Source of the DNA: Acidobacteriota bacterium
GTDB lineage: Bacteria; Acidobacteriota; Vicinamibacteria; Vicinamibacterales; SCN-69-37
DNA length: 64,000 bases
Reading direction: 5' to 3'
Assembly (NCBI GenBank): GCA_039933635.1
Contig: JBDTNQ010000005.1
Coordinates: forward strand, 33,602-97,601
Shown: positions 1 through 64,000 of the stretch, piece after piece
Layout: each line of letters begins with the position of its first letter
Position numbering within the stretch: the stretch's first letter is position 1
Made by a program: the position numbers and the translations under genes
The notes under the pieces: generated by a model
Told to the model about the DNA's origin: nothing
Database searches by the model: none
The model's input: the letters and a program-made list of their open reading frames with translations, nothing else

Positions 1-112
1 GCCGAGCGACGACGGGAGCGGGTGATGCGGGTGAAGGTGGCGTTTCCGTTCAGATTCGGTCGGTCGGACCGGGCGAGCTGAGGACGCGCGAACGGCGAAG
101 TGCGAATGGCCG

Positions 113-688
113 TCAGGCGCGTCCCGCGAACTCGCGCGTTTCGGTGTGCACCTTCACGCGTTCGCCTTCCTTGATGAAGAGTGGCACGCGGATCTCGAGC
201 CCCGTCTGAACGGTCGCGGCCTTCGTGACGCCGCCGCTCGCGGTGTCCCCTTTCACACCAGGCTCCGTATTCGTGATGACCATTTCGACGATCGGCGGGA
301 AAAGGACGCCGATGGGGTTGCCATTGAACTTGTACACCTGCACGTCGATGTCGTCGGCGAGTAGCAACCGGTCGTCGCCGATCAGGTCACTGCCGAGCGT
401 GAGCGTGTCGAACGATTCCTGATCGAGGAAGTGGTAACCCGAACTGTCGGCGTATTGGTAGGTCGCCGGCACCTTGACGAGATCGGGATCGCCGAATCGT
501 TCGCCGGCCTTGAACGTCCTGTCGAAGACCGCCCGCGTCAGCATGTTGCGCATCTTCAGGCGCACCAGCGTCTGTCCACCGCGCGCGGTCGGCTTCGATA
601 CCTCGACGTCGAGACAGTGGTACGGCGCGCCTTCGTACTCGAAGAACATCTTTCGCTTGACTTCAATTGCTTCAATCAGCGCAGCCAT
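113..688 (-). CDS. efp: Elongation factor P family protein; its loop and C-terminus resemble the YeiP/EfpL paralogue type
   Basis: 191-aa ORF with the EF-P three-domain pattern (TEPGVKGDTASGG...VPLFIKEGERVKV). The beta3-beta4 loop reads SKPTARGGQT: Arg at the tip and two residues longer than canonical KPGKGQA. The tail REFAGRA resembles E. coli YeiP. Confidence 0.9.
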   Translation of the reverse strand: MAALIEAIEVKRKMFFEYEGAPYHCLDVEVSKPTARGGQTLVRLKMRNMLTRAVFDRTFKAGERFGDPDLVKVPATYQYADSSGYHFLDQESFDTLTLGSDLIGDDRLLLADDIDVQVYKFNGNPIGVLFPPIVEMVITNTEPGVKGDTASGGVTKAATVQTGLEIRVPLFIKEGERVKVHTETREFAGRA

Positions 689-741
689 GGGGATCCGGTA
701 CTCCTTGCCGTCAAACCGTCAGTATAGCCGCGGCTCGCCGG

Positions 742-765
742 GCCCTGGACCTGAAGGTCCAGGGC
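742..765 (-). terminator. GC-rich hairpin (10-bp stem, TGAA loop) just after the stop of the transglutaminase-like gene; hairpin family 2
   Basis: GCCCTGGACC-TGAA-GGTCCAGGGC read directly. It lies 6 nt downstream of the stop at 771 on the minus strand and upstream of efp. Confidence 0.55.
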
Positions 766-770
766 GCAGC

Positions 771-3700
771 TCAGTTGACCGATGTCACTGCGGACGCCGG
801 GATCAGCACGAAGCTGCAGGTCGGGGCGTCGCCGGTGCATGTGAGCGTCCCCCGGCGGACCAGCTTTGCCGCGCTGCCGGCCGGTAGCCGCGACGGCATC
901 TTTGCGGCTCGCACCATCTCGGCCGCCGGGCGCATGCTCGTGTCCCCGCTCACGAACCGCACATCGTCGACCACGCCGTCGGCGCCAACGCGGACGAAGA
1001 TCTGCGCTGCGCCAGTGACCCCAGGGATGCGCGGAACGGAGACGGTGCGACCGCTCACGACGGTGGCAGGCGCGGTCGACACCAGCGCCGCGCGGGCGCG
1101 CGGGTCTGGCGCGATCGACAGAAGATGGCCGGCCGCCCTCGCATCAGGCTCATCGCCGGCCAGGGCGAGGGCGTAGAACTGCGCGGCCGCGTCCCGGTTG
1201 CCTCTGGCCTCGTAGATCTCCGCCAGACGCTCGGCGAATTGACCCTGCTGCGCCAGGTCCCACGCTGCGGCCTGAGTGCGCTCCGCGCCGGCGAGATCAC
1301 CCCCGCGAAACTGAGCCAGGGAGAGGGTGTCCCAGTGCGCGGCCAGATCGCGCATGACACGCAACCCCGGCGCGTCGAGCGTCGTGAGCGTGAGCTTTGC
1401 GGCGTCGGCTTCCGTGGACGCGACCGCGCGTTCCGCGTAGTCGCGTGCATCGTCCAGCCCGACCTTCGCGAGCGCCATCTCCCACGCGATGTTGTTCAAG
1501 GCGAACGCCGACGAGTCATTGGTGGCGGCGGTCTTGAACGCGGCGATGGCGGCGGGCACGTCTGCGGCGCCAGCGTACGCCTTGCCGAGGTCGAAGAACA
1601 GCCGCGGGCTGCCGGCCTGTTTCTCCAACTGTGTGCGAAACACGGTAATGGCTTGGCCGTACTGGCTGACGTTCAGCAGCGCTTCGCCCAGATACAGCGG
1701 ACACTCACGGTCGTCGGGGAAGAGCTCGAGACCGCGCTGCCACGCCTGGACGGCCTCGTCACGACGTCCGGCACTGGCCAAGCGGGTGGCCAACATCTTG
1801 TAGCCAGAGAGACTGGGCGTGCGGACCATCTGGGCCCGGATTCGCTGCAGGCCGCCGTTCGTGTCTCCGGCTTGAATCTGTACCCATCCCGCCAGGACGC
1901 CCACGGATGCGTTCTCAGGCTCCGCCCGCGCGAGGCCATCGATCAGACTCTTCGCGTTCTCGTGGTCCTTGCGATTCGACGCCGTCACGACGGCGCCCAT
2001 CGTCGATACGGTGGCGGCGCTTCCCGCGTACCAGTCGATGGTTGCGTTGTCTCCGAACGCCCACGGCTTGATCGCGCGCAGCGTGACCGCGTGCTTGCTG
2101 TCGTCGAGTGCCTTCAGGAAGTCGCGATAGGAACCGAACTGGTCGACGGCGATCTCCTTGAGCTTCGTCGTGACCGTCCGCTCCGCGGTGTAGACATGGC
2201 CCATCAGCGTGTTCGTGAGGTGGTACTCGATGAAGGCATTGCTCATCGCCACGTCCGCCATCGTGCCAGGCTTGAGCGCGACATCGAAGCCATCAGGCAT
2301 CTCGATCCGTGAGGTGGCCCGCAACCGGGAGGCGACGCTGAAGGGCAGGGGCACGGCCGGGGCGGTGTCGTCGGGTGCTTGGGGCAAGCGCATCCATGGC
2401 AGGGCGGCGCTGATCTCCTGGTCCGAAAACTCTGAGAATTTGTCGTCGGTGTACGTGTAGGTGAGCCGAAACGGTGCGGAAGTATCTTCCGCGTCCGATA
2501 CTTTCAGATCGGTGGCCTTGCCGCCGAAGCGGGAGGGCAACGGCAGCTGCGGAGCGAACTCGGGCCATCGCGACTGCGGCACGGCGCGAAACACCTGCCG
2601 CAGCCCGATCTCGCTGTCGCCGGAGTAGGTCTCGGTGACCGCAGCCACGAGCGTGCCCGTGGCGTCGAGGCTGCCTCGCACGTCAATCGTCCACTCGTTG
2701 CCGCGCGCGAAGCTCGCGGGGGTCTTGATCAGCGCGGCGGCGCCGGCCGCTGGAATCCGCAACACCTGCTGGTCACTTTCTGCGCTGGCGAGGAACCCAG
2801 GCGGCGCGACCTCCATCGTGGCGTCCATCCAGGTACCGCCGTCGACACCCGGAACGAACGTGATGACGTGGTTGAACTGCGCCATGGACGGCACGTCGAC
2901 ATCCAGACGGCTTCCTGGTGCGATGAGCGCCGCGTGAGACTCCAAACCCACCGCCTGCAGGAGGGCCACGAGCAGCGTGTGCTTATCCTTGCAGTCGCCG
3001 AACCCATTCGACAGCACCTCGGCCGCCGTGTGCGGCTGGATGCGGCCCACGCCGAGGCTGATGCCGATGTACCGCACCTTCGTACCGACGTAGTTGAAGA
3101 CCGCCGCCAGCTTCTCGCGGTCCGACTTCGCGCTCCGCGTCAGCTCGCGAGCCTTCTCCTGGATGGCGGGAGTCACATCCGCGCGCCCGCGCCAGAGTAC
3201 GCGCACCGCATCGCCGACCGCCGCCCAATCCTTGAACGATGTGATCTGGATGTCCGCAGCCCGATCTCGAACCGCATAGGCTCTTTCCGCTAGTTCCTTC
3301 GGTGTCAGACGTTTCGGCGTTGCGTGACGCCAGGCGTACGTGCGCCTGCCGCCCTCCGTCGTCACCACTGGCGCCGCCTCGGGGCTCTTCACGGTGACCG
3401 CAACGTCGTCCGGCACGGAGACACGGATGTCCTCGTCCAGCACCACCGCGTCATCATTCCAGTTGTGCGACATCCAGAAGTGGCCTGGCAGTATGGACCG
3501 TTCGACCAGGTGCGTCGCGTACTCGACCGTGTCGCCCACCTCCAACCCCTGAACGTTGATGTTGCGAAGGTAGACGTCGGAGTACATCGGCGCAGCCGTC
3601 GTGATTTCTGCCGGGACCTCGATGGCAGATGAGACCGGCGTCTCGATGACAGTGCCGTTGGGCTTTCGAACACGCACGTAGCGGACGTCGAGCGTGTCGA

Positions 3701-3968
3701 GCTCCCGGCTGTAAGGGATCGCGACGGTACCGGCTTCCTTGAGGGCGCCGGCGTTCTGCACGCGCACGCGGACGTCACCGTCGCGCGTCGCGGTGCCCTG
3801 GCGGTCAAAGGTCGTCGTCACCGCCAGGCGAACGATCACCGCGGCTTCCTGTGACAGGTCTGCCGTCGCTGGTGCTTGCGGCGGCGGGGGCGCCTGCGCC
3901 GCTGGATTGGATCGCAGGGTGCTGAGCAGCACGATGGCAAACAACGGCCGCAAAATCCGGTTCCTCAT
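771..3968 (-). CDS. Secreted multidomain protein: DUF3857-like N-terminus, transglutaminase-like cysteine protease core, TPR repeats, TonB_C-like C-terminal domain
   Basis: Transglutaminase-core motif FGDCKDKHTLLVALLQAVGLESHAALI. TPR-like Ala/Leu-rich repeats in the C-terminal third. The last ~90 aa (GAAQIFVRVGADGVVDDVRFVSGDTSMRPAAEMV) resemble TonB C-terminal domains. Start moved from 4076 to the ATG at 3968, which gives a signal peptide (MRNRILRPLFAIVLLSTLRSNPAAQA) and removes the overlap with the upstream gene. Confidence 0.75.
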   Translation of the reverse strand: MRNRILRPLFAIVLLSTLRSNPAAQAPPPPQAPATADLSQEAAVIVRLAVTTTFDRQGTATRDGDVRVRVQNAGALKEAGTVAIPYSRELDTLDVRYVRVRKPNGTVIETPVSSAIEVPAEITTAAPMYSDVYLRNINVQGLEVGDTVEYATHLVERSILPGHFWMSHNWNDDAVVLDEDIRVSVPDDVAVTVKSPEAAPVVTTEGGRRTYAWRHATPKRLTPKELAERAYAVRDRAADIQITSFKDWAAVGDAVRVLWRGRADVTPAIQEKARELTRSAKSDREKLAAVFNYVGTKVRYIGISLGVGRIQPHTAAEVLSNGFGDCKDKHTLLVALLQAVGLESHAALIAPGSRLDVDVPSMAQFNHVITFVPGVDGGTWMDATMEVAPPGFLASAESDQQVLRIPAAGAAALIKTPASFARGNEWTIDVRGSLDATGTLVAAVTETYSGDSEIGLRQVFRAVPQSRWPEFAPQLPLPSRFGGKATDLKVSDAEDTSAPFRLTYTYTDDKFSEFSDQEISAALPWMRLPQAPDDTAPAVPLPFSVASRLRATSRIEMPDGFDVALKPGTMADVAMSNAFIEYHLTNTLMGHVYTAERTVTTKLKEIAVDQFGSYRDFLKALDDSKHAVTLRAIKPWAFGDNATIDWYAGSAATVSTMGAVVTASNRKDHENAKSLIDGLARAEPENASVGVLAGWVQIQAGDTNGGLQRIRAQMVRTPSLSGYKMLATRLASAGRRDEAVQAWQRGLELFPDDRECPLYLGEALLNVSQYGQAITVFRTQLEKQAGSPRLFFDLGKAYAGAADVPAAIAAFKTAATNDSSAFALNNIAWEMALAKVGLDDARDYAERAVASTEADAAKLTLTTLDAPGLRVMRDLAAHWDTLSLAQFRGGDLAGAERTQAAAWDLAQQGQFAERLAEIYEARGNRDAAAQFYALALAGDEPDARAAGHLLSIAPDPRARAALVSTAPATVVSGRTVSVPRIPGVTGAAQIFVRVGADGVVDDVRFVSGDTSMRPAAEMVRAAKMPSRLPAGSAAKLVRRGTLTCTGDAPTCSFVLIPASAVTSVN

Positions 3969-4005
3969 GCGATCGACCTGTCCAATTCTTCCGACCGAGC
4001 GGGCC

Positions 4006-4917
4006 TCATGTGTCCGGAAAGACCGCATCGGGCAGACCGCGCACGCCGGGCGCGATGTGAAACACGCCGCCAGCATGTGGCAGACGCGCCAGCGCCTGGG
4101 CGTCCATTTCGAGCCGGGAAGACGTGACGTACAAGTCGGTCAGGTCCGCGCCGCCGAAAGCCGGGCACGTGGTGTTCGTGGCCGCGACGAAGATCTCCCG
4201 CACGACCACGCCATCCGGGGAATAGCGCTGCAGCCGACCCTCGCCCCAGACGGCGCTCCACAGGCAGCCGTCGGCGTCGACGATGGAGCCATCCGGCACG
4301 CCGCCGGGCGTCGACAGACGGGCGAACTCACGAACATTCTCCACATGCGCGGTGGCGGCATCGTAGTCGGCTTGCATGATCCGCCGATCGAGCGAGTCCG
4401 CGAAGTACATCGTGCGGCCGTCCACGCTGAAGCAGATGCTGTTGGTGATGGCCACCGGGTCGATGTTCATGCGCCGAAGCCCGTGACGCGACGAGAACTG
4501 ATAGATGTGACCGAGGCGCGCGCCGGTACTGGCGTGTTCTTCGTTCATCGTGCCGAAGACGAAGTTGCCGGCACGATCGGTGCGTCCGTCGTTGATGCGG
4601 GTCCGCGGCTCGTCCGCTTCCACCGGCGCCACGGCGATGACGGGCAGCACGCCCGCAATGTGTTGATCGAGATCGGCGAACGCCAGCCCTTTCGCCAGGC
4701 CGAGCAGCACCCGGCCGGATGCGCACAACGCCAGCGACCCAGCGCGATCCGGCAAGCGCCACGTCCTCGTCGTGCCCGTGGCGGGCGTGTGCATCCAAAG
4801 CGTCGCGCCTTCGATGTCCGTCCACACGAGCCCACGGCGGCGTCGACACCACACAGGGCCTTCGCCCAGCGTGCACTTGGCATCGGCCCAGAGCGTGGCC
4901 GTCTCCTTCTCGGTCAT
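4006..4917 (-). CDS. SMP-30/gluconolactonase/LRE family protein
   Basis: 303-aa ORF with an N-terminus typical of the family (CTLGEGPVWCRRRRGLVWTDIEGATLW) and beta-propeller-like repeats (DGRTMYFADS, DGSIVDADGCLWSAVWGEGRL). Confidence 0.8.
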   Translation of the reverse strand: MTEKETATLWADAKCTLGEGPVWCRRRRGLVWTDIEGATLWMHTPATGTTRTWRLPDRAGSLALCASGRVLLGLAKGLAFADLDQHIAGVLPVIAVAPVEADEPRTRINDGRTDRAGNFVFGTMNEEHASTGARLGHIYQFSSRHGLRRMNIDPVAITNSICFSVDGRTMYFADSLDRRIMQADYDAATAHVENVREFARLSTPGGVPDGSIVDADGCLWSAVWGEGRLQRYSPDGVVVREIFVAATNTTCPAFGGADLTDLYVTSSRLEMDAQALARLPHAGGVFHIAPGVRGLPDAVFPDT

Positions 4918-4942
4918 GCGAGACGGAATGATACAGGTATAG

Positions 4943-4979
4943 AAGAGACCGGGCCTTGAACTTCTAGACCCGGTCTCTT
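4943..4979 (-). repeat. Hairpin repeat family 1, single copy (11-bp arms, 15-nt loop); probable terminator of the TonB_C gene
   Basis: AAGAGACCGGG-CCTTGAACTTCTAGA-CCCGGTCTCTT. Its reverse complement matches the copy at 46000-46033 at nearly every position, loop core AGTTCAAG included. Confidence 0.7.
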
Positions 4980-4981
4980 TA

Positions 4982-5899
4982 TTATCGCCTCGGCGCGAGC
5001 AGGATATCGATGGTCTTGCGGAACTTCACCGGCGCGCCGTTGCGGGTCGCCGGCTGAAACTTCCAGGACTTCGCGGCCATGAGCAGAATGGGATCGTAGG
5101 TCGGCGCCACCGGCTTACGGATGTTGGCGGCTTCGACATTGCCGCGCTCGTCGATGAGGAGTTCAAGGATGCCGCGGTATTCGGTGGTGCGGGCCATCAC
5201 CGTCGGCGGGTTCCACATCGGGAGGCGCCGCTCGATGTCCACCGGCGGGACGACCGACTTGTCCTCCGCGGTGTAGATCAGAGGAGCCGCCGGGGCCACG
5301 GGTGCGGCTGGAGTCACGGCTGCCGCGCGTGCGGCCGCCGCAGCCTGGGCGGCTCTCGCGGCCGAAACGACTTCACCGTCTGCGAGCTTCAAGAACCCTT
5401 CGCCGAGCATCTTCAGGTCCGCCAGACCCGCGGCGCGGTCGCCCATGTCGCTGTCGTTGACCACGGCCAGCATGTCGCGGAACTGCGCCGCGGCCGACGC
5501 GTATTGCTTCGCGTCGAAATCGGCCTTGGCCTTCGCATAGAGATCGCGGGCCGCGCCGGGCAGCATGCGCTTGCGCACCTCGCGATACATGGCGACCAGA
5601 CGCGGCGACACGTCCGACTCCGGGATCGCATACAGCGGCTTCGCGGCCACCATGCGTTCCAACGATGACTGCGCTTCGTCGGTCCGTCCGAGTCCCAGCA
5701 GACACAACGCGCGGTACTGCTCGGTCTGCTCCTTGCTCAGACGATCTTCCGCGCCGGCAAGACGCGTGAGCGCCTCTTCGAATGACGCGGATGCGTAGAG
5801 GTCTTTGACGGCGGACAGGTCGTCCGCGGCCGAGATGGCCGCCGGGCCCTGCGCGAGCATCGTGGTCAGAGCGAGCGCGACGGTGGTTACGGTGATCAT
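4982..5899 (-). CDS. Secreted TPR-like protein with TonB C-terminal domain
   Basis: Start taken at the ATG at 5899 (MITVTTVALALTTMLAQGPAA, signal-like), which overlaps the upstream stop as ATGA. An Ala-rich linker is followed by a C-terminus (YRGILELLIDERGNVEAANIRKPV...AAKSWKFQPATRNGAPV) typical of TonB_C. Confidence 0.7.
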   Translation of the reverse strand: MITVTTVALALTTMLAQGPAAISAADDLSAVKDLYASASFEEALTRLAGAEDRLSKEQTEQYRALCLLGLGRTDEAQSSLERMVAAKPLYAIPESDVSPRLVAMYREVRKRMLPGAARDLYAKAKADFDAKQYASAAAQFRDMLAVVNDSDMGDRAAGLADLKMLGEGFLKLADGEVVSAARAAQAAAAARAAAVTPAAPVAPAAPLIYTAEDKSVVPPVDIERRLPMWNPPTVMARTTEYRGILELLIDERGNVEAANIRKPVAPTYDPILLMAAKSWKFQPATRNGAPVKFRKTIDILLAPRR

Positions 5900-7149
5900 T
5901 TGGTCAGATCCATCCCGGCGCGCACCGGCGCTCCAGCCGTCACCTTGACGGTCTGACGCCGCTCGCCCAGCTGCGGATGCCTCCACACAACTTCGTGATT
6001 GCCAATCGTGACCGACAGATTGCCCAGCGGGGTCTGGCCGATCGGCTGGCCGTCGAGCGTGACGTCGGCCCAGGGGAGCGCGTTGATCGAGAGCGTGTTC
6101 TTGGGCAGCGTCACGGGCATCGTCACCGTCTTGCCGGCGGGCACCTTCACGCTCAACGTTTGACTGAATGAGAACGTTGCGGCCTGCACCTCGAGCTCGT
6201 GCGCGCCGGCCGGCAGCATCAGGCTGTCCGTGCCGGTCGTGCCGATGATCTTGCCGTTCTCGAGCACCTGCATTTCGAACGGCGCCTTGATGGCCACCCA
6301 TCCGCCCGCGGCGCCCGTCGGCGCGACAGAGAGCAGCACGGAGGCGGTCGCGCCGGCCGACACGTTGACCGATCGACTGACGCTGTTCTCACCCGACACC
6401 ACGGCGACCCGGTGCGACCCGGGTTCGATTGAGGTGATCACGAGCGGCGTCGTACCGCGCGGCGCGCCGTCGACGGTGACCTGTGCGCCCACGGGATCCG
6501 ACGACACTTCGAGGCGGCCCACCGCTGCATCAGCCGGTGCGAGGTCGACGTACTGACGTACGGTCGATCCCGCCTCGACCTGCAGCGGCACCGTGCGCTT
6601 GCTCGCGCCGTTGTGCAGTTCCAATGTGTAGGTGCCGACCGGCAAGGTCAGCTTCAGCGGCGTGACACCCTTGGAGACGCCGTCCACCAGTACTTCCGCG
6701 CCGTCGGGGCGAGAGACGATCGAGGCGCTGCCTTCCGGAATGACGGGCGCAGCGGCGGTCACGGGCGTCGCGGCCAGGCGCTTCGATCGCAGATACGCGA
6801 CCGACGGCACCGCGGCGGCGGCCATGACGACGCCGGCAATGCCCAGCATCACGCCGCGTGAGAGCCCCTTCTTGCGGGGAGGCGGCATGTAGGTCGCAGG
6901 GTTCGGCTCGGGCTTCTGGAAGCGCGGAGGATGCGGCAGCGGCGGCGGCATCGCCGCGAGCGGCGCCAGGTGAATCGGCGGCTCCGCGGACGGACCAAGC
7001 AGCATCACATCGGGCGGAACCGCCGGCTTCGGCGGCGGCGCCGGAGCCGGAAAGTCGAGACCCGTGAACGGGTCTTTTCCAGGTTGCAAGGACGGGCCGT
7101 TGTCGACGGGCCCAAGCTGAAACGGCTGCGGAGAGGTTGGAGGCGTCAT
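5896..7149 (-). CDS. PEGA domain-containing membrane protein
   Basis: Pro-rich N-terminus and one TM segment (GVMLGIAGVVMAAAAVPSVAYL). This is followed by about four repeats of the PEGA pattern (SRPDGAEVLVDGVSKGVTPLKLTLPVGTYTLEL; DPVGAQVTVDGAPRGTTPL; PWADVTLDGQPIGQTPL). Confidence 0.8.
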   Translation of the reverse strand: MTPPTSPQPFQLGPVDNGPSLQPGKDPFTGLDFPAPAPPPKPAVPPDVMLLGPSAEPPIHLAPLAAMPPPLPHPPRFQKPEPNPATYMPPPRKKGLSRGVMLGIAGVVMAAAAVPSVAYLRSKRLAATPVTAAAPVIPEGSASIVSRPDGAEVLVDGVSKGVTPLKLTLPVGTYTLELHNGASKRTVPLQVEAGSTVRQYVDLAPADAAVGRLEVSSDPVGAQVTVDGAPRGTTPLVITSIEPGSHRVAVVSGENSVSRSVNVSAGATASVLLSVAPTGAAGGWVAIKAPFEMQVLENGKIIGTTGTDSLMLPAGAHELEVQAATFSFSQTLSVKVPAGKTVTMPVTLPKNTLSINALPWADVTLDGQPIGQTPLGNLSVTIGNHEVVWRHPQLGERRQTVKVTAGAPVRAGMDLTK

Positions 7150-7315
7150 AGCTCGGCCCGCTCAAGAGGCAAGTACCGGGCCAGCCAGTTTTGTGCCCGA
7201 TCGTGTCAGGGTCTATCGCGGATGCCGGACACGACCGAACGCGGTTTACAGAAGCAAAATCGTAAGAACAGATATGTGATCGAAGGTTCTGGGTTCGCGG
7301 TGCTGTCCAACCTCC

Positions 7316-8869
7316 TCAAGCCCTCGCCCGTGCAGCTTCCGCTTCCTCGTCCAGCACCTTCACCGTGCGGTCGTAGAGCGCTTCGGCTTCCTCCCGCGTG
7401 TTGGCGACCGCGGTGAGCCCAAGCGCGCCCTGCTCGCCGATGCCGTTGATCATGTGCAGAACCACGCCTTTCTGACGGGATTGATCGAAGTGCAGACCGT
7501 GGCGCGCGACGATGTCGAACAGGTCGTGGTGGGTGAAGGCACGGTACGCGGGGGAATGGACGTGGTCGCTCGCGACGAGGCATTTCGTCTCGCCGAGTGG
7601 CGTCGTGAAGACGCCAGTATCTGCGTCGTACTTCCCGTCCGTCAGGTACTGCAGCGTGAGGAACGGGTGCGTGGTCCCGCCCTTCCGGAGATTGATCTCG
7701 ATCGCGTAGACCTCCCACTGGTCCTGCTCGTTCAGCACCGTCACGAAGTCGAGCGCAAAGCGCCCGAGCACGCCTTCCTTCGCGAGTCGCCGGCCGACCT
7801 TCAGGGCTTCCGCCATGATCGTGGTCGCGTACTCCGGACTCGCGGGAAACTTGCAGCCGAGGTAGGCCTGGCCACTGGGTCCACCGAGCATCTGGTCGTG
7901 GGTCGACAGCGGCTCGATCTCGCCGAGTGGGGTCACCCGCAGTTGGGCGCTGGGGCTCCGGAACTCGCGTCCGGCAATCAGTTCTTCGACGATGCCCCCG
8001 TGCTCCTGGAGTTTCTCGACGTAGCGACTCCACGTCATCTTGGCGGACTCGAACTTCATCGCCTTCACGCAATCCAGGATGGCGGCGCGTTCGCCCGCGT
8101 CACCGGGAGCGGGCACGCCGCTGAGATCGACATTGGCGTTGCCGGCGCCTGACACGCCCTCGTTCAGCTTCGCGACGATCTTCGTGATGGCCGGCTTCTG
8201 TTTCCGCATGCCGGCAATCGCGTCCACCATCTGCTCCGGGGTGTGCAGGTCCTCGACTCCGAGCGGGTGGGACACGCCTTCCTCCGAGAACACCTTACGC
8301 GCGCCGCTCTTGGTTCCGAGATGAAAGCACTTCGGATCGGCGCCGTACATCGGGATGCCCAGCCTGATGGCCAGTTCCTTCTCGGCATCCGTCGTGGCGT
8401 ACGGCACCAGGTGCGCGCGAGCCGGGTCGAGAATCAACGACTTGATCTCGTCGATGACGCGCGGCCGCGCGAGCAACTTCTCCGTCAGGGTCGCTGCCGA
8501 TCCATCCAGGGGCGTGACGAGGAACAGGCGTTTGCGCGCATGCCCCGCAAACACGCCGGGCAGGAGATCGAGGTAGTAGTCGACCACGTCGTCGTGGATC
8601 GCCTGCGACGTGACGTAAATCAGTCGCGCGCGCGGCTGGCGCAGCAGAAACAGGAGAAAGAGGTAGCGTTCTTCAAGCGCCTGCTGCCGCACGCCCTTCG
8701 CGCCCGAATCGACGCTGAGCGAGGGGACGACCACGATCGTCTGCGGGTCGTGGTTGAAGTCCCCCATGGACTTCCAGAGGGGGGCGAGACGCTGCTGAAG
8801 CGCCTCGAACCGCGCGTTGGCTTCAGCTTCACTCAGACCCAGCGGCTGCGGAGCAAATGTCTCGTCCAC
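7316..8869 (-). CDS. ATP-grasp superfamily carboxylate-amine/peptide ligase, possibly PGM1-related
   Basis: 517-aa ORF with a GTG start. It has a pre-ATP-grasp-like N-terminus (TIVVVPSLSVD...RYLFLLFLLRQPRARLIYVTS), an ATP-grasp core (KIVAKLNEGVSGAGNA) and the metal-binding motif YAIEINLRKGGTTHP. Confidence 0.6.
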   Translation of the reverse strand: MDETFAPQPLGLSEAEANARFEALQQRLAPLWKSMGDFNHDPQTIVVVPSLSVDSGAKGVRQQALEERYLFLLFLLRQPRARLIYVTSQAIHDDVVDYYLDLLPGVFAGHARKRLFLVTPLDGSAATLTEKLLARPRVIDEIKSLILDPARAHLVPYATTDAEKELAIRLGIPMYGADPKCFHLGTKSGARKVFSEEGVSHPLGVEDLHTPEQMVDAIAGMRKQKPAITKIVAKLNEGVSGAGNANVDLSGVPAPGDAGERAAILDCVKAMKFESAKMTWSRYVEKLQEHGGIVEELIAGREFRSPSAQLRVTPLGEIEPLSTHDQMLGGPSGQAYLGCKFPASPEYATTIMAEALKVGRRLAKEGVLGRFALDFVTVLNEQDQWEVYAIEINLRKGGTTHPFLTLQYLTDGKYDADTGVFTTPLGETKCLVASDHVHSPAYRAFTHHDLFDIVARHGLHFDQSRQKGVVLHMINGIGEQGALGLTAVANTREEAEALYDRTVKVLDEEAEAARARA

Positions 8870-8884
8870 GCACGCGATTCTACG

Positions 8885-9361
8885 TCAGCCGGAGCCCCGT
8901 GCCTTCGCCTCGAGCCGTCGTCTCCTGACGGCTCTCTCCTCCGGCTCGCACCCGATCATCACTTCCGTCGACTTGATGAGCGCGATGGCGGGTCGGCCTC
9001 GCTTGAGGCGCAGGGACGTGACCGCGTCGCGCGTGATCACGGCCGTCAGCACATTGTCGCCGACGCGGAGGCGGACCTGCGCCAGCAGGCCGTCCGTGCG
9101 GACCTCCTCGATGATGCCTCTCAACTGATTCCGCGTGCTGAGGGCGACGATGGCCGGTCCTGCGGTGGGGCGTGGCGGGGACACGCGTGGCGTGGGGCGG
9201 CCGGATTCGTCCAGGAGTCGGTCGACTTCTGCCGTCGATACCCGGTGATGGCCACCACGCGTTCGCGTCGTCCGCACGCTGCCCTGATAGATCCACTGCT
9301 TGAAGGTGGAGTACCCGACCCCGAGCCGTTTCGCGGCTTCCCTCGCGCTCAACCAATCCAT
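8885..9361 (-). CDS. MerR/excisionase-type HTH regulator fused to a TOBE (molybdate-binding Mop) domain
   Basis: N-terminal HTH (LSAREAAKRLGVGYSTFKQWIYQGSV...GGHHRV). The C-terminus (STRNQLRGIIEEVRTDGLLAQVRLRVGDNVLTAVITRDAV..LKRGRPAIALIKSTEVMI) matches the TOBE/Mop pattern. It is divergent from modA. Confidence 0.75.
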   Translation of the reverse strand: MDWLSAREAAKRLGVGYSTFKQWIYQGSVRTTRTRGGHHRVSTAEVDRLLDESGRPTPRVSPPRPTAGPAIVALSTRNQLRGIIEEVRTDGLLAQVRLRVGDNVLTAVITRDAVTSLRLKRGRPAIALIKSTEVMIGCEPEERAVRRRRLEAKARGSG

Positions 9362-9380
9362 GCGCGGAGACTACACCAAA

Positions 9381-9429
9381 CCGACTCGAGCCGTATCAGG
9401 TCGATTTGACCGGTCGATTCGGCCGACTC
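9381..9429. promoter_or_regulatory. Nested direct repeats in the modA / Mop-regulator divergent intergenic region (candidate operator)
   Basis: CCGACTC (9381-9387), GGTCGATT (9399-9406), GGTCGATT (9412-9419), CCGACTC (9423-9429). Confidence 0.35.
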
Positions 9430-9436
9430 TACGCTC

Positions 9437-10231
9437 GTGGTCATGTCCGGGACCGCGTCCCGCCCGATCCGCATGATCGCCGTCGCGCTTGCGTCGGCCT
9501 GGCTGGCAACGGGTGTTTCCGCCACGGCGCAGGCGCCATCGGTGCTCATCTTCGCCGCCGCATCGTTGCAGACGGCGGTCGACGAGCTGACCCCGGCGAT
9601 CGCGCGGGCGACCGGCATCTCCGTCAAGGCGTCCTACGCCGCGAGTTCGGCCCTGGCAAAACAGATCGAGAATGCCGCGCCAGCGGACATCTTCATTTCC
9701 GCCGATCTCGCCTGGATGAGTTATGTGGCGCAGCGGAACCTCATTCGTCCTGAAACCCTCGTGAACCTGCTGGGGAATGACCTCGTGCTGGTGGCGCCGG
9801 CCGACAGCAAGGTGACGCTTGCCATCGCGCCAAACTTTGGCCTCGCCTCCGCGCTGGGCGCCGGTCGGCTGGCCGTGGCGGATCCTGCCGCCGTGCCCGC
9901 CGGCAGGTACGCGCAAGAGGCGCTGACGAAGCTGGGCGTGTGGGACTCCGTGGCGCAGAGACTTGCTCCAGCCGAAAACGTCCGCGCGGCGCTCCTGCTC
10001 GTCTCTCGAGGCGAGACCCCGCTGGGCATCGTGTATCGGACCGACGCGCTTGTCGACAAGGGCGTGGCCATCGTCGGACCATTTCCGGACTCATCACACG
10101 CGCCGATCATCTATCCCGCCGCGCTGACCGCGACGTCCGCCAGCGGCGCGGAACGGGTGCTGGCGTTTCTTCGCGGGCCCGCCGCGAGGCGCGTGTTCGA
10201 GCGACTGGGCTTCCGCCTCCTTGCGCATTGA
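9437..10231 (+). CDS. modA: Molybdate ABC transporter substrate-binding protein
   Basis: 264 aa with a signal peptide. Carries ModA motifs (IFAAASLQTAVDEL, VKASYAASSALAKQIENAAPADIFISAD, VADPAAVPAGRYAQEAL). The true start may be the ATG at 9443. Confidence 0.85.
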   Translation: MVMSGTASRPIRMIAVALASAWLATGVSATAQAPSVLIFAAASLQTAVDELTPAIARATGISVKASYAASSALAKQIENAAPADIFISADLAWMSYVAQRNLIRPETLVNLLGNDLVLVAPADSKVTLAIAPNFGLASALGAGRLAVADPAAVPAGRYAQEALTKLGVWDSVAQRLAPAENVRAALLLVSRGETPLGIVYRTDALVDKGVAIVGPFPDSSHAPIIYPAALTATSASGAERVLAFLRGPAARRVFERLGFRLLAH

Positions 10232-10471
10232 CGCCATACGCTATCCGGCGGCCAGGACGCGGCAGCGTCCAGTGCCGACTGGGCCTCCGGTTCCGGTGCG
10301 CGGGAGCAGAGCGGACCGGGGTTGGCGCCGGGCGAACCGAAGGCCACACGTCCAACCTGAGCACGGCCGTGCTCAATCGGCCGGAACGCGCGCCCGCTTG
10401 TCGGGGCTTTCCCGGCGGCGCTGAGGTTCGAGGCCTCGCCGTCATGGCACAGCGCTTGCTGACGCCGAGGC

Positions 10472-11605
10472 ATGTCCGAACGGCCGACTTCAGGCTCACC
10501 CAGCGAGCAGGATGTGGCTCCGGGCGCGCCGCAGGGCTTTCAGGTGCGACACATTGCTCTGACGCTGCTGGCCACCGCCATCGCGATCTACCTCCTTCAG
10601 ACGATGCAGCCCGTACTGATCCCCTTCGTGCTCGCGGGACTCCTGTTCTACGCGCTGGATCCGGCCGTGGACTGGCTGCAGAGGATCCGGGTGCCGCGCG
10701 CGATTGGCGCCGCGGTGATGCTGGTTGTGGTGGTCGTCGGATGCGGTGCCCTCACGTACGGTCTCAGTGGTCAGGCGCTGACGGTCATCGATCAGTTGCC
10801 GGCCGGCGCGCGCAAGCTGGCGACGTCCATGCGGCGGTCGCCGGTCGCCAAACCAAGCGCCATCGAAAAGATGCAGGAGGCCGCCGACGCGTTGCAGGAG
10901 ACGTCGAAACCTTCCGCTCCGGCCAACGGCGTCATGCGCGTGGAGGTGCAGGACAAAGGGTTCCAGGCGAGCGACCTGCTGTGGACCGGCTCCATCGGCC
11001 TGGCGTCCGCGGCCAACCAGACCGCGATGGTGCTGTTCCTCACGTACTTCATGCTGCTGTCGGATCAGCTCTTCAAACGCAAGCTCGTCGAAATCGTGGG
11101 GACGCTCTCGCAGAAGAAGGTCACGGTGATCGTGCTCGAGGACATCGCGACGCGGATTGAACGGTTCTTGATGATCCAAATCATCACGAGCACGGGGGTC
11201 GCGCTGGTCACGTGGGGCGCGCTGTGGGCGCTGGGATTGCATCAGGCCGCGCTGTGGGGACTCGTGGCGGGCGTGCTCAACTCGATTCCCTACTACGGGC
11301 CGCTCCTCGTCACTGCAGGACTCTCCACCGTCGGATTCCTGCAGTTCGGCACCTTCGGCATGACCGCCGTTGTTGCGAGCGTGTCATTGCTGATCACCAC
11401 GCTCGAGGGCTCACTGTTGACACCGATGCTCATGGGTCGGGCGTCGGCCATGAATCAGGTCGCCATCTTCGCGGGGCTGCTGTTCTGGAGCTGGATCTGG
11501 GGCATCTGGGGCATGCTGCTGGCCGTCCCGATGATGATGGTGCTCAAGGTGATCTGCGACCACGTCGAGTCGCTGCAGCCACTCGGACATCTGTTGGGGG
11601 AGTGA
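10472..11605 (+). CDS. AI-2E family transporter (PerM/UPF0118)
   Basis: 377 aa and polytopic. The pattern is typical of the family, including VLNSIPYYGPLLV and a C-terminal WGIWGMLLAVPMM segment. Confidence 0.8.
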   Translation: MSERPTSGSPSEQDVAPGAPQGFQVRHIALTLLATAIAIYLLQTMQPVLIPFVLAGLLFYALDPAVDWLQRIRVPRAIGAAVMLVVVVVGCGALTYGLSGQALTVIDQLPAGARKLATSMRRSPVAKPSAIEKMQEAADALQETSKPSAPANGVMRVEVQDKGFQASDLLWTGSIGLASAANQTAMVLFLTYFMLLSDQLFKRKLVEIVGTLSQKKVTVIVLEDIATRIERFLMIQIITSTGVALVTWGALWALGLHQAALWGLVAGVLNSIPYYGPLLVTAGLSTVGFLQFGTFGMTAVVASVSLLITTLEGSLLTPMLMGRASAMNQVAIFAGLLFWSWIWGIWGMLLAVPMMMVLKVICDHVESLQPLGHLLGE

Positions 11606-11617
11606 TCCCCTCTGCCC

Positions 11618-13816
11618 TCAACCTTCGATCGCCACGACCTCGTGAACATCGACTGACGGCACCGTCACCGTGAGCGCGCCGTTCGACTCGACGACCGGCG
11701 CGGTCGTTCCGGCGCTGAGGAGCCGCACGGTTCTGGGCCGCATGCCGGCCGGGACCCGAATCCGGAGGCGCTGTGGACCGACGGAGATGATTTCGCGCAG
11801 AGGGCCTTTCATCATCATCGGGTTCGTCAGGTTCACGAGATGCACCGTCATCGACGTGCGCTGGCGCCAGATGGTGACATCCAGAATGCCCGGGCCCCGG
11901 ACCTCGACCGGCGCAGGCTCGTTGGCGGCCCACGTGATCGCATTTCGAATCAGCCGGCCATGGTCCACCGCGAGGACATCCCAGAACGTGCGATCGATGT
12001 CCCACGGGAAATACACCACTCGTCCTCGGCCGATCTCGCGGACATAGAGTTCGCGTTCGTCCGTGTGGGCGATGCGCGGGTAGACGTCCTCCATCGGCAG
12101 ATCCGGATATGTCGGAACGAGCGTGAGCGGCGACGGAAACGGCACCTTGGGCGTGACGCGAACGCGGTAGACGCCATTGATGATGCGCGGCGTGTCGTCG
12201 AGGCCGGCCAGGATGGGATGGCGTTGCTTGGTCGTGGGATCCGCGTCGAGACTGAGATACGAGTTCTGCATCGGTCCGTCGAAGCCGCCCGCGAACGACA
12301 CACCGAACAGATCGGCGAGGCCGAAGTCCTCCCGGCGTGAACCGCGTTCGTCGAACAGTGATGACGCGAACGTCGCGACGAGACTGCCGCCACGATTCAC
12401 GAACGCGCGAATGGCCGCACACTGCTCGGCCGAGAGCGCCGCGGCGTCGGCCAGCACGAGCACCTTGAACGCATCCAGCCGCTCGGGCGTGAGGAAGGCC
12501 TCGTGCACCATCTCGAACGGCACGCGCCCCTCGATGAGCGCGTGGTACATGCCCATCACGTGATCGCCCGGCCGATCGCCGGCGGTGACCCCGGTGTGGT
12601 ACGCCGCGGTCTGCTCGGAATAGAGCATCGCGACGCGCGCGAGCGATGCTTCGTTCCGCAGGAAGCGCTCGTGCTGTGCGTGCCACGCGTAAATCCGTTC
12701 GACGGTCGAGAGCCATCGCCGGTCGTACAGGACGCCCGAGAACTTCGTCACCCAGGGCCGCATGCCGTTCGCCGTGCCCTCGGCGACCCACAGGCGCACC
12801 TCGGGTTCGCTCTGGACCGAGTCCTTCCATCGATACGGCTCTTCGAAGCCCACGCTGAAGATGCCGCCGATCGGCCGGCGCCCCATCACCGAGCGCAACT
12901 CCTTGGCCCGCTGACCGTTGGTCCAGGGCGGCGTCAACCCGCGCCGCGCCTGGTTATCCGTGAACTGAATTGGCGCGAGTTCACCAGCGGTCTTCTGATC
13001 TGGCGGACCATTGGGAATGACGCGCGCTTCCGGATTCGCGGCGCGAATGGTCGCATCCCACGCCTTCCACAGCTCCGTGAGACGCGCCTTGCGCCAATCG
13101 AGAAACGCCCGTCGCGTGTCATCCCGCGCGGGCGTGAGCCTCGCGAGGTCGAGCCCCGTCGCCGCCGCGAAATTCTGCCGGCAATGGACGCAGTAGCACT
13201 CGGTCTGGCTGGCCCATCGATTGACGAAGATGCCATCGACCTTGTACTTCGTGACGATCTCGCGATGGACGGCGTCCATGAACACGAAGTTGTACGGTCC
13301 CAGCGCGCATGTGACCCAGAGTTCGGGGTTGGCCCAGTGCCGCGTCGGTTGGCCGTCACGACCGGCCGCAATCCAGTCGGGATGCGCCGAGCGGGTATCG
13401 TCGCGCGTCGCATGCGGGTCGGTGCGCGCGATCACCTGCATGCCCAGCGCGCGGCACCCCTTCACCAGATCGCCGAACGGATCCGTCTGTCCGAGGAAGG
13501 CGCTTCGGTGATGGAGCGGGACCTCGGTGGGGTAGTACGCGACGATGCCGCCGGCACTGAGGCAGGCGGCGTCGGCTTTCAACGTCTTGAAGTAGGTGAG
13601 CCAGAACCCCGGGTCGAACGTGCCGGGATCGTTTTCGACCAGCGTCAGTTGCACCCAGCGCATCGGCCGGTCAAACCAGCCGTTGCCGGCAGCCGGTGCC
13701 GTTTGCCCCACGAGGTATCCGGGATCGAGCGCACCGAGCGACGGTGCGATCGACGCCATCGCGCCGGCCCCGGTAGTGACTTGAAGAAACCCACGTCTCG
13801 TAACCGGCGACGCCAT
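11618..13816 (-). CDS. Tat-exported putative glycoside hydrolase (GHL6-like catalytic region plus GH42-type trimerisation-like domain)
   Basis: Twin-arginine signal (TRRGFLQVTTGAGAMA). TIM-barrel-like N-terminal region (WVQLTLVENDP...DGIFVNRW) and a class-I glutamine-amidotransferase-like middle region (FKVLVLADAAALS). The family assignment is from memory only. Confidence 0.5.
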   Translation of the reverse strand: MASPVTRRGFLQVTTGAGAMASIAPSLGALDPGYLVGQTAPAAGNGWFDRPMRWVQLTLVENDPGTFDPGFWLTYFKTLKADAACLSAGGIVAYYPTEVPLHHRSAFLGQTDPFGDLVKGCRALGMQVIARTDPHATRDDTRSAHPDWIAAGRDGQPTRHWANPELWVTCALGPYNFVFMDAVHREIVTKYKVDGIFVNRWASQTECYCVHCRQNFAAATGLDLARLTPARDDTRRAFLDWRKARLTELWKAWDATIRAANPEARVIPNGPPDQKTAGELAPIQFTDNQARRGLTPPWTNGQRAKELRSVMGRRPIGGIFSVGFEEPYRWKDSVQSEPEVRLWVAEGTANGMRPWVTKFSGVLYDRRWLSTVERIYAWHAQHERFLRNEASLARVAMLYSEQTAAYHTGVTAGDRPGDHVMGMYHALIEGRVPFEMVHEAFLTPERLDAFKVLVLADAAALSAEQCAAIRAFVNRGGSLVATFASSLFDERGSRREDFGLADLFGVSFAGGFDGPMQNSYLSLDADPTTKQRHPILAGLDDTPRIINGVYRVRVTPKVPFPSPLTLVPTYPDLPMEDVYPRIAHTDERELYVREIGRGRVVYFPWDIDRTFWDVLAVDHGRLIRNAITWAANEPAPVEVRGPGILDVTIWRQRTSMTVHLVNLTNPMMMKGPLREIISVGPQRLRIRVPAGMRPRTVRLLSAGTTAPVVESNGALTVTVPSVDVHEVVAIEG

Positions 13817-13831
13817 GGCGCGATCTCCTTC

Positions 13832-14803
13832 TCAGCGCAGGTTCAGCTTGCCCCTGGCAAACGGCCGCGTGAATGCCGCTGGGGGATTATGGGCCGTCGA
13901 CAGGTCATATGCCCGCTGGAAGAGCTCCCGGGCCCGCGCGGCGTTTCCACGCTTCTCGTAGGTCATACCGAGCAGTGCGTGCATGAACGGATCGCTCTGA
14001 TTGCCACTCGTCTGCAGGGCTTTGGTCAGCTCAGACTCCGCGGTGCGGAGGTCGTTGGTGTAGAGCGCGACGTAGCCGACAAGGTACGGAAAGAAACGTT
14101 CCTGCGCGCCGGCCATTTCGCGGTCGCTATCGAGGGCTCGCCGCGCCGCGGCGACCTGCTGCTGCGCCTCGGCAGCGTGTCCTCGGCGCGCGGCGACGCG
14201 CGCGAGCGCATGCGCGAGTCGAAACTGCCACAGGCTTTTCGGGTGAGTCAGGTTGCCCGGTTCCTTGAGTCCCAGTTCGGTCCCGCGCCGATACAGCCGT
14301 TCCGCGGCGTCAACATCGCCCGCGTCGATGCACACACGAGCGGCCTCATTGGCCATCTCGCCCTGCTGATAGAAAGCGTTCTGCGGTTCTGCCTGCTCCC
14401 GGGTCACCCAGTACGCGATCACCTGTTCCTCGTACCGCGTCGTATTGGCGCAATCGCCGTCGAACGCGTAGGACATGGCCATGGATCGCTGCGCACCTGC
14501 TCGCGCCGCCGGACTCGCTGCGGCGTCAATCGCCCGCTGAAAGACCCGGCGTGCCTCGGCCGTCGCGCCAAGCACGTCCAACAGGTTGGCGGCCTGCATC
14601 GAGACGGGATTTGTCTCGAGCTCCCGGCGGATCGCTGTCAGCGCTTCTGGCGTCTTGCCCTCGCTCATGAGCTGCGTGGCCTGACGCAAGGCGTCGGACC
14701 CTCCGCCGCGCTGAGCCGCTTCAACGGGAAGCTCGGCCAGGGCCGACGCGCTGAGAGCGAGAGACACCAAGGCCGATCTGAAAATCTGAGGCGATGTAGG
14801 CAT
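13832..14803 (-). CDS. Secreted TPR repeat protein
   Basis: Signal peptide (LVSLALSASALA) followed by repeated TPR-like helices (AEARRVFQRAIDA, AERLYRRGTELG, ARELFQRAYDL). Confidence 0.65.
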   Translation of the reverse strand: MPTSPQIFRSALVSLALSASALAELPVEAAQRGGGSDALRQATQLMSEGKTPEALTAIRRELETNPVSMQAANLLDVLGATAEARRVFQRAIDAAASPAARAGAQRSMAMSYAFDGDCANTTRYEEQVIAYWVTREQAEPQNAFYQQGEMANEAARVCIDAGDVDAAERLYRRGTELGLKEPGNLTHPKSLWQFRLAHALARVAARRGHAAEAQQQVAAARRALDSDREMAGAQERFFPYLVGYVALYTNDLRTAESELTKALQTSGNQSDPFMHALLGMTYEKRGNAARARELFQRAYDLSTAHNPPAAFTRPFARGKLNLR

Positions 14804-14887
14804 GCTGCCATTTTCGCATGGCAGCTCAGGGACTGCGAGACGGCGGGGGAGTGTCGGAAACGAGCGGTCGGACGGACAGGGAAAGCG

Positions 14888-14917
14888 GTCCGAGAACTGC
14901 GGTTACAGTTCCCGGAC
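14888..14917 (-). terminator. Hairpin downstream of the 165-aa gene (12-bp stem with one mismatch, 6-nt loop)
   Basis: GTCCGAGAACTG-CGGTTA-CAGTTCCCGGAC. On the minus-strand RNA it is followed by a short U-containing tract. Confidence 0.5.
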
Positions 14918-14933
14918 CGGGTGCTCAACGGGA

Positions 14934-15431
14934 CTAGCTGCCAATCGACACGAGCGTCGAATGCGCCTGCGCCCTCGCGCGCTCAACTTCCAATGACGCG
15001 TTCGTCGTTGGCAACGACTCGCGAATGGCGGAAGTGAGCGTCTTGCCTTCATTGAGCACGCGATTCTTCAGGACCACGAACGGCACGCCCGTGTTGTGGC
15101 TCGCGTACGCGACCGTCGCGAACTGTTCCGAATTGCGGAAGCCGTCGGCGGCCTTGGTCATGTCCGTTCCGTCGAACATCAGCTGCTTCAATTGACGATG
15201 GAGTGCCGGTGCGGACATCTCGACGGCGGGCACCTTCTCAGCCACTGCCGCTTTCGCCACCGCGGCGGGCTTTGCCGGCGCCCCCGAAGCGACTGTCGCC
15301 GTGTCGACCACTGGCGCCGGTTCAGGAGCCGATGTGGCCATCGTCGACGTGATGCGTGGCCCCGTCCACACTCCAACCGCAAACGCAGCGGCGATTCCGA
15401 GAGTCAAAGACGACGCTTTGCCGAACGTCAT
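14934..15431 (-). CDS. Hypothetical membrane-anchored protein
   Basis: 165-aa ORF in the expected high-GC3 frame. It has an N-terminal TM/signal segment (LTLGIAAAFAVGVWTG), an Ala/Pro-rich linker and a small C-terminal domain. No family recognised. Confidence 0.45.
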   Translation of the reverse strand: MTFGKASSLTLGIAAAFAVGVWTGPRITSTMATSAPEPAPVVDTATVASGAPAKPAAVAKAAVAEKVPAVEMSAPALHRQLKQLMFDGTDMTKAADGFRNSEQFATVAYASHNTGVPFVVLKNRVLNEGKTLTSAIRESLPTTNASLEVERARAQAHSTLVSIGS

Positions 15432-15642
15432 TGGGCACCTCCTGGGCTGGGCGCCTCATGTATTGCAAGATCCGTGACGAACCGCGGTATCGGCGTAAGA
15501 CGTCGGCTCTCAGTCAGTTACCGCGTTCGCCCTGGATCGGCCTGTCACGAGGTGACCCATCACCGGGAACATGTGACTCGGCAATGGGAGAATTCGACAC
15601 GGGCCGTGCGCCCCATGCGCTACCATCCCCTCCCTCGACGCC

Positions 15643-16866
15643 ATGACCTCTCGACTTGGATCCAATCTACCAATCGTCATCGTCGGTGCCCTCGACACGA
15701 AAGGCGCGGAGTTGGCTTTCGTGCGGGACCAGGTTGCCGTGCGTGGGCACCGCACGGTTGTCGTCGACACGGGCGTCCTCGGTCCGCCAGCGTTTGCCGC
15801 TGACGTGACGAACGCGGAGGTCGCCGAAGCCGGTGGCGTGTCAGTTGCGACACTCGTTGGCGCAGCTGATCGTGGTCGCGCTGTGATGGTGATGGCGCGT
15901 GGCGCGGAACGGATTGTGCGCCGCCTGGCCGACGACAAAGGGATCGGCGGCATCATCGGCATCGGCGGGGGCGCGGGCACATCCGTGGCGACGGCGGCGA
16001 TGCGCGCGCTGCCATTGGGTATCCCCAAGGTCATGGTCTCGACCCTGGCCAGCGGCGATGTCAGCGCTTTCGTCGGTGTCGCCGATATCGTCATGGTGCC
16101 GGCTATTGTCGACATCAGTGGGATCAATCGCATCAGCCGCGGCGTGCTCACGCGCGCGGCCGCCGCGGTGTGCGCTATGGCCGACGCGGTCGTGCCCGAG
16201 ACGACCGACCAGCCGCTCATTGCGGCGACGATGTTCGGCAACACGACCGCGTGCGTCGAGGCCGCCCGGATGTCCCTCGAGAGTCGTGGGTTCGAAGTCC
16301 TCGTATTTCACGCCACGGGCACCGGCGGTCGCACGATGGAAAGCCTGATCGACGCGGGCCACATTGCCGGTGTGCTGGACGTCACGACTACCGAGTGGGC
16401 GGATGAGCTCGCTGGCGGCGTGATGACCGCTGGCAGCACACGGCTCGAAGCCGCCGCACGCACTGGCACGCCCGCCGTGGTGGCCCCCGGTTGCGTCGAC
16501 ATGGTCAACTTCTGGGCGCCAGAGACGGTGCCGGAGCGGCATCGCGGGCGGCGCTTCTACCAACACAACGCGAACATCACGTTGATGAGAACGACACCGG
16601 ACGAGAACGCGCAGCTCGGCCGCATCATCGCCGACAAACTCAACGCCTCCGTCGGCCCAGTCAGCGTGTATCTGCCATTGCGCGGCGTGTCGGTCATCTC
16701 GGCGCCCGGCGGGCCGTTTCACTGGCCCGAGGCTGACGACGCGCTCTTCGACGCGTTACGCACGCACCTGAGGGCGGACATTCCGGTGCACGCGCTCGAC
16801 ATGAACATCAACGATCCGATGTTTGCGGCTGCGATGGTCGAGGGGCTTTTAAGCTATTTCCGCTGA
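15643..16866 (+). CDS. UPF0261 / Tm-1-like ATP-binding domain protein
   Basis: 407 aa. The N-terminus IVIVGALDTKGAELAFVRDQV and the overall pattern match the UPF0261 family (N-terminal half of tomato Tm-1). Confidence 0.7.
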   Translation: MTSRLGSNLPIVIVGALDTKGAELAFVRDQVAVRGHRTVVVDTGVLGPPAFAADVTNAEVAEAGGVSVATLVGAADRGRAVMVMARGAERIVRRLADDKGIGGIIGIGGGAGTSVATAAMRALPLGIPKVMVSTLASGDVSAFVGVADIVMVPAIVDISGINRISRGVLTRAAAAVCAMADAVVPETTDQPLIAATMFGNTTACVEAARMSLESRGFEVLVFHATGTGGRTMESLIDAGHIAGVLDVTTTEWADELAGGVMTAGSTRLEAAARTGTPAVVAPGCVDMVNFWAPETVPERHRGRRFYQHNANITLMRTTPDENAQLGRIIADKLNASVGPVSVYLPLRGVSVISAPGGPFHWPEADDALFDALRTHLRADIPVHALDMNINDPMFAAAMVEGLLSYFR

Positions 16867-16879
16867 TGCCTCAGGAGTC

Positions 16880-16898
16880 CCGGTTCGCGGAGAACCGG
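16880..16898 (+). terminator. Short hairpin after the UPF0261 gene at a convergent junction
   Basis: CCGGTTC-GCGGA-GAACCGG, starting 14 nt after the stop at 16866. Confidence 0.35.
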
Positions 16899-16936
16899 TG
16901 AACACTGATCGCACCGAACCCGAAGCTCAGAACCAG

Positions 16937-17683
16937 TCACGGATTCTGTCCCACATTCGAGTAGTACTCCATGACGCGCTCCCGCGCGCCGGCGGCCGTG
17001 TACACGTCGGGCTGCCGCGAGGCGATCACGCCGGCGATCACGGCGGCCACCTGTTCGGGGCTCTGCGACTGCGGGAGCTGACGCGAGTCAACGCCGCCGT
17101 GCTTGGCGCGTACGCCGAACTCGGTGCGGACGACGCCCGGGGACACGAGGGAGAACTGGATGTCGGGATGTGTTTCCTGCACTTCGGCGCGAAACGTCGC
17201 GGTGAGGGCGTTCACGTAGTGTTTGGCGCCACTGTATGCGGAGCGGATCGGGACTGCCGGCAGCCGACCGAGCATCGACGACACGTTAATCACGTGACCG
17301 CGGCGGCGGGCCTTGAAATGCGGCAGGATTTCCTGCGTGCCGTACAACACGGACTTGATGTTGATGCGCACCATGTCATCGACGTCCTCGTCGGTCAGCT
17401 CGGACGGCAACCGTGAGATGCCCTGACCGGCGTTGTTCACCCACACGTCGATGTGCCCGAACTTGTCGAGCACATCTGTGACGGCACGCCTGACCTCATC
17501 CCGGCGCGTCACGTCCGCGACGATCGCGTGGGCGTGGCCGCTGCACCGTTCGGCCACCGCGCGCAACGCCTCTTCGCGCCGCGCGATGATTCCGACAGAG
17601 GCCTTCTGCGCGGCAAGCAACTCCGCCAGCGCCGCGCCGATTCCGGCACTGCCACCGGTGATGACGACGACTGTATTTTTCAT
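16937..17683 (-). CDS. SDR family oxidoreductase
   Basis: TGGSAGIG cofactor motif, NNAG, and catalytic YSGAK (YxxxK). Confidence 0.85.
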   Translation of the reverse strand: MKNTVVVITGGSAGIGAALAELLAAQKASVGIIARREEALRAVAERCSGHAHAIVADVTRRDEVRRAVTDVLDKFGHIDVWVNNAGQGISRLPSELTDEDVDDMVRINIKSVLYGTQEILPHFKARRRGHVINVSSMLGRLPAVPIRSAYSGAKHYVNALTATFRAEVQETHPDIQFSLVSPGVVRTEFGVRAKHGGVDSRQLPQSQSPEQVAAVIAGVIASRQPDVYTAAGARERVMEYYSNVGQNP

Positions 17684-17831
17684 GAGGTCAACCTTCTAAT
17701 GTAAGAGTCCGCCGTAACAGTAGACCTTCGAGTATGAGACGCCTGACGGGAATGCGGGTTAATCTTCTTGCGTGGCTCGAGCCCTGAGCCTGAACCCCGA
17801 AGCCAAGCCTTAAGTCCCCCCTGGAGATACC

Positions 17832-19019
17832 GTGCCCCCCATGGACATCGTGATTCTGGCTGCTGTGCGCACGCCGATCGGGAGCTTTCAGGGAGCGCTG
17901 TCGTCCGTGCCGGCTCCGCGGCTGGGCGCGGCTGCGATTCGCGGGGCGCTGGAGCGTGGAGGACTGCCAGCCGAACAGGTGACGGACGTCGCCATGGGCA
18001 ACGTGCTCCAGGCCGGTCTGGGACAGGCACCCGCCCGCCAGGCGGGCATCCATGCGGGACTACCCGCGTCGGTTCGTGCAGTCACCGTTCACAAGGTGTG
18101 TGGGTCGGGGATGCAGGCCATCATCCAGGCCTCGCATGCGCTCACGCTGGGAGCGTCGACTCTGGCTGTCGCAGGCGGCATGGAAAACATGTCCGCCGCG
18201 CCGTATCTGCTCCCGAAGGCGCGTGATGGTTATCGACTCGGCCATCAGCAGGTCGTCGATTCGATCATCACCGACGGGCTCTGGGATCCCTACAACGACC
18301 TCCACATGGGTCAGTGCGCGGAGCAGTGCGCGGCGCGCTACCGGTTCACGCGGGCCCAGCAGGAGGCGTATGCCATCGCGTCATTTCAACGCGCCAACGC
18401 GGCTCAGGCGGATGGCTCGTCCGCCAACGAAATCGTGTCAGTGGAGGTTGCCGGGCCCAAGGGCACGGCCACGGTTGTCGATCGCGACGAGGGTCCGTCG
18501 CGCGTGAACTACGACAAGATTCCGGCGCTGCGTCCGGCGTTCGACGTGTCCGGCACGATCACGGCCGCGACGGCCTCGACGATCAACGACGGAGCCGCGG
18601 CGCTTGTGCTCACCACAGCGGCCACGGCCCAGGCGATGGGCGTCTCGCCCCTCGCGCGGGTCGTCGCCTTCGGCGCGCACGCGCAGGATCCGGTGTGGTT
18701 CACGACGGCGCCGGTCCAGGCCGCGCGCCACGCACTCGCGGCGGCGGGCTGGACCATCGAGGACGTGGACCTGTGGGAGGTGAACGAGGCGTTCGCCGTG
18801 GTGCCGATGGCCTTCATGGCCGACCTCGGCATCTCGCACGACGTGGTGAACGTTCGGGGCGGGGTGATCGCCCTCGGTCACCCCATCGGAGCGTCCGGCG
18901 CGAGAATCGTGGTGACGCTCCTCAGCGCGCTGAAGCAGCGCGGGCTACGTCGCGGCGTCGCCGCAATCTGCATCGGTGGCGGCGAAGGGTTGGCGGCATG
19001 TGTCGAACTGCTGCCGTGA
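17832..19019 (+). CDS. Acetyl-CoA C-acetyltransferase (thiolase II)
   Basis: VHKVCGSGMQAI (active-site Cys), NEAFA, GHPIGASGARI and a CIGGGEGLA C-terminus. The start could be the ATG at 17841. Confidence 0.9.
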   Translation: MPPMDIVILAAVRTPIGSFQGALSSVPAPRLGAAAIRGALERGGLPAEQVTDVAMGNVLQAGLGQAPARQAGIHAGLPASVRAVTVHKVCGSGMQAIIQASHALTLGASTLAVAGGMENMSAAPYLLPKARDGYRLGHQQVVDSIITDGLWDPYNDLHMGQCAEQCAARYRFTRAQQEAYAIASFQRANAAQADGSSANEIVSVEVAGPKGTATVVDRDEGPSRVNYDKIPALRPAFDVSGTITAATASTINDGAAALVLTTAATAQAMGVSPLARVVAFGAHAQDPVWFTTAPVQAARHALAAAGWTIEDVDLWEVNEAFAVVPMAFMADLGISHDVVNVRGGVIALGHPIGASGARIVVTLLSALKQRGLRRGVAAICIGGGEGLAACVELLP

Positions 19020-19022
19020 CAT

Positions 19023-20243
19023 TCACGCCCGCGCCGCGACGATCTTTGTCGAGGTCCGGAAGAACAACAGCACCAGAAGCAGAATCGCGAACGACGCGCC
19101 CGCCGACGTCAACCAGAACGCCGGCCAGTTCCGCGACACGACGATGCCGTTGTTTGTCGTCGTGAAGTAGTCGAGCGCGCCGCCGGACAGGAACGATCCG
19201 ATCAGCATGCCGGCGCCGTACGTGGCCAGGGTGATGAAGCCCTGGGCCGTGCTGCGCATGTGCGCGGGCGCCTCTTGATCGGTGTACAGCTGACCGCTGA
19301 CGAAGAAGAAGTCGTAGCAGACGCCGTGCAGCACGATGGCGAGGTAGAACATCCACATGCCGGGGCCGGCGTCGCCGTGGGCGAGTAGCACGTACCGCAG
19401 GACCCACGCGCCGAGACCCAGCACCAGGATGTTGCGGATCGAGAGCAGACGGAAGAAGAACGGCATCGCCATCAGCATGACGACCTCGGACGCCTGCCCC
19501 AGCGTCATCTTGCCGGCCGCATTCACTACGCCGATTTCGTTGAAATACGTGTTCGTAAACGTGTAGTAGAACGTGAGGGGGATGCAGGCGAGGACCGACG
19601 CGATGACGAAGATCAGGTAGGAGCGGTTCTTCATCATCGCCAGCGCGTCCAGGCCCAGGATGCTGCGCACGCTGACGCGTTGCCCACGCGCGCGCGGCGG
19701 CGTGTGCGGCAGCGCCACGAGGCTGAACACGCACATCACGCCGCAGAGTCCCGCCGCCAGCAGGAACGGCGTCGTGTCCGCCTCGATCCGCATCGCCCCG
19801 ACGATGAGGTTGATGACAATCCAGCCGAGCGTGCCCATCGTGCGGATCGGCGGGAAGTCACGACCGGGATCCGCGACCTGCTGCATCGTGATCGAGTTGG
19901 TCAGCGCGATGCTGGGAAAGAAGCAGAGACAGAACAGGAGCAGCAGGACGTAGACGCTCGCAAACGTCGTGACGTGCATCAGGCTCAGCATGCACACCGC
20001 GCCCGCCGCGTAGAGCGCGGCAAGCACCCGCTCGGTCGCGAAGAAGCGGTCCGCGACGAGGCCCACGAAGAAAGGCGCGACCAGCGCGGCCACGGCCGTC
20101 GTGCCGAACGCGGCGCCAGCCTGCGTACCGGTGAAGTGCAGCGTGCTCGTGAGGTACGTATTCAGCGTGACGTACCACGAGCCCCAGATCGCGTACTCAA
20201 GGAACATCATCAGACCGAGACGAGTCTTGACGAGCGATCCCAT
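19023..20243 (-). CDS. NHS-family nucleoside:H+ symporter (NupG/XapB-like MFS permease)
   Basis: The N-terminus LMMFLEYAIWGSWYVTLNTYL...FVGLVADRF parallels E. coli NupG. About 12 TM segments. Confidence 0.75.
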   Translation of the reverse strand: MGSLVKTRLGLMMFLEYAIWGSWYVTLNTYLTSTLHFTGTQAGAAFGTTAVAALVAPFFVGLVADRFFATERVLAALYAAGAVCMLSLMHVTTFASVYVLLLLFCLCFFPSIALTNSITMQQVADPGRDFPPIRTMGTLGWIVINLIVGAMRIEADTTPFLLAAGLCGVMCVFSLVALPHTPPRARGQRVSVRSILGLDALAMMKNRSYLIFVIASVLACIPLTFYYTFTNTYFNEIGVVNAAGKMTLGQASEVVMLMAMPFFFRLLSIRNILVLGLGAWVLRYVLLAHGDAGPGMWMFYLAIVLHGVCYDFFFVSGQLYTDQEAPAHMRSTAQGFITLATYGAGMLIGSFLSGGALDYFTTTNNGIVVSRNWPAFWLTSAGASFAILLLVLLFFRTSTKIVAARA

Positions 20244-20340
20244 CAGAATGCTGCCTCCTGGCGTATCGGCCTGCCGGTTGAACGGTGTCGAGTGTAATCA
20301 GTTTGCCCGTGCGGCGCCACGCCTGAAGTAGTCTTTCCCC

Positions 20341-21369
20341 ATGGAACAGCGACGATTGGGCACGTCGGGACTCAGTGTGTCCGTCCTGAGTTTCGGCACG
20401 ATGACGGTGGGCGGCCGCGATCGCTTCGGCAAGATGGGCAATCTGGATGTGACGCAGACGTCGCACATCCTGGACGTGTGCCAGGAAGCAGGGCTCACCA
20501 CCATCGACACCGCCAACATGTACTCGTCCGGCGGTGCCGAGGAGATTCTGGGTGAGGCGCTCAAGGGCCGTCGCGATCAGTTCGTGCTCGTGACGAAGGC
20601 GTTCATGCGGGTCGGTCCCGGGCCGCACGATACGGGCCTTTCGCGCAAACACCTGATCGCGGCCTGCGAGGCGAGCCTGCGGCGGTTGCAGACCGACTAC
20701 CTCGATCTTTACATGGGCCATGAACCCGACATGTTCGTGCCCGTCGAGGAGACCCTGCGCGCGTTCGACGACCTCGTGTCGCAAGGCAAAGTGCGCTACC
20801 TCGGCTGTTCGAATCACTCGGCGTGGCACGTGATGAAGGCGCTCGCGGCGTCCGACCGTCTCGGCCTCGCGCGCTATGTGTGTCAGCAGGTGAACTACTC
20901 GCTGCTGGGCCGCGATGTGGAGCACGAGATCGTGCCGCTCGGCCTGGATCAGGGCGTGGGGATCATGGCGTGGAGCCCGCTTCATGCGGGGTTGCTCACC
21001 GGCAAGTTCCGGCGGGACGTGCGCCCCGACGTGAGCCGCCTCAACGAGCTCGAGGCGCCCGGCACGGTCGACTACGAACGCGTCTATCGGATCGTCGACG
21101 TGCTCCTCGCGATTGCAGCGGAGCGCAACGTGACTGCCGCGCAGGTGGCGTTGAACTGGGTGCTCTCGAAGCCGGGGGTGGACACGGTGATTCTCGGCGC
21201 GCGGCACGAGGCGCAGTTACGGGACAACCTCGCCGCGGCGACCTGGCGGTTGAGCGTCGACGAAGTAGCCCGTCTCGACACGGTCAGCGCGTTGCCCGAA
21301 CCGTACCCGCTCTGGCATCAGCACAAGTTCGGACTGGAGCGGAATCCCAGGCTGCCCAGCGCGCGATAG
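20341..21369 (+). CDS. Aldo/keto reductase
   Basis: RRLGTSGLSVSVLSFGTMT, IDTANMYSSGGAEEILG, DLYMGHEPD and GCSNHSAW are typical of the AKR family. Confidence 0.85.
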   Translation: MEQRRLGTSGLSVSVLSFGTMTVGGRDRFGKMGNLDVTQTSHILDVCQEAGLTTIDTANMYSSGGAEEILGEALKGRRDQFVLVTKAFMRVGPGPHDTGLSRKHLIAACEASLRRLQTDYLDLYMGHEPDMFVPVEETLRAFDDLVSQGKVRYLGCSNHSAWHVMKALAASDRLGLARYVCQQVNYSLLGRDVEHEIVPLGLDQGVGIMAWSPLHAGLLTGKFRRDVRPDVSRLNELEAPGTVDYERVYRIVDVLLAIAAERNVTAAQVALNWVLSKPGVDTVILGARHEAQLRDNLAAATWRLSVDEVARLDTVSALPEPYPLWHQHKFGLERNPRLPSAR

Positions 21370-21519
21370 CGCGTGGCCGGGTGCTACACTACCGTGGCCA
21401 CTTGCGTGCCGATGGCGGTCGTCTTCTCGCATGCTCGCGGTGCGAGTCGGAGGGCCGTAGGACGCGACGGTCGGCATTTCGCGGAAACCCAGCCGACCTC
21501 ATCCTGGGAGGCGGCATTC

Positions 21520-22494
21520 ATGTCGGGTTCCGTGTCGCGGTTCATCGATCTTCACTATCGTCACTTCAATGCGGCGACGCTCAAGGATGCCGCCGACGGC
21601 TACCGCGCCCACGTCGGCCAGGGGGGGCGGATGCTCGTCACGCTGGCCGGCGCGATGAGCACCGCGGAGCTCGGAATTTCGCTGGCCGAGATGATCCGCG
21701 CGGACAAGGTGCATGCGATCTGCTGCACGGGCGCGAACCTCGAAGAGGATGTCTTCAATCTGGTCGCGCATGATCACTACGTGCGCATTCCGCGTTACCG
21801 AGACCTCACCGCCGCCGACGAACAGGCGTTGCTCGAGCGACACCTCAACCGGGTGACCGACACCTGCATTCCGGAAATGGAAGCCATGCGCCGCGTCGAG
21901 AACATCGTGCTCGAGCGGTGGGTCGCGGCGTCGGACACCGGCCGGCGTGCGTTCCCGCACGAGTTTCTCTACGACGTGCTCCTCGATGGCAGTCTGACGC
22001 CGTTCTATCAGGCCGATCCCGCCCATAGCTGGCTGCTCGCGGCGGCCGAACGCCGCCTGCCGATCTTCGTGCCGGGATGGGAAGATTCCACGCTCGGGAA
22101 CGTGTTCGCGGCGCGCTGCATGGATGGCCGCATCGGCCAGGTGTCCACCGTGCGCTCGGGTCTCGAGTACATGATCGAGCTCGCCGAGTGGTACACGCGC
22201 ACGAGCGCCGGCGCGTCGATTGGCTTCTTCCAGATCGGCGGCGGCATCGCCGGCGACTTCCCGATCTGCGTCGTCCCGATGCTGCACCAGGATTTGAGGC
22301 AATCGAACGTACCCCTCTGGGGCTATTTCTGCCAGATCTCCGATTCGACGACGAGCTACGGATCGTATTCCGGGGCCGTGCCCAACGAGAAAATCACCTG
22401 GGGCAAGCTGGCGGCGGATACCCCGTCGTACATCATCGAGTCGGACGCCACGATCGTCGTGCCCCTGATGTTTGCAAAGGTCCTTGGATGGTAG
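21520..22494 (+). CDS. Deoxyhypusine synthase-like (DHS/homospermidine synthase family) protein
   Basis: The ATG at 21520 is preceded by GGGAGG. DHS-like pattern (TLAGAMSTAELG, ICCTGANLEEDVF, IGGGIAGDF) with the catalytic-lysine context conserved (NEKITWGKL; compare SWGK in eukaryotic DHS). Confidence 0.75.
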   Translation: MSGSVSRFIDLHYRHFNAATLKDAADGYRAHVGQGGRMLVTLAGAMSTAELGISLAEMIRADKVHAICCTGANLEEDVFNLVAHDHYVRIPRYRDLTAADEQALLERHLNRVTDTCIPEMEAMRRVENIVLERWVAASDTGRRAFPHEFLYDVLLDGSLTPFYQADPAHSWLLAAAERRLPIFVPGWEDSTLGNVFAARCMDGRIGQVSTVRSGLEYMIELAEWYTRTSAGASIGFFQIGGGIAGDFPICVVPMLHQDLRQSNVPLWGYFCQISDSTTSYGSYSGAVPNEKITWGKLAADTPSYIIESDATIVVPLMFAKVLGW

Positions 22495-23450
22495 TCGTCA
22501 CCGGAGCCGCGGGGTTCATTGGTGCCCGCGTGGTCGAAGCCTTGAAGGCGCGCGGTACGGACGTCGCGTCGGTCGATCATCGCGCCGCGTTCGACGGCCG
22601 TCCGGAACACGCGGGGCTCGATTTTGGCCAGCGCGTCGACGTCGACGACCTGGGGGGCTGGTTGAAGGCCGTCACGATCACGGCGATCGTGCATCTCGGT
22701 GCGTGCACGGACACGCGAGAGATGGACCGGAGCTATCTCAACCGCGTGAATCTCGAGGCCTCGCAGGAGTTGTGGAGTCACGCCACGCGCGCCGGCATCC
22801 CACTCATCTACGCCAGCAGCGCGGCGACCTACGGCGACGGCGCGCTGGGGTATGACGATGACGAGGCGTTGATTGCCCGGCTGCGCCCGCTGAATCCCTA
22901 CGGCCAGTCGAAGCAGGATTTCGACATGTGGGTGCTGGCGCAGGAGCGCGCGGGACACCACCCGAGGGCGTGGACGGGCCTGAAGTTCTTCAACGTGTAC
23001 GGCTTCGGCGAGCGCCACAAAGGCCGGATGGCGAGCGTGGTGCTGCACGCATTCGATCAGGTGCAGAGCCGGGGATTCGTCAGTCTGTTCAGGAGCCACC
23101 GCGACGGAATCGCCGACGGGCACCAGTCGCGCGACTTCGTCTTCGTCGGTGACGTGGTCGAGACGGTTATCGCGATGCTCGATCGTCCGCCGTCACGCGG
23201 CATCTTCAACCTGGGCAGCGGTACCGCGCGAACGTTTCTGGATCTGACCCGCGCCGTGTTCACCGCACTCGACCGGCCAGCCGACATCCGTTTCATTGAC
23301 ACGCCCGTGGATCTGCGGGCGCAATACCAGTACTTCACCGAGGCCCGGATGACCCGCCTCCGCGACGCGGGATTTGCGCGTCACCCGATCGATCTCGAAC
23401 GCGGCGTGGAGCACTACGTGGCTCGACTCAGCCGCGCCGCGCACGTATGA
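22488..23450 (+). CDS. hldD: ADP-L-glycero-D-manno-heptose 6-epimerase-like NAD(P)-dependent epimerase
   Basis: VTGAAGFIG, ASSAATYG, NPYGQSK, FFNVYGFGERHKGRMASV, RDFVFVGDV, IFNLGSG and YQYFTEA parallel E. coli HldD/RfaD. The start overlaps the upstream stop. Confidence 0.75.
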   Translation: MVVVTGAAGFIGARVVEALKARGTDVASVDHRAAFDGRPEHAGLDFGQRVDVDDLGGWLKAVTITAIVHLGACTDTREMDRSYLNRVNLEASQELWSHATRAGIPLIYASSAATYGDGALGYDDDEALIARLRPLNPYGQSKQDFDMWVLAQERAGHHPRAWTGLKFFNVYGFGERHKGRMASVVLHAFDQVQSRGFVSLFRSHRDGIADGHQSRDFVFVGDVVETVIAMLDRPPSRGIFNLGSGTARTFLDLTRAVFTALDRPADIRFIDTPVDLRAQYQYFTEARMTRLRDAGFARHPIDLERGVEHYVARLSRAAHV

Positions 23451-24796
23451 GCGCCCCGATCGAAACGCCCGGACACGACGACGCGCGGATCGCCGGCTGG
23501 GGCGGTGTGTCCGTGCGCGGGCGCGAGGTGCGTTCGGAGGACCTCGAGGAACTGACCCGCGACGTGGTCCTCACGCGCGGGTTGGCGCGTTCCTATGGCG
23601 ACTCCTCGCTGCCTCCGCCGAGCAGTCCCGTCGTGGCCGGCACGGTGCTCGCGGACCGACTGCTCGCGTTCAATCCTGAAACGGGATGCCTGCGCGCGGA
23701 GGCCGGCTACTCGCTCCACGAGCTCTATCGCACGTTCCTGCCGCGGGGCTGGTTCACCCCCGTGTCACCGGGCACGCAGTTCGTCACCCTCGGCGGAATG
23801 GTCGCGGCCGACGTCCACGGCAAGAACCACCACGTGAAAGGATCGATCGGGGGCCACGTGCAGGCGCTGAAGATTCGCGTCGGCACCGGCGAGGTGGTGA
23901 CCTGCTCGCGCGAGGCGTTGCCGGATCTGTTCAGGGCCACGATCGGCGGCATGGGACTCACGGGTCATATTCTCGAAGTCGACCTCACCCTCGAGCGGAT
24001 TCCGTCACCGTGGATTGTCGGCATCCGGCGTCGGATCTCGGACATCGATGAGTTCCTGACGGCTCTGAAGACCGACGCGGCCGAGTGGCCGTTCACCATG
24101 GGCTGGATCGACTGCCTGTCGCGCGGGCGACACATGGGCCGCGGCGTGCTGATGGCGGGTCGATGGGCCACGCCGGCCGAGGCACCAAGGCAGGTGCCGC
24201 GGCACCTGCCCCGCATCACCGTCCCGTTTTCCTGCCCCGAGTGGGTAATGGGCCACACGATGGTCCGCGTGTTCAATGCGGCAATTTATCGCGTGCTGGG
24301 CACGCGGACGCGTCCCAGGGTGCTCCATCCAGAGCCCTTCTTCTATCCGCTCGACGTGCTCCGGCAATGGAACCGGCTCTACGGCGCGCGCGGGTTCACC
24401 CAGCACCAATGTGTGTTGCCGGACACGGCCGGGCCGGCAGCCGTGCGCGGGTTGCTCGAACTGCTGACGCGCCAGGGCGCTGCGTCATTTCTCTGTGTCA
24501 TCAAGGACTGTGGCGACGAAGGCGAGGGTCTGCTGTCATTCCCACGTCGCGGGACATCGATCGCGTTGGACATGCCGATCCGCGACAACACCCAGGCCGT
24601 CGTCGACACGCTCAACGAGTTCGTGGTCGGGGTTGGCGGCCGCGTCTATCTCGCGAAGGACGCGTTCACACGCGCCGATCACTATCGGAAAATGGAGTCG
24701 CGCTTGCCGGAATTCGAAGCGATCCGCCGCCGATGGGATCCGCGGGCACGCTTGAAGAGCGCGCAGTCGGTGCGCCTGCTCGGGGATCAACCATGA
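23447..24796 (+). CDS. FAD-binding oxidoreductase, DprE1-like (decaprenylphospho-beta-D-ribofuranose 2-oxidase family)
   Basis: 449 aa with FAD-binding PCMH-type motifs (RGLARSYGDS, TLGGMVAADVHGKNHH). The C-terminal region is as in DprE1-family enzymes. ATGA overlap with the upstream gene. Confidence 0.7.
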   Translation: MSAPIETPGHDDARIAGWGGVSVRGREVRSEDLEELTRDVVLTRGLARSYGDSSLPPPSSPVVAGTVLADRLLAFNPETGCLRAEAGYSLHELYRTFLPRGWFTPVSPGTQFVTLGGMVAADVHGKNHHVKGSIGGHVQALKIRVGTGEVVTCSREALPDLFRATIGGMGLTGHILEVDLTLERIPSPWIVGIRRRISDIDEFLTALKTDAAEWPFTMGWIDCLSRGRHMGRGVLMAGRWATPAEAPRQVPRHLPRITVPFSCPEWVMGHTMVRVFNAAIYRVLGTRTRPRVLHPEPFFYPLDVLRQWNRLYGARGFTQHQCVLPDTAGPAAVRGLLELLTRQGAASFLCVIKDCGDEGEGLLSFPRRGTSIALDMPIRDNTQAVVDTLNEFVVGVGGRVYLAKDAFTRADHYRKMESRLPEFEAIRRRWDPRARLKSAQSVRLLGDQP

Positions 24797-25530
24797 ACAT
24801 TGTCATCCTCGGCGCCAGCAAAGGGATCGGACGGGCGTTGGCCCGCCAGCTGGCCGAACGCGGCGATCGCCTGTGCCTGCTCGGGCGCGACATCGATGAC
24901 TTGCGGCGCAGCGCGGCCGATATCGCCGTGCGGGCCGGAACCAGCAGCGGCGCGGCGGTCGTAGCGTGCGACCTGGCCGATCCGGACACGTTCGGTCCGG
25001 CCCTTGAAGCCGCGGCAGCGGCGCTGGGCCATGTCGACGTCGTGGTCGTGACCGCTGCCGACTTCGCCACGCAGGCGGTGCTCGAGGCCGATCGAGACCG
25101 ACTGCGCCGCCTCCTCACGGTGAACTTCTCGAACACGGTCCTCTTTTGCGAGGACGCCAGGAAGCGGCTCCTCAGCGCGGGCGGCACCCTGTGCGTCGTC
25201 AGCTCAGTGGCGGGCGAGCGCGGGCGCAAGCCCGTGATCCTCTACGGCGCGACGAAAGCCGGCCTCTCGCGGTATCTTGAAGGGCTCGATCACAAGTATC
25301 GAAGCCAGGGCCTCAAGGTCGTGTGCGTGAAGCCGGGGTTCGTGCGGACGGGGATGACGGCCGGCCTCACGCCGCCGCCGTTTGCGGGCGACCCGCCCGA
25401 CGTGGCGCGGGACATCGTGAAGGCGATCGACCGCGGCACGCCCGTGATCTACACACCCGCAATGTGGGCGGTTGTGATGTTCGTGATTCGGCGGCTGCCG
25501 AGGTTCGTCATGCGCCGGATTGGGTTCTGA
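24793..25530 (+). CDS. SDR oxidoreductase, DprE2-like
   Basis: Begins MNIVILGASKGIGRAL and contains catalytic YGATK. About 245 aa, sitting immediately after the DprE1-like gene with an ATGA overlap, as in dprE1-dprE2 pairs. Confidence 0.65.
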   Translation: MNIVILGASKGIGRALARQLAERGDRLCLLGRDIDDLRRSAADIAVRAGTSSGAAVVACDLADPDTFGPALEAAAAALGHVDVVVVTAADFATQAVLEADRDRLRRLLTVNFSNTVLFCEDARKRLLSAGGTLCVVSSVAGERGRKPVILYGATKAGLSRYLEGLDHKYRSQGLKVVCVKPGFVRTGMTAGLTPPPFAGDPPDVARDIVKAIDRGTPVIYTPAMWAVVMFVIRRLPRFVMRRIGF

Positions 25531-25549
25531 CCGGCGCCGAAGAGCGACT

Positions 25550-26419
25550 ATGACTGCGATGGACACGACAGCATTGGTAGCGCCTGGACGCTTCGTCGGC
25601 GTGATCGGCGCCGGTGTGATGGGACAGACGCTGATGCGCGGGCTGTTGTCCGCGGGCCTCCTGACAAGCGATCAGATCTGGGCCGCCGACCGCAGCGCGG
25701 ACACGCGCGAAACGGTGCGCCGGGATCTGGGCGTCAACGTCATTGAAGAATACTTCGACCTCCTTCCCCAGACCGACCTGGTGTTGCTGTGCGTGAAGCC
25801 GGCCCAGGTCACGGCTGCGCTCGCGACCGCGCGCGACGCAGCGCCGGCCCCGCATACGCTGTTCATCTCAATCCTCGCGGGCGTGACGACGACTCAGCTC
25901 GAACATGCGCTGGGTCTGCCGAATCCGTGGGTCCGCGCGATGCCCAACACGCCCTGTGTCGTGGGTGAGGGCATGACGGTCGTGTGCCGGGGGCGAGATG
26001 CCTCGTCCGCACACGTGGATGTGGCGCATCGCATCTTTTCCGCGGTTGGACGCTGCGAGATCGTCGAAGAGCAGTACTGCAACGCCATTACGGCGCTCAG
26101 CGGCAGCGGTCCCGCCTACATGTACCTGGTGATGGAGGCGCTCGCCGACGCCGGCGTGCGCGTCGGCTTGCCCCGTGGTCTCGCGCTGACGCTCGTCGCG
26201 CAGACGATGCTGGGTGCTGCGACCATGGTGCTTGAAACGGACCGGCACCCGGCCTCCCTCCGCGACGATGTCACGACACCGGCCGGCTGCACGATCGGCG
26301 GCCTGCTCATGCTCGAGGACGGCAAGATCCGGTCCGTGCTCGCGCGCGCGGTTGAAGAAGCCACGCGCATCGTCGATCGTCTCGGGCGGCCCGCCGACCA
26401 CAAAGGCGGGCACGCATGA
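25550..26419 (+). CDS. proC: Pyrroline-5-carboxylate reductase
   Basis: VGVIGAGVMGQTL, MPNTPCVVGEGMT, SGSGPAYMYLVMEALADAG and VTTPAGCTIGGL. The start is uncertain among 25520 (TTG), 25550 and 25559 (ATG). Confidence 0.9.
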   Translation: MTAMDTTALVAPGRFVGVIGAGVMGQTLMRGLLSAGLLTSDQIWAADRSADTRETVRRDLGVNVIEEYFDLLPQTDLVLLCVKPAQVTAALATARDAAPAPHTLFISILAGVTTTQLEHALGLPNPWVRAMPNTPCVVGEGMTVVCRGRDASSAHVDVAHRIFSAVGRCEIVEEQYCNAITALSGSGPAYMYLVMEALADAGVRVGLPRGLALTLVAQTMLGAATMVLETDRHPASLRDDVTTPAGCTIGGLLMLEDGKIRSVLARAVEEATRIVDRLGRPADHKGGHA

Positions 26420-27636
26420 ACGGCACGAGCGATCTGACGGCCGACCAGCTCCTCGCCATCGAGGAGAGCTGGGGCGCGCGCAACTACCACCCGCTGCCGA
26501 TCGTGATCGCGCACGCCCAGGGTGCGTGGGTGACGGACGTGAACGGCCGTCGCTACCTGGATTGCCTCAGCGCCTATTCCGCCCTGAACCAGGGCCACGT
26601 GCACCCGACCATCCTGAAGGCGTTTCAAGAGCAGGCTGCCCGGGTCACGTTGACGTCGCGGGCGTTTCACAACGACCAGTTGCCCCTGCTCTGTCGTGAA
26701 CTGGCCGAGCGCTGCCAGAGCGACACCGTGCTGCCGATGAACACCGGAGCAGAGGCGGTTGAAACCGCCATCAAAGCCGCGCGGCGATGGGGTTACGAGA
26801 AGAAGGGCATCGCGGCGGATGCGGCGGAGATCGTGGTGTGCCGCGGCAATTTTCACGGACGAACGACGACGATTGTCGGGTTCTCGTCCGACGCGGAGTA
26901 CCAACGAGACTTCGGCCCGTTCACGCCGGGATTCGTTCAGGTGCCCTTCGGAGACATCGAGGCGATGCGCGCGGCGATTCGACAGGAAACCTGCGCGGTG
27001 CTCATCGAGCCGATCCAGTGCGAAGCCGGCATCATCATGCCGCCTGACGGCTACCTGCGTGATGTCGCCGACCTCTGTCGCGCCAATGATGTGCTGTTCC
27101 TCGCCGACGAAATTCAGACGGGCCTTGGGCGAACCGGCGCATGGTTCGCGTGCGATCACGAGCAGGTCCGGCCGGACGTCTACATTCTGGGCAAGGCGCT
27201 GTCGGGCGGGTTCTATCCCGTTTCAGCGGTGGTCGGCCGCGCCGACGTCATGGGCGTGTTCACGCCCGGCAGCCACGGCAGCACCTACGGCGGGAGCCCC
27301 CTGGCCAGCGCGGTTGCGCGCGCGGCGTTGCGCGTGCTCGACGAAGAGAAACTCGTGGAACGCTCGGCCACGCTGGGACGCGCCCTCATGAAAGCCCTCG
27401 CGTCTCTTCGCGGCGGCGTGGTCGTCGAGGTGCGTGGCCGCGGGCTGCTGGTGGGGATTGAGCTCGATCGACCCGCTCGTCCGTACTGCGAGCAACTGAT
27501 GGCCCATGGCGTGCTGTGCAAGGAGACGCACGAGCGCGTCATCAGGCTGGCGCCGCCTCTCGTCATCGCCGCCGCGGATTTGCATTGGATGGTCGAGCAA
27601 CTTTCCGCCGTCCTCTCGCCCGGCACGCGCCACTGA
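26416..27636 (+). CDS. rocD: Ornithine--oxo-acid aminotransferase (class III PLP aminotransferase)
   Basis: WGARNYHPLPIVI, YLDCLSAYSALNQGH, FLADEIQTGLGRTG and ILGKALSGG (PLP Lys). ATGA overlap with proC. Confidence 0.85.
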   Translation: MNGTSDLTADQLLAIEESWGARNYHPLPIVIAHAQGAWVTDVNGRRYLDCLSAYSALNQGHVHPTILKAFQEQAARVTLTSRAFHNDQLPLLCRELAERCQSDTVLPMNTGAEAVETAIKAARRWGYEKKGIAADAAEIVVCRGNFHGRTTTIVGFSSDAEYQRDFGPFTPGFVQVPFGDIEAMRAAIRQETCAVLIEPIQCEAGIIMPPDGYLRDVADLCRANDVLFLADEIQTGLGRTGAWFACDHEQVRPDVYILGKALSGGFYPVSAVVGRADVMGVFTPGSHGSTYGGSPLASAVARAALRVLDEEKLVERSATLGRALMKALASLRGGVVVEVRGRGLLVGIELDRPARPYCEQLMAHGVLCKETHERVIRLAPPLVIAAADLHWMVEQLSAVLSPGTRH

Positions 27637-27692
27637 CGCCGATACACGGGGCCCAACGGAGGGTCTCGACGTCACGCCCCCTCCGGTCCCTT

Positions 27693-28229
27693 CTACCGCA
27701 TCGGCGGATACTTCGCGAGCTTGCGCTGCAGCGACCGGCGGTGAATCTGAAGGACGCGCGCGGCTTCAGAGATGTTGCCCTGACAATCCACCAGCACGCG
27801 ATTGATGTGCTCCCACTCGACCCGATCGAGTGACATGGGCTGCAGCTGGGGCGTGTCGGCGCGCGGGCCGGAACCGCGTTCGAAGGCGGCGAGAATCTCG
27901 TCCGCGTCGGCTGGCTTCGTCAGATAGTGCGTGGCGCCCCGGCGGATCGCCTCGATCGCGGTGGCCACGCTGCCGTAGCCGGTGAGCACGACGATGCGGG
28001 TGTTGGGGTCGATCTGGATCAAGGTTGGGATCAGGTCCAGGCCGCTGCCGTCCGGCATGCGTAGATCCAGCACGACCAGTTCGGGCGGATCCTCGCGCGC
28101 GAGCGTTTCAGCTTCACGGGAGTTGGCGGCCTGACGCACGTCGATTCCGCGCGACGCGAACGCGCGCGCCAGCCGGCCACGCAGCGCGTCGTCGTCTTCA
28201 ACGAGCAGAAGCAGGGGAGACTCGGTCAT
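27693..28229 (-). CDS. RegA/ActR/PrrA-family redox response regulator
   Basis: Receiver domain (LLLVEDDD...VVLDLRMPDGSG) plus a short Fis-type HTH (GNISEAARVLQIHRRSLQRKLAK). Start at the ATG at 28229, which overlaps the kinase stop as ATGA. Confidence 0.85.
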   Translation of the reverse strand: MTESPLLLLVEDDDALRGRLARAFASRGIDVRQAANSREAETLAREDPPELVVLDLRMPDGSGLDLIPTLIQIDPNTRIVVLTGYGSVATAIEAIRRGATHYLTKPADADEILAAFERGSGPRADTPQLQPMSLDRVEWEHINRVLVDCQGNISEAARVLQIHRRSLQRKLAKYPPMR

Positions 28230-29545
28230 GGTTGGCTGTCGGGACCCCTCGTGGCGTCTCGAGGCAGCGTGATCGTAATCGTAGTGCCTTCGCCTTCGTT
28301 GGAGCGCAGATGCATCGTGCCGCCGAGCTGATCGATCGTCGAGACGGTCACGAAGAGGCCCAGACCCATACCGCTGCCTTCGGGGCGCGTGGTGAAGAAC
28401 GGTTCGCCCGCACGGGACTGGACGTGTGGGGACATGCCGGCGCCCCGGTCGGCAATGGTGAAGATCACGCGGTCGCCCTCGTGGCTGGCCGAGAGGGACA
28501 CGCGATCGCCGTTGGACGATGCCTGGATGCCGTTGCGCACGATGTTGACGATGGCTCGCGAGACGGCCCCGACGGGCCATCGCGTCTCGACCCCGGAGGG
28601 CAGTGAGACGTCGAGCCGGGCGCGATCGTCGGGAGGCAGCAGCGCCAGCAGGTCCGTCTCGAGGCTGGACAGCGATTGTGGGGTCGGCGCTTCGCCGGCA
28701 AGCTCACCCGATCGGCCCGCCATGTCCTGCAGCACGCGTTTGCAGCGATCGATTTCCGAGCGAATCAGGCGGACGTCCTCGTGCCGCGCGGCGGCGCCGG
28801 GCACGTCCGCCAGACTGCGTTCCAGTTCGCGTGCGGCGACGGCGATCGTGCCGAGCGGCGTGCTCAATTCGTGCGCGGCGCCGGCGGCCAGCGTGGCGAG
28901 GCTGATCATGTGCGCGTCCCGGTTACGACGTTCCCGCAGCGTCATCAGCGCGCGGTCGCGCCGCTCGATCAACGTCGCGAGACGCGCGACGACCAACGCC
29001 ACGATGAGTGAGGTGGCGCCGAAGGCCAGCCACATGCCTTCGACGTGCATGGCAATCTCGGGGTGCATCAGCCGCGCGGCCCGGAGCTGCTGGGATGGCA
29101 TCAGGAACAGCACCCCATATCCCGTGATCGAGAGCGTCGTTACGATCCACGTCCACACGCGTCCGAGCACCAGCGCCGCGAGCACGATGTCGACGAGGTA
29201 GAAGATGCTGACCGGGTTCAGGATGCCGCCGCTGTCGAGCAGCAGGGCGGACAGCCCGACGACATCGGCGGACACGAGCCAGCCGCCAATGGCGAGCGGC
29301 GGCGTGGGACGCCGGCGCAAACGGTACGCGAGCCAGATGTTCGAGACGGCCCCGGCGACGACGAACAACGTGGGACCGACGAACGACGTCGGCACACCCA
29401 GGCCGCGCCAGCCGGCGAAGATCGCGCCGGCCCCCGCGGCCACGCCGGCCCAGCGCACCATCACGAGCCAGGCCAGCGCCACGGCGTCTTGTGAGGACTC
29501 GTCACCGCGAAATGGGCGCGCCGGGGAGAGGAGAGACGGGGACAC
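28226..29545 (-). CDS. RegB/ActS/PrrB-family redox-sensing histidine kinase
   Basis: Polytopic N-terminus containing GGILNPV (compare the RegB quinone motif GGxxNPF). H-box AAHELSTPLGTI. Cys in EIDRCKRVLQDM at the position of the RegB redox-box Cys. HATPase motifs (DRGAGM, GSGMGLGL). GTG start. Confidence 0.8.
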   Translation of the reverse strand: MSPSLLSPARPFRGDESSQDAVALAWLVMVRWAGVAAGAGAIFAGWRGLGVPTSFVGPTLFVVAGAVSNIWLAYRLRRRPTPPLAIGGWLVSADVVGLSALLLDSGGILNPVSIFYLVDIVLAALVLGRVWTWIVTTLSITGYGVLFLMPSQQLRAARLMHPEIAMHVEGMWLAFGATSLIVALVVARLATLIERRDRALMTLRERRNRDAHMISLATLAAGAAHELSTPLGTIAVAARELERSLADVPGAAARHEDVRLIRSEIDRCKRVLQDMAGRSGELAGEAPTPQSLSSLETDLLALLPPDDRARLDVSLPSGVETRWPVGAVSRAIVNIVRNGIQASSNGDRVSLSASHEGDRVIFTIADRGAGMSPHVQSRAGEPFFTTRPEGSGMGLGLFVTVSTIDQLGGTMHLRSNEGEGTTITITLPRDATRGPDSQP

Positions 29546-31086
29546 TCAGGGAACTTTACAGGCTGCCGGCCCTCCGTGAGCCCCGGGGCCACTCTGGAAG
29601 CCTGTCGCCCGGAACCGGTGGCCTGTGTAAGTATCCCTGCGTGTCGGCGGGCGGCTACACGTTCGGTCCGTTTGAGGTCAACCTGGTCTCGCGCCGGTTG
29701 ATGCGCGATGGGGAAGCCCAGGCCCTGGGCACCCGGCATTTCGAGGTGCTCGTCGCCCTTGTATCGCGATTCGGTCAGGTGGTGTCAAAAGACCTTCTCG
29801 TCGAAGCGGGCTGGCAGAACGTGGCCGTCACCGACAATAGCCTGGAGCAGGCGATTTCGGCTGTTCGCGCCGTCCTCGGACCGTCACCGTCTGGCGAATC
29901 GTACGTCCGCACGGTCCCACGCCGCGGTTACACGTTCATCGGGACCGTCCAGCCTCTGCGCGCGACCGAGGCGGGCTTCGATGCGGCGCTCGAGCCGCAT
30001 CGCGCGTGGATGGAAGGGCGGGCAGCTCTCGAGCGGCTCGGTCGCCATGAAGCCGGTGTGGCGCTGCGGGCGTTCGAGCGGGCGATTGAGGCGGCGCCGC
30101 ACGATGCGGCCCTGCACATCGGCCTTGCAAACGCGTGTGCCTGGCAGTTCGAGGCCACGCGCGCTGACGACGATCCGGCCGTGGAGATGCTGGCGCGAGC
30201 CCTCACGCACGCGCGCGAAGCCTGCCGGATCGATCTGCAGTACGGCGAAGCGTGGGCCACGCTGGGCTTTGTGTTGAACCGCGCCGGCGACGTGGCGGAA
30301 GGACTCGCGGCGGTGCGTCGCGCGGTGTCGCTCGAACCCGGCAGCTGGCGCCATCATCTCCGCCTCGCGTTCGTGAGCTGGGGGGAGGAACGCCTGCGCG
30401 CCTCGGATCGCGCGCGCCAGTTGCTGCCAGGACTGGCGCTGGCGCACTGGCTCATGGCGACCGTCCACGTCGCGCGCCAGTCGTTCGACGCCGCGTGGGT
30501 CGAGATCGAGCGCGGCAGCGCCGCGCAGGACGCCCAGGATGCCGCGGCCCCGTTTGGAGCGGTGGGGTTGCATTGGCTCCGCGGATTGCTGCTCTACCAG
30601 CGCGGCGATCTCGATGCGGCTGTGGCGGCGTTCGAGCGCGAGCTCACGTTCGAAGTCTCCGGTCATATGTACGCGCGCGAATGCTGCGCCAATGCCTGGT
30701 ACGCCGTGGGCGTGCTGCACGCGCGGCACGGCCGGCCCGGCGATGCGACTCGGGCCTTCGACGAGGCGCTCGCGCGCGTTCCGTCTCACGCACAAACACT
30801 CGCGATGCGGTCCGCCTTCGAGCCAGCGATGCAGGACCGCTTCGACGCGGCCGTGATGCGCCTGGACCAACGCGGTGCCCCGGGCGACGCCGCGATGGCC
30901 AGGGCCACCGCGCTGGCACAGCGTAAAGATCACGAAGAGGCGGCGGCAGTCGTGCAACAGATGTTGATATCGACGGGGCCGGGCGGAGCCGCCTGGATTC
31001 TGCCGATTGAACCGGCGTTGAGCGTCGACGCGCACCCCGCGTCCTGGGCAGGCACGCTGGCGCGGCTGCGGACGCGGGCAGGTTAA
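29491..31086 (+). CDS. Winged-helix (OmpR/CadC-type) DNA-binding protein with C-terminal TPR region
   Basis: Trans_reg_C pattern (YTFGPFEVNLVSRRLMRDGEAQALGTRHFEVLVALV...VRTVPRRGYTFIG) followed by TPR-like helices. No TM segment seen. The 5-prime end overlaps the divergent kinase gene; a GTG at about 29641 is an alternative start. Confidence 0.7.
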   Translation: MRTRHREMGAPGRGETGTLRELYRLPALREPRGHSGSLSPGTGGLCKYPCVSAGGYTFGPFEVNLVSRRLMRDGEAQALGTRHFEVLVALVSRFGQVVSKDLLVEAGWQNVAVTDNSLEQAISAVRAVLGPSPSGESYVRTVPRRGYTFIGTVQPLRATEAGFDAALEPHRAWMEGRAALERLGRHEAGVALRAFERAIEAAPHDAALHIGLANACAWQFEATRADDDPAVEMLARALTHAREACRIDLQYGEAWATLGFVLNRAGDVAEGLAAVRRAVSLEPGSWRHHLRLAFVSWGEERLRASDRARQLLPGLALAHWLMATVHVARQSFDAAWVEIERGSAAQDAQDAAAPFGAVGLHWLRGLLLYQRGDLDAAVAAFERELTFEVSGHMYARECCANAWYAVGVLHARHGRPGDATRAFDEALARVPSHAQTLAMRSAFEPAMQDRFDAAVMRLDQRGAPGDAAMARATALAQRKDHEEAAAVVQQMLISTGPGGAAWILPIEPALSVDAHPASWAGTLARLRTRAG

Positions 31087-32144
31087 GAGGGACCAGGGGA
31101 CGAGGGGCGACCAGCGGCGACCAGGAGACCGGTCTCTTCTTTTCTCCGCAGGCGCACGTCGAACGAGAAGGGCCGCGTGATCGCGCGGTCGATCCGCCAT
31201 CCGGCCCCTGCCGCGAGCGCGCCGAATTGCTCGAGACTCCTCGGTATGACCCGTATGTTCGTCGCGGCCTGCGCGGCGCGACCCGGGCCATCGCCGCGTG
31301 TCACCGATCCGGCCACACACGTATCTCCTGACGCGCGCTCCGTGATCACCTGAAGATTCGCGACAATGTCCGCGTCGGATCCGTATTCGAAGAGCCCGCC
31401 CTCGGACGAAATCGCGACCAGCGCCCGCGCGGCGCTCGCCTCGTCCAGCGCCTTCCGCAAGCCGTCCGTCTGGCGCCAGTCGTAGAGCACGTGGGTGACG
31501 CGCAGATCGAGCCCGGCGAGCGGCCCGTCGCCGCACGTCAATACCGCTGCGCACCGCGCCGCGAACGAGGGGCCGTGTGCGTCCTGATCCAGGATGCGCA
31601 CCTCCACGCGTCGGTCCGCGATCAGCTCGGGCCGGGCCTGGCGCAGGAGGATGAGCGCATTGAGACTGTCGGCGGCGGGGCCGCCCGCGATGTTGATGAG
31701 GACCACTGGCCGCCCGTCCCGCGGCACGAGACGGGCCGCCAGGTCCTCAGCAAGCAGCCGTGCGATGTCCTTCAATCGCAACTGGGTGGAAATGGCCGGA
31801 AACGACTCCGCGATTCGCCGATCGATCGCGCTCGCGCCGTCGGGCAGGTTGTCGGGACCCAGTTTCAGGAGGTAGGTGTTGAGGCCCGTCACGAACCCTC
31901 CAGACGCCGCCAGCAGGCCCGGCCCCAACAGTGACTTCCTGAGAACGATACGCAGGAGGAGCCGATGGATGAAGCGCGGGATTCGCGCACGTCGTTCCGC
32001 CTCGGCGAAAAATGTCGTCGCGCTCGCCTCGAGATCCAGGTCGGTTGGCTCCCGCACGAACGCGGGGTGCGTGATGTCGATGACCGGCCAGGTCTGGCCA
32101 TCATCCGTCAGTGCGGTCGTGACCGTGGTTCGCGGCGATGGCAT
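31083..32144 (-). CDS. Hypothetical protein with a class I SAM-methyltransferase-like Rossmann core
   Basis: 353 aa. Has a VVLINIAGGPAADSL glycine-rich loop and an ILDQD acidic residue one strand later, as in SAM-MTases. No specific family recognised. Confidence 0.4.
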   Translation of the reverse strand: MPSPRTTVTTALTDDGQTWPVIDITHPAFVREPTDLDLEASATTFFAEAERRARIPRFIHRLLLRIVLRKSLLGPGLLAASGGFVTGLNTYLLKLGPDNLPDGASAIDRRIAESFPAISTQLRLKDIARLLAEDLAARLVPRDGRPVVLINIAGGPAADSLNALILLRQARPELIADRRVEVRILDQDAHGPSFAARCAAVLTCGDGPLAGLDLRVTHVLYDWRQTDGLRKALDEASAARALVAISSEGGLFEYGSDADIVANLQVITERASGDTCVAGSVTRGDGPGRAAQAATNIRVIPRSLEQFGALAAGAGWRIDRAITRPFSFDVRLRRKEETGLLVAAGRPSSPGPS

Positions 32145-32271
32145 GGATGCGCCTGCCTCCAGCAGGGTTCATACCCTAAGCGGTCTGCGCGCCAAAAACC
32201 AGCGTCTGGTGCCACGCTACAATGGTCGCCCGGTCGCAGCGACAGCGTCCGTCTCAGTCAGGGGGCCTGGT

Positions 32272-32697
32272 GTGAGGCAGCAATGGTTTGGAGCGAAGAA
32301 GACGATCACGCTGGACCTGGCGAAGCGGCTGATGGCCACTGCGGAGCGCGAGATCGGCGTCCGCGGCTGGGCGATGTACGTGGCCATCAGCGATGACGGC
32401 GGCACACCGGTGCTCGTGGCCAGCGTCAACAACGCGCAGCTGGCCAGCTACGAGATCGCCGTCCGCAAGGCGCGGGCGGCCGTGCATTTCCGGCGTCCCA
32501 CCAAAGTCTGGGAGGAGCGCGTTCGCGGCGGTGCCCCGAATGTGATGAGTCTCCCGGGCGTGGTCGCGTCGGAAGGTGGCGTGCCGCTCCTCGTCGACGG
32601 ACAGGTCATCGGCGCCGTCGGCATCAGCGGCGGCACCGGCGCGGAAGACGGCATCGTCGCGCAAGCCGTCCTCGACACGCTGAAGGACCTGGCGTGA
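32272..32697 (+). CDS. GlcG/HbpS-like (DUF336) heme-binding protein
   Basis: The GTG at 32272 is preceded by AGGGGG. The sequence TLDLAKRLMATAEREIGVRGWAMYVAISDDGG...VPLLVDGQVIGAVGISGGTGAEDGIVAQA is typical of GlcG. Confidence 0.8.
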   Translation: MRQQWFGAKKTITLDLAKRLMATAEREIGVRGWAMYVAISDDGGTPVLVASVNNAQLASYEIAVRKARAAVHFRRPTKVWEERVRGGAPNVMSLPGVVASEGGVPLLVDGQVIGAVGISGGTGAEDGIVAQAVLDTLKDLA

Positions 32698-33188
32698 CGC
32701 CATCGTCATGCCCCGGCTGCGGATTCAGCGGCGGGCGCGCGACTTGTCAGGATGTGTTCGACGATGTGTCGTTGCGTGTCCGGGCGCTGGCGTGGACGGA
32801 CAGCTTGAAGACCTGGCGGTTGATGCACGATGTGTACAACGTGCAGCATCCGGACGATTTCTGCGCGACGTACGATCGCCTTGTGCTGCATCTCGGTGGT
32901 GTGTGCTGGGCCTTGGAGCACGGTGGGCAGGAGCGCGGATATCGGGCGTTGCAGCAGGCGGTGGAACGCAACCCCTGGTCGCAAGAGGTGTATCCACCTG
33001 CGCCGGGTCTTCCCGCGACACGCGGGACGATCACGATCGCGAATCTCGCGAAACTGGCTGAACCGCCACATCTCATTTCCGGCGTCGATCGCTGGGCCCG
33101 CGCGGCCTGGGTCGCGTACGCGCCGTTGCAGCCGCTCGCGCGCACCTGGATCCACCACGCGCTGACGGGGATTGCCGCGCGACGTTGA
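32694..33188 (+). CDS. Conserved hypothetical protein (DUF5946-like, CxxC N-terminus)
   Basis: 164 aa with a GTGA overlap with the glcG-like gene. The N-terminal CPGCGFSGG...CQDVFDDV motif is recalled from DUF5946-type proteins. Confidence 0.45.
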   Translation: MTPSSCPGCGFSGGRATCQDVFDDVSLRVRALAWTDSLKTWRLMHDVYNVQHPDDFCATYDRLVLHLGGVCWALEHGGQERGYRALQQAVERNPWSQEVYPPAPGLPATRGTITIANLAKLAEPPHLISGVDRWARAAWVAYAPLQPLARTWIHHALTGIAARR

Positions 33189-33383
33189 GGCACGCCGCCA
33201 TGCGGCGCGCGATTGCGCACTTGTTCGCGAATGGAACCGGTCCCATGCCGGCACGCCGATTTGACGGTGGTTCTTTTGCCGGGCAGCAAGTATGGTTAGG
33301 GGACTTCAACGCTGTTCGCGCATGACCAGATCTCGCCCGTTTGCGTTCGACGTTCGTCCAGCCTCGCGCGCGTCGCGGTAGTC

Positions 33384-34073
33384 ATGCGACCCACGCGCAT
33401 TCTCCTCATCGGCCCTCCGGGGTCGGGCAAGGGCACACAGGCCACGCGCATTCGAGAGCGCTACGGCGTGCCCATGATCTCGACCGGCGATATCCTGCGC
33501 GCCGCCGTCAAGGCCGGCTCGCCGCTGGGACAACGTGTGCAGAAGATCCTCGCCGAGGGTTCGCTCGTCGACGACACCTTGATGATCGATCTCGTGCGCG
33601 ATCGACTGGCCGAACCTGACGCCGTGTCCGGCTTCATCCTCGACGGCTTTCCGCGCACGATCGTTCAGGCGCACGCGCTCGACCAACTGCTGGGCGATCA
33701 GCCCGTGAAGGCCATCGTGCTCGACGTGCCCGAGGCTGAGCTGGAGCGGCGCCTGACGTCGCGGCGGATTTGCAGCAAGTGCAAAACGCTTTACACGTCC
33801 GGGAGTCTGTACGGGTCTGAAGAAGAGTTGTGCTCGAAGTGCGGCGCGACGTTGATCACGCGCGATGACGACAACATCGAAACCATTCGGCACCGCCTGC
33901 TGACCTATCGCAACACCGCGGCGCCCCTCATCGAGCACTACCGCCAGCGATCCGGTCTGGCCGTCATCGACGGCACACGCCCGGCCGACGAGGTTACCGC
34001 CGCCATCATCACGCACATCGACGCGGCCAATGGCGTCGCCGGATCACGTCGCTCCGCGACAGCGAAGAGATAG
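33384..34073 (+). CDS. adk: Adenylate kinase (long form with Cys4 zinc-type lid)
   Basis: P-loop GPPGSGKGTQA, ISTGDILR, DGFPRT, and lid CSKC...CSKC. Confidence 0.95.
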   Translation: MRPTRILLIGPPGSGKGTQATRIRERYGVPMISTGDILRAAVKAGSPLGQRVQKILAEGSLVDDTLMIDLVRDRLAEPDAVSGFILDGFPRTIVQAHALDQLLGDQPVKAIVLDVPEAELERRLTSRRICSKCKTLYTSGSLYGSEEELCSKCGATLITRDDDNIETIRHRLLTYRNTAAPLIEHYRQRSGLAVIDGTRPADEVTAAIITHIDAANGVAGSRRSATAKR

Positions 34074-34130
34074 TTTCAGGCTGCAGACCGCAGACGGGAG
34101 AGTCAAGCCGCGCAGGCCGCGGCCTGCCCC

Positions 34131-34493
34131 TCACCGTGCTGCGACGAGCTCGTCCGGCCAGATCAACGACACGCGCCACAACAGGCGAATTCGGCGATCC
34201 GGCGCGCTCGACTTCGGTTGTGGAACGGCACGCGCCGCGGATTGTCGACGCGCGTTCGAGGCGCGCTCCGTGGAAGGGCCGACGACCTCTTCATCGATTC
34301 GCCGCTGAATTCGATCGACGACGGTCTTCATGTCCGGCGGCTTGACCGGGGAGGGCTTGGCCGCGGCCGGCGCGGGCGCCGGTGCGGGTTTGTGTTCAGC
34401 CTCGTGGCTCTGGCCGCCGAGCGCGGCGACACCTGCCGTCAGCAGGTACATGATCAACGCCCCCGAGGCGACCGGGCGATGGCGACGAGCCAT
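34131..34493 (-). CDS. Small hypothetical exported/membrane-anchored Pro/Ala-rich protein
   Basis: 120-aa ORF. Its ATG shares one nucleotide with the stop of the upstream carbonic anhydrase gene. It has a hydrophobic N-terminal segment (ALIMYLLTAGVAALG). No family recognised. Confidence 0.4.
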   Translation of the reverse strand: MARRHRPVASGALIMYLLTAGVAALGGQSHEAEHKPAPAPAPAAAKPSPVKPPDMKTVVDRIQRRIDEEVVGPSTERASNARRQSAARAVPQPKSSAPDRRIRLLWRVSLIWPDELVAAR

Positions 34494-35212
34494 CAGTGTG
34501 ACGCTCCGACGCGTGCCTGCAGCGTGACGGACACCGGCTCTGAGAAGTACACGCGCCCCGACGACAATTCGTAGTACGCACCGACGAGGCCGAGCGATCC
34601 GGAGTCGGCCATGTGGCGGAGGATCGCGCTGTCGTCCATCAGGTCGTTCACGGTGTCCTCGACGTTCTTCAGGATCGCCGCGCGGAGGCCTGCGGCGTCG
34701 GCCCTGGCGCCAGCGGCCGCGACGGCCGGCCGAATCGCTTTGAGCAGGTAGTCGAGGTTGGGACCCATCGACTGCGTTGGGGGCGTCTCAGCGGCGGCTT
34801 TCACGGCGCCGCACGATTCGTGCCCCATCACCACCACCAGCGGCACGTGCAGGTGGTCGGCACCGTACTCGAGGCTTGCCAGGATCGCGCGATCCGCGAC
34901 GTGACCCGCCGACCGCACGACGAACAGGTCACCCAGCCCGACATGAAAGATCACTTCCGGCGGGACGCGGGAGTCGGCGCACGAAAGTACGGCGGCAAAT
35001 GGGGCCTGGCCTTGCGCGAGCGCCGTCCGCCGCGCCACGGTGATGGGGAGCGGGCCGTCAGGGCTGGCGACGAACGTGGCGTTGCCCGACTTCAGCTTCG
35101 CGATGGCTTCGGACGGGCTCACGCCGTCCGCCTGACTCCTGGCCGATGGCGCGGCCGCCGCCAGCGCCAGTGCGACCGCAATGACTCCGTACCTTCGCCA
35201 CGCCCGTAGCAT
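34493..35212 (-). CDS. Beta-class carbonic anhydrase, exported
   Basis: CADSRVPPE and HESCGAV zinc-ligand motifs. Start taken at the internal ATG at 35212, which gives a signal peptide (VIAVALALAAAAPSARSQ). Confidence 0.85.
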   Translation of the reverse strand: MLRAWRRYGVIAVALALAAAAPSARSQADGVSPSEAIAKLKSGNATFVASPDGPLPITVARRTALAQGQAPFAAVLSCADSRVPPEVIFHVGLGDLFVVRSAGHVADRAILASLEYGADHLHVPLVVVMGHESCGAVKAAAETPPTQSMGPNLDYLLKAIRPAVAAAGARADAAGLRAAILKNVEDTVNDLMDDSAILRHMADSGSLGLVGAYYELSSGRVYFSEPVSVTLQARVGASH

Positions 35213-35362
35213 CACGCCGACCCTCCGCCGATCAGTCACCACTCGAAGGAGTAATCGGCACGGCGCCGCCGCGGCTGAGCCGCCGCACCGCGCAGGCGTG
35301 TGCAATGTCGCGTCAGGCCGGCTGTCGTCTGAGCGCGCGCATGTGCCGGCGGCGCCGATAGC

Positions 35363-36319
35363 TCATGGCGGCAGAATCAACGGCGGGAGCCCGGCTTCGA
35401 TGTCCGACCGATGCGTCTCTTCCCACGGCGGAAGTTTCAATCCGCGTCCCAGTGCCTCGGGCGCTTCGTCTATCGCGAAGCCGGGTTGCGCGGTTGCGAT
35501 CTCGAACAGCACGCCGCCGGGTTCGCGAAAGTAGATGGACTGAAAATACTGTCGATCCAGAATCCGCGTGACCTGCACGCCAAGGTCGAGCAGCATCTTG
35601 CGGATGCGCGCCTGCTCGTCAGACGTGGCGACGGCCATCGCGACGTGATGCACGGTTCCGACACCATTCATGCCGCGAAGCGTCGATGGCGCCGCCACGA
35701 CGTCGAACTCGTGTCCGGGCCCTGGTCCGCCTATGGCGAGCCGCGTGCGGTCGCCTTCCGTGGCCACGGTCGTGAAGCCGAGGACCGACGTCATGAACGA
35801 CAGCGTTTCGCTTGGCGATGCGATGGTCATGGTGACGCTGTGGACGCCCCGGACGGCCTGTGCCAATGTGACGCCGGTGGCCAGCCACGGCTCGCGCTGA
35901 TCGCGTTCCGTCGCGACGAGTTCGATCGTCAGGCCTGAGGGATCGGTCACGGCCACGACGGCCTCGCCGAAGCGTGAGGGCAGGCGCAGCGGCGAAAAGC
36001 CGCGGCCCGCCAGACGTTCGAGCCAGAAATCGAGCGAGCCGGCCGGCACTGACAGCGTGGTCGCCGTGACTTGCCCCGATCCGTGCTGACCCTTGCGCAC
36101 GCCGTGCCCGTGATACGGGAACGTCGTCCAGATCGTCCCGGGCGTGCCAGCCGTGTCTCCGTAGTAGAAGTGGTAGACGTGGCGGTTGTCGAAGTTGACC
36201 GTCTTCTTCACCAGGCGCATGCCCAGATCGCCGGCGAAGAAGTCGAGATCGGCCTGCGCCTGATCCACCGTTGCCGTGACGTGATGCAGGCCGAGGATGT
36301 GAATCGCCATGGGTTTCAC
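35363..36319 (-). CDS. VOC-family ring-cleaving dioxygenase/glyoxalase-like protein (two-domain)
   Basis: ILGLHHVTATVDQAQADLDFF...VYHFYYGD and a second VOC module (VHHVAMAV). The pattern resembles MhqO/YfiE-type dioxygenases. Confidence 0.75.
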   Translation of the reverse strand: MKPMAIHILGLHHVTATVDQAQADLDFFAGDLGMRLVKKTVNFDNRHVYHFYYGDTAGTPGTIWTTFPYHGHGVRKGQHGSGQVTATTLSVPAGSLDFWLERLAGRGFSPLRLPSRFGEAVVAVTDPSGLTIELVATERDQREPWLATGVTLAQAVRGVHSVTMTIASPSETLSFMTSVLGFTTVATEGDRTRLAIGGPGPGHEFDVVAAPSTLRGMNGVGTVHHVAMAVATSDEQARIRKMLLDLGVQVTRILDRQYFQSIYFREPGGVLFEIATAQPGFAIDEAPEALGRGLKLPPWEETHRSDIEAGLPPLILPP

Positions 36320-36732
36320 CTCACCATCAGGAGCGTGCCCGCTGCTACCAGCGCGGCGCCGCAGGCCGTCCGCAGCGTGATCTGCTCGCCGAGCACGAGC
36401 GCGGCCAGCACCACCGTAAACACCAGACTCAGCTTGTCAACGGATGCCACGGACGCGACGGGACCCATCTGCAACGCTCGAAAATAGGCGAGCCACGAGA
36501 TGCCGGTGCCCAGGCCCGACAGCACGAGCCAGAAGTAGGCTCGCGGTGTCAGCGACGCCATCTGCTGGTGCTCGCCACGCGCGACCACGATGGCCCACGC
36601 GAAGATGAGCACCACGCCGGTGCGAATGGCCGTCGCCAGATTGGAAGGCAACCCCGCCATGCCCATCTTGGCCGTCACGGTCGTGACGGCCGCGGCCACG
36701 GCCGACAGCAGCGCGAACCCCCACCAAGCCAT
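36316..36732 (-). CDS. EamA-like (DMT superfamily) small transporter
   Basis: 138 aa with about five TM helices and a single EamA-type repeat (ALLSAVAAAVTTVTAK...LSLVFTVVLAALVLGE). Confidence 0.7.
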   Translation of the reverse strand: MAWWGFALLSAVAAAVTTVTAKMGMAGLPSNLATAIRTGVVLIFAWAIVVARGEHQQMASLTPRAYFWLVLSGLGTGISWLAYFRALQMGPVASVASVDKLSLVFTVVLAALVLGEQITLRTACGAALVAAGTLLMVR

Positions 36733-36809
36733 GGGAAGATCTTAACGTCGAAGTTCGAACTTCCAACTGCGAACACACGGCCCGAGCTCTCGACCTCTCA
36801 GCCTCGGCC

Positions 36810-37730
36810 TCAGTCGAACACGATCGTCCTGTTCCCGTTCAGGAACACGCGATCCTCGAAGACCAGCTTCAGCGCCTTCGCCAGCACAATTTTCTCGACG
36901 TCACGTCCGGCGCGGGCCATTTCGTCTGCGCGGAAGCTGTGGTCGACCGGCACCACGGACTGCGCAATGATCGGCCCCTCGTCGAGTGCGTCGGTCACGA
37001 AGTGCGCGGTGGCGCCAATGATCTTCACGCCGCGTTCGAAGGCCTGCCGGTACGGGTTCGCACCGACGAACGCCGGCAGGAACGAGTGGTGGATGTTCAC
37101 GATGCGGCGGGGATAGCGGCCGATGAAGTTCGTGCTGAGCACGCGCATGTACTTCGCCAGGACGACGTGATCGACGGGATAGCCGGCAAGCACGTCCAGA
37201 ATTGCGCGCTCGTGCGATTCGCGGCTCAGGCCCTCATGAGGCACGTGCACGAAGGGGACGTCGAAGCGATCCGTCAGCTCGCGCAGCACGTCTCGGTTGC
37301 CGATCACCGCGTCAATCGTCGCGCCGAGGTCTCCGTGTGCGTGCCGGAGCAGCAACTCACCGAGACAGTGATGTTCACGCGTGACGAGAACGACCACGCG
37401 GGGACGGCGATCGCCGCTGATCGTCACGGTAGCGCCGCCCGGGACCACGCCCGTCACCTCGTGGAGCAGCCTGTCACGTGTCGCGTGCCCGCCGACGAAC
37501 TCCGTCCGCATGAAGAACCGGCTGCTCGCGTCGTCGACGAACTCGTCGTTGGTGATGATGTTGACGCCGTGACGTCCGAGGACGCCGGTGATGGCGTGGA
37601 TCAGGCCAGGTCGATCGGTGCAATCCACGCGGAGGATGAGTGGAGAGTCAGGCCCTGGCGCAGTCACGACAGCCTCATGGGGAACGATTGTCGCAGAAAG
37701 CGTGCCTCTGCCCGTCCGTCGGCCTGCCAT
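36810..37730 (-). CDS. purU: Formyltetrahydrofolate deformylase
   Basis: N-terminal ACT domain (LILRVDCTDRPGLIHAITGVL) plus a formyltransferase core (IVNIHHSFLPAFVGANPY, IIGATAHFVT). Confidence 0.9.
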   Translation of the reverse strand: MAGRRTGRGTLSATIVPHEAVVTAPGPDSPLILRVDCTDRPGLIHAITGVLGRHGVNIITNDEFVDDASSRFFMRTEFVGGHATRDRLLHEVTGVVPGGATVTISGDRRPRVVVLVTREHHCLGELLLRHAHGDLGATIDAVIGNRDVLRELTDRFDVPFVHVPHEGLSRESHERAILDVLAGYPVDHVVLAKYMRVLSTNFIGRYPRRIVNIHHSFLPAFVGANPYRQAFERGVKIIGATAHFVTDALDEGPIIAQSVVPVDHSFRADEMARAGRDVEKIVLAKALKLVFEDRVFLNGNRTIVFD

Positions 37731-37752
37731 TGCACGCTCGACTGCTTTTGCA

Positions 37753-38559
37753 ATGGCGGCGCTCCTGCGACAGGATGCACGAGACGGGAACGGAGGCGCG
37801 GTGTTTCCCTATCGCGACGAGAACGAGACCCAGCGGACGGCTGTTGTGACGATCGCCATCATCGCGGCGTGTGTGGTGGCGTGGATTGTCGTCCAGGGTG
37901 CCGGCGCGATGCTGCCGCTGGCATCATCGGTCTGCAATTTCGGCCTGATTCCCGGCGAGCTGCTGGGGACGGTGGCGCCGGGCACCGAGATTCCGATGGG
38001 CGACCAGCTCACGTGCCTGACCGATCCCGGGCCCCAGGCGTCTCATCTGTTCACGCACATGTTCCTCCACGGTTCGTGGATGCACCTCCTTGGAAACATG
38101 TGGTTCCTCTGGCTCTTCGGCAACAACATCGAGGACGCGATGACGCGCCCGCGCTTCATCGCGTTCTACCTGCTCTGCGGACTCGCGGCCGCGGGTCTTC
38201 AGCTGTTCATGTCGCCGAACTCGGCGATTCCGATGGTGGGCGCGTCGGGCGCGATCAGCGGCGTGATGGGCGCCTATCTGGTGCTGTTCCCTCGCGTGCG
38301 CGTGTACACCGTCATTCCGCTGGGGTTCTTCCTGCAGACGTTCGCGCTGCCCGCGTGGGCGATGCTGTTGTACTGGGCCGCGCTGCAACTGCTTGGCGGC
38401 TTCGGCGGCGGTGACCCCGGCGGCGGTGGCGTCGCCTTCTGGGCGCACGTGGGTGGCTTTGTTGCTGGTGTCGTGCTGGTGAGGCTGTTTACCCGCCCGG
38501 ATCACCTCGCCGCCCATCGGGCCGCCGCATGGCGCCCGGCATCCGGCGGGCTTCAGTAG
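37753..38559 (+). CDS. Rhomboid family intramembrane serine protease
   Basis: HMFLHGSWMHLLGNMWFLWLFG, catalytic GASGAISG, and His in WAHVGGF. Start placed at the ATG at 37753; a GTG at 37801 is also possible. Confidence 0.85.
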   Translation: MAALLRQDARDGNGGAVFPYRDENETQRTAVVTIAIIAACVVAWIVVQGAGAMLPLASSVCNFGLIPGELLGTVAPGTEIPMGDQLTCLTDPGPQASHLFTHMFLHGSWMHLLGNMWFLWLFGNNIEDAMTRPRFIAFYLLCGLAAAGLQLFMSPNSAIPMVGASGAISGVMGAYLVLFPRVRVYTVIPLGFFLQTFALPAWAMLLYWAALQLLGGFGGGDPGGGGVAFWAHVGGFVAGVVLVRLFTRPDHLAAHRAAAWRPASGGLQ

Positions 38560-38571
38560 TTCGGTGATGTC

Positions 38572-39933
38572 GTGATGAACGCTGGCGACCCCTTAGAGAC
38601 GACCCGCGTCGTGGATCGCGATAACGGCGGCGCGGGCAGATTCGTCGTCGCCATCGTGGCCGTCGGGCTGGGCGCCGCGCTGTTCGCCGTCGTGTTCCGT
38701 CGCCTGCTGGCGTGGTGGTATCAGGCGGCGTTTCACGCGAACACCATTGTCGAGGCGGTGACCGAGTCGCCGTGGTGGCTGCGACTCGGCGTCCCCCTGG
38801 CCGGCGGCATCGCCGCGGGCGTCGTCCTTGTGCTTCGTTCCGGTCGGGGCCAGAACGTCAGCAACGTGATGGAAGCGATCGCGCTCGGGCACGTGCGGCT
38901 GTCGTTACGCGCGACGCTGTCGCGGGTGGCGGCGTCATGGGCGGCCATGGCCGGCGGATTGTCGATTGGGCGTGAGGGACCGCTGATCGAGTTCGGCGGA
39001 TCGCTCGGCGCGGCGGCCGGCCGGCTGTTCGCCACGCCGCTCGCGCGCACGCGTGTCTTGATTGCCGCCGGCACGGCCGCGGGGTTCGCCGCGGCCTACA
39101 ACACGCCGCTGGCCGCCGTGCTGTTCGTGTTCGAGACGATTGCCGGCGTGGCGGCGCTCGAACTGCTGCTCCCGGTGATGGCGGCAACCGTCGTGGCGAC
39201 CGTGGTGACCCGCGCGCTCGTCGGCGGCGGGCCATTGTATGGACAGCGGGCGTTCGGTGGCGGGGCGCCGGTCGAGTTGCTCACGTTCGCCCTGCTCGGG
39301 ATCGTCGCCGCAGGGGTGGCGATGGGCTTCAAGACGGTGCTGACGATCGGGGAGCGGCTGTTCGAAGCCTCGGCGCTGCCGCGTCCGCTGCGGACCGCGA
39401 TTGGCGGGGCGACGGTCGGCGCCATTGCCATCTGGCTCCCCGCGGTCGTCGGGAATGGCTACGAGCCGCTGAACGCGGTGCTCAATGGTCAGTTCGCGCT
39501 CGTGACTGTCGGCATGCTGGTGTTCGCGAAGGTCGTCGCCACGAGCGCGTCGGTGGGATCGGGTGTCCCGGGTGGCGTCTTCACGCCGATGCTGCTGGTC
39601 GGCGGGGCGACCGGCACCATCTGGTTCCATCTGGCCGCGTCGATCGGGTTGCCGGTGTCCGCCGGCGCCGGCACCTACGCCCTCGTTGGGATGGCTGCCG
39701 CGGCGGCGGCCAGCACCCACGCGCCGCTCACCGCGGCGGTGATGATCTTCGAAGTATCCGGAGACTATCCACTCGTCGTGCCGTTGGTCCTGGCGACTGC
39801 CGTTGCGGTGGCTACGTCGCGGGTCCTGGGCGGCGAGTCGCTGTACGAGGCCGAGTTGCGGCGTCGTGGCCTGGGCTGGGAGATCACGCTCGAGGGCCGA
39901 CGCCTGAGTGGGGAGGACCTTAAACCGAATTAA
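38572..39933 (+). CDS. ClC-family voltage-gated chloride channel/antiporter
   Basis: Canonical ClC motifs GREGPLIEFG and GSGVPGGVFTP. Confidence 0.85.
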   Translation: MMNAGDPLETTRVVDRDNGGAGRFVVAIVAVGLGAALFAVVFRRLLAWWYQAAFHANTIVEAVTESPWWLRLGVPLAGGIAAGVVLVLRSGRGQNVSNVMEAIALGHVRLSLRATLSRVAASWAAMAGGLSIGREGPLIEFGGSLGAAAGRLFATPLARTRVLIAAGTAAGFAAAYNTPLAAVLFVFETIAGVAALELLLPVMAATVVATVVTRALVGGGPLYGQRAFGGGAPVELLTFALLGIVAAGVAMGFKTVLTIGERLFEASALPRPLRTAIGGATVGAIAIWLPAVVGNGYEPLNAVLNGQFALVTVGMLVFAKVVATSASVGSGVPGGVFTPMLLVGGATGTIWFHLAASIGLPVSAGAGTYALVGMAAAAAASTHAPLTAAVMIFEVSGDYPLVVPLVLATAVAVATSRVLGGESLYEAELRRRGLGWEITLEGRRLSGEDLKPN

Positions 39934-40019
39934 TTCCCCCTTCATGGTCTCCTCAGGGCTGGCGACGTCCAATGAAGTAGATGGCAGAGGGTCATCGGCT
40001 TTTGAAGGAGATTTCGACC

Positions 40020-40391
40020 ATGAAGATCGTTCACGCCGCCGTCATTGCGAGCCTTCTGGTGGCCGCACCGGTGTTCGCTCAGACCACCACCCCCGCGCCG
40101 AAACCGGCGAAGACGGCACCCGCGCCGAAACCCGCGACGACGACGGCCGTTCACGCCACGAAGGGAGTCGTGAAATCGGTGGACGCGACGACCCTCGTCA
40201 TCACCAAAGCTGGCGGAAAGGGGCCGGAAACGACCTTCGTCCTGAACCCTTCGACGCAGAAGCAAGGTGACATCTCGATTGGCGCCTCGGTCGACGTGCG
40301 GTACCACACCGACGGCAAGTCGAAGGTGGCGTCGGCGATCAGCGTGCAGGAAGCCAAATCCTCCGCCTCCAAGGCCAAGGCGACAAAGTAG
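40020..40391 (+). CDS. Small secreted Lys/Thr/Ala-rich protein of unknown function
   Basis: The ATG at 40020 is preceded by AAGGAG. Signal peptide (AAVIASLLVAAPVFAQ), a low-complexity TPAPKPA linker and a small beta-rich domain. Confidence 0.55.
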   Translation: MKIVHAAVIASLLVAAPVFAQTTTPAPKPAKTAPAPKPATTTAVHATKGVVKSVDATTLVITKAGGKGPETTFVLNPSTQKQGDISIGASVDVRYHTDGKSKVASAISVQEAKSSASKAKATK

Positions 40392-40424
40392 GCGCCGCTG
40401 TCCACGAACTGATCGAGACCGCGT

Positions 40425-41270
40425 GTGCGCACTCCGCCAGCCGGGCAGTCGACCCGCACCGTCCGAAACCCGGTTCGTCATCGAGGCCCGGTTGTCCGGC
40501 TGGTGGCCGCGTTGGTGCTCGTCGCCGTCGGGCTCATGGTGACGCCGCTGCGCGCGGCATCGACCGCGGCCCAACGTGACGAGCCACTGACGATTCGCGG
40601 CCGCGAACAGGTGCTGCACCTCTACGGTTCGCCTGGCGGCGAGCCGGTGGTGATTGCGAGCGGCGACGGCGGCTGGGTGCACCTGGCACCGCATCTGGCG
40701 GAGTTCCTGGCCGCGCGAGGCTATTTCGTCGTGGGCGTGGACAGCCGGGCCTATCTCGAAAGCTTCACGTCGACCTCGTCGTCGCTGGCGAAATCCGACG
40801 TTCCGGGTGATTTCCGAGTGGTTCTCGCGCGTGCGATGGGGGCCGCGGACCGGAAACCGGCGTTGATCGGGGTGTCGGAGGGGGCCGGCCTGGCGGTGCT
40901 GGCCGCCGGTGATCCCGGCGTCCAGCACGTGATTCGTGGCGTGCTCGTGGTGGGGTTGCCCGACCTGAATGAACTGGCGTGGCGCTGGAGGGACGACCTG
41001 ATCTACGTGACTCACGGTGTGCCCAATGAACCGCTGTTCAGTGCCGCCGCAGCCATCGCCCGTGTGGCGCCGGTGCCCGTCGCCGGCATTTACGCGAGCC
41101 ACGACGAGTTCGTGCCCGAGGCGGATGCCCGGCGCGTGGCCGACTCCGCGGGGGAGCCGAAGCGCTTCTGGACCGTCCCAGCGGCAAATCACCGATTCAG
41201 CGACAATCTCAACGAGCTGGATACGCGCCTCGCCGACGCATTGGCGTGGATGTCGGGTCCAGGGCGCTGA
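40425..41270 (+). CDS. VirJ/AcvB-like alpha/beta hydrolase (putative aminoacyl-phosphatidylglycerol hydrolase)
   Basis: Signal/TM segment, then VIASGDGGWVHLAPHLAEFLAARGYFVVGVDSRAYL (VirJ-type SGDGGW motif) and a nucleophile elbow GVSEGAG. It lies immediately upstream of mprF. Confidence 0.65.
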   Translation: MRTPPAGQSTRTVRNPVRHRGPVVRLVAALVLVAVGLMVTPLRAASTAAQRDEPLTIRGREQVLHLYGSPGGEPVVIASGDGGWVHLAPHLAEFLAARGYFVVGVDSRAYLESFTSTSSSLAKSDVPGDFRVVLARAMGAADRKPALIGVSEGAGLAVLAAGDPGVQHVIRGVLVVGLPDLNELAWRWRDDLIYVTHGVPNEPLFSAAAAIARVAPVPVAGIYASHDEFVPEADARRVADSAGEPKRFWTVPAANHRFSDNLNELDTRLADALAWMSGPGR

Positions 41271-41279
41271 GGTGTTGGC

Positions 41280-43829
41280 GTGGGTCAGCGACTGCGACGT
41301 GCGCTCCCCGCTCTTATCGGCGTGCTCCTCTTCGGCACCGCGCTGGCCGTGCTGCACCGCGAACTGGCGGCGCTCACGTGGCGTGACCTCAGTCGCGATC
41401 TACTCGCCACGCCGTTCACGCGGCTGGGTCTGGCGCTGCTCTTCACTGTCATGAGCTACGCCATCCTCGCCGCATACGACCTGCTCGGCTTTCAGAGCAT
41501 CCGCAAGCGCCTGCCTGCGGCGAACGTGGTGCTCGCGTCCTGTCTGTCCTACGCCATCGCCCACAGCATCGGCTTCTCGATCGTGTCCGGCGCCTCGATT
41601 CGGTATCGGTTCTACACGCGCTGGGGGGTGACCGCCGGCGAGCTTTCCCAGCTTCTCGTGTCGTACACAGTGACCTTCTGGCTCGGCGTGTTCGTGCTGG
41701 GCGGGATCAGCCTGATCGTGGCGCCGCCGTCTTCGATCCTGGGGTGGCCGGTCGGCGCCTGGGCGCCATTCGCCGGCGAAGCGCTGATCGCCGTGCCGAT
41801 CGTGTTCGTGCTGATGACTATGGTGCGCCGCGCGCCGCTGACCGTCGCCGGAATGGCCATGCCATGGCCGTCACCTGGGACCGCCCTGCTGCAGGTCATC
41901 GCATCGGTAAGCGACTGGGCCATGACGGCAGCCGTGTTGTTCGTGCTGCTGCCGTCCGGCGCGATATCGTTCTGGGCTTTTGTCGGGCCATTTCTCCTGG
42001 CCGTCCTGGCCGGCGGCGCCAGCCACCTGCCTGGCGGGATCGGCGTGCTCGAGGGCACGCTCGTCCTGCTTCTGCAGCCGTACATCACCAGCGCGGAGCT
42101 CGTGCCGCGCCTCGTCGTGTACCGCGCCTGCTACTACCTGCTGCCGTTCGCGATCGCGCTGGTCGTGATGACGGCTGACGAACTGCGGCAGCGCCGGGCG
42201 CAGGCTGCGCGGTGGAGCTCGCGGCTCGGCGAGATCACCGAGCAAATCACTCCAATGCTCTTCGGCTCCCTCGCCTTCGTCGCCGGCGTTGTGCTGCTGT
42301 TTTCGGGCGCGACGCCCGCCGCGCGCGGACGCCTCGACCTGCTGCATCGATGGCTGCCGCTCGGAGTCATCGAGGTCTCCCACTTCACCGGCAGCGTCGT
42401 TGGCGCCTGCCTGCTGATTCTGTCGCAGGGCCTGCGACGACGGTTGGACAGTGCCTACTACCTGACTGCGACGGCCCTGGCTGTCGGGGCGGCTGTGTCC
42501 CTGCTAAAGGGGCTCGACTACGAAGAGGCCATTGCGCTCGTGGCCATGTTCGCCATCTTTCGGCGGGCGCGGCCGGCGTTCGACCGCCGCGGCGCGTTCT
42601 TCGACACCACGTTCTCGCCGCTCTGGGTCGCCTCGGTCGTGTCGGCGATTGGCGCATCGGCCTGGTTGGGACGTTTCGCATTCAAGCACGTTTCGTTCGC
42701 GGATCAGCTCTGGTGGCAATTCGAGCTCCACGGACAGGCCTCGCGGTCGCTGCGCGCCGCCGTTGGCGCGGCGATGGTGGCGCTGGTCTTCGGCGTCACG
42801 CGTCTCGTCCGGCGCGCGCCGCACGAGGTCACCGCTCCAACGGACGCGGATCTCGATGACGCGATGCGGATCGTGCGCGCGCAGTCGGACACGGCGCCGA
42901 ACCTCGTGTTCCTGCGTGACAAGGGCCTGATTTTCGATGCCGACCGCCGGGCGTTCCTCATGTATGCGGTGCAGGGGCGCACGTGGGTTGCCTTGGGCGA
43001 TCCGGTCGGGCCCGACGATGCGGCCGCGGGCATCATCCGGGCGTTCCTGGAGCGGTGCGACGACTTCGGTGGCGTCCCTGTCTTCTACGAGGTGAGCGCG
43101 AAACACCTGCATCGCTACGCCGACGTGGGACTGACGTGCGTCAAGATCGGCGAAGAGGCTCGTGTCGACCTCGCGCGTCTGACGCTCGACGGGCCCGCCG
43201 GCGCCAAATACCGCAAGGTGATCCGGCGGCTCGAGAAGGACGGAGGCAGGTTCCGCGTGCTCCCCGCCGACGAGGTGCCCGGCGTGCTTCCCGCGTTACG
43301 TGCGGTCTCCGACGACTGGCTGTCGGCGCGTGCCGGCTCCGAGAAGGGTTTCTCCCTCGGCTTCTTCGACGACGGGTATCTCATGAGGTTTCCTGTCGCG
43401 GTCGTCGAGGTGGACGAGCGAGTGGTAGCGTTCGCCACGTTGTGGCCCGGCGCGGACCGGGGGGAACTCTCCGTCGACCTCATGCGGTTCCACCACGACG
43501 CCCCGAAGGGCACGATGGAGGCCCTGTTCGCCCATCTCCTCGTGTGGGGTCAGGCTGAGGGATTTCGCTGGTTTGCCCTCGGCATGGCCCCGCTTTCCGG
43601 CGTGGAGCGGTCGCCCTCCGCGTCGCTCTGGAACCGCGTGGGCGCGTTCGTGTTCGCGCATGGGGGCCGGGTCTACAACTTCCAGGGCCTGCGTGCCTAC
43701 AAGGAGAAGTTCGATCCCATTTGGAGTCCGAGGTACCTCGCGTATCAGGGTGGCGGTCACTTGCCGCGACTGCTTGCCGACATCGCCGCCTTGGTGGCGG
43801 GTGGTTATCAACGACTGTTCCGGAGCTGA
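41280..43829 (+). CDS. mprF: Bifunctional lysylphosphatidylglycerol flippase/synthetase MprF
   Basis: 849 aa. Polytopic N-terminal flippase half plus a C-terminal aminoacyl-PG synthase (DUF2156) half (FLMYAVQGRTWVALGDPVG...FSLGFFD...YNFQGLRAYKEKFDPIW). Confidence 0.9.
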   Translation: MGQRLRRALPALIGVLLFGTALAVLHRELAALTWRDLSRDLLATPFTRLGLALLFTVMSYAILAAYDLLGFQSIRKRLPAANVVLASCLSYAIAHSIGFSIVSGASIRYRFYTRWGVTAGELSQLLVSYTVTFWLGVFVLGGISLIVAPPSSILGWPVGAWAPFAGEALIAVPIVFVLMTMVRRAPLTVAGMAMPWPSPGTALLQVIASVSDWAMTAAVLFVLLPSGAISFWAFVGPFLLAVLAGGASHLPGGIGVLEGTLVLLLQPYITSAELVPRLVVYRACYYLLPFAIALVVMTADELRQRRAQAARWSSRLGEITEQITPMLFGSLAFVAGVVLLFSGATPAARGRLDLLHRWLPLGVIEVSHFTGSVVGACLLILSQGLRRRLDSAYYLTATALAVGAAVSLLKGLDYEEAIALVAMFAIFRRARPAFDRRGAFFDTTFSPLWVASVVSAIGASAWLGRFAFKHVSFADQLWWQFELHGQASRSLRAAVGAAMVALVFGVTRLVRRAPHEVTAPTDADLDDAMRIVRAQSDTAPNLVFLRDKGLIFDADRRAFLMYAVQGRTWVALGDPVGPDDAAAGIIRAFLERCDDFGGVPVFYEVSAKHLHRYADVGLTCVKIGEEARVDLARLTLDGPAGAKYRKVIRRLEKDGGRFRVLPADEVPGVLPALRAVSDDWLSARAGSEKGFSLGFFDDGYLMRFPVAVVEVDERVVAFATLWPGADRGELSVDLMRFHHDAPKGTMEALFAHLLVWGQAEGFRWFALGMAPLSGVERSPSASLWNRVGAFVFAHGGRVYNFQGLRAYKEKFDPIWSPRYLAYQGGGHLPRLLADIAALVAGGYQRLFRS

Positions 43830-43832
43830 ATC

Positions 43833-44507
43833 ATGCGTATTCTCGTGGTGGAAGACGATCGAAAAGTGGCGGGTTTCGTTCAGGGCGGACTCGAGCAGGA
43901 GGGCTACGCCGTCGATGTGCTACACGAGGGCATCTCGGCCGGCGCTCACGCCTCGACGGTGGATTACGACGCCGTCGTACTCGACCTGATGCTCCCCGGA
44001 CGTTCAGGGCTGCAGGTGCTGCGCGACATCCGCGCCCGGAAGCCCGCGCTGCCTGTCTTGATCCTGACGGCCAAGGATTCGGTCGACGCGCGCGTGGCGG
44101 GCCTCGACAGCGGCGCCGATGACTACATGGCCAAGCCGTTCGCGTTGGCCGAGCTCTCGGCGCGCTTGCGCGCGCTGTTGCGCCGTGGATCGCCGAAGGA
44201 GACGCGCTTGCGCGTCGCCGATCTCGAAATGGATACGAGCCGGCGCATCGTGAACCGCGCCGGGAGATCCATCGAGCTGAAGCCCAAGGAGTACGCGCTG
44301 CTCGAGTTCCTCATGCGGAACAGCGACCGTCCCGTGACGCGGTCGCTCATCATTGAACATGTCTGGGACATTCACTTCGACAGCGTCAGCAACGTCGTCG
44401 AAGTGCATATCAACTCGCTGAGGAACAAGGTGGATCGCGGCTTCCCGTCGCCGTTGATCCAGACGGTGCGCGGTGTCGGCTATATGCTGACCGACAGATC
44501 CTCGTGA
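43833..44507 (+). CDS. OmpR-family response regulator, CusR/CzcR-like
   Basis: MRILVVEDD...VVLDLMLPGRSG...ADDYMAKPF plus a winged helix (IQTVRGVGYML). Confidence 0.85.
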   Translation: MRILVVEDDRKVAGFVQGGLEQEGYAVDVLHEGISAGAHASTVDYDAVVLDLMLPGRSGLQVLRDIRARKPALPVLILTAKDSVDARVAGLDSGADDYMAKPFALAELSARLRALLRRGSPKETRLRVADLEMDTSRRIVNRAGRSIELKPKEYALLEFLMRNSDRPVTRSLIIEHVWDIHFDSVSNVVEVHINSLRNKVDRGFPSPLIQTVRGVGYMLTDRSS

Positions 44508-45961
44508 CGCCGCTGCCACTACGAACCAAGCTCACCCTCATCTACACGGCCATCCTCGCGCTGCTCGTCACGGCGCTCAGCGTCACCTACTACCGCGTCT
44601 TGGCGCTGCAGCTCGACGCGGACGCGACCGCCGATCTCAGCGAGTTGACCAGCGGGCTCCACGGCTATCTGCACGTGGAGGACGGCCAGCCCGTGCTGGT
44701 GTACGACAAGACCGATCCCGATCAGGTCGCGTTCGTCGAGGCCGCCAGCCGGTACTACCAGGTGTTCGACGCCGACACGGCCGAGCTGCTGGCGCAGTCG
44801 ACGGCGATGCAGCCGCTGGGGCTCCGCTACACGCCGGCCGAGGTGAAGGCGTTTCACGAGCACCCGCACAACGTCGACGTGGAAACCGATCGCGGTCGCG
44901 TCCGTCTGTCGAACAGCCTCGTGTCTCCAGGGTCTGGCGCGACGTATCTCCTGCAGGTGGGTGTGTCGCTTGCGAAGGCCGATTCGGCGCTGCAGCGGTT
45001 TCTGACGCTGCTGCTGTGGAGCGTTCCGGCCAGCGTGGTGCTGCTGCTCGTCGTGGGACGAGTCATGGCGGGCCGGTCGCTCGCGCCGCTGGCCGACCTG
45101 GCGCGGCGCACCCGCGCGATCACCGTGACCGATCTGGCCCAACGGTTGCCCGTGCGGGGCGCCAACGACGAACTGGACAACGTCGCCGAGGCCTTCAACG
45201 ACACGCTCGCGCGTCTCGAGCACGCGATTGGCGAGATGAAGCAGTTCAGCACGGCGATCGCTCACGAGTTGCGCACCCCGGTGGCGGCGCTCCGCGGCGA
45301 GACGGAACTGGCGTTGCTCCGCGCGACCTCGGTGCAGGACTACCGTCGCGCGCTCGAAAGCCAATTGGAGGAGTTCGACAAACTCACGCGGCTCATCACG
45401 CAGCTGCTGACGCTGGCGCGAGCGGAGAGCGGCCAGATCCCGCTCACCGCCAACCCCGTGGACCTCGCGGCGCTCGCCGCGTCCGTGGTGGACGCCCTGG
45501 AGCCGGTCGCCCAGGCACGCGAGATCGATCTGGTGTGCGACCGTATCGAGCCGGCCATCGCGGAGGGCGATCAGGAGTGGCTCGAACGGCTGCTGCTCAA
45601 CCTGCTCGACAACGCCATCAAGTTCACCGGCGCCGGAGGACGGATCGCGGTCAGTGTCTGGCCGGAGGCCGGCTTCGCACACCTGGCGATTCGCGATACC
45701 GGCGTCGGCATCGCGTCCGAGGCGCTGCCCCGCATCTTCGAGCGCTTCTATCGCGTCGATCAGGCACGCTCGTCGCCCGCGGAAGGCGTGGGGCTCGGTC
45801 TCTCCCTGGTCAAGTGGATCATCGATCGGCACCACGGCACGGTCGCCGTCGAAAGCCGTCCTGGCGAGGGCACAACCATCACGGTGCGGATTCCAGGGGC
45901 GCACGGACGGGATGGGGCTGGTGGTTCAAGACCCGGCGACGGAAGAGACCGGGCCTGGTAG
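44504..45961 (+). CDS. Sensor histidine kinase, CusS-like (heavy-metal sensor kinase type)
   Basis: GTGA overlap with the regulator gene. N-terminal LRTKLTLIYTAILALLV, then HAMP, H-box (FSTAIAHELRTPVAAL) and HATPase (DTGVGI, GVGLGLSLV). The last ~20 codons read into an intergenic-type repeat. Confidence 0.8.
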   Translation: MTPLPLRTKLTLIYTAILALLVTALSVTYYRVLALQLDADATADLSELTSGLHGYLHVEDGQPVLVYDKTDPDQVAFVEAASRYYQVFDADTAELLAQSTAMQPLGLRYTPAEVKAFHEHPHNVDVETDRGRVRLSNSLVSPGSGATYLLQVGVSLAKADSALQRFLTLLLWSVPASVVLLLVVGRVMAGRSLAPLADLARRTRAITVTDLAQRLPVRGANDELDNVAEAFNDTLARLEHAIGEMKQFSTAIAHELRTPVAALRGETELALLRATSVQDYRRALESQLEEFDKLTRLITQLLTLARAESGQIPLTANPVDLAALAASVVDALEPVAQAREIDLVCDRIEPAIAEGDQEWLERLLLNLLDNAIKFTGAGGRIAVSVWPEAGFAHLAIRDTGVGIASEALPRIFERFYRVDQARSSPAEGVGLGLSLVKWIIDRHHGTVAVESRPGEGTTITVRIPGAHGRDGAGGSRPGDGRDRAW

Positions 45962-46033
45962 TTCAAGACCCGGGAAGCGAAGGAGACCCGGGAGGCGAAA
46001 GAGACCGGGTCTGGCAGTTCAAGACCCGGTCTC
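45915..46033 (+). repeat. Tandem cluster of three copies (one perfect, two degenerate) of hairpin repeat family 1
   Basis: The GTTCAAGACCCGG core occurs at 45924, 45961 and 46017. The perfect copy AGAGACCGGGTCT-GGCAGTTCAA-GACCCGGTCTC is at 46000-46033. The cluster spans the 3-prime end of the kinase ORF and the intergenic spacer. Confidence 0.75.
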
Positions 46034-46046
46034 ATAACATAGCCCG

Positions 46047-46859
46047 ATGGATCGCCGTGAATTCGTGTCCGCTGCAATCGTGGCCGGAGGCAGCTTGATG
46101 GCGGGGACCGCCTCGGCAGGCGCGTCAACGACCTCCCGGCAGAATCGACCGTTGCAGTACTTCGAGCTTCGTCACTACCAGTTGCGACGCGGACCGCAGA
46201 CGCAGGTGCTCGACGATTACCTGAACCAGGCCGCGATTCCGGCGATGCACCGGGCCGGGATCGGGCCGGTGGGCGTGTTCAACGTGATGATTGGCCCGCG
46301 CAGTCCCGCGCTGACTGTTCTCATCGTGCACCCGACGTTCGAGAGTGTCTCCACGCTACCGGCCAGGCTGGCGGCCGACGCGGAGTACCAGCGCGCGGCC
46401 GCGACGTATCTCAACGCACCCGCCACCAATCCCGCGTACGTGCGGATCGATTCCTCGCTGCTTCGCGCCTTCTCGGGGATGCCCGCCCTGGAACTGCCCT
46501 TCGGCGGCGGCGAGGCGGGGCGCCGCAGCCGCATCTTCGAGCTGCGCACCTACGAGAGCCACAGCGAGGCAGCGGGGCGGAAGAAGATCGAGATCTTCAA
46601 CACTGCCGAGATGGCGCTGTTTCGCCGCGCCGGCATGCATCCGGTCTTCTTCGGCGAGACCATCGTCGGTGCGTCGATGCCGAACCTCACCTACATGCTC
46701 GTCTACGAGGATATGGCCGCGCACGACAAGCAGTGGGCCGCCTTCGCCGCCGACCCCGAGTGGCGCACACTCTCCACGACTCCCGGCAACACGGACCCGG
46801 AGATCGTGGCCAACATCACGAACACCTACCTCCGGCCGACGCCGTATTCGGAAATCTGA
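46047..46859 (+). CDS. Tat-exported NIPSNAP family protein (two NIPSNAP modules)
   Basis: DRREFVSAAIVAGGSLMAG Tat-like signal. Two modules: YFELRHYQLRRG... and IFELRTYESHS... Confidence 0.75.
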   Translation: MDRREFVSAAIVAGGSLMAGTASAGASTTSRQNRPLQYFELRHYQLRRGPQTQVLDDYLNQAAIPAMHRAGIGPVGVFNVMIGPRSPALTVLIVHPTFESVSTLPARLAADAEYQRAAATYLNAPATNPAYVRIDSSLLRAFSGMPALELPFGGGEAGRRSRIFELRTYESHSEAAGRKKIEIFNTAEMALFRRAGMHPVFFGETIVGASMPNLTYMLVYEDMAAHDKQWAAFAADPEWRTLSTTPGNTDPEIVANITNTYLRPTPYSEI

Positions 46860-46893
46860 AGCCGCCGCTCTGTCGGAAGACCTGAGACCGTCC

Positions 46894-48225
46894 CTACTCC
46901 TGCGCCAGCACGTCGATGCAGAGCACGTAGAGCATGTTGTTGCGCGCGTCACGGAAGTACGTGCTGATCGTTCGGCTGATGTTGCCGCTGGCGAATGACA
47001 CGTACGGGTCCGTCGTGTACTTCTGCAGTTCGACGTCGAGGAGGATGTAGTAGTACTCCTTCAACGAATGATCGGTGCCCCGCGGGGCCGGCTTGAAGAT
47101 CGTTCCCTCCTCACGCCGCTTCAGGTTCGGGTTCCACACCGTGTCCGTGATCTGAACGCCCGAACCGTCGAGCACGTACACGCACTCGACCGCCGGGTAG
47201 GTCCCGATGGCGGCCTGCAGCAGGTCGTCGAACTGCTCGACCTCCGCGTTCGCCAGGTGACAGAGGATCTCGTTGAGCAGGATGTTGAACCGCCGGTGCT
47301 GGAGCTTCCGGTGGTTGATCTTCTGCACCATGTAGCTCTTGAAGGCTTGCGCCAGGGAACGGATCCCCAGCCGCGCGTGCGCCGAGCCGTCCCGCAGCAC
47401 CGTCGCGCGCGGCTCGGGGCGACCGAGCAGATAGCCCTGCAGCAGATCCGCACCGAGTTCGAGCGCCACGATGGCCTCACGCTGCGTCTCCAGACCTTCC
47501 GCGATCACCAGCGCGCCGATGCGGCGGCTGAGGCCCACCAGACTCTTCAACGTTTCCTGTTTGTGAAAGTCGGAGTCGATCTGCATCACGAGGCTGCGAT
47601 CGATCTTGAGGATGTCCGGCTTCAGCAGCGGCACCCGGTCCAGGTTCGAGTGCCCCGCCCCCACATCGTCGAGCACGACCAGGAAGCCCTCGCGCCGGAG
47701 GCCCTCGACGAGGCGACGAAGGCGATCGACATCGTCGACCTTGTCTTCGAGAACCTCGATGGCGACCTGCGTCGGCGACATGCCGACGCCGCGGACGTGC
47801 GACGTCAGGCGCTCGACGACGGAGCGGTCATCGAGGGTGACCCATGATCCGAGATTGACGAAAAGCACATGGTCATCACGCCGATGGGGGAGATGCGCGA
47901 ACCGCTCGATCGCCTTCTCGCAGCAGTGCCGCTCCAGTTCCGCGAGCAGACCCTCCTCGGCGGCGTGCTGAAACAGCCACGGCGCGCCGACGACCGATCC
48001 ACCCGGTAGCGGCACGCGCGCAAGCGCCTCGACGCCGAGGATCGCGCGTTGACGAGCCGAGAGAATGGGCTGGAAGTAGGTGACGATGCGATCGTCACGC
48101 AGGACGTCCCGGACGGAGAGGGGCGCGGTCCCCGCTACTCCGCCCGGAACATGACGGTGCGATTCGACAAAATCGGGCAAACCCGCGACTGGGAACTGTG
48201 AAGCCGGCGACATGCCCACATGCAA
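46894..48225 (-). CDS. EAL-domain c-di-GMP phosphodiesterase with C-terminal PAS/Cache-like domain (YkuI-like architecture)
   Basis: All EAL catalytic motifs are present (FQPIL, GVEALAR, FVNLG, EVLED, DDVGAGHSNL, KIDRSL, EGLET, QGYLLGRP). The C-terminal ~140 aa carries a Cache-like signature (YVLDGSGVQITD...TTDPYVSFASGNISRTIS). No TM segment. Confidence 0.8.
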   Translation of the reverse strand: MHVGMSPASQFPVAGLPDFVESHRHVPGGVAGTAPLSVRDVLRDDRIVTYFQPILSARQRAILGVEALARVPLPGGSVVGAPWLFQHAAEEGLLAELERHCCEKAIERFAHLPHRRDDHVLFVNLGSWVTLDDRSVVERLTSHVRGVGMSPTQVAIEVLEDKVDDVDRLRRLVEGLRREGFLVVLDDVGAGHSNLDRVPLLKPDILKIDRSLVMQIDSDFHKQETLKSLVGLSRRIGALVIAEGLETQREAIVALELGADLLQGYLLGRPEPRATVLRDGSAHARLGIRSLAQAFKSYMVQKINHRKLQHRRFNILLNEILCHLANAEVEQFDDLLQAAIGTYPAVECVYVLDGSGVQITDTVWNPNLKRREEGTIFKPAPRGTDHSLKEYYYILLDVELQKYTTDPYVSFASGNISRTISTYFRDARNNMLYVLCIDVLAQE

Positions 48226-48309
48226 TCGGCCCAGTGTTCATCGGCTCAAATCGCGACAAAAACGTCCACTCCGCTTCCAGTGCCTGTGGACAAAGATGTC
48301 GGTTGTGGT

Positions 48310-48774
48310 TTAGCGGCCGCGTCTGCCCGCCGCGCCCATTCCGATCACGGGCATCTCGGTCTTGGTGAATCCGGCCGGCACGGCGAACTGGGAAGCCGGA
48401 ATATTGGCGCGACCCGCCTCGGTCACTTCCATGGTGGTCTGGGTTGGCCCGATCTTGAAGACGTGACGGACCGGGAAGCCCGAGAATCCCTGATCCTCCA
48501 TGCGCCCGACGCTGAAGATCTGATCCGCAGATTGCGGCACCATCTTCGAATAGAAGTCGGCCAATTGACGGGTCACGTCGAGGTCGGTCATGCCGAACCC
48601 GAGCGCGGTCTCCGTGCGCATGTGCGTGTTGTCCATCTGCACTTGGAGCGTCTGCGACGTCGTGCCGGTCGTCATCTTCTGGACGAGCTGAATCCCGTCA
48701 GCCGCGTCTGCGCGGCCGGCTAGTCCGCACACGAGCGTGACGGCTGCTGCGATAAGAACAGGTCTGGAAATCAC
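48310..48774 (-). CDS. Secreted hypothetical protein (possibly DUF4412-like)
   Basis: 154 aa with a signal peptide (LIAAAVTLVCGLAGRADA). Beta-rich, with a basic Gly-rich tail. Confidence 0.45.
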   Translation of the reverse strand: MISRPVLIAAAVTLVCGLAGRADAADGIQLVQKMTTGTTSQTLQVQMDNTHMRTETALGFGMTDLDVTRQLADFYSKMVPQSADQIFSVGRMEDQGFSGFPVRHVFKIGPTQTTMEVTEAGRANIPASQFAVPAGFTKTEMPVIGMGAAGRRGR

Positions 48775-48805
48775 ACGTCCTCCTCATGCCAAGGATCGGC
48801 CCAAC

Positions 48806-49621
48806 TCATTGCACCACATTCGCGCGCACGCGGGAGAGCGTGAACGTCATGAACTCCCTGGGCACGCCCGTGACGAACGGCTTGATGAACCAGGAGACAC
48901 CGAAGGGGATCCCACGTGTCAGGGTGATCGACTCACACTGCTCCAGGCTGCCCTCGGGCCGTTGATCGAACCCGCATGACATCCAGAAGCGCCACAGGAA
49001 TCCTGATGTCTGATCCGCGGGCACCCGACGCTCCGTTCCAGTCCCGGCGCCCTGGACTTGATAGATATTCGTCGCCAGGTTCGTCGTCCACACGCGCGTC
49101 GGACTGAGGCGGTGGTAGTCGACCACGTAGTCGATGTCCATGACGACGGTGATGACCTTCTTGACGGAGGTGCGCATCGACACCACGTAGTGGTCCCCGT
49201 CATGCGACAGCACACGCGCACGCTGAATCATCGGATCGAACACTCGCGGGTAGTTGTCGTACGCCTGCACGAAGGACAGCGCGCGGTCGACCGGCACGTT
49301 CGGCATCATCACACTGCCGATCCAGTGATGAATCATGCCGTCGTCGACGTCGAAGGACCGGCCCTGATCCAGTGTCTGCATCTGCTCCGTGACGACTTCA
49401 CCTTGTCGCAGCCGCGTCATCAGCGCGTCGCGTGTCGGGGGCGGTTGGCGATCGATCCAGAGAAACGGTGACGAGCCGGCGCGCTCACCGGCGAGCCGCT
49501 GCTCGGTGAGCGCGACGTAGCGTTCGTAGGCCTTCAGCGTGGCCGGCTTGAGGTCACGAGCCAGCGTCGTCACCGTGAGGCACAGCGCGATCGCCAGGAA
49601 GGTCCACGAAGGCGTCCTCAT
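48806..49621 (-). CDS. Secreted hypothetical protein (possibly SRPBCC/START-like fold)
   Basis: 271 aa with a signal peptide (FLAIALCLTVTTLA). ATGA overlap with the upstream DUF1593 gene. The fold guess rests only on length and the alternating beta pattern. Confidence 0.4.
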   Translation of the reverse strand: MRTPSWTFLAIALCLTVTTLARDLKPATLKAYERYVALTEQRLAGERAGSSPFLWIDRQPPPTRDALMTRLRQGEVVTEQMQTLDQGRSFDVDDGMIHHWIGSVMMPNVPVDRALSFVQAYDNYPRVFDPMIQRARVLSHDGDHYVVSMRTSVKKVITVVMDIDYVVDYHRLSPTRVWTTNLATNIYQVQGAGTGTERRVPADQTSGFLWRFWMSCGFDQRPEGSLEQCESITLTRGIPFGVSWFIKPFVTGVPREFMTFTLSRVRANVVQ

Positions 49622-51231
49622 TTGATCGTCAGTATGACCCGCCTGTAGGCGGTCAAGCTTGGCGTGCCATTGTCCTCGACGGCCAGAATCAGGTGCGCGA
49701 TGCCGGGCGTGCGGGGAAATACGATCGCCTTCGGTGTGCTGCCGTTCCGGATGATCACGCGATCGGGAGGCTGGCGCGCGCCACCGGCCGCCGCTGACGG
49801 GATGCCGCCCTCATCGCGATTGCCGCCACCGCCAATCGGCACAGGCGGGCCCGCGAAGACCGGGCGCATGGGGATGCCGCTGCCGGCTTCGGCGTAGAAG
49901 AACCAGGAGTAGGTGAGCGCGTTGTGATCCGGATCGCTCGTGCCGGCGGCGTCGAGCGTGACGGGTGCTCCGGCCTGGACGTCCATCATCAGGGGCGCCT
50001 TGCCCGCCTGGCCGTTGATGACGACGGTCGGATTGTGGTTCGCGTGCGCGACATCGTTCATCGTCCAACTCATCCGGGCCGCGAAATCGTGCTGAAACGC
50101 CGTGCGCCACCGCCAGATTGTCGCCTGGTCCGACGTGTGCGGCATGCCGTCGATACCGAGGACGGTGTCGCGCGAACTGTCCTTGCCGGGATAGGCGTCA
50201 CCGCCCTGCGTCCACGAGGGGCGCGACTCGCCGTAGTACTGGCGCCACACGTAGCGTCCGCCCCAGCCGCCGTAGGCCGGACTCATCGCGCTCGCAAGGC
50301 CGTTGTTGATCAATCCGAGAAACGATGGCGTGTCACCCTCGTGAATGCAGCAGGGATGGATGTAGACATGGCCGAGCGGGCCTTTGCTGCGGATGTTGGC
50401 GTTCACCCAGTCGTCGGTGAACGTCGTGAAATCCGCGCCGTCGGCGTTGCGGTAGAAGCGATCGCCGCTGATGCCGGTCCAGGTCGCCTGCGCGTATTGA
50501 TCGCCGTCGGGCGTCGAGGGAATCGCGATGTAGGCGAGTGTCGGAAACTCGCGCCGAATCCACGGGCCGGCATCGTCCTGATCGGAAATGGCGTAGACGC
50601 GAAGCCTGGACACGAACGTCTGCACTTGATCTGCGGGACGTGTCTCACGGATGCGCAGGAGCGCCTGCGCCAGCGTGTTGCTACCGCCCCAGGCGAGCAC
50701 CCACAGCGGCCGAGCGTCGGCGCGATCGACGGCCTGAATGATGTGTTCGGCACCGGGTGACATCTTGTCCGTGCCCACCGCTGCCATCCCATACCCGGAC
50801 TGACCCGTTGTCACGAGCGCACGGAGCGCCGTGGCTGTCGGGTATCCAGCCGCATGGGTCGCCAAGGTTGGTTGCACCTGGTCGTACGCGTCGATGACGT
50901 GTTGAATCACGTCCGGCCGCACCGTGTTACGCATCCACGTCGACGTGCCCGCGATGAGCCCTTCGACGTCGAACTCATTGGCGTAGACGAGGAACCGGAC
51001 CATCGACATCTGATCGTCCGGTTCGTTGGCGATGTCCGTGAGGACGATTACGCGCGTCCTGTCGACGAATGGGTCAACGCGTGCGGCAATGGCCGTGAAC
51101 GTCTCGGCCGTCGGCGCGGACGGCGGGATCGGGCCCGCAGGGGCCTCGACCTGGCGGCAGGCGGCGAGGGCTGCAATGGCCGCCGACGCGATCAGAAGCA
51201 AGCACGTGACGCGAGCGAAGGATGTCGTCAT
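49618..51231 (-). CDS. DUF1593 (nucleoside-hydrolase-like domain) lipoprotein
   Basis: Lipobox-like signal (AALAAC). The sequence VLTDIANEPDDQMSMVRFLVYANEFDVEGLIAGTS is typical of DUF1593, followed by a C-terminal Ig-like region. Confidence 0.7.
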   Translation of the reverse strand: MTTSFARVTCLLLIASAAIAALAACRQVEAPAGPIPPSAPTAETFTAIAARVDPFVDRTRVIVLTDIANEPDDQMSMVRFLVYANEFDVEGLIAGTSTWMRNTVRPDVIQHVIDAYDQVQPTLATHAAGYPTATALRALVTTGQSGYGMAAVGTDKMSPGAEHIIQAVDRADARPLWVLAWGGSNTLAQALLRIRETRPADQVQTFVSRLRVYAISDQDDAGPWIRREFPTLAYIAIPSTPDGDQYAQATWTGISGDRFYRNADGADFTTFTDDWVNANIRSKGPLGHVYIHPCCIHEGDTPSFLGLINNGLASAMSPAYGGWGGRYVWRQYYGESRPSWTQGGDAYPGKDSSRDTVLGIDGMPHTSDQATIWRWRTAFQHDFAARMSWTMNDVAHANHNPTVVINGQAGKAPLMMDVQAGAPVTLDAAGTSDPDHNALTYSWFFYAEAGSGIPMRPVFAGPPVPIGGGGNRDEGGIPSAAAGGARQPPDRVIIRNGSTPKAIVFPRTPGIAHLILAVEDNGTPSLTAYRRVILTIK

Positions 51232-51406
51232 GACGGGCTCGGGGGTGACCCTCGAATGTTATCCCGACGAATGTCCACGCGCTCCACTTCGCTACCGCGT
51301 CGTCGCGATGTGTACCGTGGCGGCTGTTGTCCCACGGACAATCGCCGTCGAGGGCGCTGCCGCGAGACGCTCGAGCTGGGCGGCAGTGATGATCGGCCTG
51401 GGTGCC

Positions 51407-52393
51407 CTACCAGTTCTCGTGCACGATCGGCCGGATGCGCTGGTCGTAGATGCGGATGGCCTCGGCCATCACGGCGGGACTTAGTGGCGGCAGATCGGCT
51501 GCGGTGGCGTTGCTGCGCGCCTGCGCCGGGGTCTTGGCGCCGGGGATCGCGCACGAAATGGCGTCGAACATGAGGATCCATCGCAGCGCGAACTGACTGA
51601 GAGCGGCGCCGCTCGGCGCGAGCCCACGGATGGCGTCCACCGCTTCGAGCGCGACGTCATATGGCACGCCGGAGAACGTCTCGCCCTTATCGAAGCGCTG
51701 CCCCTCGCGATTGAAGCCGCGGTGATCGTCTTCGGCGAACGTCGTGTGCGGGCCGAACTTGCCGGTGAGCAACCCGCTCGCGAGCGGCACACGCGCAATG
51801 ATGCCCACCTTCGCCGCGCGCGCCTCCGAAAAAAAGCGCTCGGCCGGTTTCAGCCGGAACATGTTGAAGATGATCTGGACCGTCTCGACGTTGGGATACC
51901 GAATCGCCTGCAGCGCCTCGTCCACCGTCTCGACGCTCACCCCGTAGTGGCGGAGCTTGCCGGCCGTGACGAGGTCGTCGAGGTACCCGAACACGTCGGG
52001 CCTCTCGTAGACCTGAGGATGCGGGCAGTGGAGCTGGAGAAGATCGATCGCATCCACCTCCAGGTTCGTGAGGCTGCGATCGATCCAGCTGGTGAGGTGT
52101 TCGCGCGTGTAGCCATCGGCTGTCTGCGCCGGCAGGCGCCGGCCCGCCTTCGTCGCGACGACGATCTGATCGCGCGGACGCTCGCGCCGCACGCGGGCGA
52201 TCAGCCGCTCGCTGCGACCGTCGCCGTAGACGTCGGCGGTGTCGATGAAGTTCACGCCGCAATCGATGGCGGTGTTCAGCGCCTGCAGCGACTCCGTGTC
52301 GTCGACGGCGCCCCAGGCGCCACCAATGGCCCAGGCGCCGAAACTGATGGCCGACACGGACATCCCCGTGCGGCCGAGAGGACGAAATTGCAT
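51407..52393 (-). CDS. Aldo/keto reductase
   Basis: MQFRPLGRTGMSVSAISFGAWAIGG, IDTADVYGDGRSE and DLLQLHCP. Confidence 0.85.
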   Translation of the reverse strand: MQFRPLGRTGMSVSAISFGAWAIGGAWGAVDDTESLQALNTAIDCGVNFIDTADVYGDGRSERLIARVRRERPRDQIVVATKAGRRLPAQTADGYTREHLTSWIDRSLTNLEVDAIDLLQLHCPHPQVYERPDVFGYLDDLVTAGKLRHYGVSVETVDEALQAIRYPNVETVQIIFNMFRLKPAERFFSEARAAKVGIIARVPLASGLLTGKFGPHTTFAEDDHRGFNREGQRFDKGETFSGVPYDVALEAVDAIRGLAPSGAALSQFALRWILMFDAISCAIPGAKTPAQARSNATAADLPPLSPAVMAEAIRIYDQRIRPIVHENW

Positions 52394-52400
52394 AAGGCTC

Positions 52401-53384
52401 CTACGCGGGTTGTCCGCTCTCCGCGCTCCTGAACACGCGATCGATGACGCGCATGTTGGCGAGCGCGTCCGAGAGCGGCGTGGGGACGGGCGTGTCGTCG
52501 AGAATCGCGCGCGAAAAGAGATCGCCCTGAATCTGATACTGGTCGTGCGGGCCGACGCTCAGCACCGTCGTGTCGCGGCCGCGCTGGTGCCAGAGCCAGT
52601 GCGAGGCATCGGGCGGGGCGTTGAAGGGGATTTCGAGCTCGACGCGGCCTTCGGTGCCGAAGATGTTCACACGCTGATAGGACACCAGTTGCGTGCTGCA
52701 CGTGAAGAGCGCCGGCCCGCCGCGAAACTCCAGGATGCCGGACGTCAGCGTGTCCGTCTTGAACGCCGGGTCCAAGGTCGCCGTCGCCATCACGCGCTGC
52801 GGCTCGTCGTCGAACACGAAGCGGGAAAGAGAGATGTTGTAGCAGCCGATGTCCATCAGGCCGCCCCCGCCGATGTCGCGCTGGTTGCGGATGTTGGCCG
52901 CGTCCACGTTGAAGTACGAGAACACCGAGTGAACGGCGCGCAGTTCGCCGATGCCGCCCCCGCGCACGATCTCCATCGTCTTGATCCATTGCGGGTGATG
53001 GCGATACATGAACGCCTCCATCACCTTGAGCCGCGGCACGCGCGCGGACGCCGCCGCAAGACGCTCGGCGTCAGCTGCATCCAGGCCGATGGGCTTCTCG
53101 CAGAGCACGTGCTTGCCCGCCTCGATCGACTGAATCGAGAGCGGCACGTGCAGGTGGTTGGGCAGCGCAATGTAAACCGCATCAATGGCGGGGTCGGCCA
53201 GCAGGGCCTCGTACGAACCGTACGCAGTCGGAATGCCGAGAGGGCCGGCCGCGGCCTGAGCGCGCGACAGATCGCGCGACGCGATCGCATTGATCGCGCA
53301 GTATTTGCCGAGCTGCATCGCCGGAATGGTCTTGAGCAGGCCGATCTTGCCCGTGCCGATCACGCCCCAGCGGATTTTCTCCAT
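52401..53384 (-). CDS. Gfo/Idh/MocA family oxidoreductase
   Basis: Start at the ATG at 53384 (MEKIRWGVIGTGKIG Rossmann motif), plus the EKP motif (LCEKPIG). The longer ORF back to 53669 is a non-homologous extension. Confidence 0.85.
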   Translation of the reverse strand: MEKIRWGVIGTGKIGLLKTIPAMQLGKYCAINAIASRDLSRAQAAAGPLGIPTAYGSYEALLADPAIDAVYIALPNHLHVPLSIQSIEAGKHVLCEKPIGLDAADAERLAAASARVPRLKVMEAFMYRHHPQWIKTMEIVRGGGIGELRAVHSVFSYFNVDAANIRNQRDIGGGGLMDIGCYNISLSRFVFDDEPQRVMATATLDPAFKTDTLTSGILEFRGGPALFTCSTQLVSYQRVNIFGTEGRVELEIPFNAPPDASHWLWHQRGRDTTVLSVGPHDQYQIQGDLFSRAILDDTPVPTPLSDALANMRVIDRVFRSAESGQPA

Positions 53385-53417
53385 GTGTGCGCCTGTCTCC
53401 CTGGAAAGCCCGTCATC

Positions 53418-53552
53418 ATACCCTGCCGCGGCAGACCAAATCGCGGCGGCCGCGTTCCGCCGCAACCAATCAAGCGGTTGATGGCCGCGACGCGCCGGCG
53501 AGCCTGGCGTGCGGTAGGATGAGGCCTCACTTCCATTGATACCTTGCCGCGG
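53418..53552. promoter_or_regulatory. Two copies of a 14-mer ATACCYTGCCGCGG in the divergent Gfo/Idh/MocA - ThuA intergenic region
   Basis: Copies at 53418-53431 and 53539-53552 (13 of 14 identical, same orientation). Each lies about 32-34 nt from the nearer start codon. Confidence 0.35.
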
Positions 53553-53583
53553 TCGCTGTGCGATCCGGCTGCGAGGCGCGCTC

Positions 53584-54510
53584 ATGAACACGTTCCGTCG
53601 CCTGATGTTGTTGCCGCTCGTTGTCGGAGTCGTGGCCGTGGTCACGCTGACCGTGCACGGCGCGAACAAGACGCTCGTCCTGCTGGCTGGTCGCGCCAGT
53701 CATGGACCGGGCCAGCACGAATTCCGCGCCGGCAGTCTGCTGTTTCAGAAGGCTCTTGCGGGCGTGACGGGGCTCACGGTGGAGGTGGTCGCGAACGGCT
53801 GGCCGACCAAGACCGTGGACGGCCAGGTCGTGGACGACAACACGGTCCTCGAGAAGGCGGACGCGATTCTCGTGTACGCCGACGGTGGTCGCGGGAATCC
53901 CGCCATTCAGGGCAACCGCATTGCGGTGCTCGATGCGCTCGCCGCGAAAGGTGTCGGCCTCGGCTTCGCGCACTACGGCGTCGAGTTTCCGGTGGGCGCC
54001 GGCGCGGACGCGATGCTGCGTTGGACCGGCGGCTATTACGAGGACCGCTATTCGGTGAACCCGATGTGGTCGCCGCAATACCAGACGTTCCCGGCGCACC
54101 CGATCACCCGCGGCGTGCTTCCCTTCTCGAACCGCGATGAGTGGTACTTCAACATGCGTTGGACAAATGACGCCGCCGCGAAAGCGCGCGTCACGCCCCT
54201 TCTCACCGCGACCCCGAGCGATGACGTGCGCAAGGGGCCCTACGTCAGCCCGCCCGGTCCGTATCCCCACATCGTGGCGGACAGCGGCAAGATCGAAACG
54301 CTGATGTGGGCGTACGAGCGGCCGAACGGCGGCCGCAGCTTCGCCTTCACCGGCGGCCACACCCACAAGAACTGGGGCGACGTGAACCAGCGCCGCGTGA
54401 TGCTCAACGCGCTCCTGTGGATGTCGAAGATCGACGTCCCGGCGACGGGTGTCGTCGATCGCATCACGGACGCGGATCTCGAGATGAATCTGGATCCGAA
54501 GGGCAAGTGA
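53584..54510 (+). CDS. ThuA domain-containing protein (exported)
   Basis: The ATG at 53584 gives a signal/TM segment (LMLLPLVVGVVAVVTL). The ThuA-like pattern includes VLLAGRASHGPGQHEF and HYGVEF. Confidence 0.7.
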   Translation: MNTFRRLMLLPLVVGVVAVVTLTVHGANKTLVLLAGRASHGPGQHEFRAGSLLFQKALAGVTGLTVEVVANGWPTKTVDGQVVDDNTVLEKADAILVYADGGRGNPAIQGNRIAVLDALAAKGVGLGFAHYGVEFPVGAGADAMLRWTGGYYEDRYSVNPMWSPQYQTFPAHPITRGVLPFSNRDEWYFNMRWTNDAAAKARVTPLLTATPSDDVRKGPYVSPPGPYPHIVADSGKIETLMWAYERPNGGRSFAFTGGHTHKNWGDVNQRRVMLNALLWMSKIDVPATGVVDRITDADLEMNLDPKGK

Positions 54511-54521
54511 TCGAGCGTGTA

Positions 54522-54543
54522 CCCCGGACCTGAAGGTCCGGGG
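54522..54543. terminator. GC-rich hairpin (9-bp stem, TGAA loop) between convergent ThuA-like and ychF genes; hairpin family 2
   Basis: CCCCGGACC-TGAA-GGTCCGGGG. It has the same GGACC-TGAA-GGTCC core as the hairpin at 742-765. Confidence 0.55.
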
Positions 54544-54573
54544 CTCCACGAACCTCAGAACTCAGAACTCAGC

Positions 54574-55677
54574 CTACACATTGAACTTGAACAACAGCAC
54601 GTCGCCGTCAGCGACGACGTACTCTTTGCCTTCCATGCGGTAGAGACCTTTTTCCCGGGCGGCCGCGACGGAGCCGCAGGCGACGAGGTCGTCGTACGCG
54701 ACCGTTTCGGCCTTGATGAAGCCGCGCTCGAAGTCGGAGTGGATGACGCCCGCGGCCTTTGGTGCCGTGTCGCCCGCGTGGATCGTCCACGCCCGCACTT
54801 CCTTCTCACCCGCGGTGAAATACGTGCGCAACCCCAGCAGATGATAGGTCGCCCGAATGAGCGCGCCGACGCCGCTCTCGGCGACGCCCAACTCCTTCAG
54901 AAAGGCGGCGCCCTCGTCCTCGTCGAGGTCGATCAGGTCGCTCTCGATCTGCGCGCTGATCACGACGGCTTCGCAGGCGAGGTGCGTCCGCACGTAGTCA
55001 CGCACCTTCATCACGTACGGATTGCTGTCCGCCGTGGCGAGGTCCGACTCCTTCACGTTGCACGCAAAGATGGTCGGCTTGTCGCTCAGCAGGAAAAGCG
55101 GGCGAGACAGCTCGCGTTCCTCGGCGGTGAGGTCCACGAGGAGCGCCGGCTTGCCGGAGTCCAGCACCGGCTCGATCTTGTTCAGCACGGCTTCCTCGGC
55201 GGCGGCCGTCTTGTCCCCGCGCTTGATGTCCTTCTGCAGGCGGTCACGGCGCTTCTTGACCGAGTCCAGGTCCGCCAGGATCAGCTCCGTGTTGATGACC
55301 TCGATGTCGCGCACCGGATCCACCGTGCCGGACACGTGATGCACGTCGGCATCCTCGAAGCACCGGACGACCTGTACGATGGCGTCGACCTCGCGGATGT
55401 GCGTCAGGAACTTGTTGCCGAGCCCCTCGCCCTGGCTTGCGCCCTTGACCAGGCCGGCGATGTCCACGAACTCGACGGCCGCGGGAATGACGACGTTGGT
55501 TTTCGCGATCTTCTGGAGCTCGCGCAGCCGCGTGTCGGGCACCGTCACGATGCCGACGTTGGGGTCGATGGTGCAAAAAGGGTAATTGGCCGCTTCCGCT
55601 TTGCGGGTGCGTGTCACGGCGTTGAATAAAGTGGACTTACCAACGTTCGGCAGCCCGACGATTCCAGCTCTCAACAT
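54574..55677 (-). CDS. ychF: Redox-regulated ribosome-binding ATPase YchF
   Basis: [26 protein letters not shown] and a C-terminal TGS-like domain ([27 protein letters not shown]). Confidence 0.95.
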
Positions 55678-55768
55678 ATGGGCCTAACAGGATAGCGCGA
55701 GGCCACCTCCCGTGCCGGCCGTGTTCGTCCACGTGATAGTTTGAGGGGCTGCGAACGAGCCGTGTGAC

Positions 55769-58700
55769 ATGCAGAAACTACTGGCCCTGAACCGGGGCGA
55801 AATCGCCATCCGCATCATGCGCGCGGCCACGGAACTGGGCCTGCGCACCGTCGCGATCTTCCCCAAAGAGGACGCGCTCAGCCTGCACCGCTTCAAGGCC
55901 GACGAGGCCTATCAGATTGGCGAGGGGAAGGGCCCTGTCGAGGCCTACCTCGACGTCGCGGGCATCGTCACGCTGGCGAAGTCGAAAGGCGTGGATGCAA
56001 TTCACCCGGGCTACGGATTCCTGTCCGAGAATCCGGCGCTCCCACGGGCGTGTGAGCAGGCGGGGATCACGTTCGTGGGACCGAGCGCCGGGTTGCTCGA
56101 TGTGCTCGGCGACAAGACCGCGGCTCGTCGGCTGGCGGCGAAGGCCGGTGTGCCGATCATCCCGGGCGTCGAACACGCGCTGACGGATGCGGCGGCGGTG
56201 CAGCGCGCGGCGAAGGACATCGGATTTCCGCTGATCATCAAGGCGGCGTTCGGCGGTGGCGGGCGGGGCATGCGCGTCGTCGAATCGGCGGACGAGCTGG
56301 TGAGCCGCTTCGACGAGGCGAGTCGCGAGGCGCAGTCGGCGTTCGGCAACGGCGCGGTGTTCGTCGAACGCTTCATTCGGCGGCCGCGACATATCGAGGT
56401 GCAGATCCTCGGTGATCGATCCGGCACGGTGTTGCATTTGTACGAGCGCGACTGCTCGGTGCAGCGTCGGCATCAGAAGGTCGTCGAGGTTGCTCCGGCG
56501 GTGAGCCTTGCGCCGGCCGTGCGGCAGGCGATTTGCGATGCGGCCGTCCGGCTGATGAAGACAGCTGGCTACTACAACGCCGGCACGGTCGAGTTCCTGC
56601 TCGACTCCGACACGAACGACTGGTTCTTCATCGAGGTCAACCCGCGCATCCAGGTCGAACACACGGTGACCGAGATGGTGACGGGCATCGACCTCGTCCG
56701 GTCTCAGATCCTGATTGCCCAGGGATTCGATCTGCACGGGCCGGAGATCGGCCTGCCGCCGCAGGATCAGATGCCGCTCCACGGCTACGCGCTTCAGTGT
56801 CGCGTGACGACCGAGGATCCGCAGAACAACTTCGTCCCGGACTACGGGAAGATCCACACGTATCGCTCGCCAGCCGGATTCGGTGTGCGTCTCGACGGCG
56901 GATCCGCGTATGGCGGTGCGGTCATCAGCCCGTACTACGATTCGCTGCTGGTCAAGCTCACGGTGTGGGGCCGCGATTTCTCTCAGGCCTGCAAGCGCAT
57001 GGATCGCGCGCTCCGCGAGTTCCGCATCCGCGGGGTCAAGACCAACGTGCCGTTCCTCGAGAACGTCGTCAACCACCCGGTGTTCCAATCGGGCCAGGCG
57101 ACGACCCGGTTCCTGGACGAGAACCCGGATCTCTTCACCTTCACGGCACGTCGCGATCGTGCGACAAAGATGCTGACCTACATCGCCGAGGTCACGGTCA
57201 ACGGCAATCCCGAAGTGAAGGGCAAGCCGCTGCCGGATCGATTCCGCACGGCGCCGGTGCCCCGTCGCGACGCCGCGACGCCTCCTCCAGGCACGAAACA
57301 GCTGCTGGATCAGCTCGGGCCCGAGAAGTTCGCCGCGTGGACCTCACAGCAGACGCGCCTGCTGCTCACCGACACGACGCTGCGCGACGCGCACCAGTCG
57401 CTCATGGCGACGCGCGTGCGCACGTACGACATGGCGTCGATTGCCAACTTCATTGCGCATCGCCTGTCGGGGCTGTACAGCCTCGAGATGTGGGGCGGCG
57501 CGACCTTCGACGTCTCCATGCGTTTCCTGCTCGAGGACCCTTGGAAGCGCCTGCGCTGGCTGCGGGAGGAAATCCCCAACATCTGCTTCCAGATGCTCCT
57601 GCGCGCGTCGAACGCGGTCGGCTACACCGCGTATCCGGACAACGCGGTGCGCGACTTCGTGGCCGAGGCCGCGGCGCAGGGGATGGACATCTTCCGTGTA
57701 TTCGACTCGCTCAACTGGCTGCCGAACATGAAGGTGGCCATGGAGGCGGTGCGGAAGACCGATCGCATCTGCGAGGCCGCCGTGTGCTACACGGGCGACA
57801 TCCTCGATCCGGCGCGCGACAAATACCCGTTGCAGTACTACGTGCGGATGGCGAAGGAGCTGGAGCGCATGGGCGCGCACGTCATCGGCGTCAAGGACAT
57901 GGCCGGTCTGTGCCGGCCTTATGCGGCCGAAAAACTGGTGCGCACACTCAAGCAGGAGGTGGGCATCCCGATCCACTTCCACACGCACGACACGAGCGGC
58001 GTGAACGCGGCCTCGGTGCTCAAAGCGTCCGAAGCCGGCGTCGACGTCGCGGACGCGGCGGTCGCGTCGATGAGCGGCACCACCAGCCAACCCAATCTCA
58101 ATTCGATCGTCGCCGCGCTCGACCACACCGATCGCGCGACGACGCTCGATCTCGGCGAACTCAATCACTATTCGGACTACTGGGAAGCCGTCCGCACGTA
58201 CTATCGGCCCTTCGACAACGCGCCGCCCGCTGGCACCGCCGAGGTCTACGAGCACGAGATGCCCGGCGGCCAGTACACGAATCTGCGCGAGCAGGCGGAC
58301 GCCATGGGCCTCGGCGAGCGCTGGTCCGAAATCGCGCGCACCTACGCGGACGTCAACCGGGCCTTCGGCGACATCGTGAAGGTCACGCCGTCCAGCAAAG
58401 TCGTCGGCGACATGGCGATCTTTCTGGTGACGCACGGGCTGACCATGCAGGACTTCGAGGAGAAGGGGCCCGGTCACGGCCTCACGCTGCCGAATTCGGT
58501 CGTCGAGATGTTCGCCGGGTCGCTCGGTCAGCCCGAGGGCGGGTGGCCGAAGGCGCTGCAGGCGCAGATCCTCAGACAGCAGAAGCCGATCGAAGGACGG
58601 CCCGGCGAAAGCCTTCCCCCGACCGACTTCGCCGACATCGCCGTGAAGGTCGAGAAGCTGATCGGCCACGTACCGAACCGCAGCGACGTGCTGAGCTACG

Positions 58701-59206
58701 TGATGTATCCCGACGTGTTCGTGAAGTTCGCGCGCGCGGAAGGCCGCTACGGCGACCTCAGCGTGCTGCCGACGTGGCCGTTCTTCTACGGCATGACGAC
58801 CGGCGACGAAATCGCCGTCGAGCTCGAGCCCGGCAAGATCATCGTCGTGAAGTTCCTGACGGCCGGCGAACTGCGTCCTGACGGTCATCGAACGATGTTC
58901 TTCGAGCTGAACGGCCAGCCCCGTGAGGTCAGCATCCGCGACGCATCGCAGAAGGTGACTGGCGTCGTCAAAGAGATGGCCGATCCCAGTCACCGCGGCC
59001 ACATTGGTGCGCCAACGCCGGGCATCGTCACGACCGTGGCGGTCGAACAGGGGCAGAGCGTCGACGAGGGACAGAAGCTGCTGGTGCTCGAGGCGATGAA
59101 GATGCAGAGCACCGTCTACGCTCCGGTGTCCGGCAAGGTCGCGCGCAGACTCGTCCAGCCGGGCCAGACCGTCGAAACCAAGGAACTGCTGCTCGTGATC
59201 GAGTAG
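55769..59206 (+). CDS. pyc: Pyruvate carboxylase (single-chain)
   Basis: 1145 aa: a biotin carboxylase N-terminus, a carboxyltransferase TIM domain (TLRDAHQSL) and a C-terminal biotinyl domain with EAMKMQ. Confidence 0.95.
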   Translation: MQKLLALNRGEIAIRIMRAATELGLRTVAIFPKEDALSLHRFKADEAYQIGEGKGPVEAYLDVAGIVTLAKSKGVDAIHPGYGFLSENPALPRACEQAGITFVGPSAGLLDVLGDKTAARRLAAKAGVPIIPGVEHALTDAAAVQRAAKDIGFPLIIKAAFGGGGRGMRVVESADELVSRFDEASREAQSAFGNGAVFVERFIRRPRHIEVQILGDRSGTVLHLYERDCSVQRRHQKVVEVAPAVSLAPAVRQAICDAAVRLMKTAGYYNAGTVEFLLDSDTNDWFFIEVNPRIQVEHTVTEMVTGIDLVRSQILIAQGFDLHGPEIGLPPQDQMPLHGYALQCRVTTEDPQNNFVPDYGKIHTYRSPAGFGVRLDGGSAYGGAVISPYYDSLLVKLTVWGRDFSQACKRMDRALREFRIRGVKTNVPFLENVVNHPVFQSGQATTRFLDENPDLFTFTARRDRATKMLTYIAEVTVNGNPEVKGKPLPDRFRTAPVPRRDAATPPPGTKQLLDQLGPEKFAAWTSQQTRLLLTDTTLRDAHQSLMATRVRTYDMASIANFIAHRLSGLYSLEMWGGATFDVSMRFLLEDPWKRLRWLREEIPNICFQMLLRASNAVGYTAYPDNAVRDFVAEAAAQGMDIFRVFDSLNWLPNMKVAMEAVRKTDRICEAAVCYTGDILDPARDKYPLQYYVRMAKELERMGAHVIGVKDMAGLCRPYAAEKLVRTLKQEVGIPIHFHTHDTSGVNAASVLKASEAGVDVADAAVASMSGTTSQPNLNSIVAALDHTDRATTLDLGELNHYSDYWEAVRTYYRPFDNAPPAGTAEVYEHEMPGGQYTNLREQADAMGLGERWSEIARTYADVNRAFGDIVKVTPSSKVVGDMAIFLVTHGLTMQDFEEKGPGHGLTLPNSVVEMFAGSLGQPEGGWPKALQAQILRQQKPIEGRPGESLPPTDFADIAVKVEKLIGHVPNRSDVLSYVMYPDVFVKFARAEGRYGDLSVLPTWPFFYGMTTGDEIAVELEPGKIIVVKFLTAGELRPDGHRTMFFELNGQPREVSIRDASQKVTGVVKEMADPSHRGHIGAPTPGIVTTVAVEQGQSVDEGQKLLVLEAMKMQSTVYAPVSGKVARRLVQPGQTVETKELLLVIE

Positions 59207-59272
59207 GCAGGCGGCATCCGTCGAGTCGACTGTTCAATCCTGAACAAGGGGGCGGGGCGCGAACCGGATACG

Positions 59273-59884
59273 GTGAGCGCAGTGCTCACCGGTCACGACA
59301 CGTCCGCGGCCGGTCCTTGCCGGCCCGCCTTCCGTTTTCCGCCATTCGGCCGGATCGTGTTCGTGTGCTGCCTGCTCATCGCGCCGACGCTTCGCGCGCA
59401 GGATGTGACCGAGCCGGCGCTAAAGGCCGCTTTCGTCTACAACATGGCGAAGTTCATCGAGTGGCCGCCTGAGGTTCTCCCGGACGCGGCCGTGTTTACC
59501 GTGTGCGTCCTGAACGATCGCCAGTTCGGCGAGGAATTCGAGCGCACGGTGAGCGATCGCCTGTTTGGCGGTCATCGCATTGCGGTCCGACGCGTCGCGC
59601 CAGACGGGCTGTTCCGCTCCTGTCATGTGCTGTACGCATCGGGCATCACGGCGGCGCAGGTGATGGCGATCGACGCGGCGCTCGCTGGGGCGCCCGTGCT
59701 GACGATCGGTGACACGGACCACTTTGTCCAGGACGGCGGCATCGCCCGTCTCTTCCTGCAAAACGGCCGATTGCGCTTCGAAGTCAATCTTCGGGTCGCC
59801 CGTCGCAACCGGCTCCAGATCAACGCGAGACTGCTCGCCCTGGCCGCGCGCGTCGTCGACGGTCCGCCGGGAGGACGTCCATGA
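59273..59884 (+). CDS. YfiR-like (DUF4154) periplasmic protein
   Basis: LKAAFVYNMAKFIEWP and FEVNLRVARRNRLQINARLLALA are typical of DUF4154. GTG start with a signal-like segment. Confidence 0.75.
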   Translation: MSAVLTGHDTSAAGPCRPAFRFPPFGRIVFVCCLLIAPTLRAQDVTEPALKAAFVYNMAKFIEWPPEVLPDAAVFTVCVLNDRQFGEEFERTVSDRLFGGHRIAVRRVAPDGLFRSCHVLYASGITAAQVMAIDAALAGAPVLTIGDTDHFVQDGGIARLFLQNGRLRFEVNLRVARRNRLQINARLLALAARVVDGPPGGRP

Positions 59885-61875
59885 CTCGCGTGACCACGTT
59901 GCTGTTCCTCGTGCTGTCGATCGGTGCGTCGCCCGCGATCGCCCAGCGGGCGCTTCCGGACCTTACGCTGGAAGAACTGATGGGGCTCGATGCCGGCCGC
60001 GTGTTCGGGGCCTCCGACAGACTGCAGCCCGTCACCGAGGCCCCGGCGTCCGTCTCGTTCGTCACCGCGGAAGACATCGCGCGATTCGGCCACCGGACGC
60101 TGGCCGACGTCCTGCGTGGTGTGCGCGGCGTCTATGTCAGCGACGATCGCAATTTCAGCCTGTTGGGCATTCGGGGATTCGGCAAACCGGGCGACTACAA
60201 CAGCCGGATCCTGCTCCTGGTCAACGGGCACCGGGTCAACGACAACGTGTTCGGGCAGGCCGAGATTGGCGCGGAGTTCGGGATCGACCCGGCCATGTTC
60301 GAACGGGTCGAGATCATTCGCGGACCCGCGTCGGCGTTGTACGGCGACAGCGCCTTCTTTGCCGTCATCAACGTGATCACCAAGACCGGCGCCTCCATGC
60401 ACGGCGCCACGATGGCCCTCGAGGGTGGCTCGCTCGGCCGAAGCGTGGTCCGTACCACCGGCGGAAAAAGCTTTGCGAACGGTGTCGACGTGGCGCTGTC
60501 GGGCACCTACGAACGGAGCTCCGGTGTCGATCGGCTCTATTTTCCGGCATTCGACACACCTGCGACCAATAACGGCGTCGCCCGCGGACTCGACGGCCAG
60601 CGCGTGGGTCAGCTCTATGCGCAGCTGGCCATGGGGCACGTGACCTTTACTGGAGCCTACGGCACGCGGCGGAAGGACGTGCCGACAGCATCGTTCGGCA
60701 CGACATTCAATGAGCAGCAGTTCCGCGAAGAGACGACCGACCGGCACACGTTGGCCGATTTGGTGTACCGACGGTCCTTTGGCAAGAGCCACGTGACGGT
60801 TCGCGGCTCGTACGACCAGTTTTCGGTTGACGGCACATACCCGCTGTCGGGCGCTGATGGGGAGCCGCTCACCGTGTTCCACAACGTCGTTCTGGGCAGC
60901 CGCTGGAGTGCCGGCACCAAGTTGACGCGGGCGTTTCCGGGGCGGCAGACCGTGACCGCCGGAGCCGAGTTCATCGACAACATCCATCAGGATCAGCAGA
61001 CGGGCATCGTGGGCTTGCCGGATCTCCTGCTCGATGCGCCGCGATCGTCCGTGCAGGGCGCCATCTACGCCCTGGACGAAATCAAGTTCGGCCGCTGGAT
61101 CATGGCAAATGCCGGTTTGCGCTACGATCACTACGAAGCCTTCCCCAAAGTCACACCCAGAGCGGCTGTCGTGGTTGCGCCTTCGGCCGGACAAGCCTTC
61201 AAGTATCTCTACGGCGAAGCGTTCCGCGCCCCCTCGGCGTACGAGCGGAATACCATCTACTTCGGCGAAAACACACTCGCGTTACGTCCCGAGATCATTC
61301 GCACACACGAACTCGTCTGGGAGCGTTACACCCGTGACTGGCTTCGAACATCTGCCTCGACGTACTGGTACCGGGCCGATGGCCTGATCACGCTCGTACT
61401 CGACCCCTCCACGTTCCAAGGCACGACGTACATCAACAGCGGGCACGTGCGCGCAAAGGGTCTCGAGCTCGAAGCGCAGATGCGCCTGGGCCGGGGCGTC
61501 AGCGGCCAGCTCAGCTACGCGCTCCAGCGCACCGAAGACCTCGAAACGGGCACGCGGCTCGCGAACTCTCCCGCGCACGTGGCGACCGCACGAGTGAGCG
61601 CGTCCGGACCGTGGAGCCGATCGTCGGTGTCCCTCGAGGTCCTCTTCCTCAGCCATCGTCAGACGCTTGCGATGGCCACGCTCTCCCCTGCCGCGACCGC
61701 CAGCATCTCGATCGTGATGCCGATGGGGCGCACCTTCGAACTGGTCGGCGGCGTTCGAAATCTCCTGAACGCGCAGTACTCGGATCCCGCCTCCGCCGAC
61801 CACCGCCAGGACGCCATCGTCCAGAATGGCCGGACGCTCAATGTGGGACTCACGTGGAAGGTCGGCGCGAAGTAG
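59881..61875 (+). CDS. TonB-dependent receptor
   Basis: ATGA overlap with the yfiR-like gene. Signal peptide, plug domain (VSFVTAEDIARFGHRTLADVLRGVRGV, FERVEIIRGPASALYG) and a beta-barrel with a terminal aromatic-rich strand. Confidence 0.85.
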   Translation: MTRVTTLLFLVLSIGASPAIAQRALPDLTLEELMGLDAGRVFGASDRLQPVTEAPASVSFVTAEDIARFGHRTLADVLRGVRGVYVSDDRNFSLLGIRGFGKPGDYNSRILLLVNGHRVNDNVFGQAEIGAEFGIDPAMFERVEIIRGPASALYGDSAFFAVINVITKTGASMHGATMALEGGSLGRSVVRTTGGKSFANGVDVALSGTYERSSGVDRLYFPAFDTPATNNGVARGLDGQRVGQLYAQLAMGHVTFTGAYGTRRKDVPTASFGTTFNEQQFREETTDRHTLADLVYRRSFGKSHVTVRGSYDQFSVDGTYPLSGADGEPLTVFHNVVLGSRWSAGTKLTRAFPGRQTVTAGAEFIDNIHQDQQTGIVGLPDLLLDAPRSSVQGAIYALDEIKFGRWIMANAGLRYDHYEAFPKVTPRAAVVVAPSAGQAFKYLYGEAFRAPSAYERNTIYFGENTLALRPEIIRTHELVWERYTRDWLRTSASTYWYRADGLITLVLDPSTFQGTTYINSGHVRAKGLELEAQMRLGRGVSGQLSYALQRTEDLETGTRLANSPAHVATARVSASGPWSRSSVSLEVLFLSHRQTLAMATLSPAATASISIVMPMGRTFELVGGVRNLLNAQYSDPASADHRQDAIVQNGRTLNVGLTWKVGAK

Positions 61876-61948
61876 CCGACGCACGGCGGATCCGCCCGAA
61901 ACCGTTCTAAGCTGACGCTGCGCGTTCTTGCGCTCCTGGAGCTGGCTT

Positions 61949-62530
61949 ATGACACGTGTACCTGTGTGTGCCCTGACCGTTGTTCTACTCGGCGCCGTCT
62001 GTTCGCCCTCGATGGCACAAATGCGGCCGGGCATCGAGTTCCGCGTGCTCGCCACGACGAAGACGTCGACGATGGAGAAGGAACTCAACGCGGCGGCCGA
62101 GACGGGATTCCGGTTCCAGTCCGCCATGGGTGGCGAGACGGCGATTGGCGGCAACGAGGTGGTGGCGGTCGTGTCCAGAGCCGAGGGCTCGAAGGGCCGC
62201 TACGCCTACAAGCTCCTCGCGACGAACAGGACGTCGACCATGGAGAAGGAGCTGCAGCTCGCTGCGGAGGCCGGATTCGAATACCGGGCGCAGACGGTCT
62301 TCAGCTCCGCGTTCGGCGGCGACGAAGTGGTGTGCATCCTGGAGCGCGACAAGGATGCCGGAGACGCGCGTGGGCAGTATCGGCTCGTGGCAACGACCCG
62401 GACGTCCACGCTCGAGAAGGAACTCGTCGACGCCGGAGCGGCCGGCTATCAGGTCCTCGGCATGACCGTTGCGAAGACCGCCCTCGGCGGAAAAGAACTG
62501 GTCGCGATCATGCGTCGCGATCGGCGATAG
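61949..62530 (+). CDS. Secreted protein composed of three tandem modules of ~55 aa (unknown function; DUF4177-like pattern)
   Basis: Signal peptide (ALTVVLLGAVCSPSMAQ). Three repeats each contain [FY]-x-[VL]-LATT-x-TSTMEKEL-x3-A-x2-GF/Y and end in a VVAI/VVCI strand. The ORF track starts at the TTG at 61928; the ATG at 61949 is preferred. Confidence 0.6.
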   Translation: MTRVPVCALTVVLLGAVCSPSMAQMRPGIEFRVLATTKTSTMEKELNAAAETGFRFQSAMGGETAIGGNEVVAVVSRAEGSKGRYAYKLLATNRTSTMEKELQLAAEAGFEYRAQTVFSSAFGGDEVVCILERDKDAGDARGQYRLVATTRTSTLEKELVDAGAAGYQVLGMTVAKTALGGKELVAIMRRDRR

Positions 62531-62581
62531 ACTCTTTCGGCCAGCCGACGAGACATCACGCCGAATTCATCCTGAGGAATC

Positions 62582-63085
62582 ATGGTCCTGACCCAAGCCG
62601 AACTCACCAGCTCCCTTCAGAAGGAAGTTCGCATCCTTCTGCACCTTGCGACGAAGATCGATCGCGACCACCTCGACTATCGACCCACGCCGAAACAGCG
62701 CAGCACGTTGGAACTGCTGCGGTACCTGGCGATGATGGGGCCTGTCCTCATTCAGGCCGCCAAGACAGGTGCGTTTGACCCCGCGCAGTGGACGACCATG
62801 CAGAAGGATCTCGAGGCGAAGAGCTTCGACCAGGTCATCGACACGATTGCGGCGACCGCCGATCAGTACACGACGCTCATCGGCGACATGTCCGACGAGG
62901 ACTTCCGCGTCGAAATCGAAATGTTCGGCCGCAAGGCGACGCGCGGATCGTTCCTCGTCAACACCGTGCTGTGCGGATACGCCGCGTATCGCACGCAACT
63001 CTTCCTCTACCTGAAGTCGTGTGGGCGCCATGAGCTCAACACCATGAACCTCTGGGCCGGGATGGACCCGACGCCAGCGGCGTAG
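62582..63085 (+). CDS. DinB-like four-helix-bundle family protein
   Basis: 167 aa, helical. The pattern (LLHLATKI..LDYRPTPKQRSTLELLRYL...GYAAYRTQLFLYLK) resembles DinB_2-type proteins. Weak call. Confidence 0.45.
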   Translation: MVLTQAELTSSLQKEVRILLHLATKIDRDHLDYRPTPKQRSTLELLRYLAMMGPVLIQAAKTGAFDPAQWTTMQKDLEAKSFDQVIDTIAATADQYTTLIGDMSDEDFRVEIEMFGRKATRGSFLVNTVLCGYAAYRTQLFLYLKSCGRHELNTMNLWAGMDPTPAA

Positions 63086-63097
63086 GAGCGATCGGCC

Positions 63098-63168
63098 GCG
63101 GTGCGGATTGCCGGTTCAGGCTACGGGCCAGGCCGCTCGCGGCCTGAACCCGCAAACCGCAGCACCGC
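63098..63168. other. Long imperfect inverted repeat at the DinB-like / SpoIIE convergent junction
   Basis: Left arm GCGGTGCGGATTGCCGGTTCAGGC (63098-63121). Right arm GCCTGAACCCGCAAACCGCAGCACCGC (63142-63168). The right arm lies in the last codons of the phosphatase gene. Confidence 0.4.
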
Positions 63169-64000
63169 CATCGTCACGTCGTCTGCAGGCGGGACGGCGC
63201 CACAGAACTCACGGACGGTGCTGAACAGCTGCGCGAGAACCTGGGATGGCGGAGACGAGCGCGCCTCGGCGGCGCTCGCGATGAGGCGATCGGTGCCGAA
63301 GTCGTCACCGTCCGGTGCGATCGCGTCAGTGACCCCGTCGCTGAACGCGACGAGGCCGTCGCCGGGTTGCAGGGTCACCGTCGCCTGCGGGAACACCGCA
63401 TCGTCGAAGACCCCGAGCATTGGTCCGCCAACCGTCAGACGAGTGACGCCGGCCCGGGTAAGTAGCAACGACGGGTTGTGGCCGGCGTTCGAGTAGGTCA
63501 GCACACCGTCTGGTGAGAGCACGGCGTAGGCCAGCGTCGCAAAGCGAGGCTCGATGCCGCGCCGGCATAGCGCGCGGTTGACGCGGGTGAGTGCGGCCCG
63601 CGGTTCTTCACTCTCCATGGCGACGATCGAGAACATGCCCTGCAGCATCGCCGCGACGAGCGCGGCCGCCGGGCCCTTCCCTGAGACGTCGCCCACCGCG
63701 ATTCCGACAGCGCCCGACGGCAGATCGATGTACTCCAGGAAGTCTCCGCCAATGGCCCGGCACGGCAGCGATGACCCGACGATCTCGAAGAACGCGCCGG
63801 CGTGGTGCGTGCGGCACAGCGTGTGCTGCACGGCCGACGCGACCGTCAGTTCCTGGTCGAGCCGCGCCTTCTCCAGGCGCTCGAGCACGCCGCGAAAATC
63901 GTAGATCCGCTGTTCGTAAGCGATGCGTCCGCGCGTGAACGTGAACAGCCGGGCGGCATGGTATTCGACAGGTTGACCGGTCGGCGACAATCCGAACAGG
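63121..64000 (-). CDS. PP2C-type SpoIIE/RsbU-family serine phosphatase (partial; N-terminus beyond the window)
   Basis: GGDFLEYIDLPSGAVGIAVGDVSGKGPAAAL, NAGHNP, FSDGVTD and DDVTMAVL. The reading frame stays open to position 64000. Confidence 0.85.
   Translation of the reverse strand, partial: LFGLSPTGQPVEYHAARLFTFTRGRIAYEQRIYDFRGVLERLEKARLDQELTVASAVQHTLCRTHHAGAFFEIVGSSLPCRAIGGDFLEYIDLPSGAVGIAVGDVSGKGPAAALVAAMLQGMFSIVAMESEEPRAALTRVNRALCRRGIEPRFATLAYAVLSPDGVLTYSNAGHNPSLLLTRAGVTRLTVGGPMLGVFDDAVFPQATVTLQPGDGLVAFSDGVTDAIAPDGDDFGTDRLIASAAEARSSPPSQVLAQLFSTVREFCGAVPPADDVTMAVLRFAGSGRERPGP

Follow-up and report, generated by a model that had tools for sequence, protein, structure and literature searches.

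A probable mosaic operon joining a speY-like gene to hldD, dprE1/dprE2-like, proC and rocD-type genes in a Vicinamibacterales-type soil acidobacterium

Gene organisation of the locus

The window, that is, the whole 64-kb stretch of DNA that was analysed, contains four overlapping genes on the forward strand that are part of a tight operon of six genes. The initial annotation had described the four as a module ending at 25530; their tight coupling was borne out, but the unit runs on past that position and is completed by proC and an ornithine aminotransferase (OAT) gene. The features of the region are as follows:

20341–21369, forward strand: aldo/keto reductase (AKR) gene (PF00248, 249 bits), 150 nt 5' of the operon, without overlap
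21520–22494, forward strand: speY-like gene of the deoxyhypusine synthase (DHS) superfamily, 324 aa (PF01916), probable diagmatine synthase
22488–23450, forward strand: hldD, ADP-glyceromanno-heptose 6-epimerase, 320 aa (TIGR02197)
23447–24796, forward strand: dprE1-like gene, FAD-dependent polyprenyl-phospho-ribose 2'-oxidase, 449 aa (PF01565)
24793–25530, forward strand: dprE2-like gene, SDR reductase, 245 aa (PF00106)
25550–26419, forward strand: proC, pyrroline-5-carboxylate reductase (TIGR00112)
26416–27636, forward strand: rocD-type ornithine--oxo-acid aminotransferase gene, last of the operon (TIGR01885)
27693–29545, reverse strand: response regulator and histidine kinase genes, convergent, next after the operon

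The speY-like gene starts with an ATG at 21520, with GGGAGG 8 nt upstream, and ends in CTT GGA TGG TAG, with the stop codon at 22492–22494. The hldD ATG at 22488 lies inside the final codons of the speY-like gene, giving a 7-nt overlap (ATGGTAG), and ATGA overlaps join hldD to the dprE1-like gene (23447–23450) and the latter to the dprE2-like gene (24793–24796), exactly where they had been placed in the initial annotation. A gap of 19 nt separates the dprE2-like stop codon from the proC start at 25550, and a further ATGA overlap links proC to the OAT gene, which starts at 26416. Four overlaps among five junctions are unusual locally, since in a rough survey of the window only 2 of 19 scored same-strand junctions carried short overlaps; one of the two was proC/OAT, and the gene filter used in the survey left the speY-like/hldD, hldD/dprE1-like and dprE1-like/dprE2-like overlaps unscored. 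The aldo/keto reductase gene is part of a conserved synteny, the order AKR-DHS being present also in locus L010 and in contig P0292.

The speY-like protein

A Pfam profile search assigned the first protein of the operon to PF01916 with 132 bits. It fell below every NCBIfam DHS/SpeY equivalog cutoff, and its low scores with the two SpeY-type equivalogs (85 bits where 500 are required, and 107 where the cutoff is 450) therefore indicate a separate, uncurated subclade. DHS structures in the PDB were matched with an E-value of 1e-7 by the single protein and of 3e-23 to 8e-16 by a profile of its clade. This clade is tight, with about 70% identity across phyla, and a protein of Caldilinea aerophila shares 71% identity with the window protein over 322 aa.

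The WGK context of a catalytic lysine (NEKITWGKL) that had been noted earlier was found within the peptide VPNEKITWGKL, the second lysine of which corresponds in the alignment to catalytic Lys329 of the human enzyme. Equivalents of E323, W327 and K329 (human DHS numbering) are kept. The protein has the Pfam DS domain and the NAD-binding glycine motifs in common with eukaryotic and archaeal deoxyhypusine synthase (EC 2.5.1.46), whereas D243, H288 and D316 are replaced, the first and last of these by N and Y, and no eIF5A-type substrate is evident. Comparison with SpeY/CdmS of Thermus thermophilus, Anabaena and C. aerophila revealed a common DHS fold and catalytic lysine; Thermus CdmS likewise has non-acidic residues at the D243 and D316 positions and keeps the catalytic lysine, E323 and W327. 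The window protein differs from these enzymes in that the His288 position is not conserved (motif GGGIAGDF).

Genes of polyamine metabolism were recurrent neighbours of the clade. The Caldilinea loci contain a PvlArgDC-Arginase-DS cluster (pyruvoyl-ADC/SpeB/DS), the cluster described for C. aerophila SpeY, which forms bis-guanidino-homospermidine (G44G) in E. coli (PMC13625781); the matched Caldilinea protein is tied to that enzyme through species and cluster, not accession, and may differ from it. PvlArgDC lies directly 5' of the speY-like homologue in a Terriglobia locus, and an arginase-family gene does so in a Caldilineaceae locus. Four gammaproteobacterial loci have an AIH-like gene followed by DS and then SpeA, with DS proteins 72–73% identical to the window protein; SpeA is followed by an NCPAH-like gene in L022, L042 and L054, and the contig of L052 stops inside SpeA. 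In Woeseia a clade member sits in an AIH/DS/SpeA/NCPAH cluster. Clade members, like SpeY/CdmS, are thus clustered with an arginine decarboxylase and an agmatinase-type or deiminase-type hydrolase, whereas the window gene adjoins hldD instead of an agmatine gene, and no genes for arginine decarboxylase, agmatinase or iminohydrolase were found across the 64-kb window.

Because proteins of 71–73% identity occupy textbook SpeY clusters, we assign the window protein to the SpeY type; most likely it is a diagmatine (N1,N9-bis(guanidino)homospermidine) synthase of the homospermidine pathway. Judging from orthology and the gene context of its relatives, the enzyme would use bound NAD and the catalytic lysine to couple two molecules of agmatine to N1,N9-bis(guanidino)homospermidine, which would then be turned into homospermidine by a ureohydrolase or iminohydrolase from another locus. 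The initial annotation had linked the protein to sugar metabolism and had set this against a placement with homospermidine synthases; the clade's position in agmatine-to-homospermidine clusters comes close to the latter.

The HldD, DprE1/DprE2 and ProC/RocD homologues

Profile searches upheld the four family assignments made earlier (DHS, HldD, DprE1 and DprE2). The HldD-like protein passed the TIGR02197 cutoff (312.6 bits against 274.6) and matched the PDB entries 4ej0 over its full length (E 2.4e-47) and E. coli HldD 1eq2 over residues 1–317 (E 1.5e-44); the motifs YxxxK, HKGRMASV (HKGxMASV) and RDFV are visible in the alignment with 4ej0. It aligns with E. coli HldD (RfaD) along its full length and has the catalytic motifs YxxxK and HKGxMASV in common with it, but its gene lies outside any waa/gmh LPS-core cluster, between the polyamine gene and dprE1/dprE2, and no further heptose-pathway genes were found in the window. 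The equivalog-level match and the motifs suggest that it epimerises ADP-D-glycero-D-manno-heptose for the LPS core.

The next two proteins are, like mycobacterial DprE1/DprE2, an adjoining pair of FAD oxidase and SDR reductase, and their best PDB matches were the M. tuberculosis enzymes (DprE1, E 8e-62 over about 400 aa; DprE2, 21gq_C, E 7e-28 over the full length). They differ in scoring below the NCBIfam equivalog cutoffs (NF053785, 335 bits against 500; NF053786, 149 against 250) and in having Ala in place of Cys387, DVHGKNHH and the AKD lysine of DprE1 being kept. Of 80 related loci, 64 had a DprE2-like match directly after the DprE1 homologue, and 14 of the remaining 16 were cut off by the contig end within 600 nt. 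A UbiA-type gene was located at most about 7 kb from the DprE1 homologue in 40 of the 80 loci, mostly directly adjoining it and including relatives at 49–59% identity. In these more distant relatives the UbiA-type neighbour marks an ordinary polyprenyl-phospho-arabinose module, a context that fits the DprE1/E2-assisted pentofuranose systems described for Gram-negative bacteria (PMC11127046). The window pair, in contrast, has no such gene nearby: as the initial annotation had stated, the window yielded no UbiA-type gene (tblastn) and no glycosyltransferase among 43 ORFs scanned with Pfam, and neither the window nor the surroundings of the closest relatives contained a UbiA-type gene, phosphatase, flippase or GT-C. 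The pair would oxidise and re-reduce C2' of polyprenyl-phospho-ribofuranose to give polyprenyl-phospho-arabinofuranose, on which periplasmic GT-C transferases probably draw as donor. Both such a transferase and the UbiA-type phosphoribosyltransferase are presumably encoded elsewhere.

ProC (TIGR00112, 266 bits against a cutoff of 197) and the aminotransferase (TIGR01885, 511 bits against 378) both passed their TIGRFAM equivalog cutoffs and, coupled as they are by an ATGA overlap, correspond to the RocD/ProC route, by which they would convert ornithine to proline; here the two genes are embedded among envelope-sugar and polyamine genes. Neither fits into a glycan pathway, and co-translation at this locus is therefore no proof of a shared pathway.

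Gene order among relatives

Among the relatives compared, the four-gene order DHS-HldD-DprE1-DprE2, the recurrence of which the initial annotation had proposed as a check, was confined to the window and a single relative with 88% identity, but pairwise adjacency did recur in unrelated lineages. Vicinamibacterales relatives carry the blocks in every combination. Locus L010 has AKR-DHS-HldD-DprE1-DprE2-ProC-OAT, and contig P0292 has AKR-DHS-DprE1-DprE2 with no HldD and a DHS-DprE1 gap of 7 nt. HldD-DprE1-DprE2-ProC-OAT without DHS, DHS-ProC-OAT, DprE1-DprE2 alone, and DHS with unrelated neighbours were each seen. A search of 10 kb around the DHS gene in 80 genomes of other lineages found no DprE1/E2.

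Of 87 distinct loci, 8 have a speY-like gene directly beside hldD; they belong to Verrucomicrobiota and Acidobacteriota (Thermoanaerobaculia among them) and show at least five arrangements, and all of the epimerases concerned passed TIGR02197. L071 and L077, both from Verrucomicrobiota, have an AIH-like gene close by, and their hldD begins 7 to about 40 nt after the DHS gene. Adjacency to dprE1/E2 occurred in at least three unrelated lineages, namely the window group, L103/L111 (probably also L108), with a DHS of a 54%-identical subclade, and L167 (GC 42%, order DprE1-DprE2-DHS); random gene order would give about 0.05 such adjacencies per 80 loci. Both adjacencies are commoner than chance predicts, and some regulatory or physiological link of the clade to the envelope is possible. 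About 90% of loci with the clade have neither partner.

Interpretation of the operon

The locus is probably a lineage-specific, tightly packed mosaic operon of six genes in four functionally separate blocks. The start/stop overlaps would provide co-expression of blocks that are not steps of one pathway and that appear to have been shuffled together, and apart again, among close relatives. Points against this reading are the two recurrent adjacencies, the lack of agmatine-pathway genes in the window, the low SpeY-type equivalog scores, the non-conserved His288 position and the uncertain match of the Caldilinea protein to the assayed enzyme. The proteins are members of known families and do not constitute one new single pathway. 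The single pathway with a polyamine-derived sugar modification that had been suggested initially is not supported, given the clade's place in SpeY clusters, the presence of proC and rocD in the operon and the gene order not kept in relatives.

A functional envelope module, in which homospermidine or its guanidino precursor, made by the SpeY-like enzyme, is co-produced with heptose- and arabinofuranose-containing surface glycans, and is either covalently attached to the glycan or serves as a co-regulated counter-ion shielding anionic LPS, appears unlikely. The hldD adjacency in two phyla and several orientations, the dprE1/E2 adjacency and the arrangement in L071 and L077 would agree with it, as would the tight junctions that persist after each rearrangement, such as that of P0292, and, in L005 and L007, a PMT_2-type GT-C gene transcribed divergently from the DHS gene. 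Against this, most loci of the clade have neither partner, the blocks separate in close relatives, proC and rocD have no plausible role in such a module, the window genes include no transferase, ligase or aminotransferase that could link a polyamine with a sugar, and a literature search found no paper connecting DHS homologues with DprE1.

It is more doubtful still that the HldD-like SDR and DprE1/E2 share one lipid-linked pentofuranose as substrate and make an unusual pentofuranose donor instead of ADP-L,D-heptose in the manner of ORF13, an auxiliary SDR epimerase that makes undP-xylofuranose. SDR epimerases do diversify polyprenyl-P-pentofuranoses, some systems having several (PMC11127046), and the three genes are linked by ATGA overlaps, form one block in L010, L094 and L173, and lie in a window with no other heptose-pathway gene. 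However, the protein scores above the equivalog cutoff for HldD and matches solved HldD structures over its full length with the HldD-specific HKGxMASV and RDFV motifs, HldD-DprE1/E2 adjacency does not extend beyond DprE1 relatives with at least about 69% identity, and P0292 has DHS-DprE1-DprE2 without HldD.

Modification of an EF-P-family factor or another lysine-bearing protein by a true deoxyhypusine synthase, with which the conserved fold and catalytic lysine, the very high cross-phyla conservation and an EfpL/YeiP-like gene at 113–718 of the window would be compatible, is very improbable, given that this gene is 21 kb distant and its PTARGG loop has Arg, not Lys, that just 1 of 95 loci has an efp-like gene no further than 10 kb from the DHS gene, that a 2026 review describes modification of EF-P by bacterial DHS homologues as without evidence, that the residues for spermidine binding (D243, H288 and D316) are substituted, and that the recurring neighbours of the clade are agmatine and polyamine enzymes.

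Organization of the six-gene operon

The four overlapping open reading frames described in the initial annotation, together with the coordinates of their junctions, were borne out by a check of the sequence. The compact unit runs beyond the end point given there, comprising six genes with overlaps at four of the five junctions:

21520-22494, forward: DHS-like gene (ATG at 21520, TAG at 22492-22494), with a GGGAGG Shine-Dalgarno sequence ahead of the start
22488, forward: ATG of the second gene (hldD-like), within the last codons of the DHS-like gene
23447, forward: ATGA overlap of the second and third genes (hldD-like and dprE1-like)
24793, forward: ATGA overlap of the third and fourth genes (dprE1-like and dprE2-like)
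25550, forward: start of proC, 19 nt past the stop of the fourth gene
26416, forward: start of the ornithine aminotransferase gene (rocD), with an ATGA overlap with proC

The proC and ornithine aminotransferase products scored above the cutoffs of TIGR00112 and TIGR01885, respectively. The G+C content of the window is 64-70%, and a rough survey found short overlaps in 2 of the 19 same-strand window junctions scored, one of them the proC/ornithine aminotransferase junction itself; this count, like the neighbour and UbiA counts below, is approximate, because some genes were missed or wrongly called by the GC3-based gene caller. Upstream of the operon, at a distance of 150 nt, is an aldo/keto reductase gene; convergent response regulator and histidine kinase genes follow past position 27636, and a promoter and terminator scan of 19.8-28.8 kb gave no signal exceeding the shuffled expectation.

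Further features were observed in the surrounding region:

7316-8884, reverse: ATP-grasp/PGM1_C protein
15643-16866, forward: UPF0261 protein
27693-29545, reverse: small response regulator (Response_reg and HTH_8 domains) and histidine kinase, flanking the operon
40413-45961, forward: VirJ-like hydrolase and 852-amino-acid MprF-like aminoacyl-phosphatidylglycerol synthase (LPG_synthase_C), then OmpR-type response regulator and HAMP histidine kinase

The first two lie in the conserved flank and are found near the operon in relatives too. The Response_reg/HTH_8 regulator and kinase pair also flanks the operon region at loci L010 and L011 and on the contig of P0292, all from close relatives, whichever blocks intervene before the DHS gene, and the two proteins are candidate regulators of the region. 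The last feature, which begins about 15 kb beyond the operon on its downstream side, is a putative unit for modifying membrane charge.

The DHS-like protein and its relatives

A profile search assigned the DHS-like protein to PF01916 (132 bits), and the WGK context noted in the initial annotation was found as VPNEKITWGKL. In 19 clade members the lysine of this motif is invariant, and in the alignment it corresponds to K329 of human DHS. W327 and E323 of the human enzyme are kept as well; D243 and D316 are replaced by N and Y, respectively, and GDF stands where the human enzyme has its KHH motif with H288, giving D or F at the H288 position. The protein thus differs from canonical deoxyhypusine synthase in lacking H288, D243 and D316, and also in its score against TIGR00321 (82 bits, cutoff 304). 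In the Thermus enzyme CdmS/SpeY, which couples two agmatines, the positions of human D243 and D316 are occupied by F204 and L286 (PMC10981699), and the clade resembles CdmS in having lost both acidic spermidine-binding positions. Matches to solved structures had E-values of 1e-7 with the single sequence and 3e-23 to 8e-16 with a clade profile.

Against the SpeY models, the DHS-like protein scored 85 bits with NF002699 (cutoff 500) and 107 bits with NF001980 (cutoff 450). Clade members down to 36% identity and a member from a Woeseia polyamine gene cluster were likewise missed; therefore these models do not cover the subclade. The main speY-like clade, sampled by the window gene and loci L013-L092 and L175-L177, scored about 85-135 bits on the NCBIfam SpeY-type equivalogs (cutoffs 450-500). 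A protein annotated in an Acidobacteriota MAG has the same sequence as the DHS-like protein. The nearest named relatives of the DHS-like protein are from Vicinamibacterales, and it is 70-76% identical to members in Verrucomicrobiota, Gemmatimonadota, Bacteroidota, Bdellovibrionota, Planctomycetota, Chloroflexota, Myxococcota and Gammaproteobacteria; at about 70% identity the clade spans at least eight phyla. Few full-length representatives were present in a library clustered at 50%. At present the clade carries only the label 'deoxyhypusine synthase family protein', which looks like an annotation gap.

The probable function emerged from the polyamine-gene context of clade relatives 69-74% identical to the window protein. 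A DHS-superfamily gene whose product shares 72-73% identity with the window protein is found in Woeseia, in Chromatiales and in a further gammaproteobacterial genome, where it lies between an agmatine-deiminase-like (AIH) gene and the gene for biosynthetic arginine decarboxylase SpeA (above cutoffs). An N-carbamoylputrescine-amidase-like (NCPAH) gene follows speA at three of the four gammaproteobacterial loci, with all the genes on one strand, and the fourth contig ends inside speA. The complete Woeseia and Chromatiales clusters, in the order AIH, DHS-like, SpeA and NCPAH, are:

L042, 1072-6170
L022, 5731-11036
L054, 8830-13852

In the Woeseia and Chromatiales clusters, AIH-like proteins scored 282 bits (aguA cutoff 382) and NCPAH-like proteins about 292 bits (aguB cutoff 410), below-cutoff scores consistent with enzymes specific for N1,N9-bis(guanidino)homospermidine (diagmatine, G44G), namely the DIH and C44C amidohydrolase of shifted substrate specificity that PMC13625781 proposes. 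Caldilinea has the genes for pyruvoyl arginine decarboxylase (PvlArgDC), an arginase-family protein and the DHS-like protein in that order; an arginase-family gene lies directly upstream of the DHS-like gene in a Caldilineaceae MAG, and a PvlArgDC gene does so in a Terriglobia MAG.

SpeY gene clusters were described by Li et al. (2026; PMC13625781), who reported that C. aerophila SpeY and other such enzymes form G44G from two agmatines. Both kinds of cluster found around the relatives, AIH-DHS-SpeA-NCPAH and PvlArgDC-arginase-DHS, match theirs exactly. Over 322 residues, a C. aerophila protein of the clade shares 71% identity with the window protein, although it may not be the enzyme assayed in that study. 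On this sequence and context evidence, the product of the window gene is probably a diagmatine synthase of the SpeY type acting in homospermidine biosynthesis, and gene context would place the DHS clade in this newly described agmatine-dependent pathway. Genes for arginine decarboxylase and for a G44G ureohydrolase or iminohydrolase were absent from the 64-kb window. Should the assignment be right, its practical value would lie in the annotation of a very large and very conserved clade of the DHS superfamily.

Two other readings of the DHS-like protein were considered. That it represents an uncharacterised third clade had been based on scores of about 100 bits with all NCBIfam equivalogs and on reviews in which bacterial DHS homologues are given no function; this reading was dropped once the SpeA/AIH/NCPAH and PvlArgDC/arginase clusters were found around members of 69-74% identity. 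Hypusination of EF-P was rejected, as an efp-like gene occurs within 10 kb of the DHS gene at only 1 of 95 loci and the EF-P-family gene of the window, 21 kb from the DHS-like gene, is EfpL-like with an Arg in the loop. The latter gene (113-718, reverse) has a PTARGG loop and looks like an EfpL/YeiP paralogue rather than a canonical EF-P.

The HldD-, DprE1- and DprE2-like proteins

All four family assignments of the initial annotation agreed with Pfam and NCBIfam, and those of the HldD-, DprE1- and DprE2-like proteins also with solved structures. The HldD-like protein scored 312.6 bits with TIGR02197 (cutoff 274.6) and matched PDB entries 4ej0 and 1eq2 over its full length (E about 1e-47 and 1e-44), the YxxxK and HKGxMASV motifs being seen in the 4ej0 alignment; with the stricter PRK11150 model it scored 184 (cutoff 452). 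A Pfam scan of 43 window ORFs showed no other ADP-heptose gene and no heptosyltransferase gene.

The third and fourth genes encode an adjacent FAD-binding_4 oxidase and SDR reductase, whose nearest solved relatives are DprE1 and DprE2. The DprE1-like protein matched M. tuberculosis DprE1 with an E-value of 8e-62 over about 400 residues, and the best solved relative of the DprE2-like protein was M. tuberculosis DprE2 (E 7e-28). Scores with NF053785 (335 bits, cutoff 500) and NF053786 (149 bits, cutoff 250) were below cutoff; both models are probably tuned to Actinomycetota. The DVHGKNHH and YLAKDA motifs of the DprE1-like protein align with DIHGKNHH and YTAKDS of the M. tuberculosis enzyme, in which the His132/Lys134 motif and Lys418 are the catalytic residues. 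Cys387, the covalent target of benzothiazinones in M. tuberculosis DprE1, corresponds to Ala in the DprE1-like protein (window 23447-24796), which is therefore predicted to be insensitive to these inhibitors.

A survey of 80 metagenomic loci with DprE1 homologues of 36-71% identity showed a DprE2-like match following at 64, and at 14 of the other 16 the contig ended within 600 nt. By approximate count, a UbiA-type phosphoribosyltransferase gene was present within about 7 kb, mostly directly adjacent, at 40 of the 80 loci, including relatives of 49-59% identity, but not near relatives of at least 62% identity with long flanks. The initial annotation had been correct in reporting neither a UbiA-type gene nor a glycosyltransferase here: the former was absent from the window and the latter from the 43 window ORFs scanned. 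This distribution points to a putative ordinary polyprenyl-phospho-ribose 2'-epimerase that would have drifted from its partner genes in the window lineage. The pair fits the DprE1/E2-assisted pentofuranose systems of Gram-negative glycans (PMC11127046). An unrelated FAD/SDR pair was rejected on the M. tuberculosis DprE1 and DprE2 matches and the recurrent DprE2/UbiA context.

Conservation and meaning of the gene arrangement

The initial annotation had read the DHS-hldD-dprE1-dprE2 order as a module that might recur. Beyond the window it was repeated only at L010 (DHS 88% identical), where the full order from the aldo/keto reductase gene to the ornithine aminotransferase gene is kept. Vicinamibacterales relatives carried other combinations: DHS-proC-rocD; aldo/keto reductase-DHS-dprE1-dprE2, with wider synteny shared; hldD-dprE1-dprE2-proC-rocD without DHS; and dprE1-dprE2 alone. 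The neighbours of DHS relatives of 76-79% identity were unrelated, being yidC, a DUF362 gene, a Zn-ADH gene with an isocitrate-dehydrogenase-family gene, or a spermine-synthase-like gene, and none of 80 species genomes had dprE1/E2 at a distance of 10 kb or less from the DHS gene. A conserved four-gene module was rejected on these variable neighbourhoods, block combinations and absences. We read the locus as a mosaic operon that is specific to the lineage and made up of enzymes of known kinds.

The observations and family calls of the initial annotation stand, and its proposal of a single novel pathway joining polyamine and sugar chemistry is not supported. Nor is a polyamine-sugar conjugate: an enzyme to join the two is absent, and the operon packs proC and rocD just as tightly. 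If the main reading is right, the operon shows that overlapping starts and stops in high-GC soil bacteria need not mean a common pathway.

For 87 distinct loci, every ORF lying no more than 6 kb from the DHS gene was clustered. Neighbours were highly variable, the commonest being an epimerase whose score exceeded the cutoff for an HldD equivalog whenever it was tested. By approximate count, an HldD-type epimerase directly adjoined DHS at 8 of the 87 loci, in at least five arrangements: besides the window group, hldD followed the DHS gene in Verrucomicrobiia, subdivision 3 and one acidobacterium, preceded it in Chthoniobacterales and was divergent from it in Thermoanaerobaculia. Loci with a sugar gene beside the DHS gene were:

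L044, L058, L063, L071, L075, L077 and L078: hldD directly beside the speY-like gene, TIGR02197 passed where tested (Verrucomicrobiota, Thermoanaerobaculia and another acidobacterium)
L103, 733-3333: DHS-like gene beside dprE1/dprE2
L108, 2-2388: DHS-like gene beside dprE1/dprE2
L111, 8908-12057: DHS-like gene beside dprE1/dprE2
L167, 2744-6009: DHS-like gene beside dprE1/dprE2, in the order dprE1-dprE2-DHS on a low-GC contig

The DHS proteins of L103 and L111, 83% identical to each other, form a divergent subclade that shares about 54% identity with every member of the main clade and to which that of L108 probably belongs. The four dprE1/dprE2 loci come from lineages not related to that of the window, and no UbiA-type gene was near any of them.

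Where a genome has about 4,000 genes, a given pair of single-copy genes is expected to be adjacent by chance in about 0.05% of genomes, and the recurrences of hldD and dprE1/E2 beside the speY-like gene are therefore not random. Polyamine-related neighbours (AIH, SpeA, NCPAH, pyruvoyl arginine decarboxylase, arginase-family, histone-deacetylase-family and spermine-synthase-like) were at least as frequent as sugar-gene partners, occurring at approximately 13 of the 87 loci. The sugar-gene adjacency is not evidence for a polyamine-sugar conjugate; it possibly reflects a link, regulatory or physiological, by which polyamine supply is connected with the envelope. We consider it unlikely that in Acidobacteriota, Verrucomicrobiota and some further lineages the function of SpeY-type genes is tied to the synthesis of outer-envelope glycans, such that the polyamine would be made together with heptose/arabinofuranose surface glycans, as a covalent substituent or a dedicated LPS counter-ion, with the speY-hldD and speY-dprE1/E2 adjacencies as the genomic trace. 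Literature searches on DHS with DprE1 and on homospermidine with LPS returned nothing relevant. The adjacency signal offers a modest, testable lead on the coordination of polyamines with the Gram-negative envelope and is a useful by-product of the analysis, as is the placing of a large DHS clade that lacks curation in the SpeY pathway.

Histone-deacetylase-family genes, possibly encoding acetylpolyamine amidohydrolases, recurred close to the speY-like gene at loci of Bacteroidota and Acidobacteriota (L040, 8278-9201; L067, 761-1663; L044, 7774-8790; L027, 1191-2123), the order at L044 being DHS, hldD and the histone-deacetylase-family gene on one strand. In two Vicinamibacterales relatives, PMT_2-type (ArnT-like GT-C) genes are divergent from the speY-like gene (L005, 6378-7832, reverse; L007, 4498-7786), and at both loci a Zn-ADH gene and a gene of the isocitrate/isopropylmalate dehydrogenase family come after the DHS gene.
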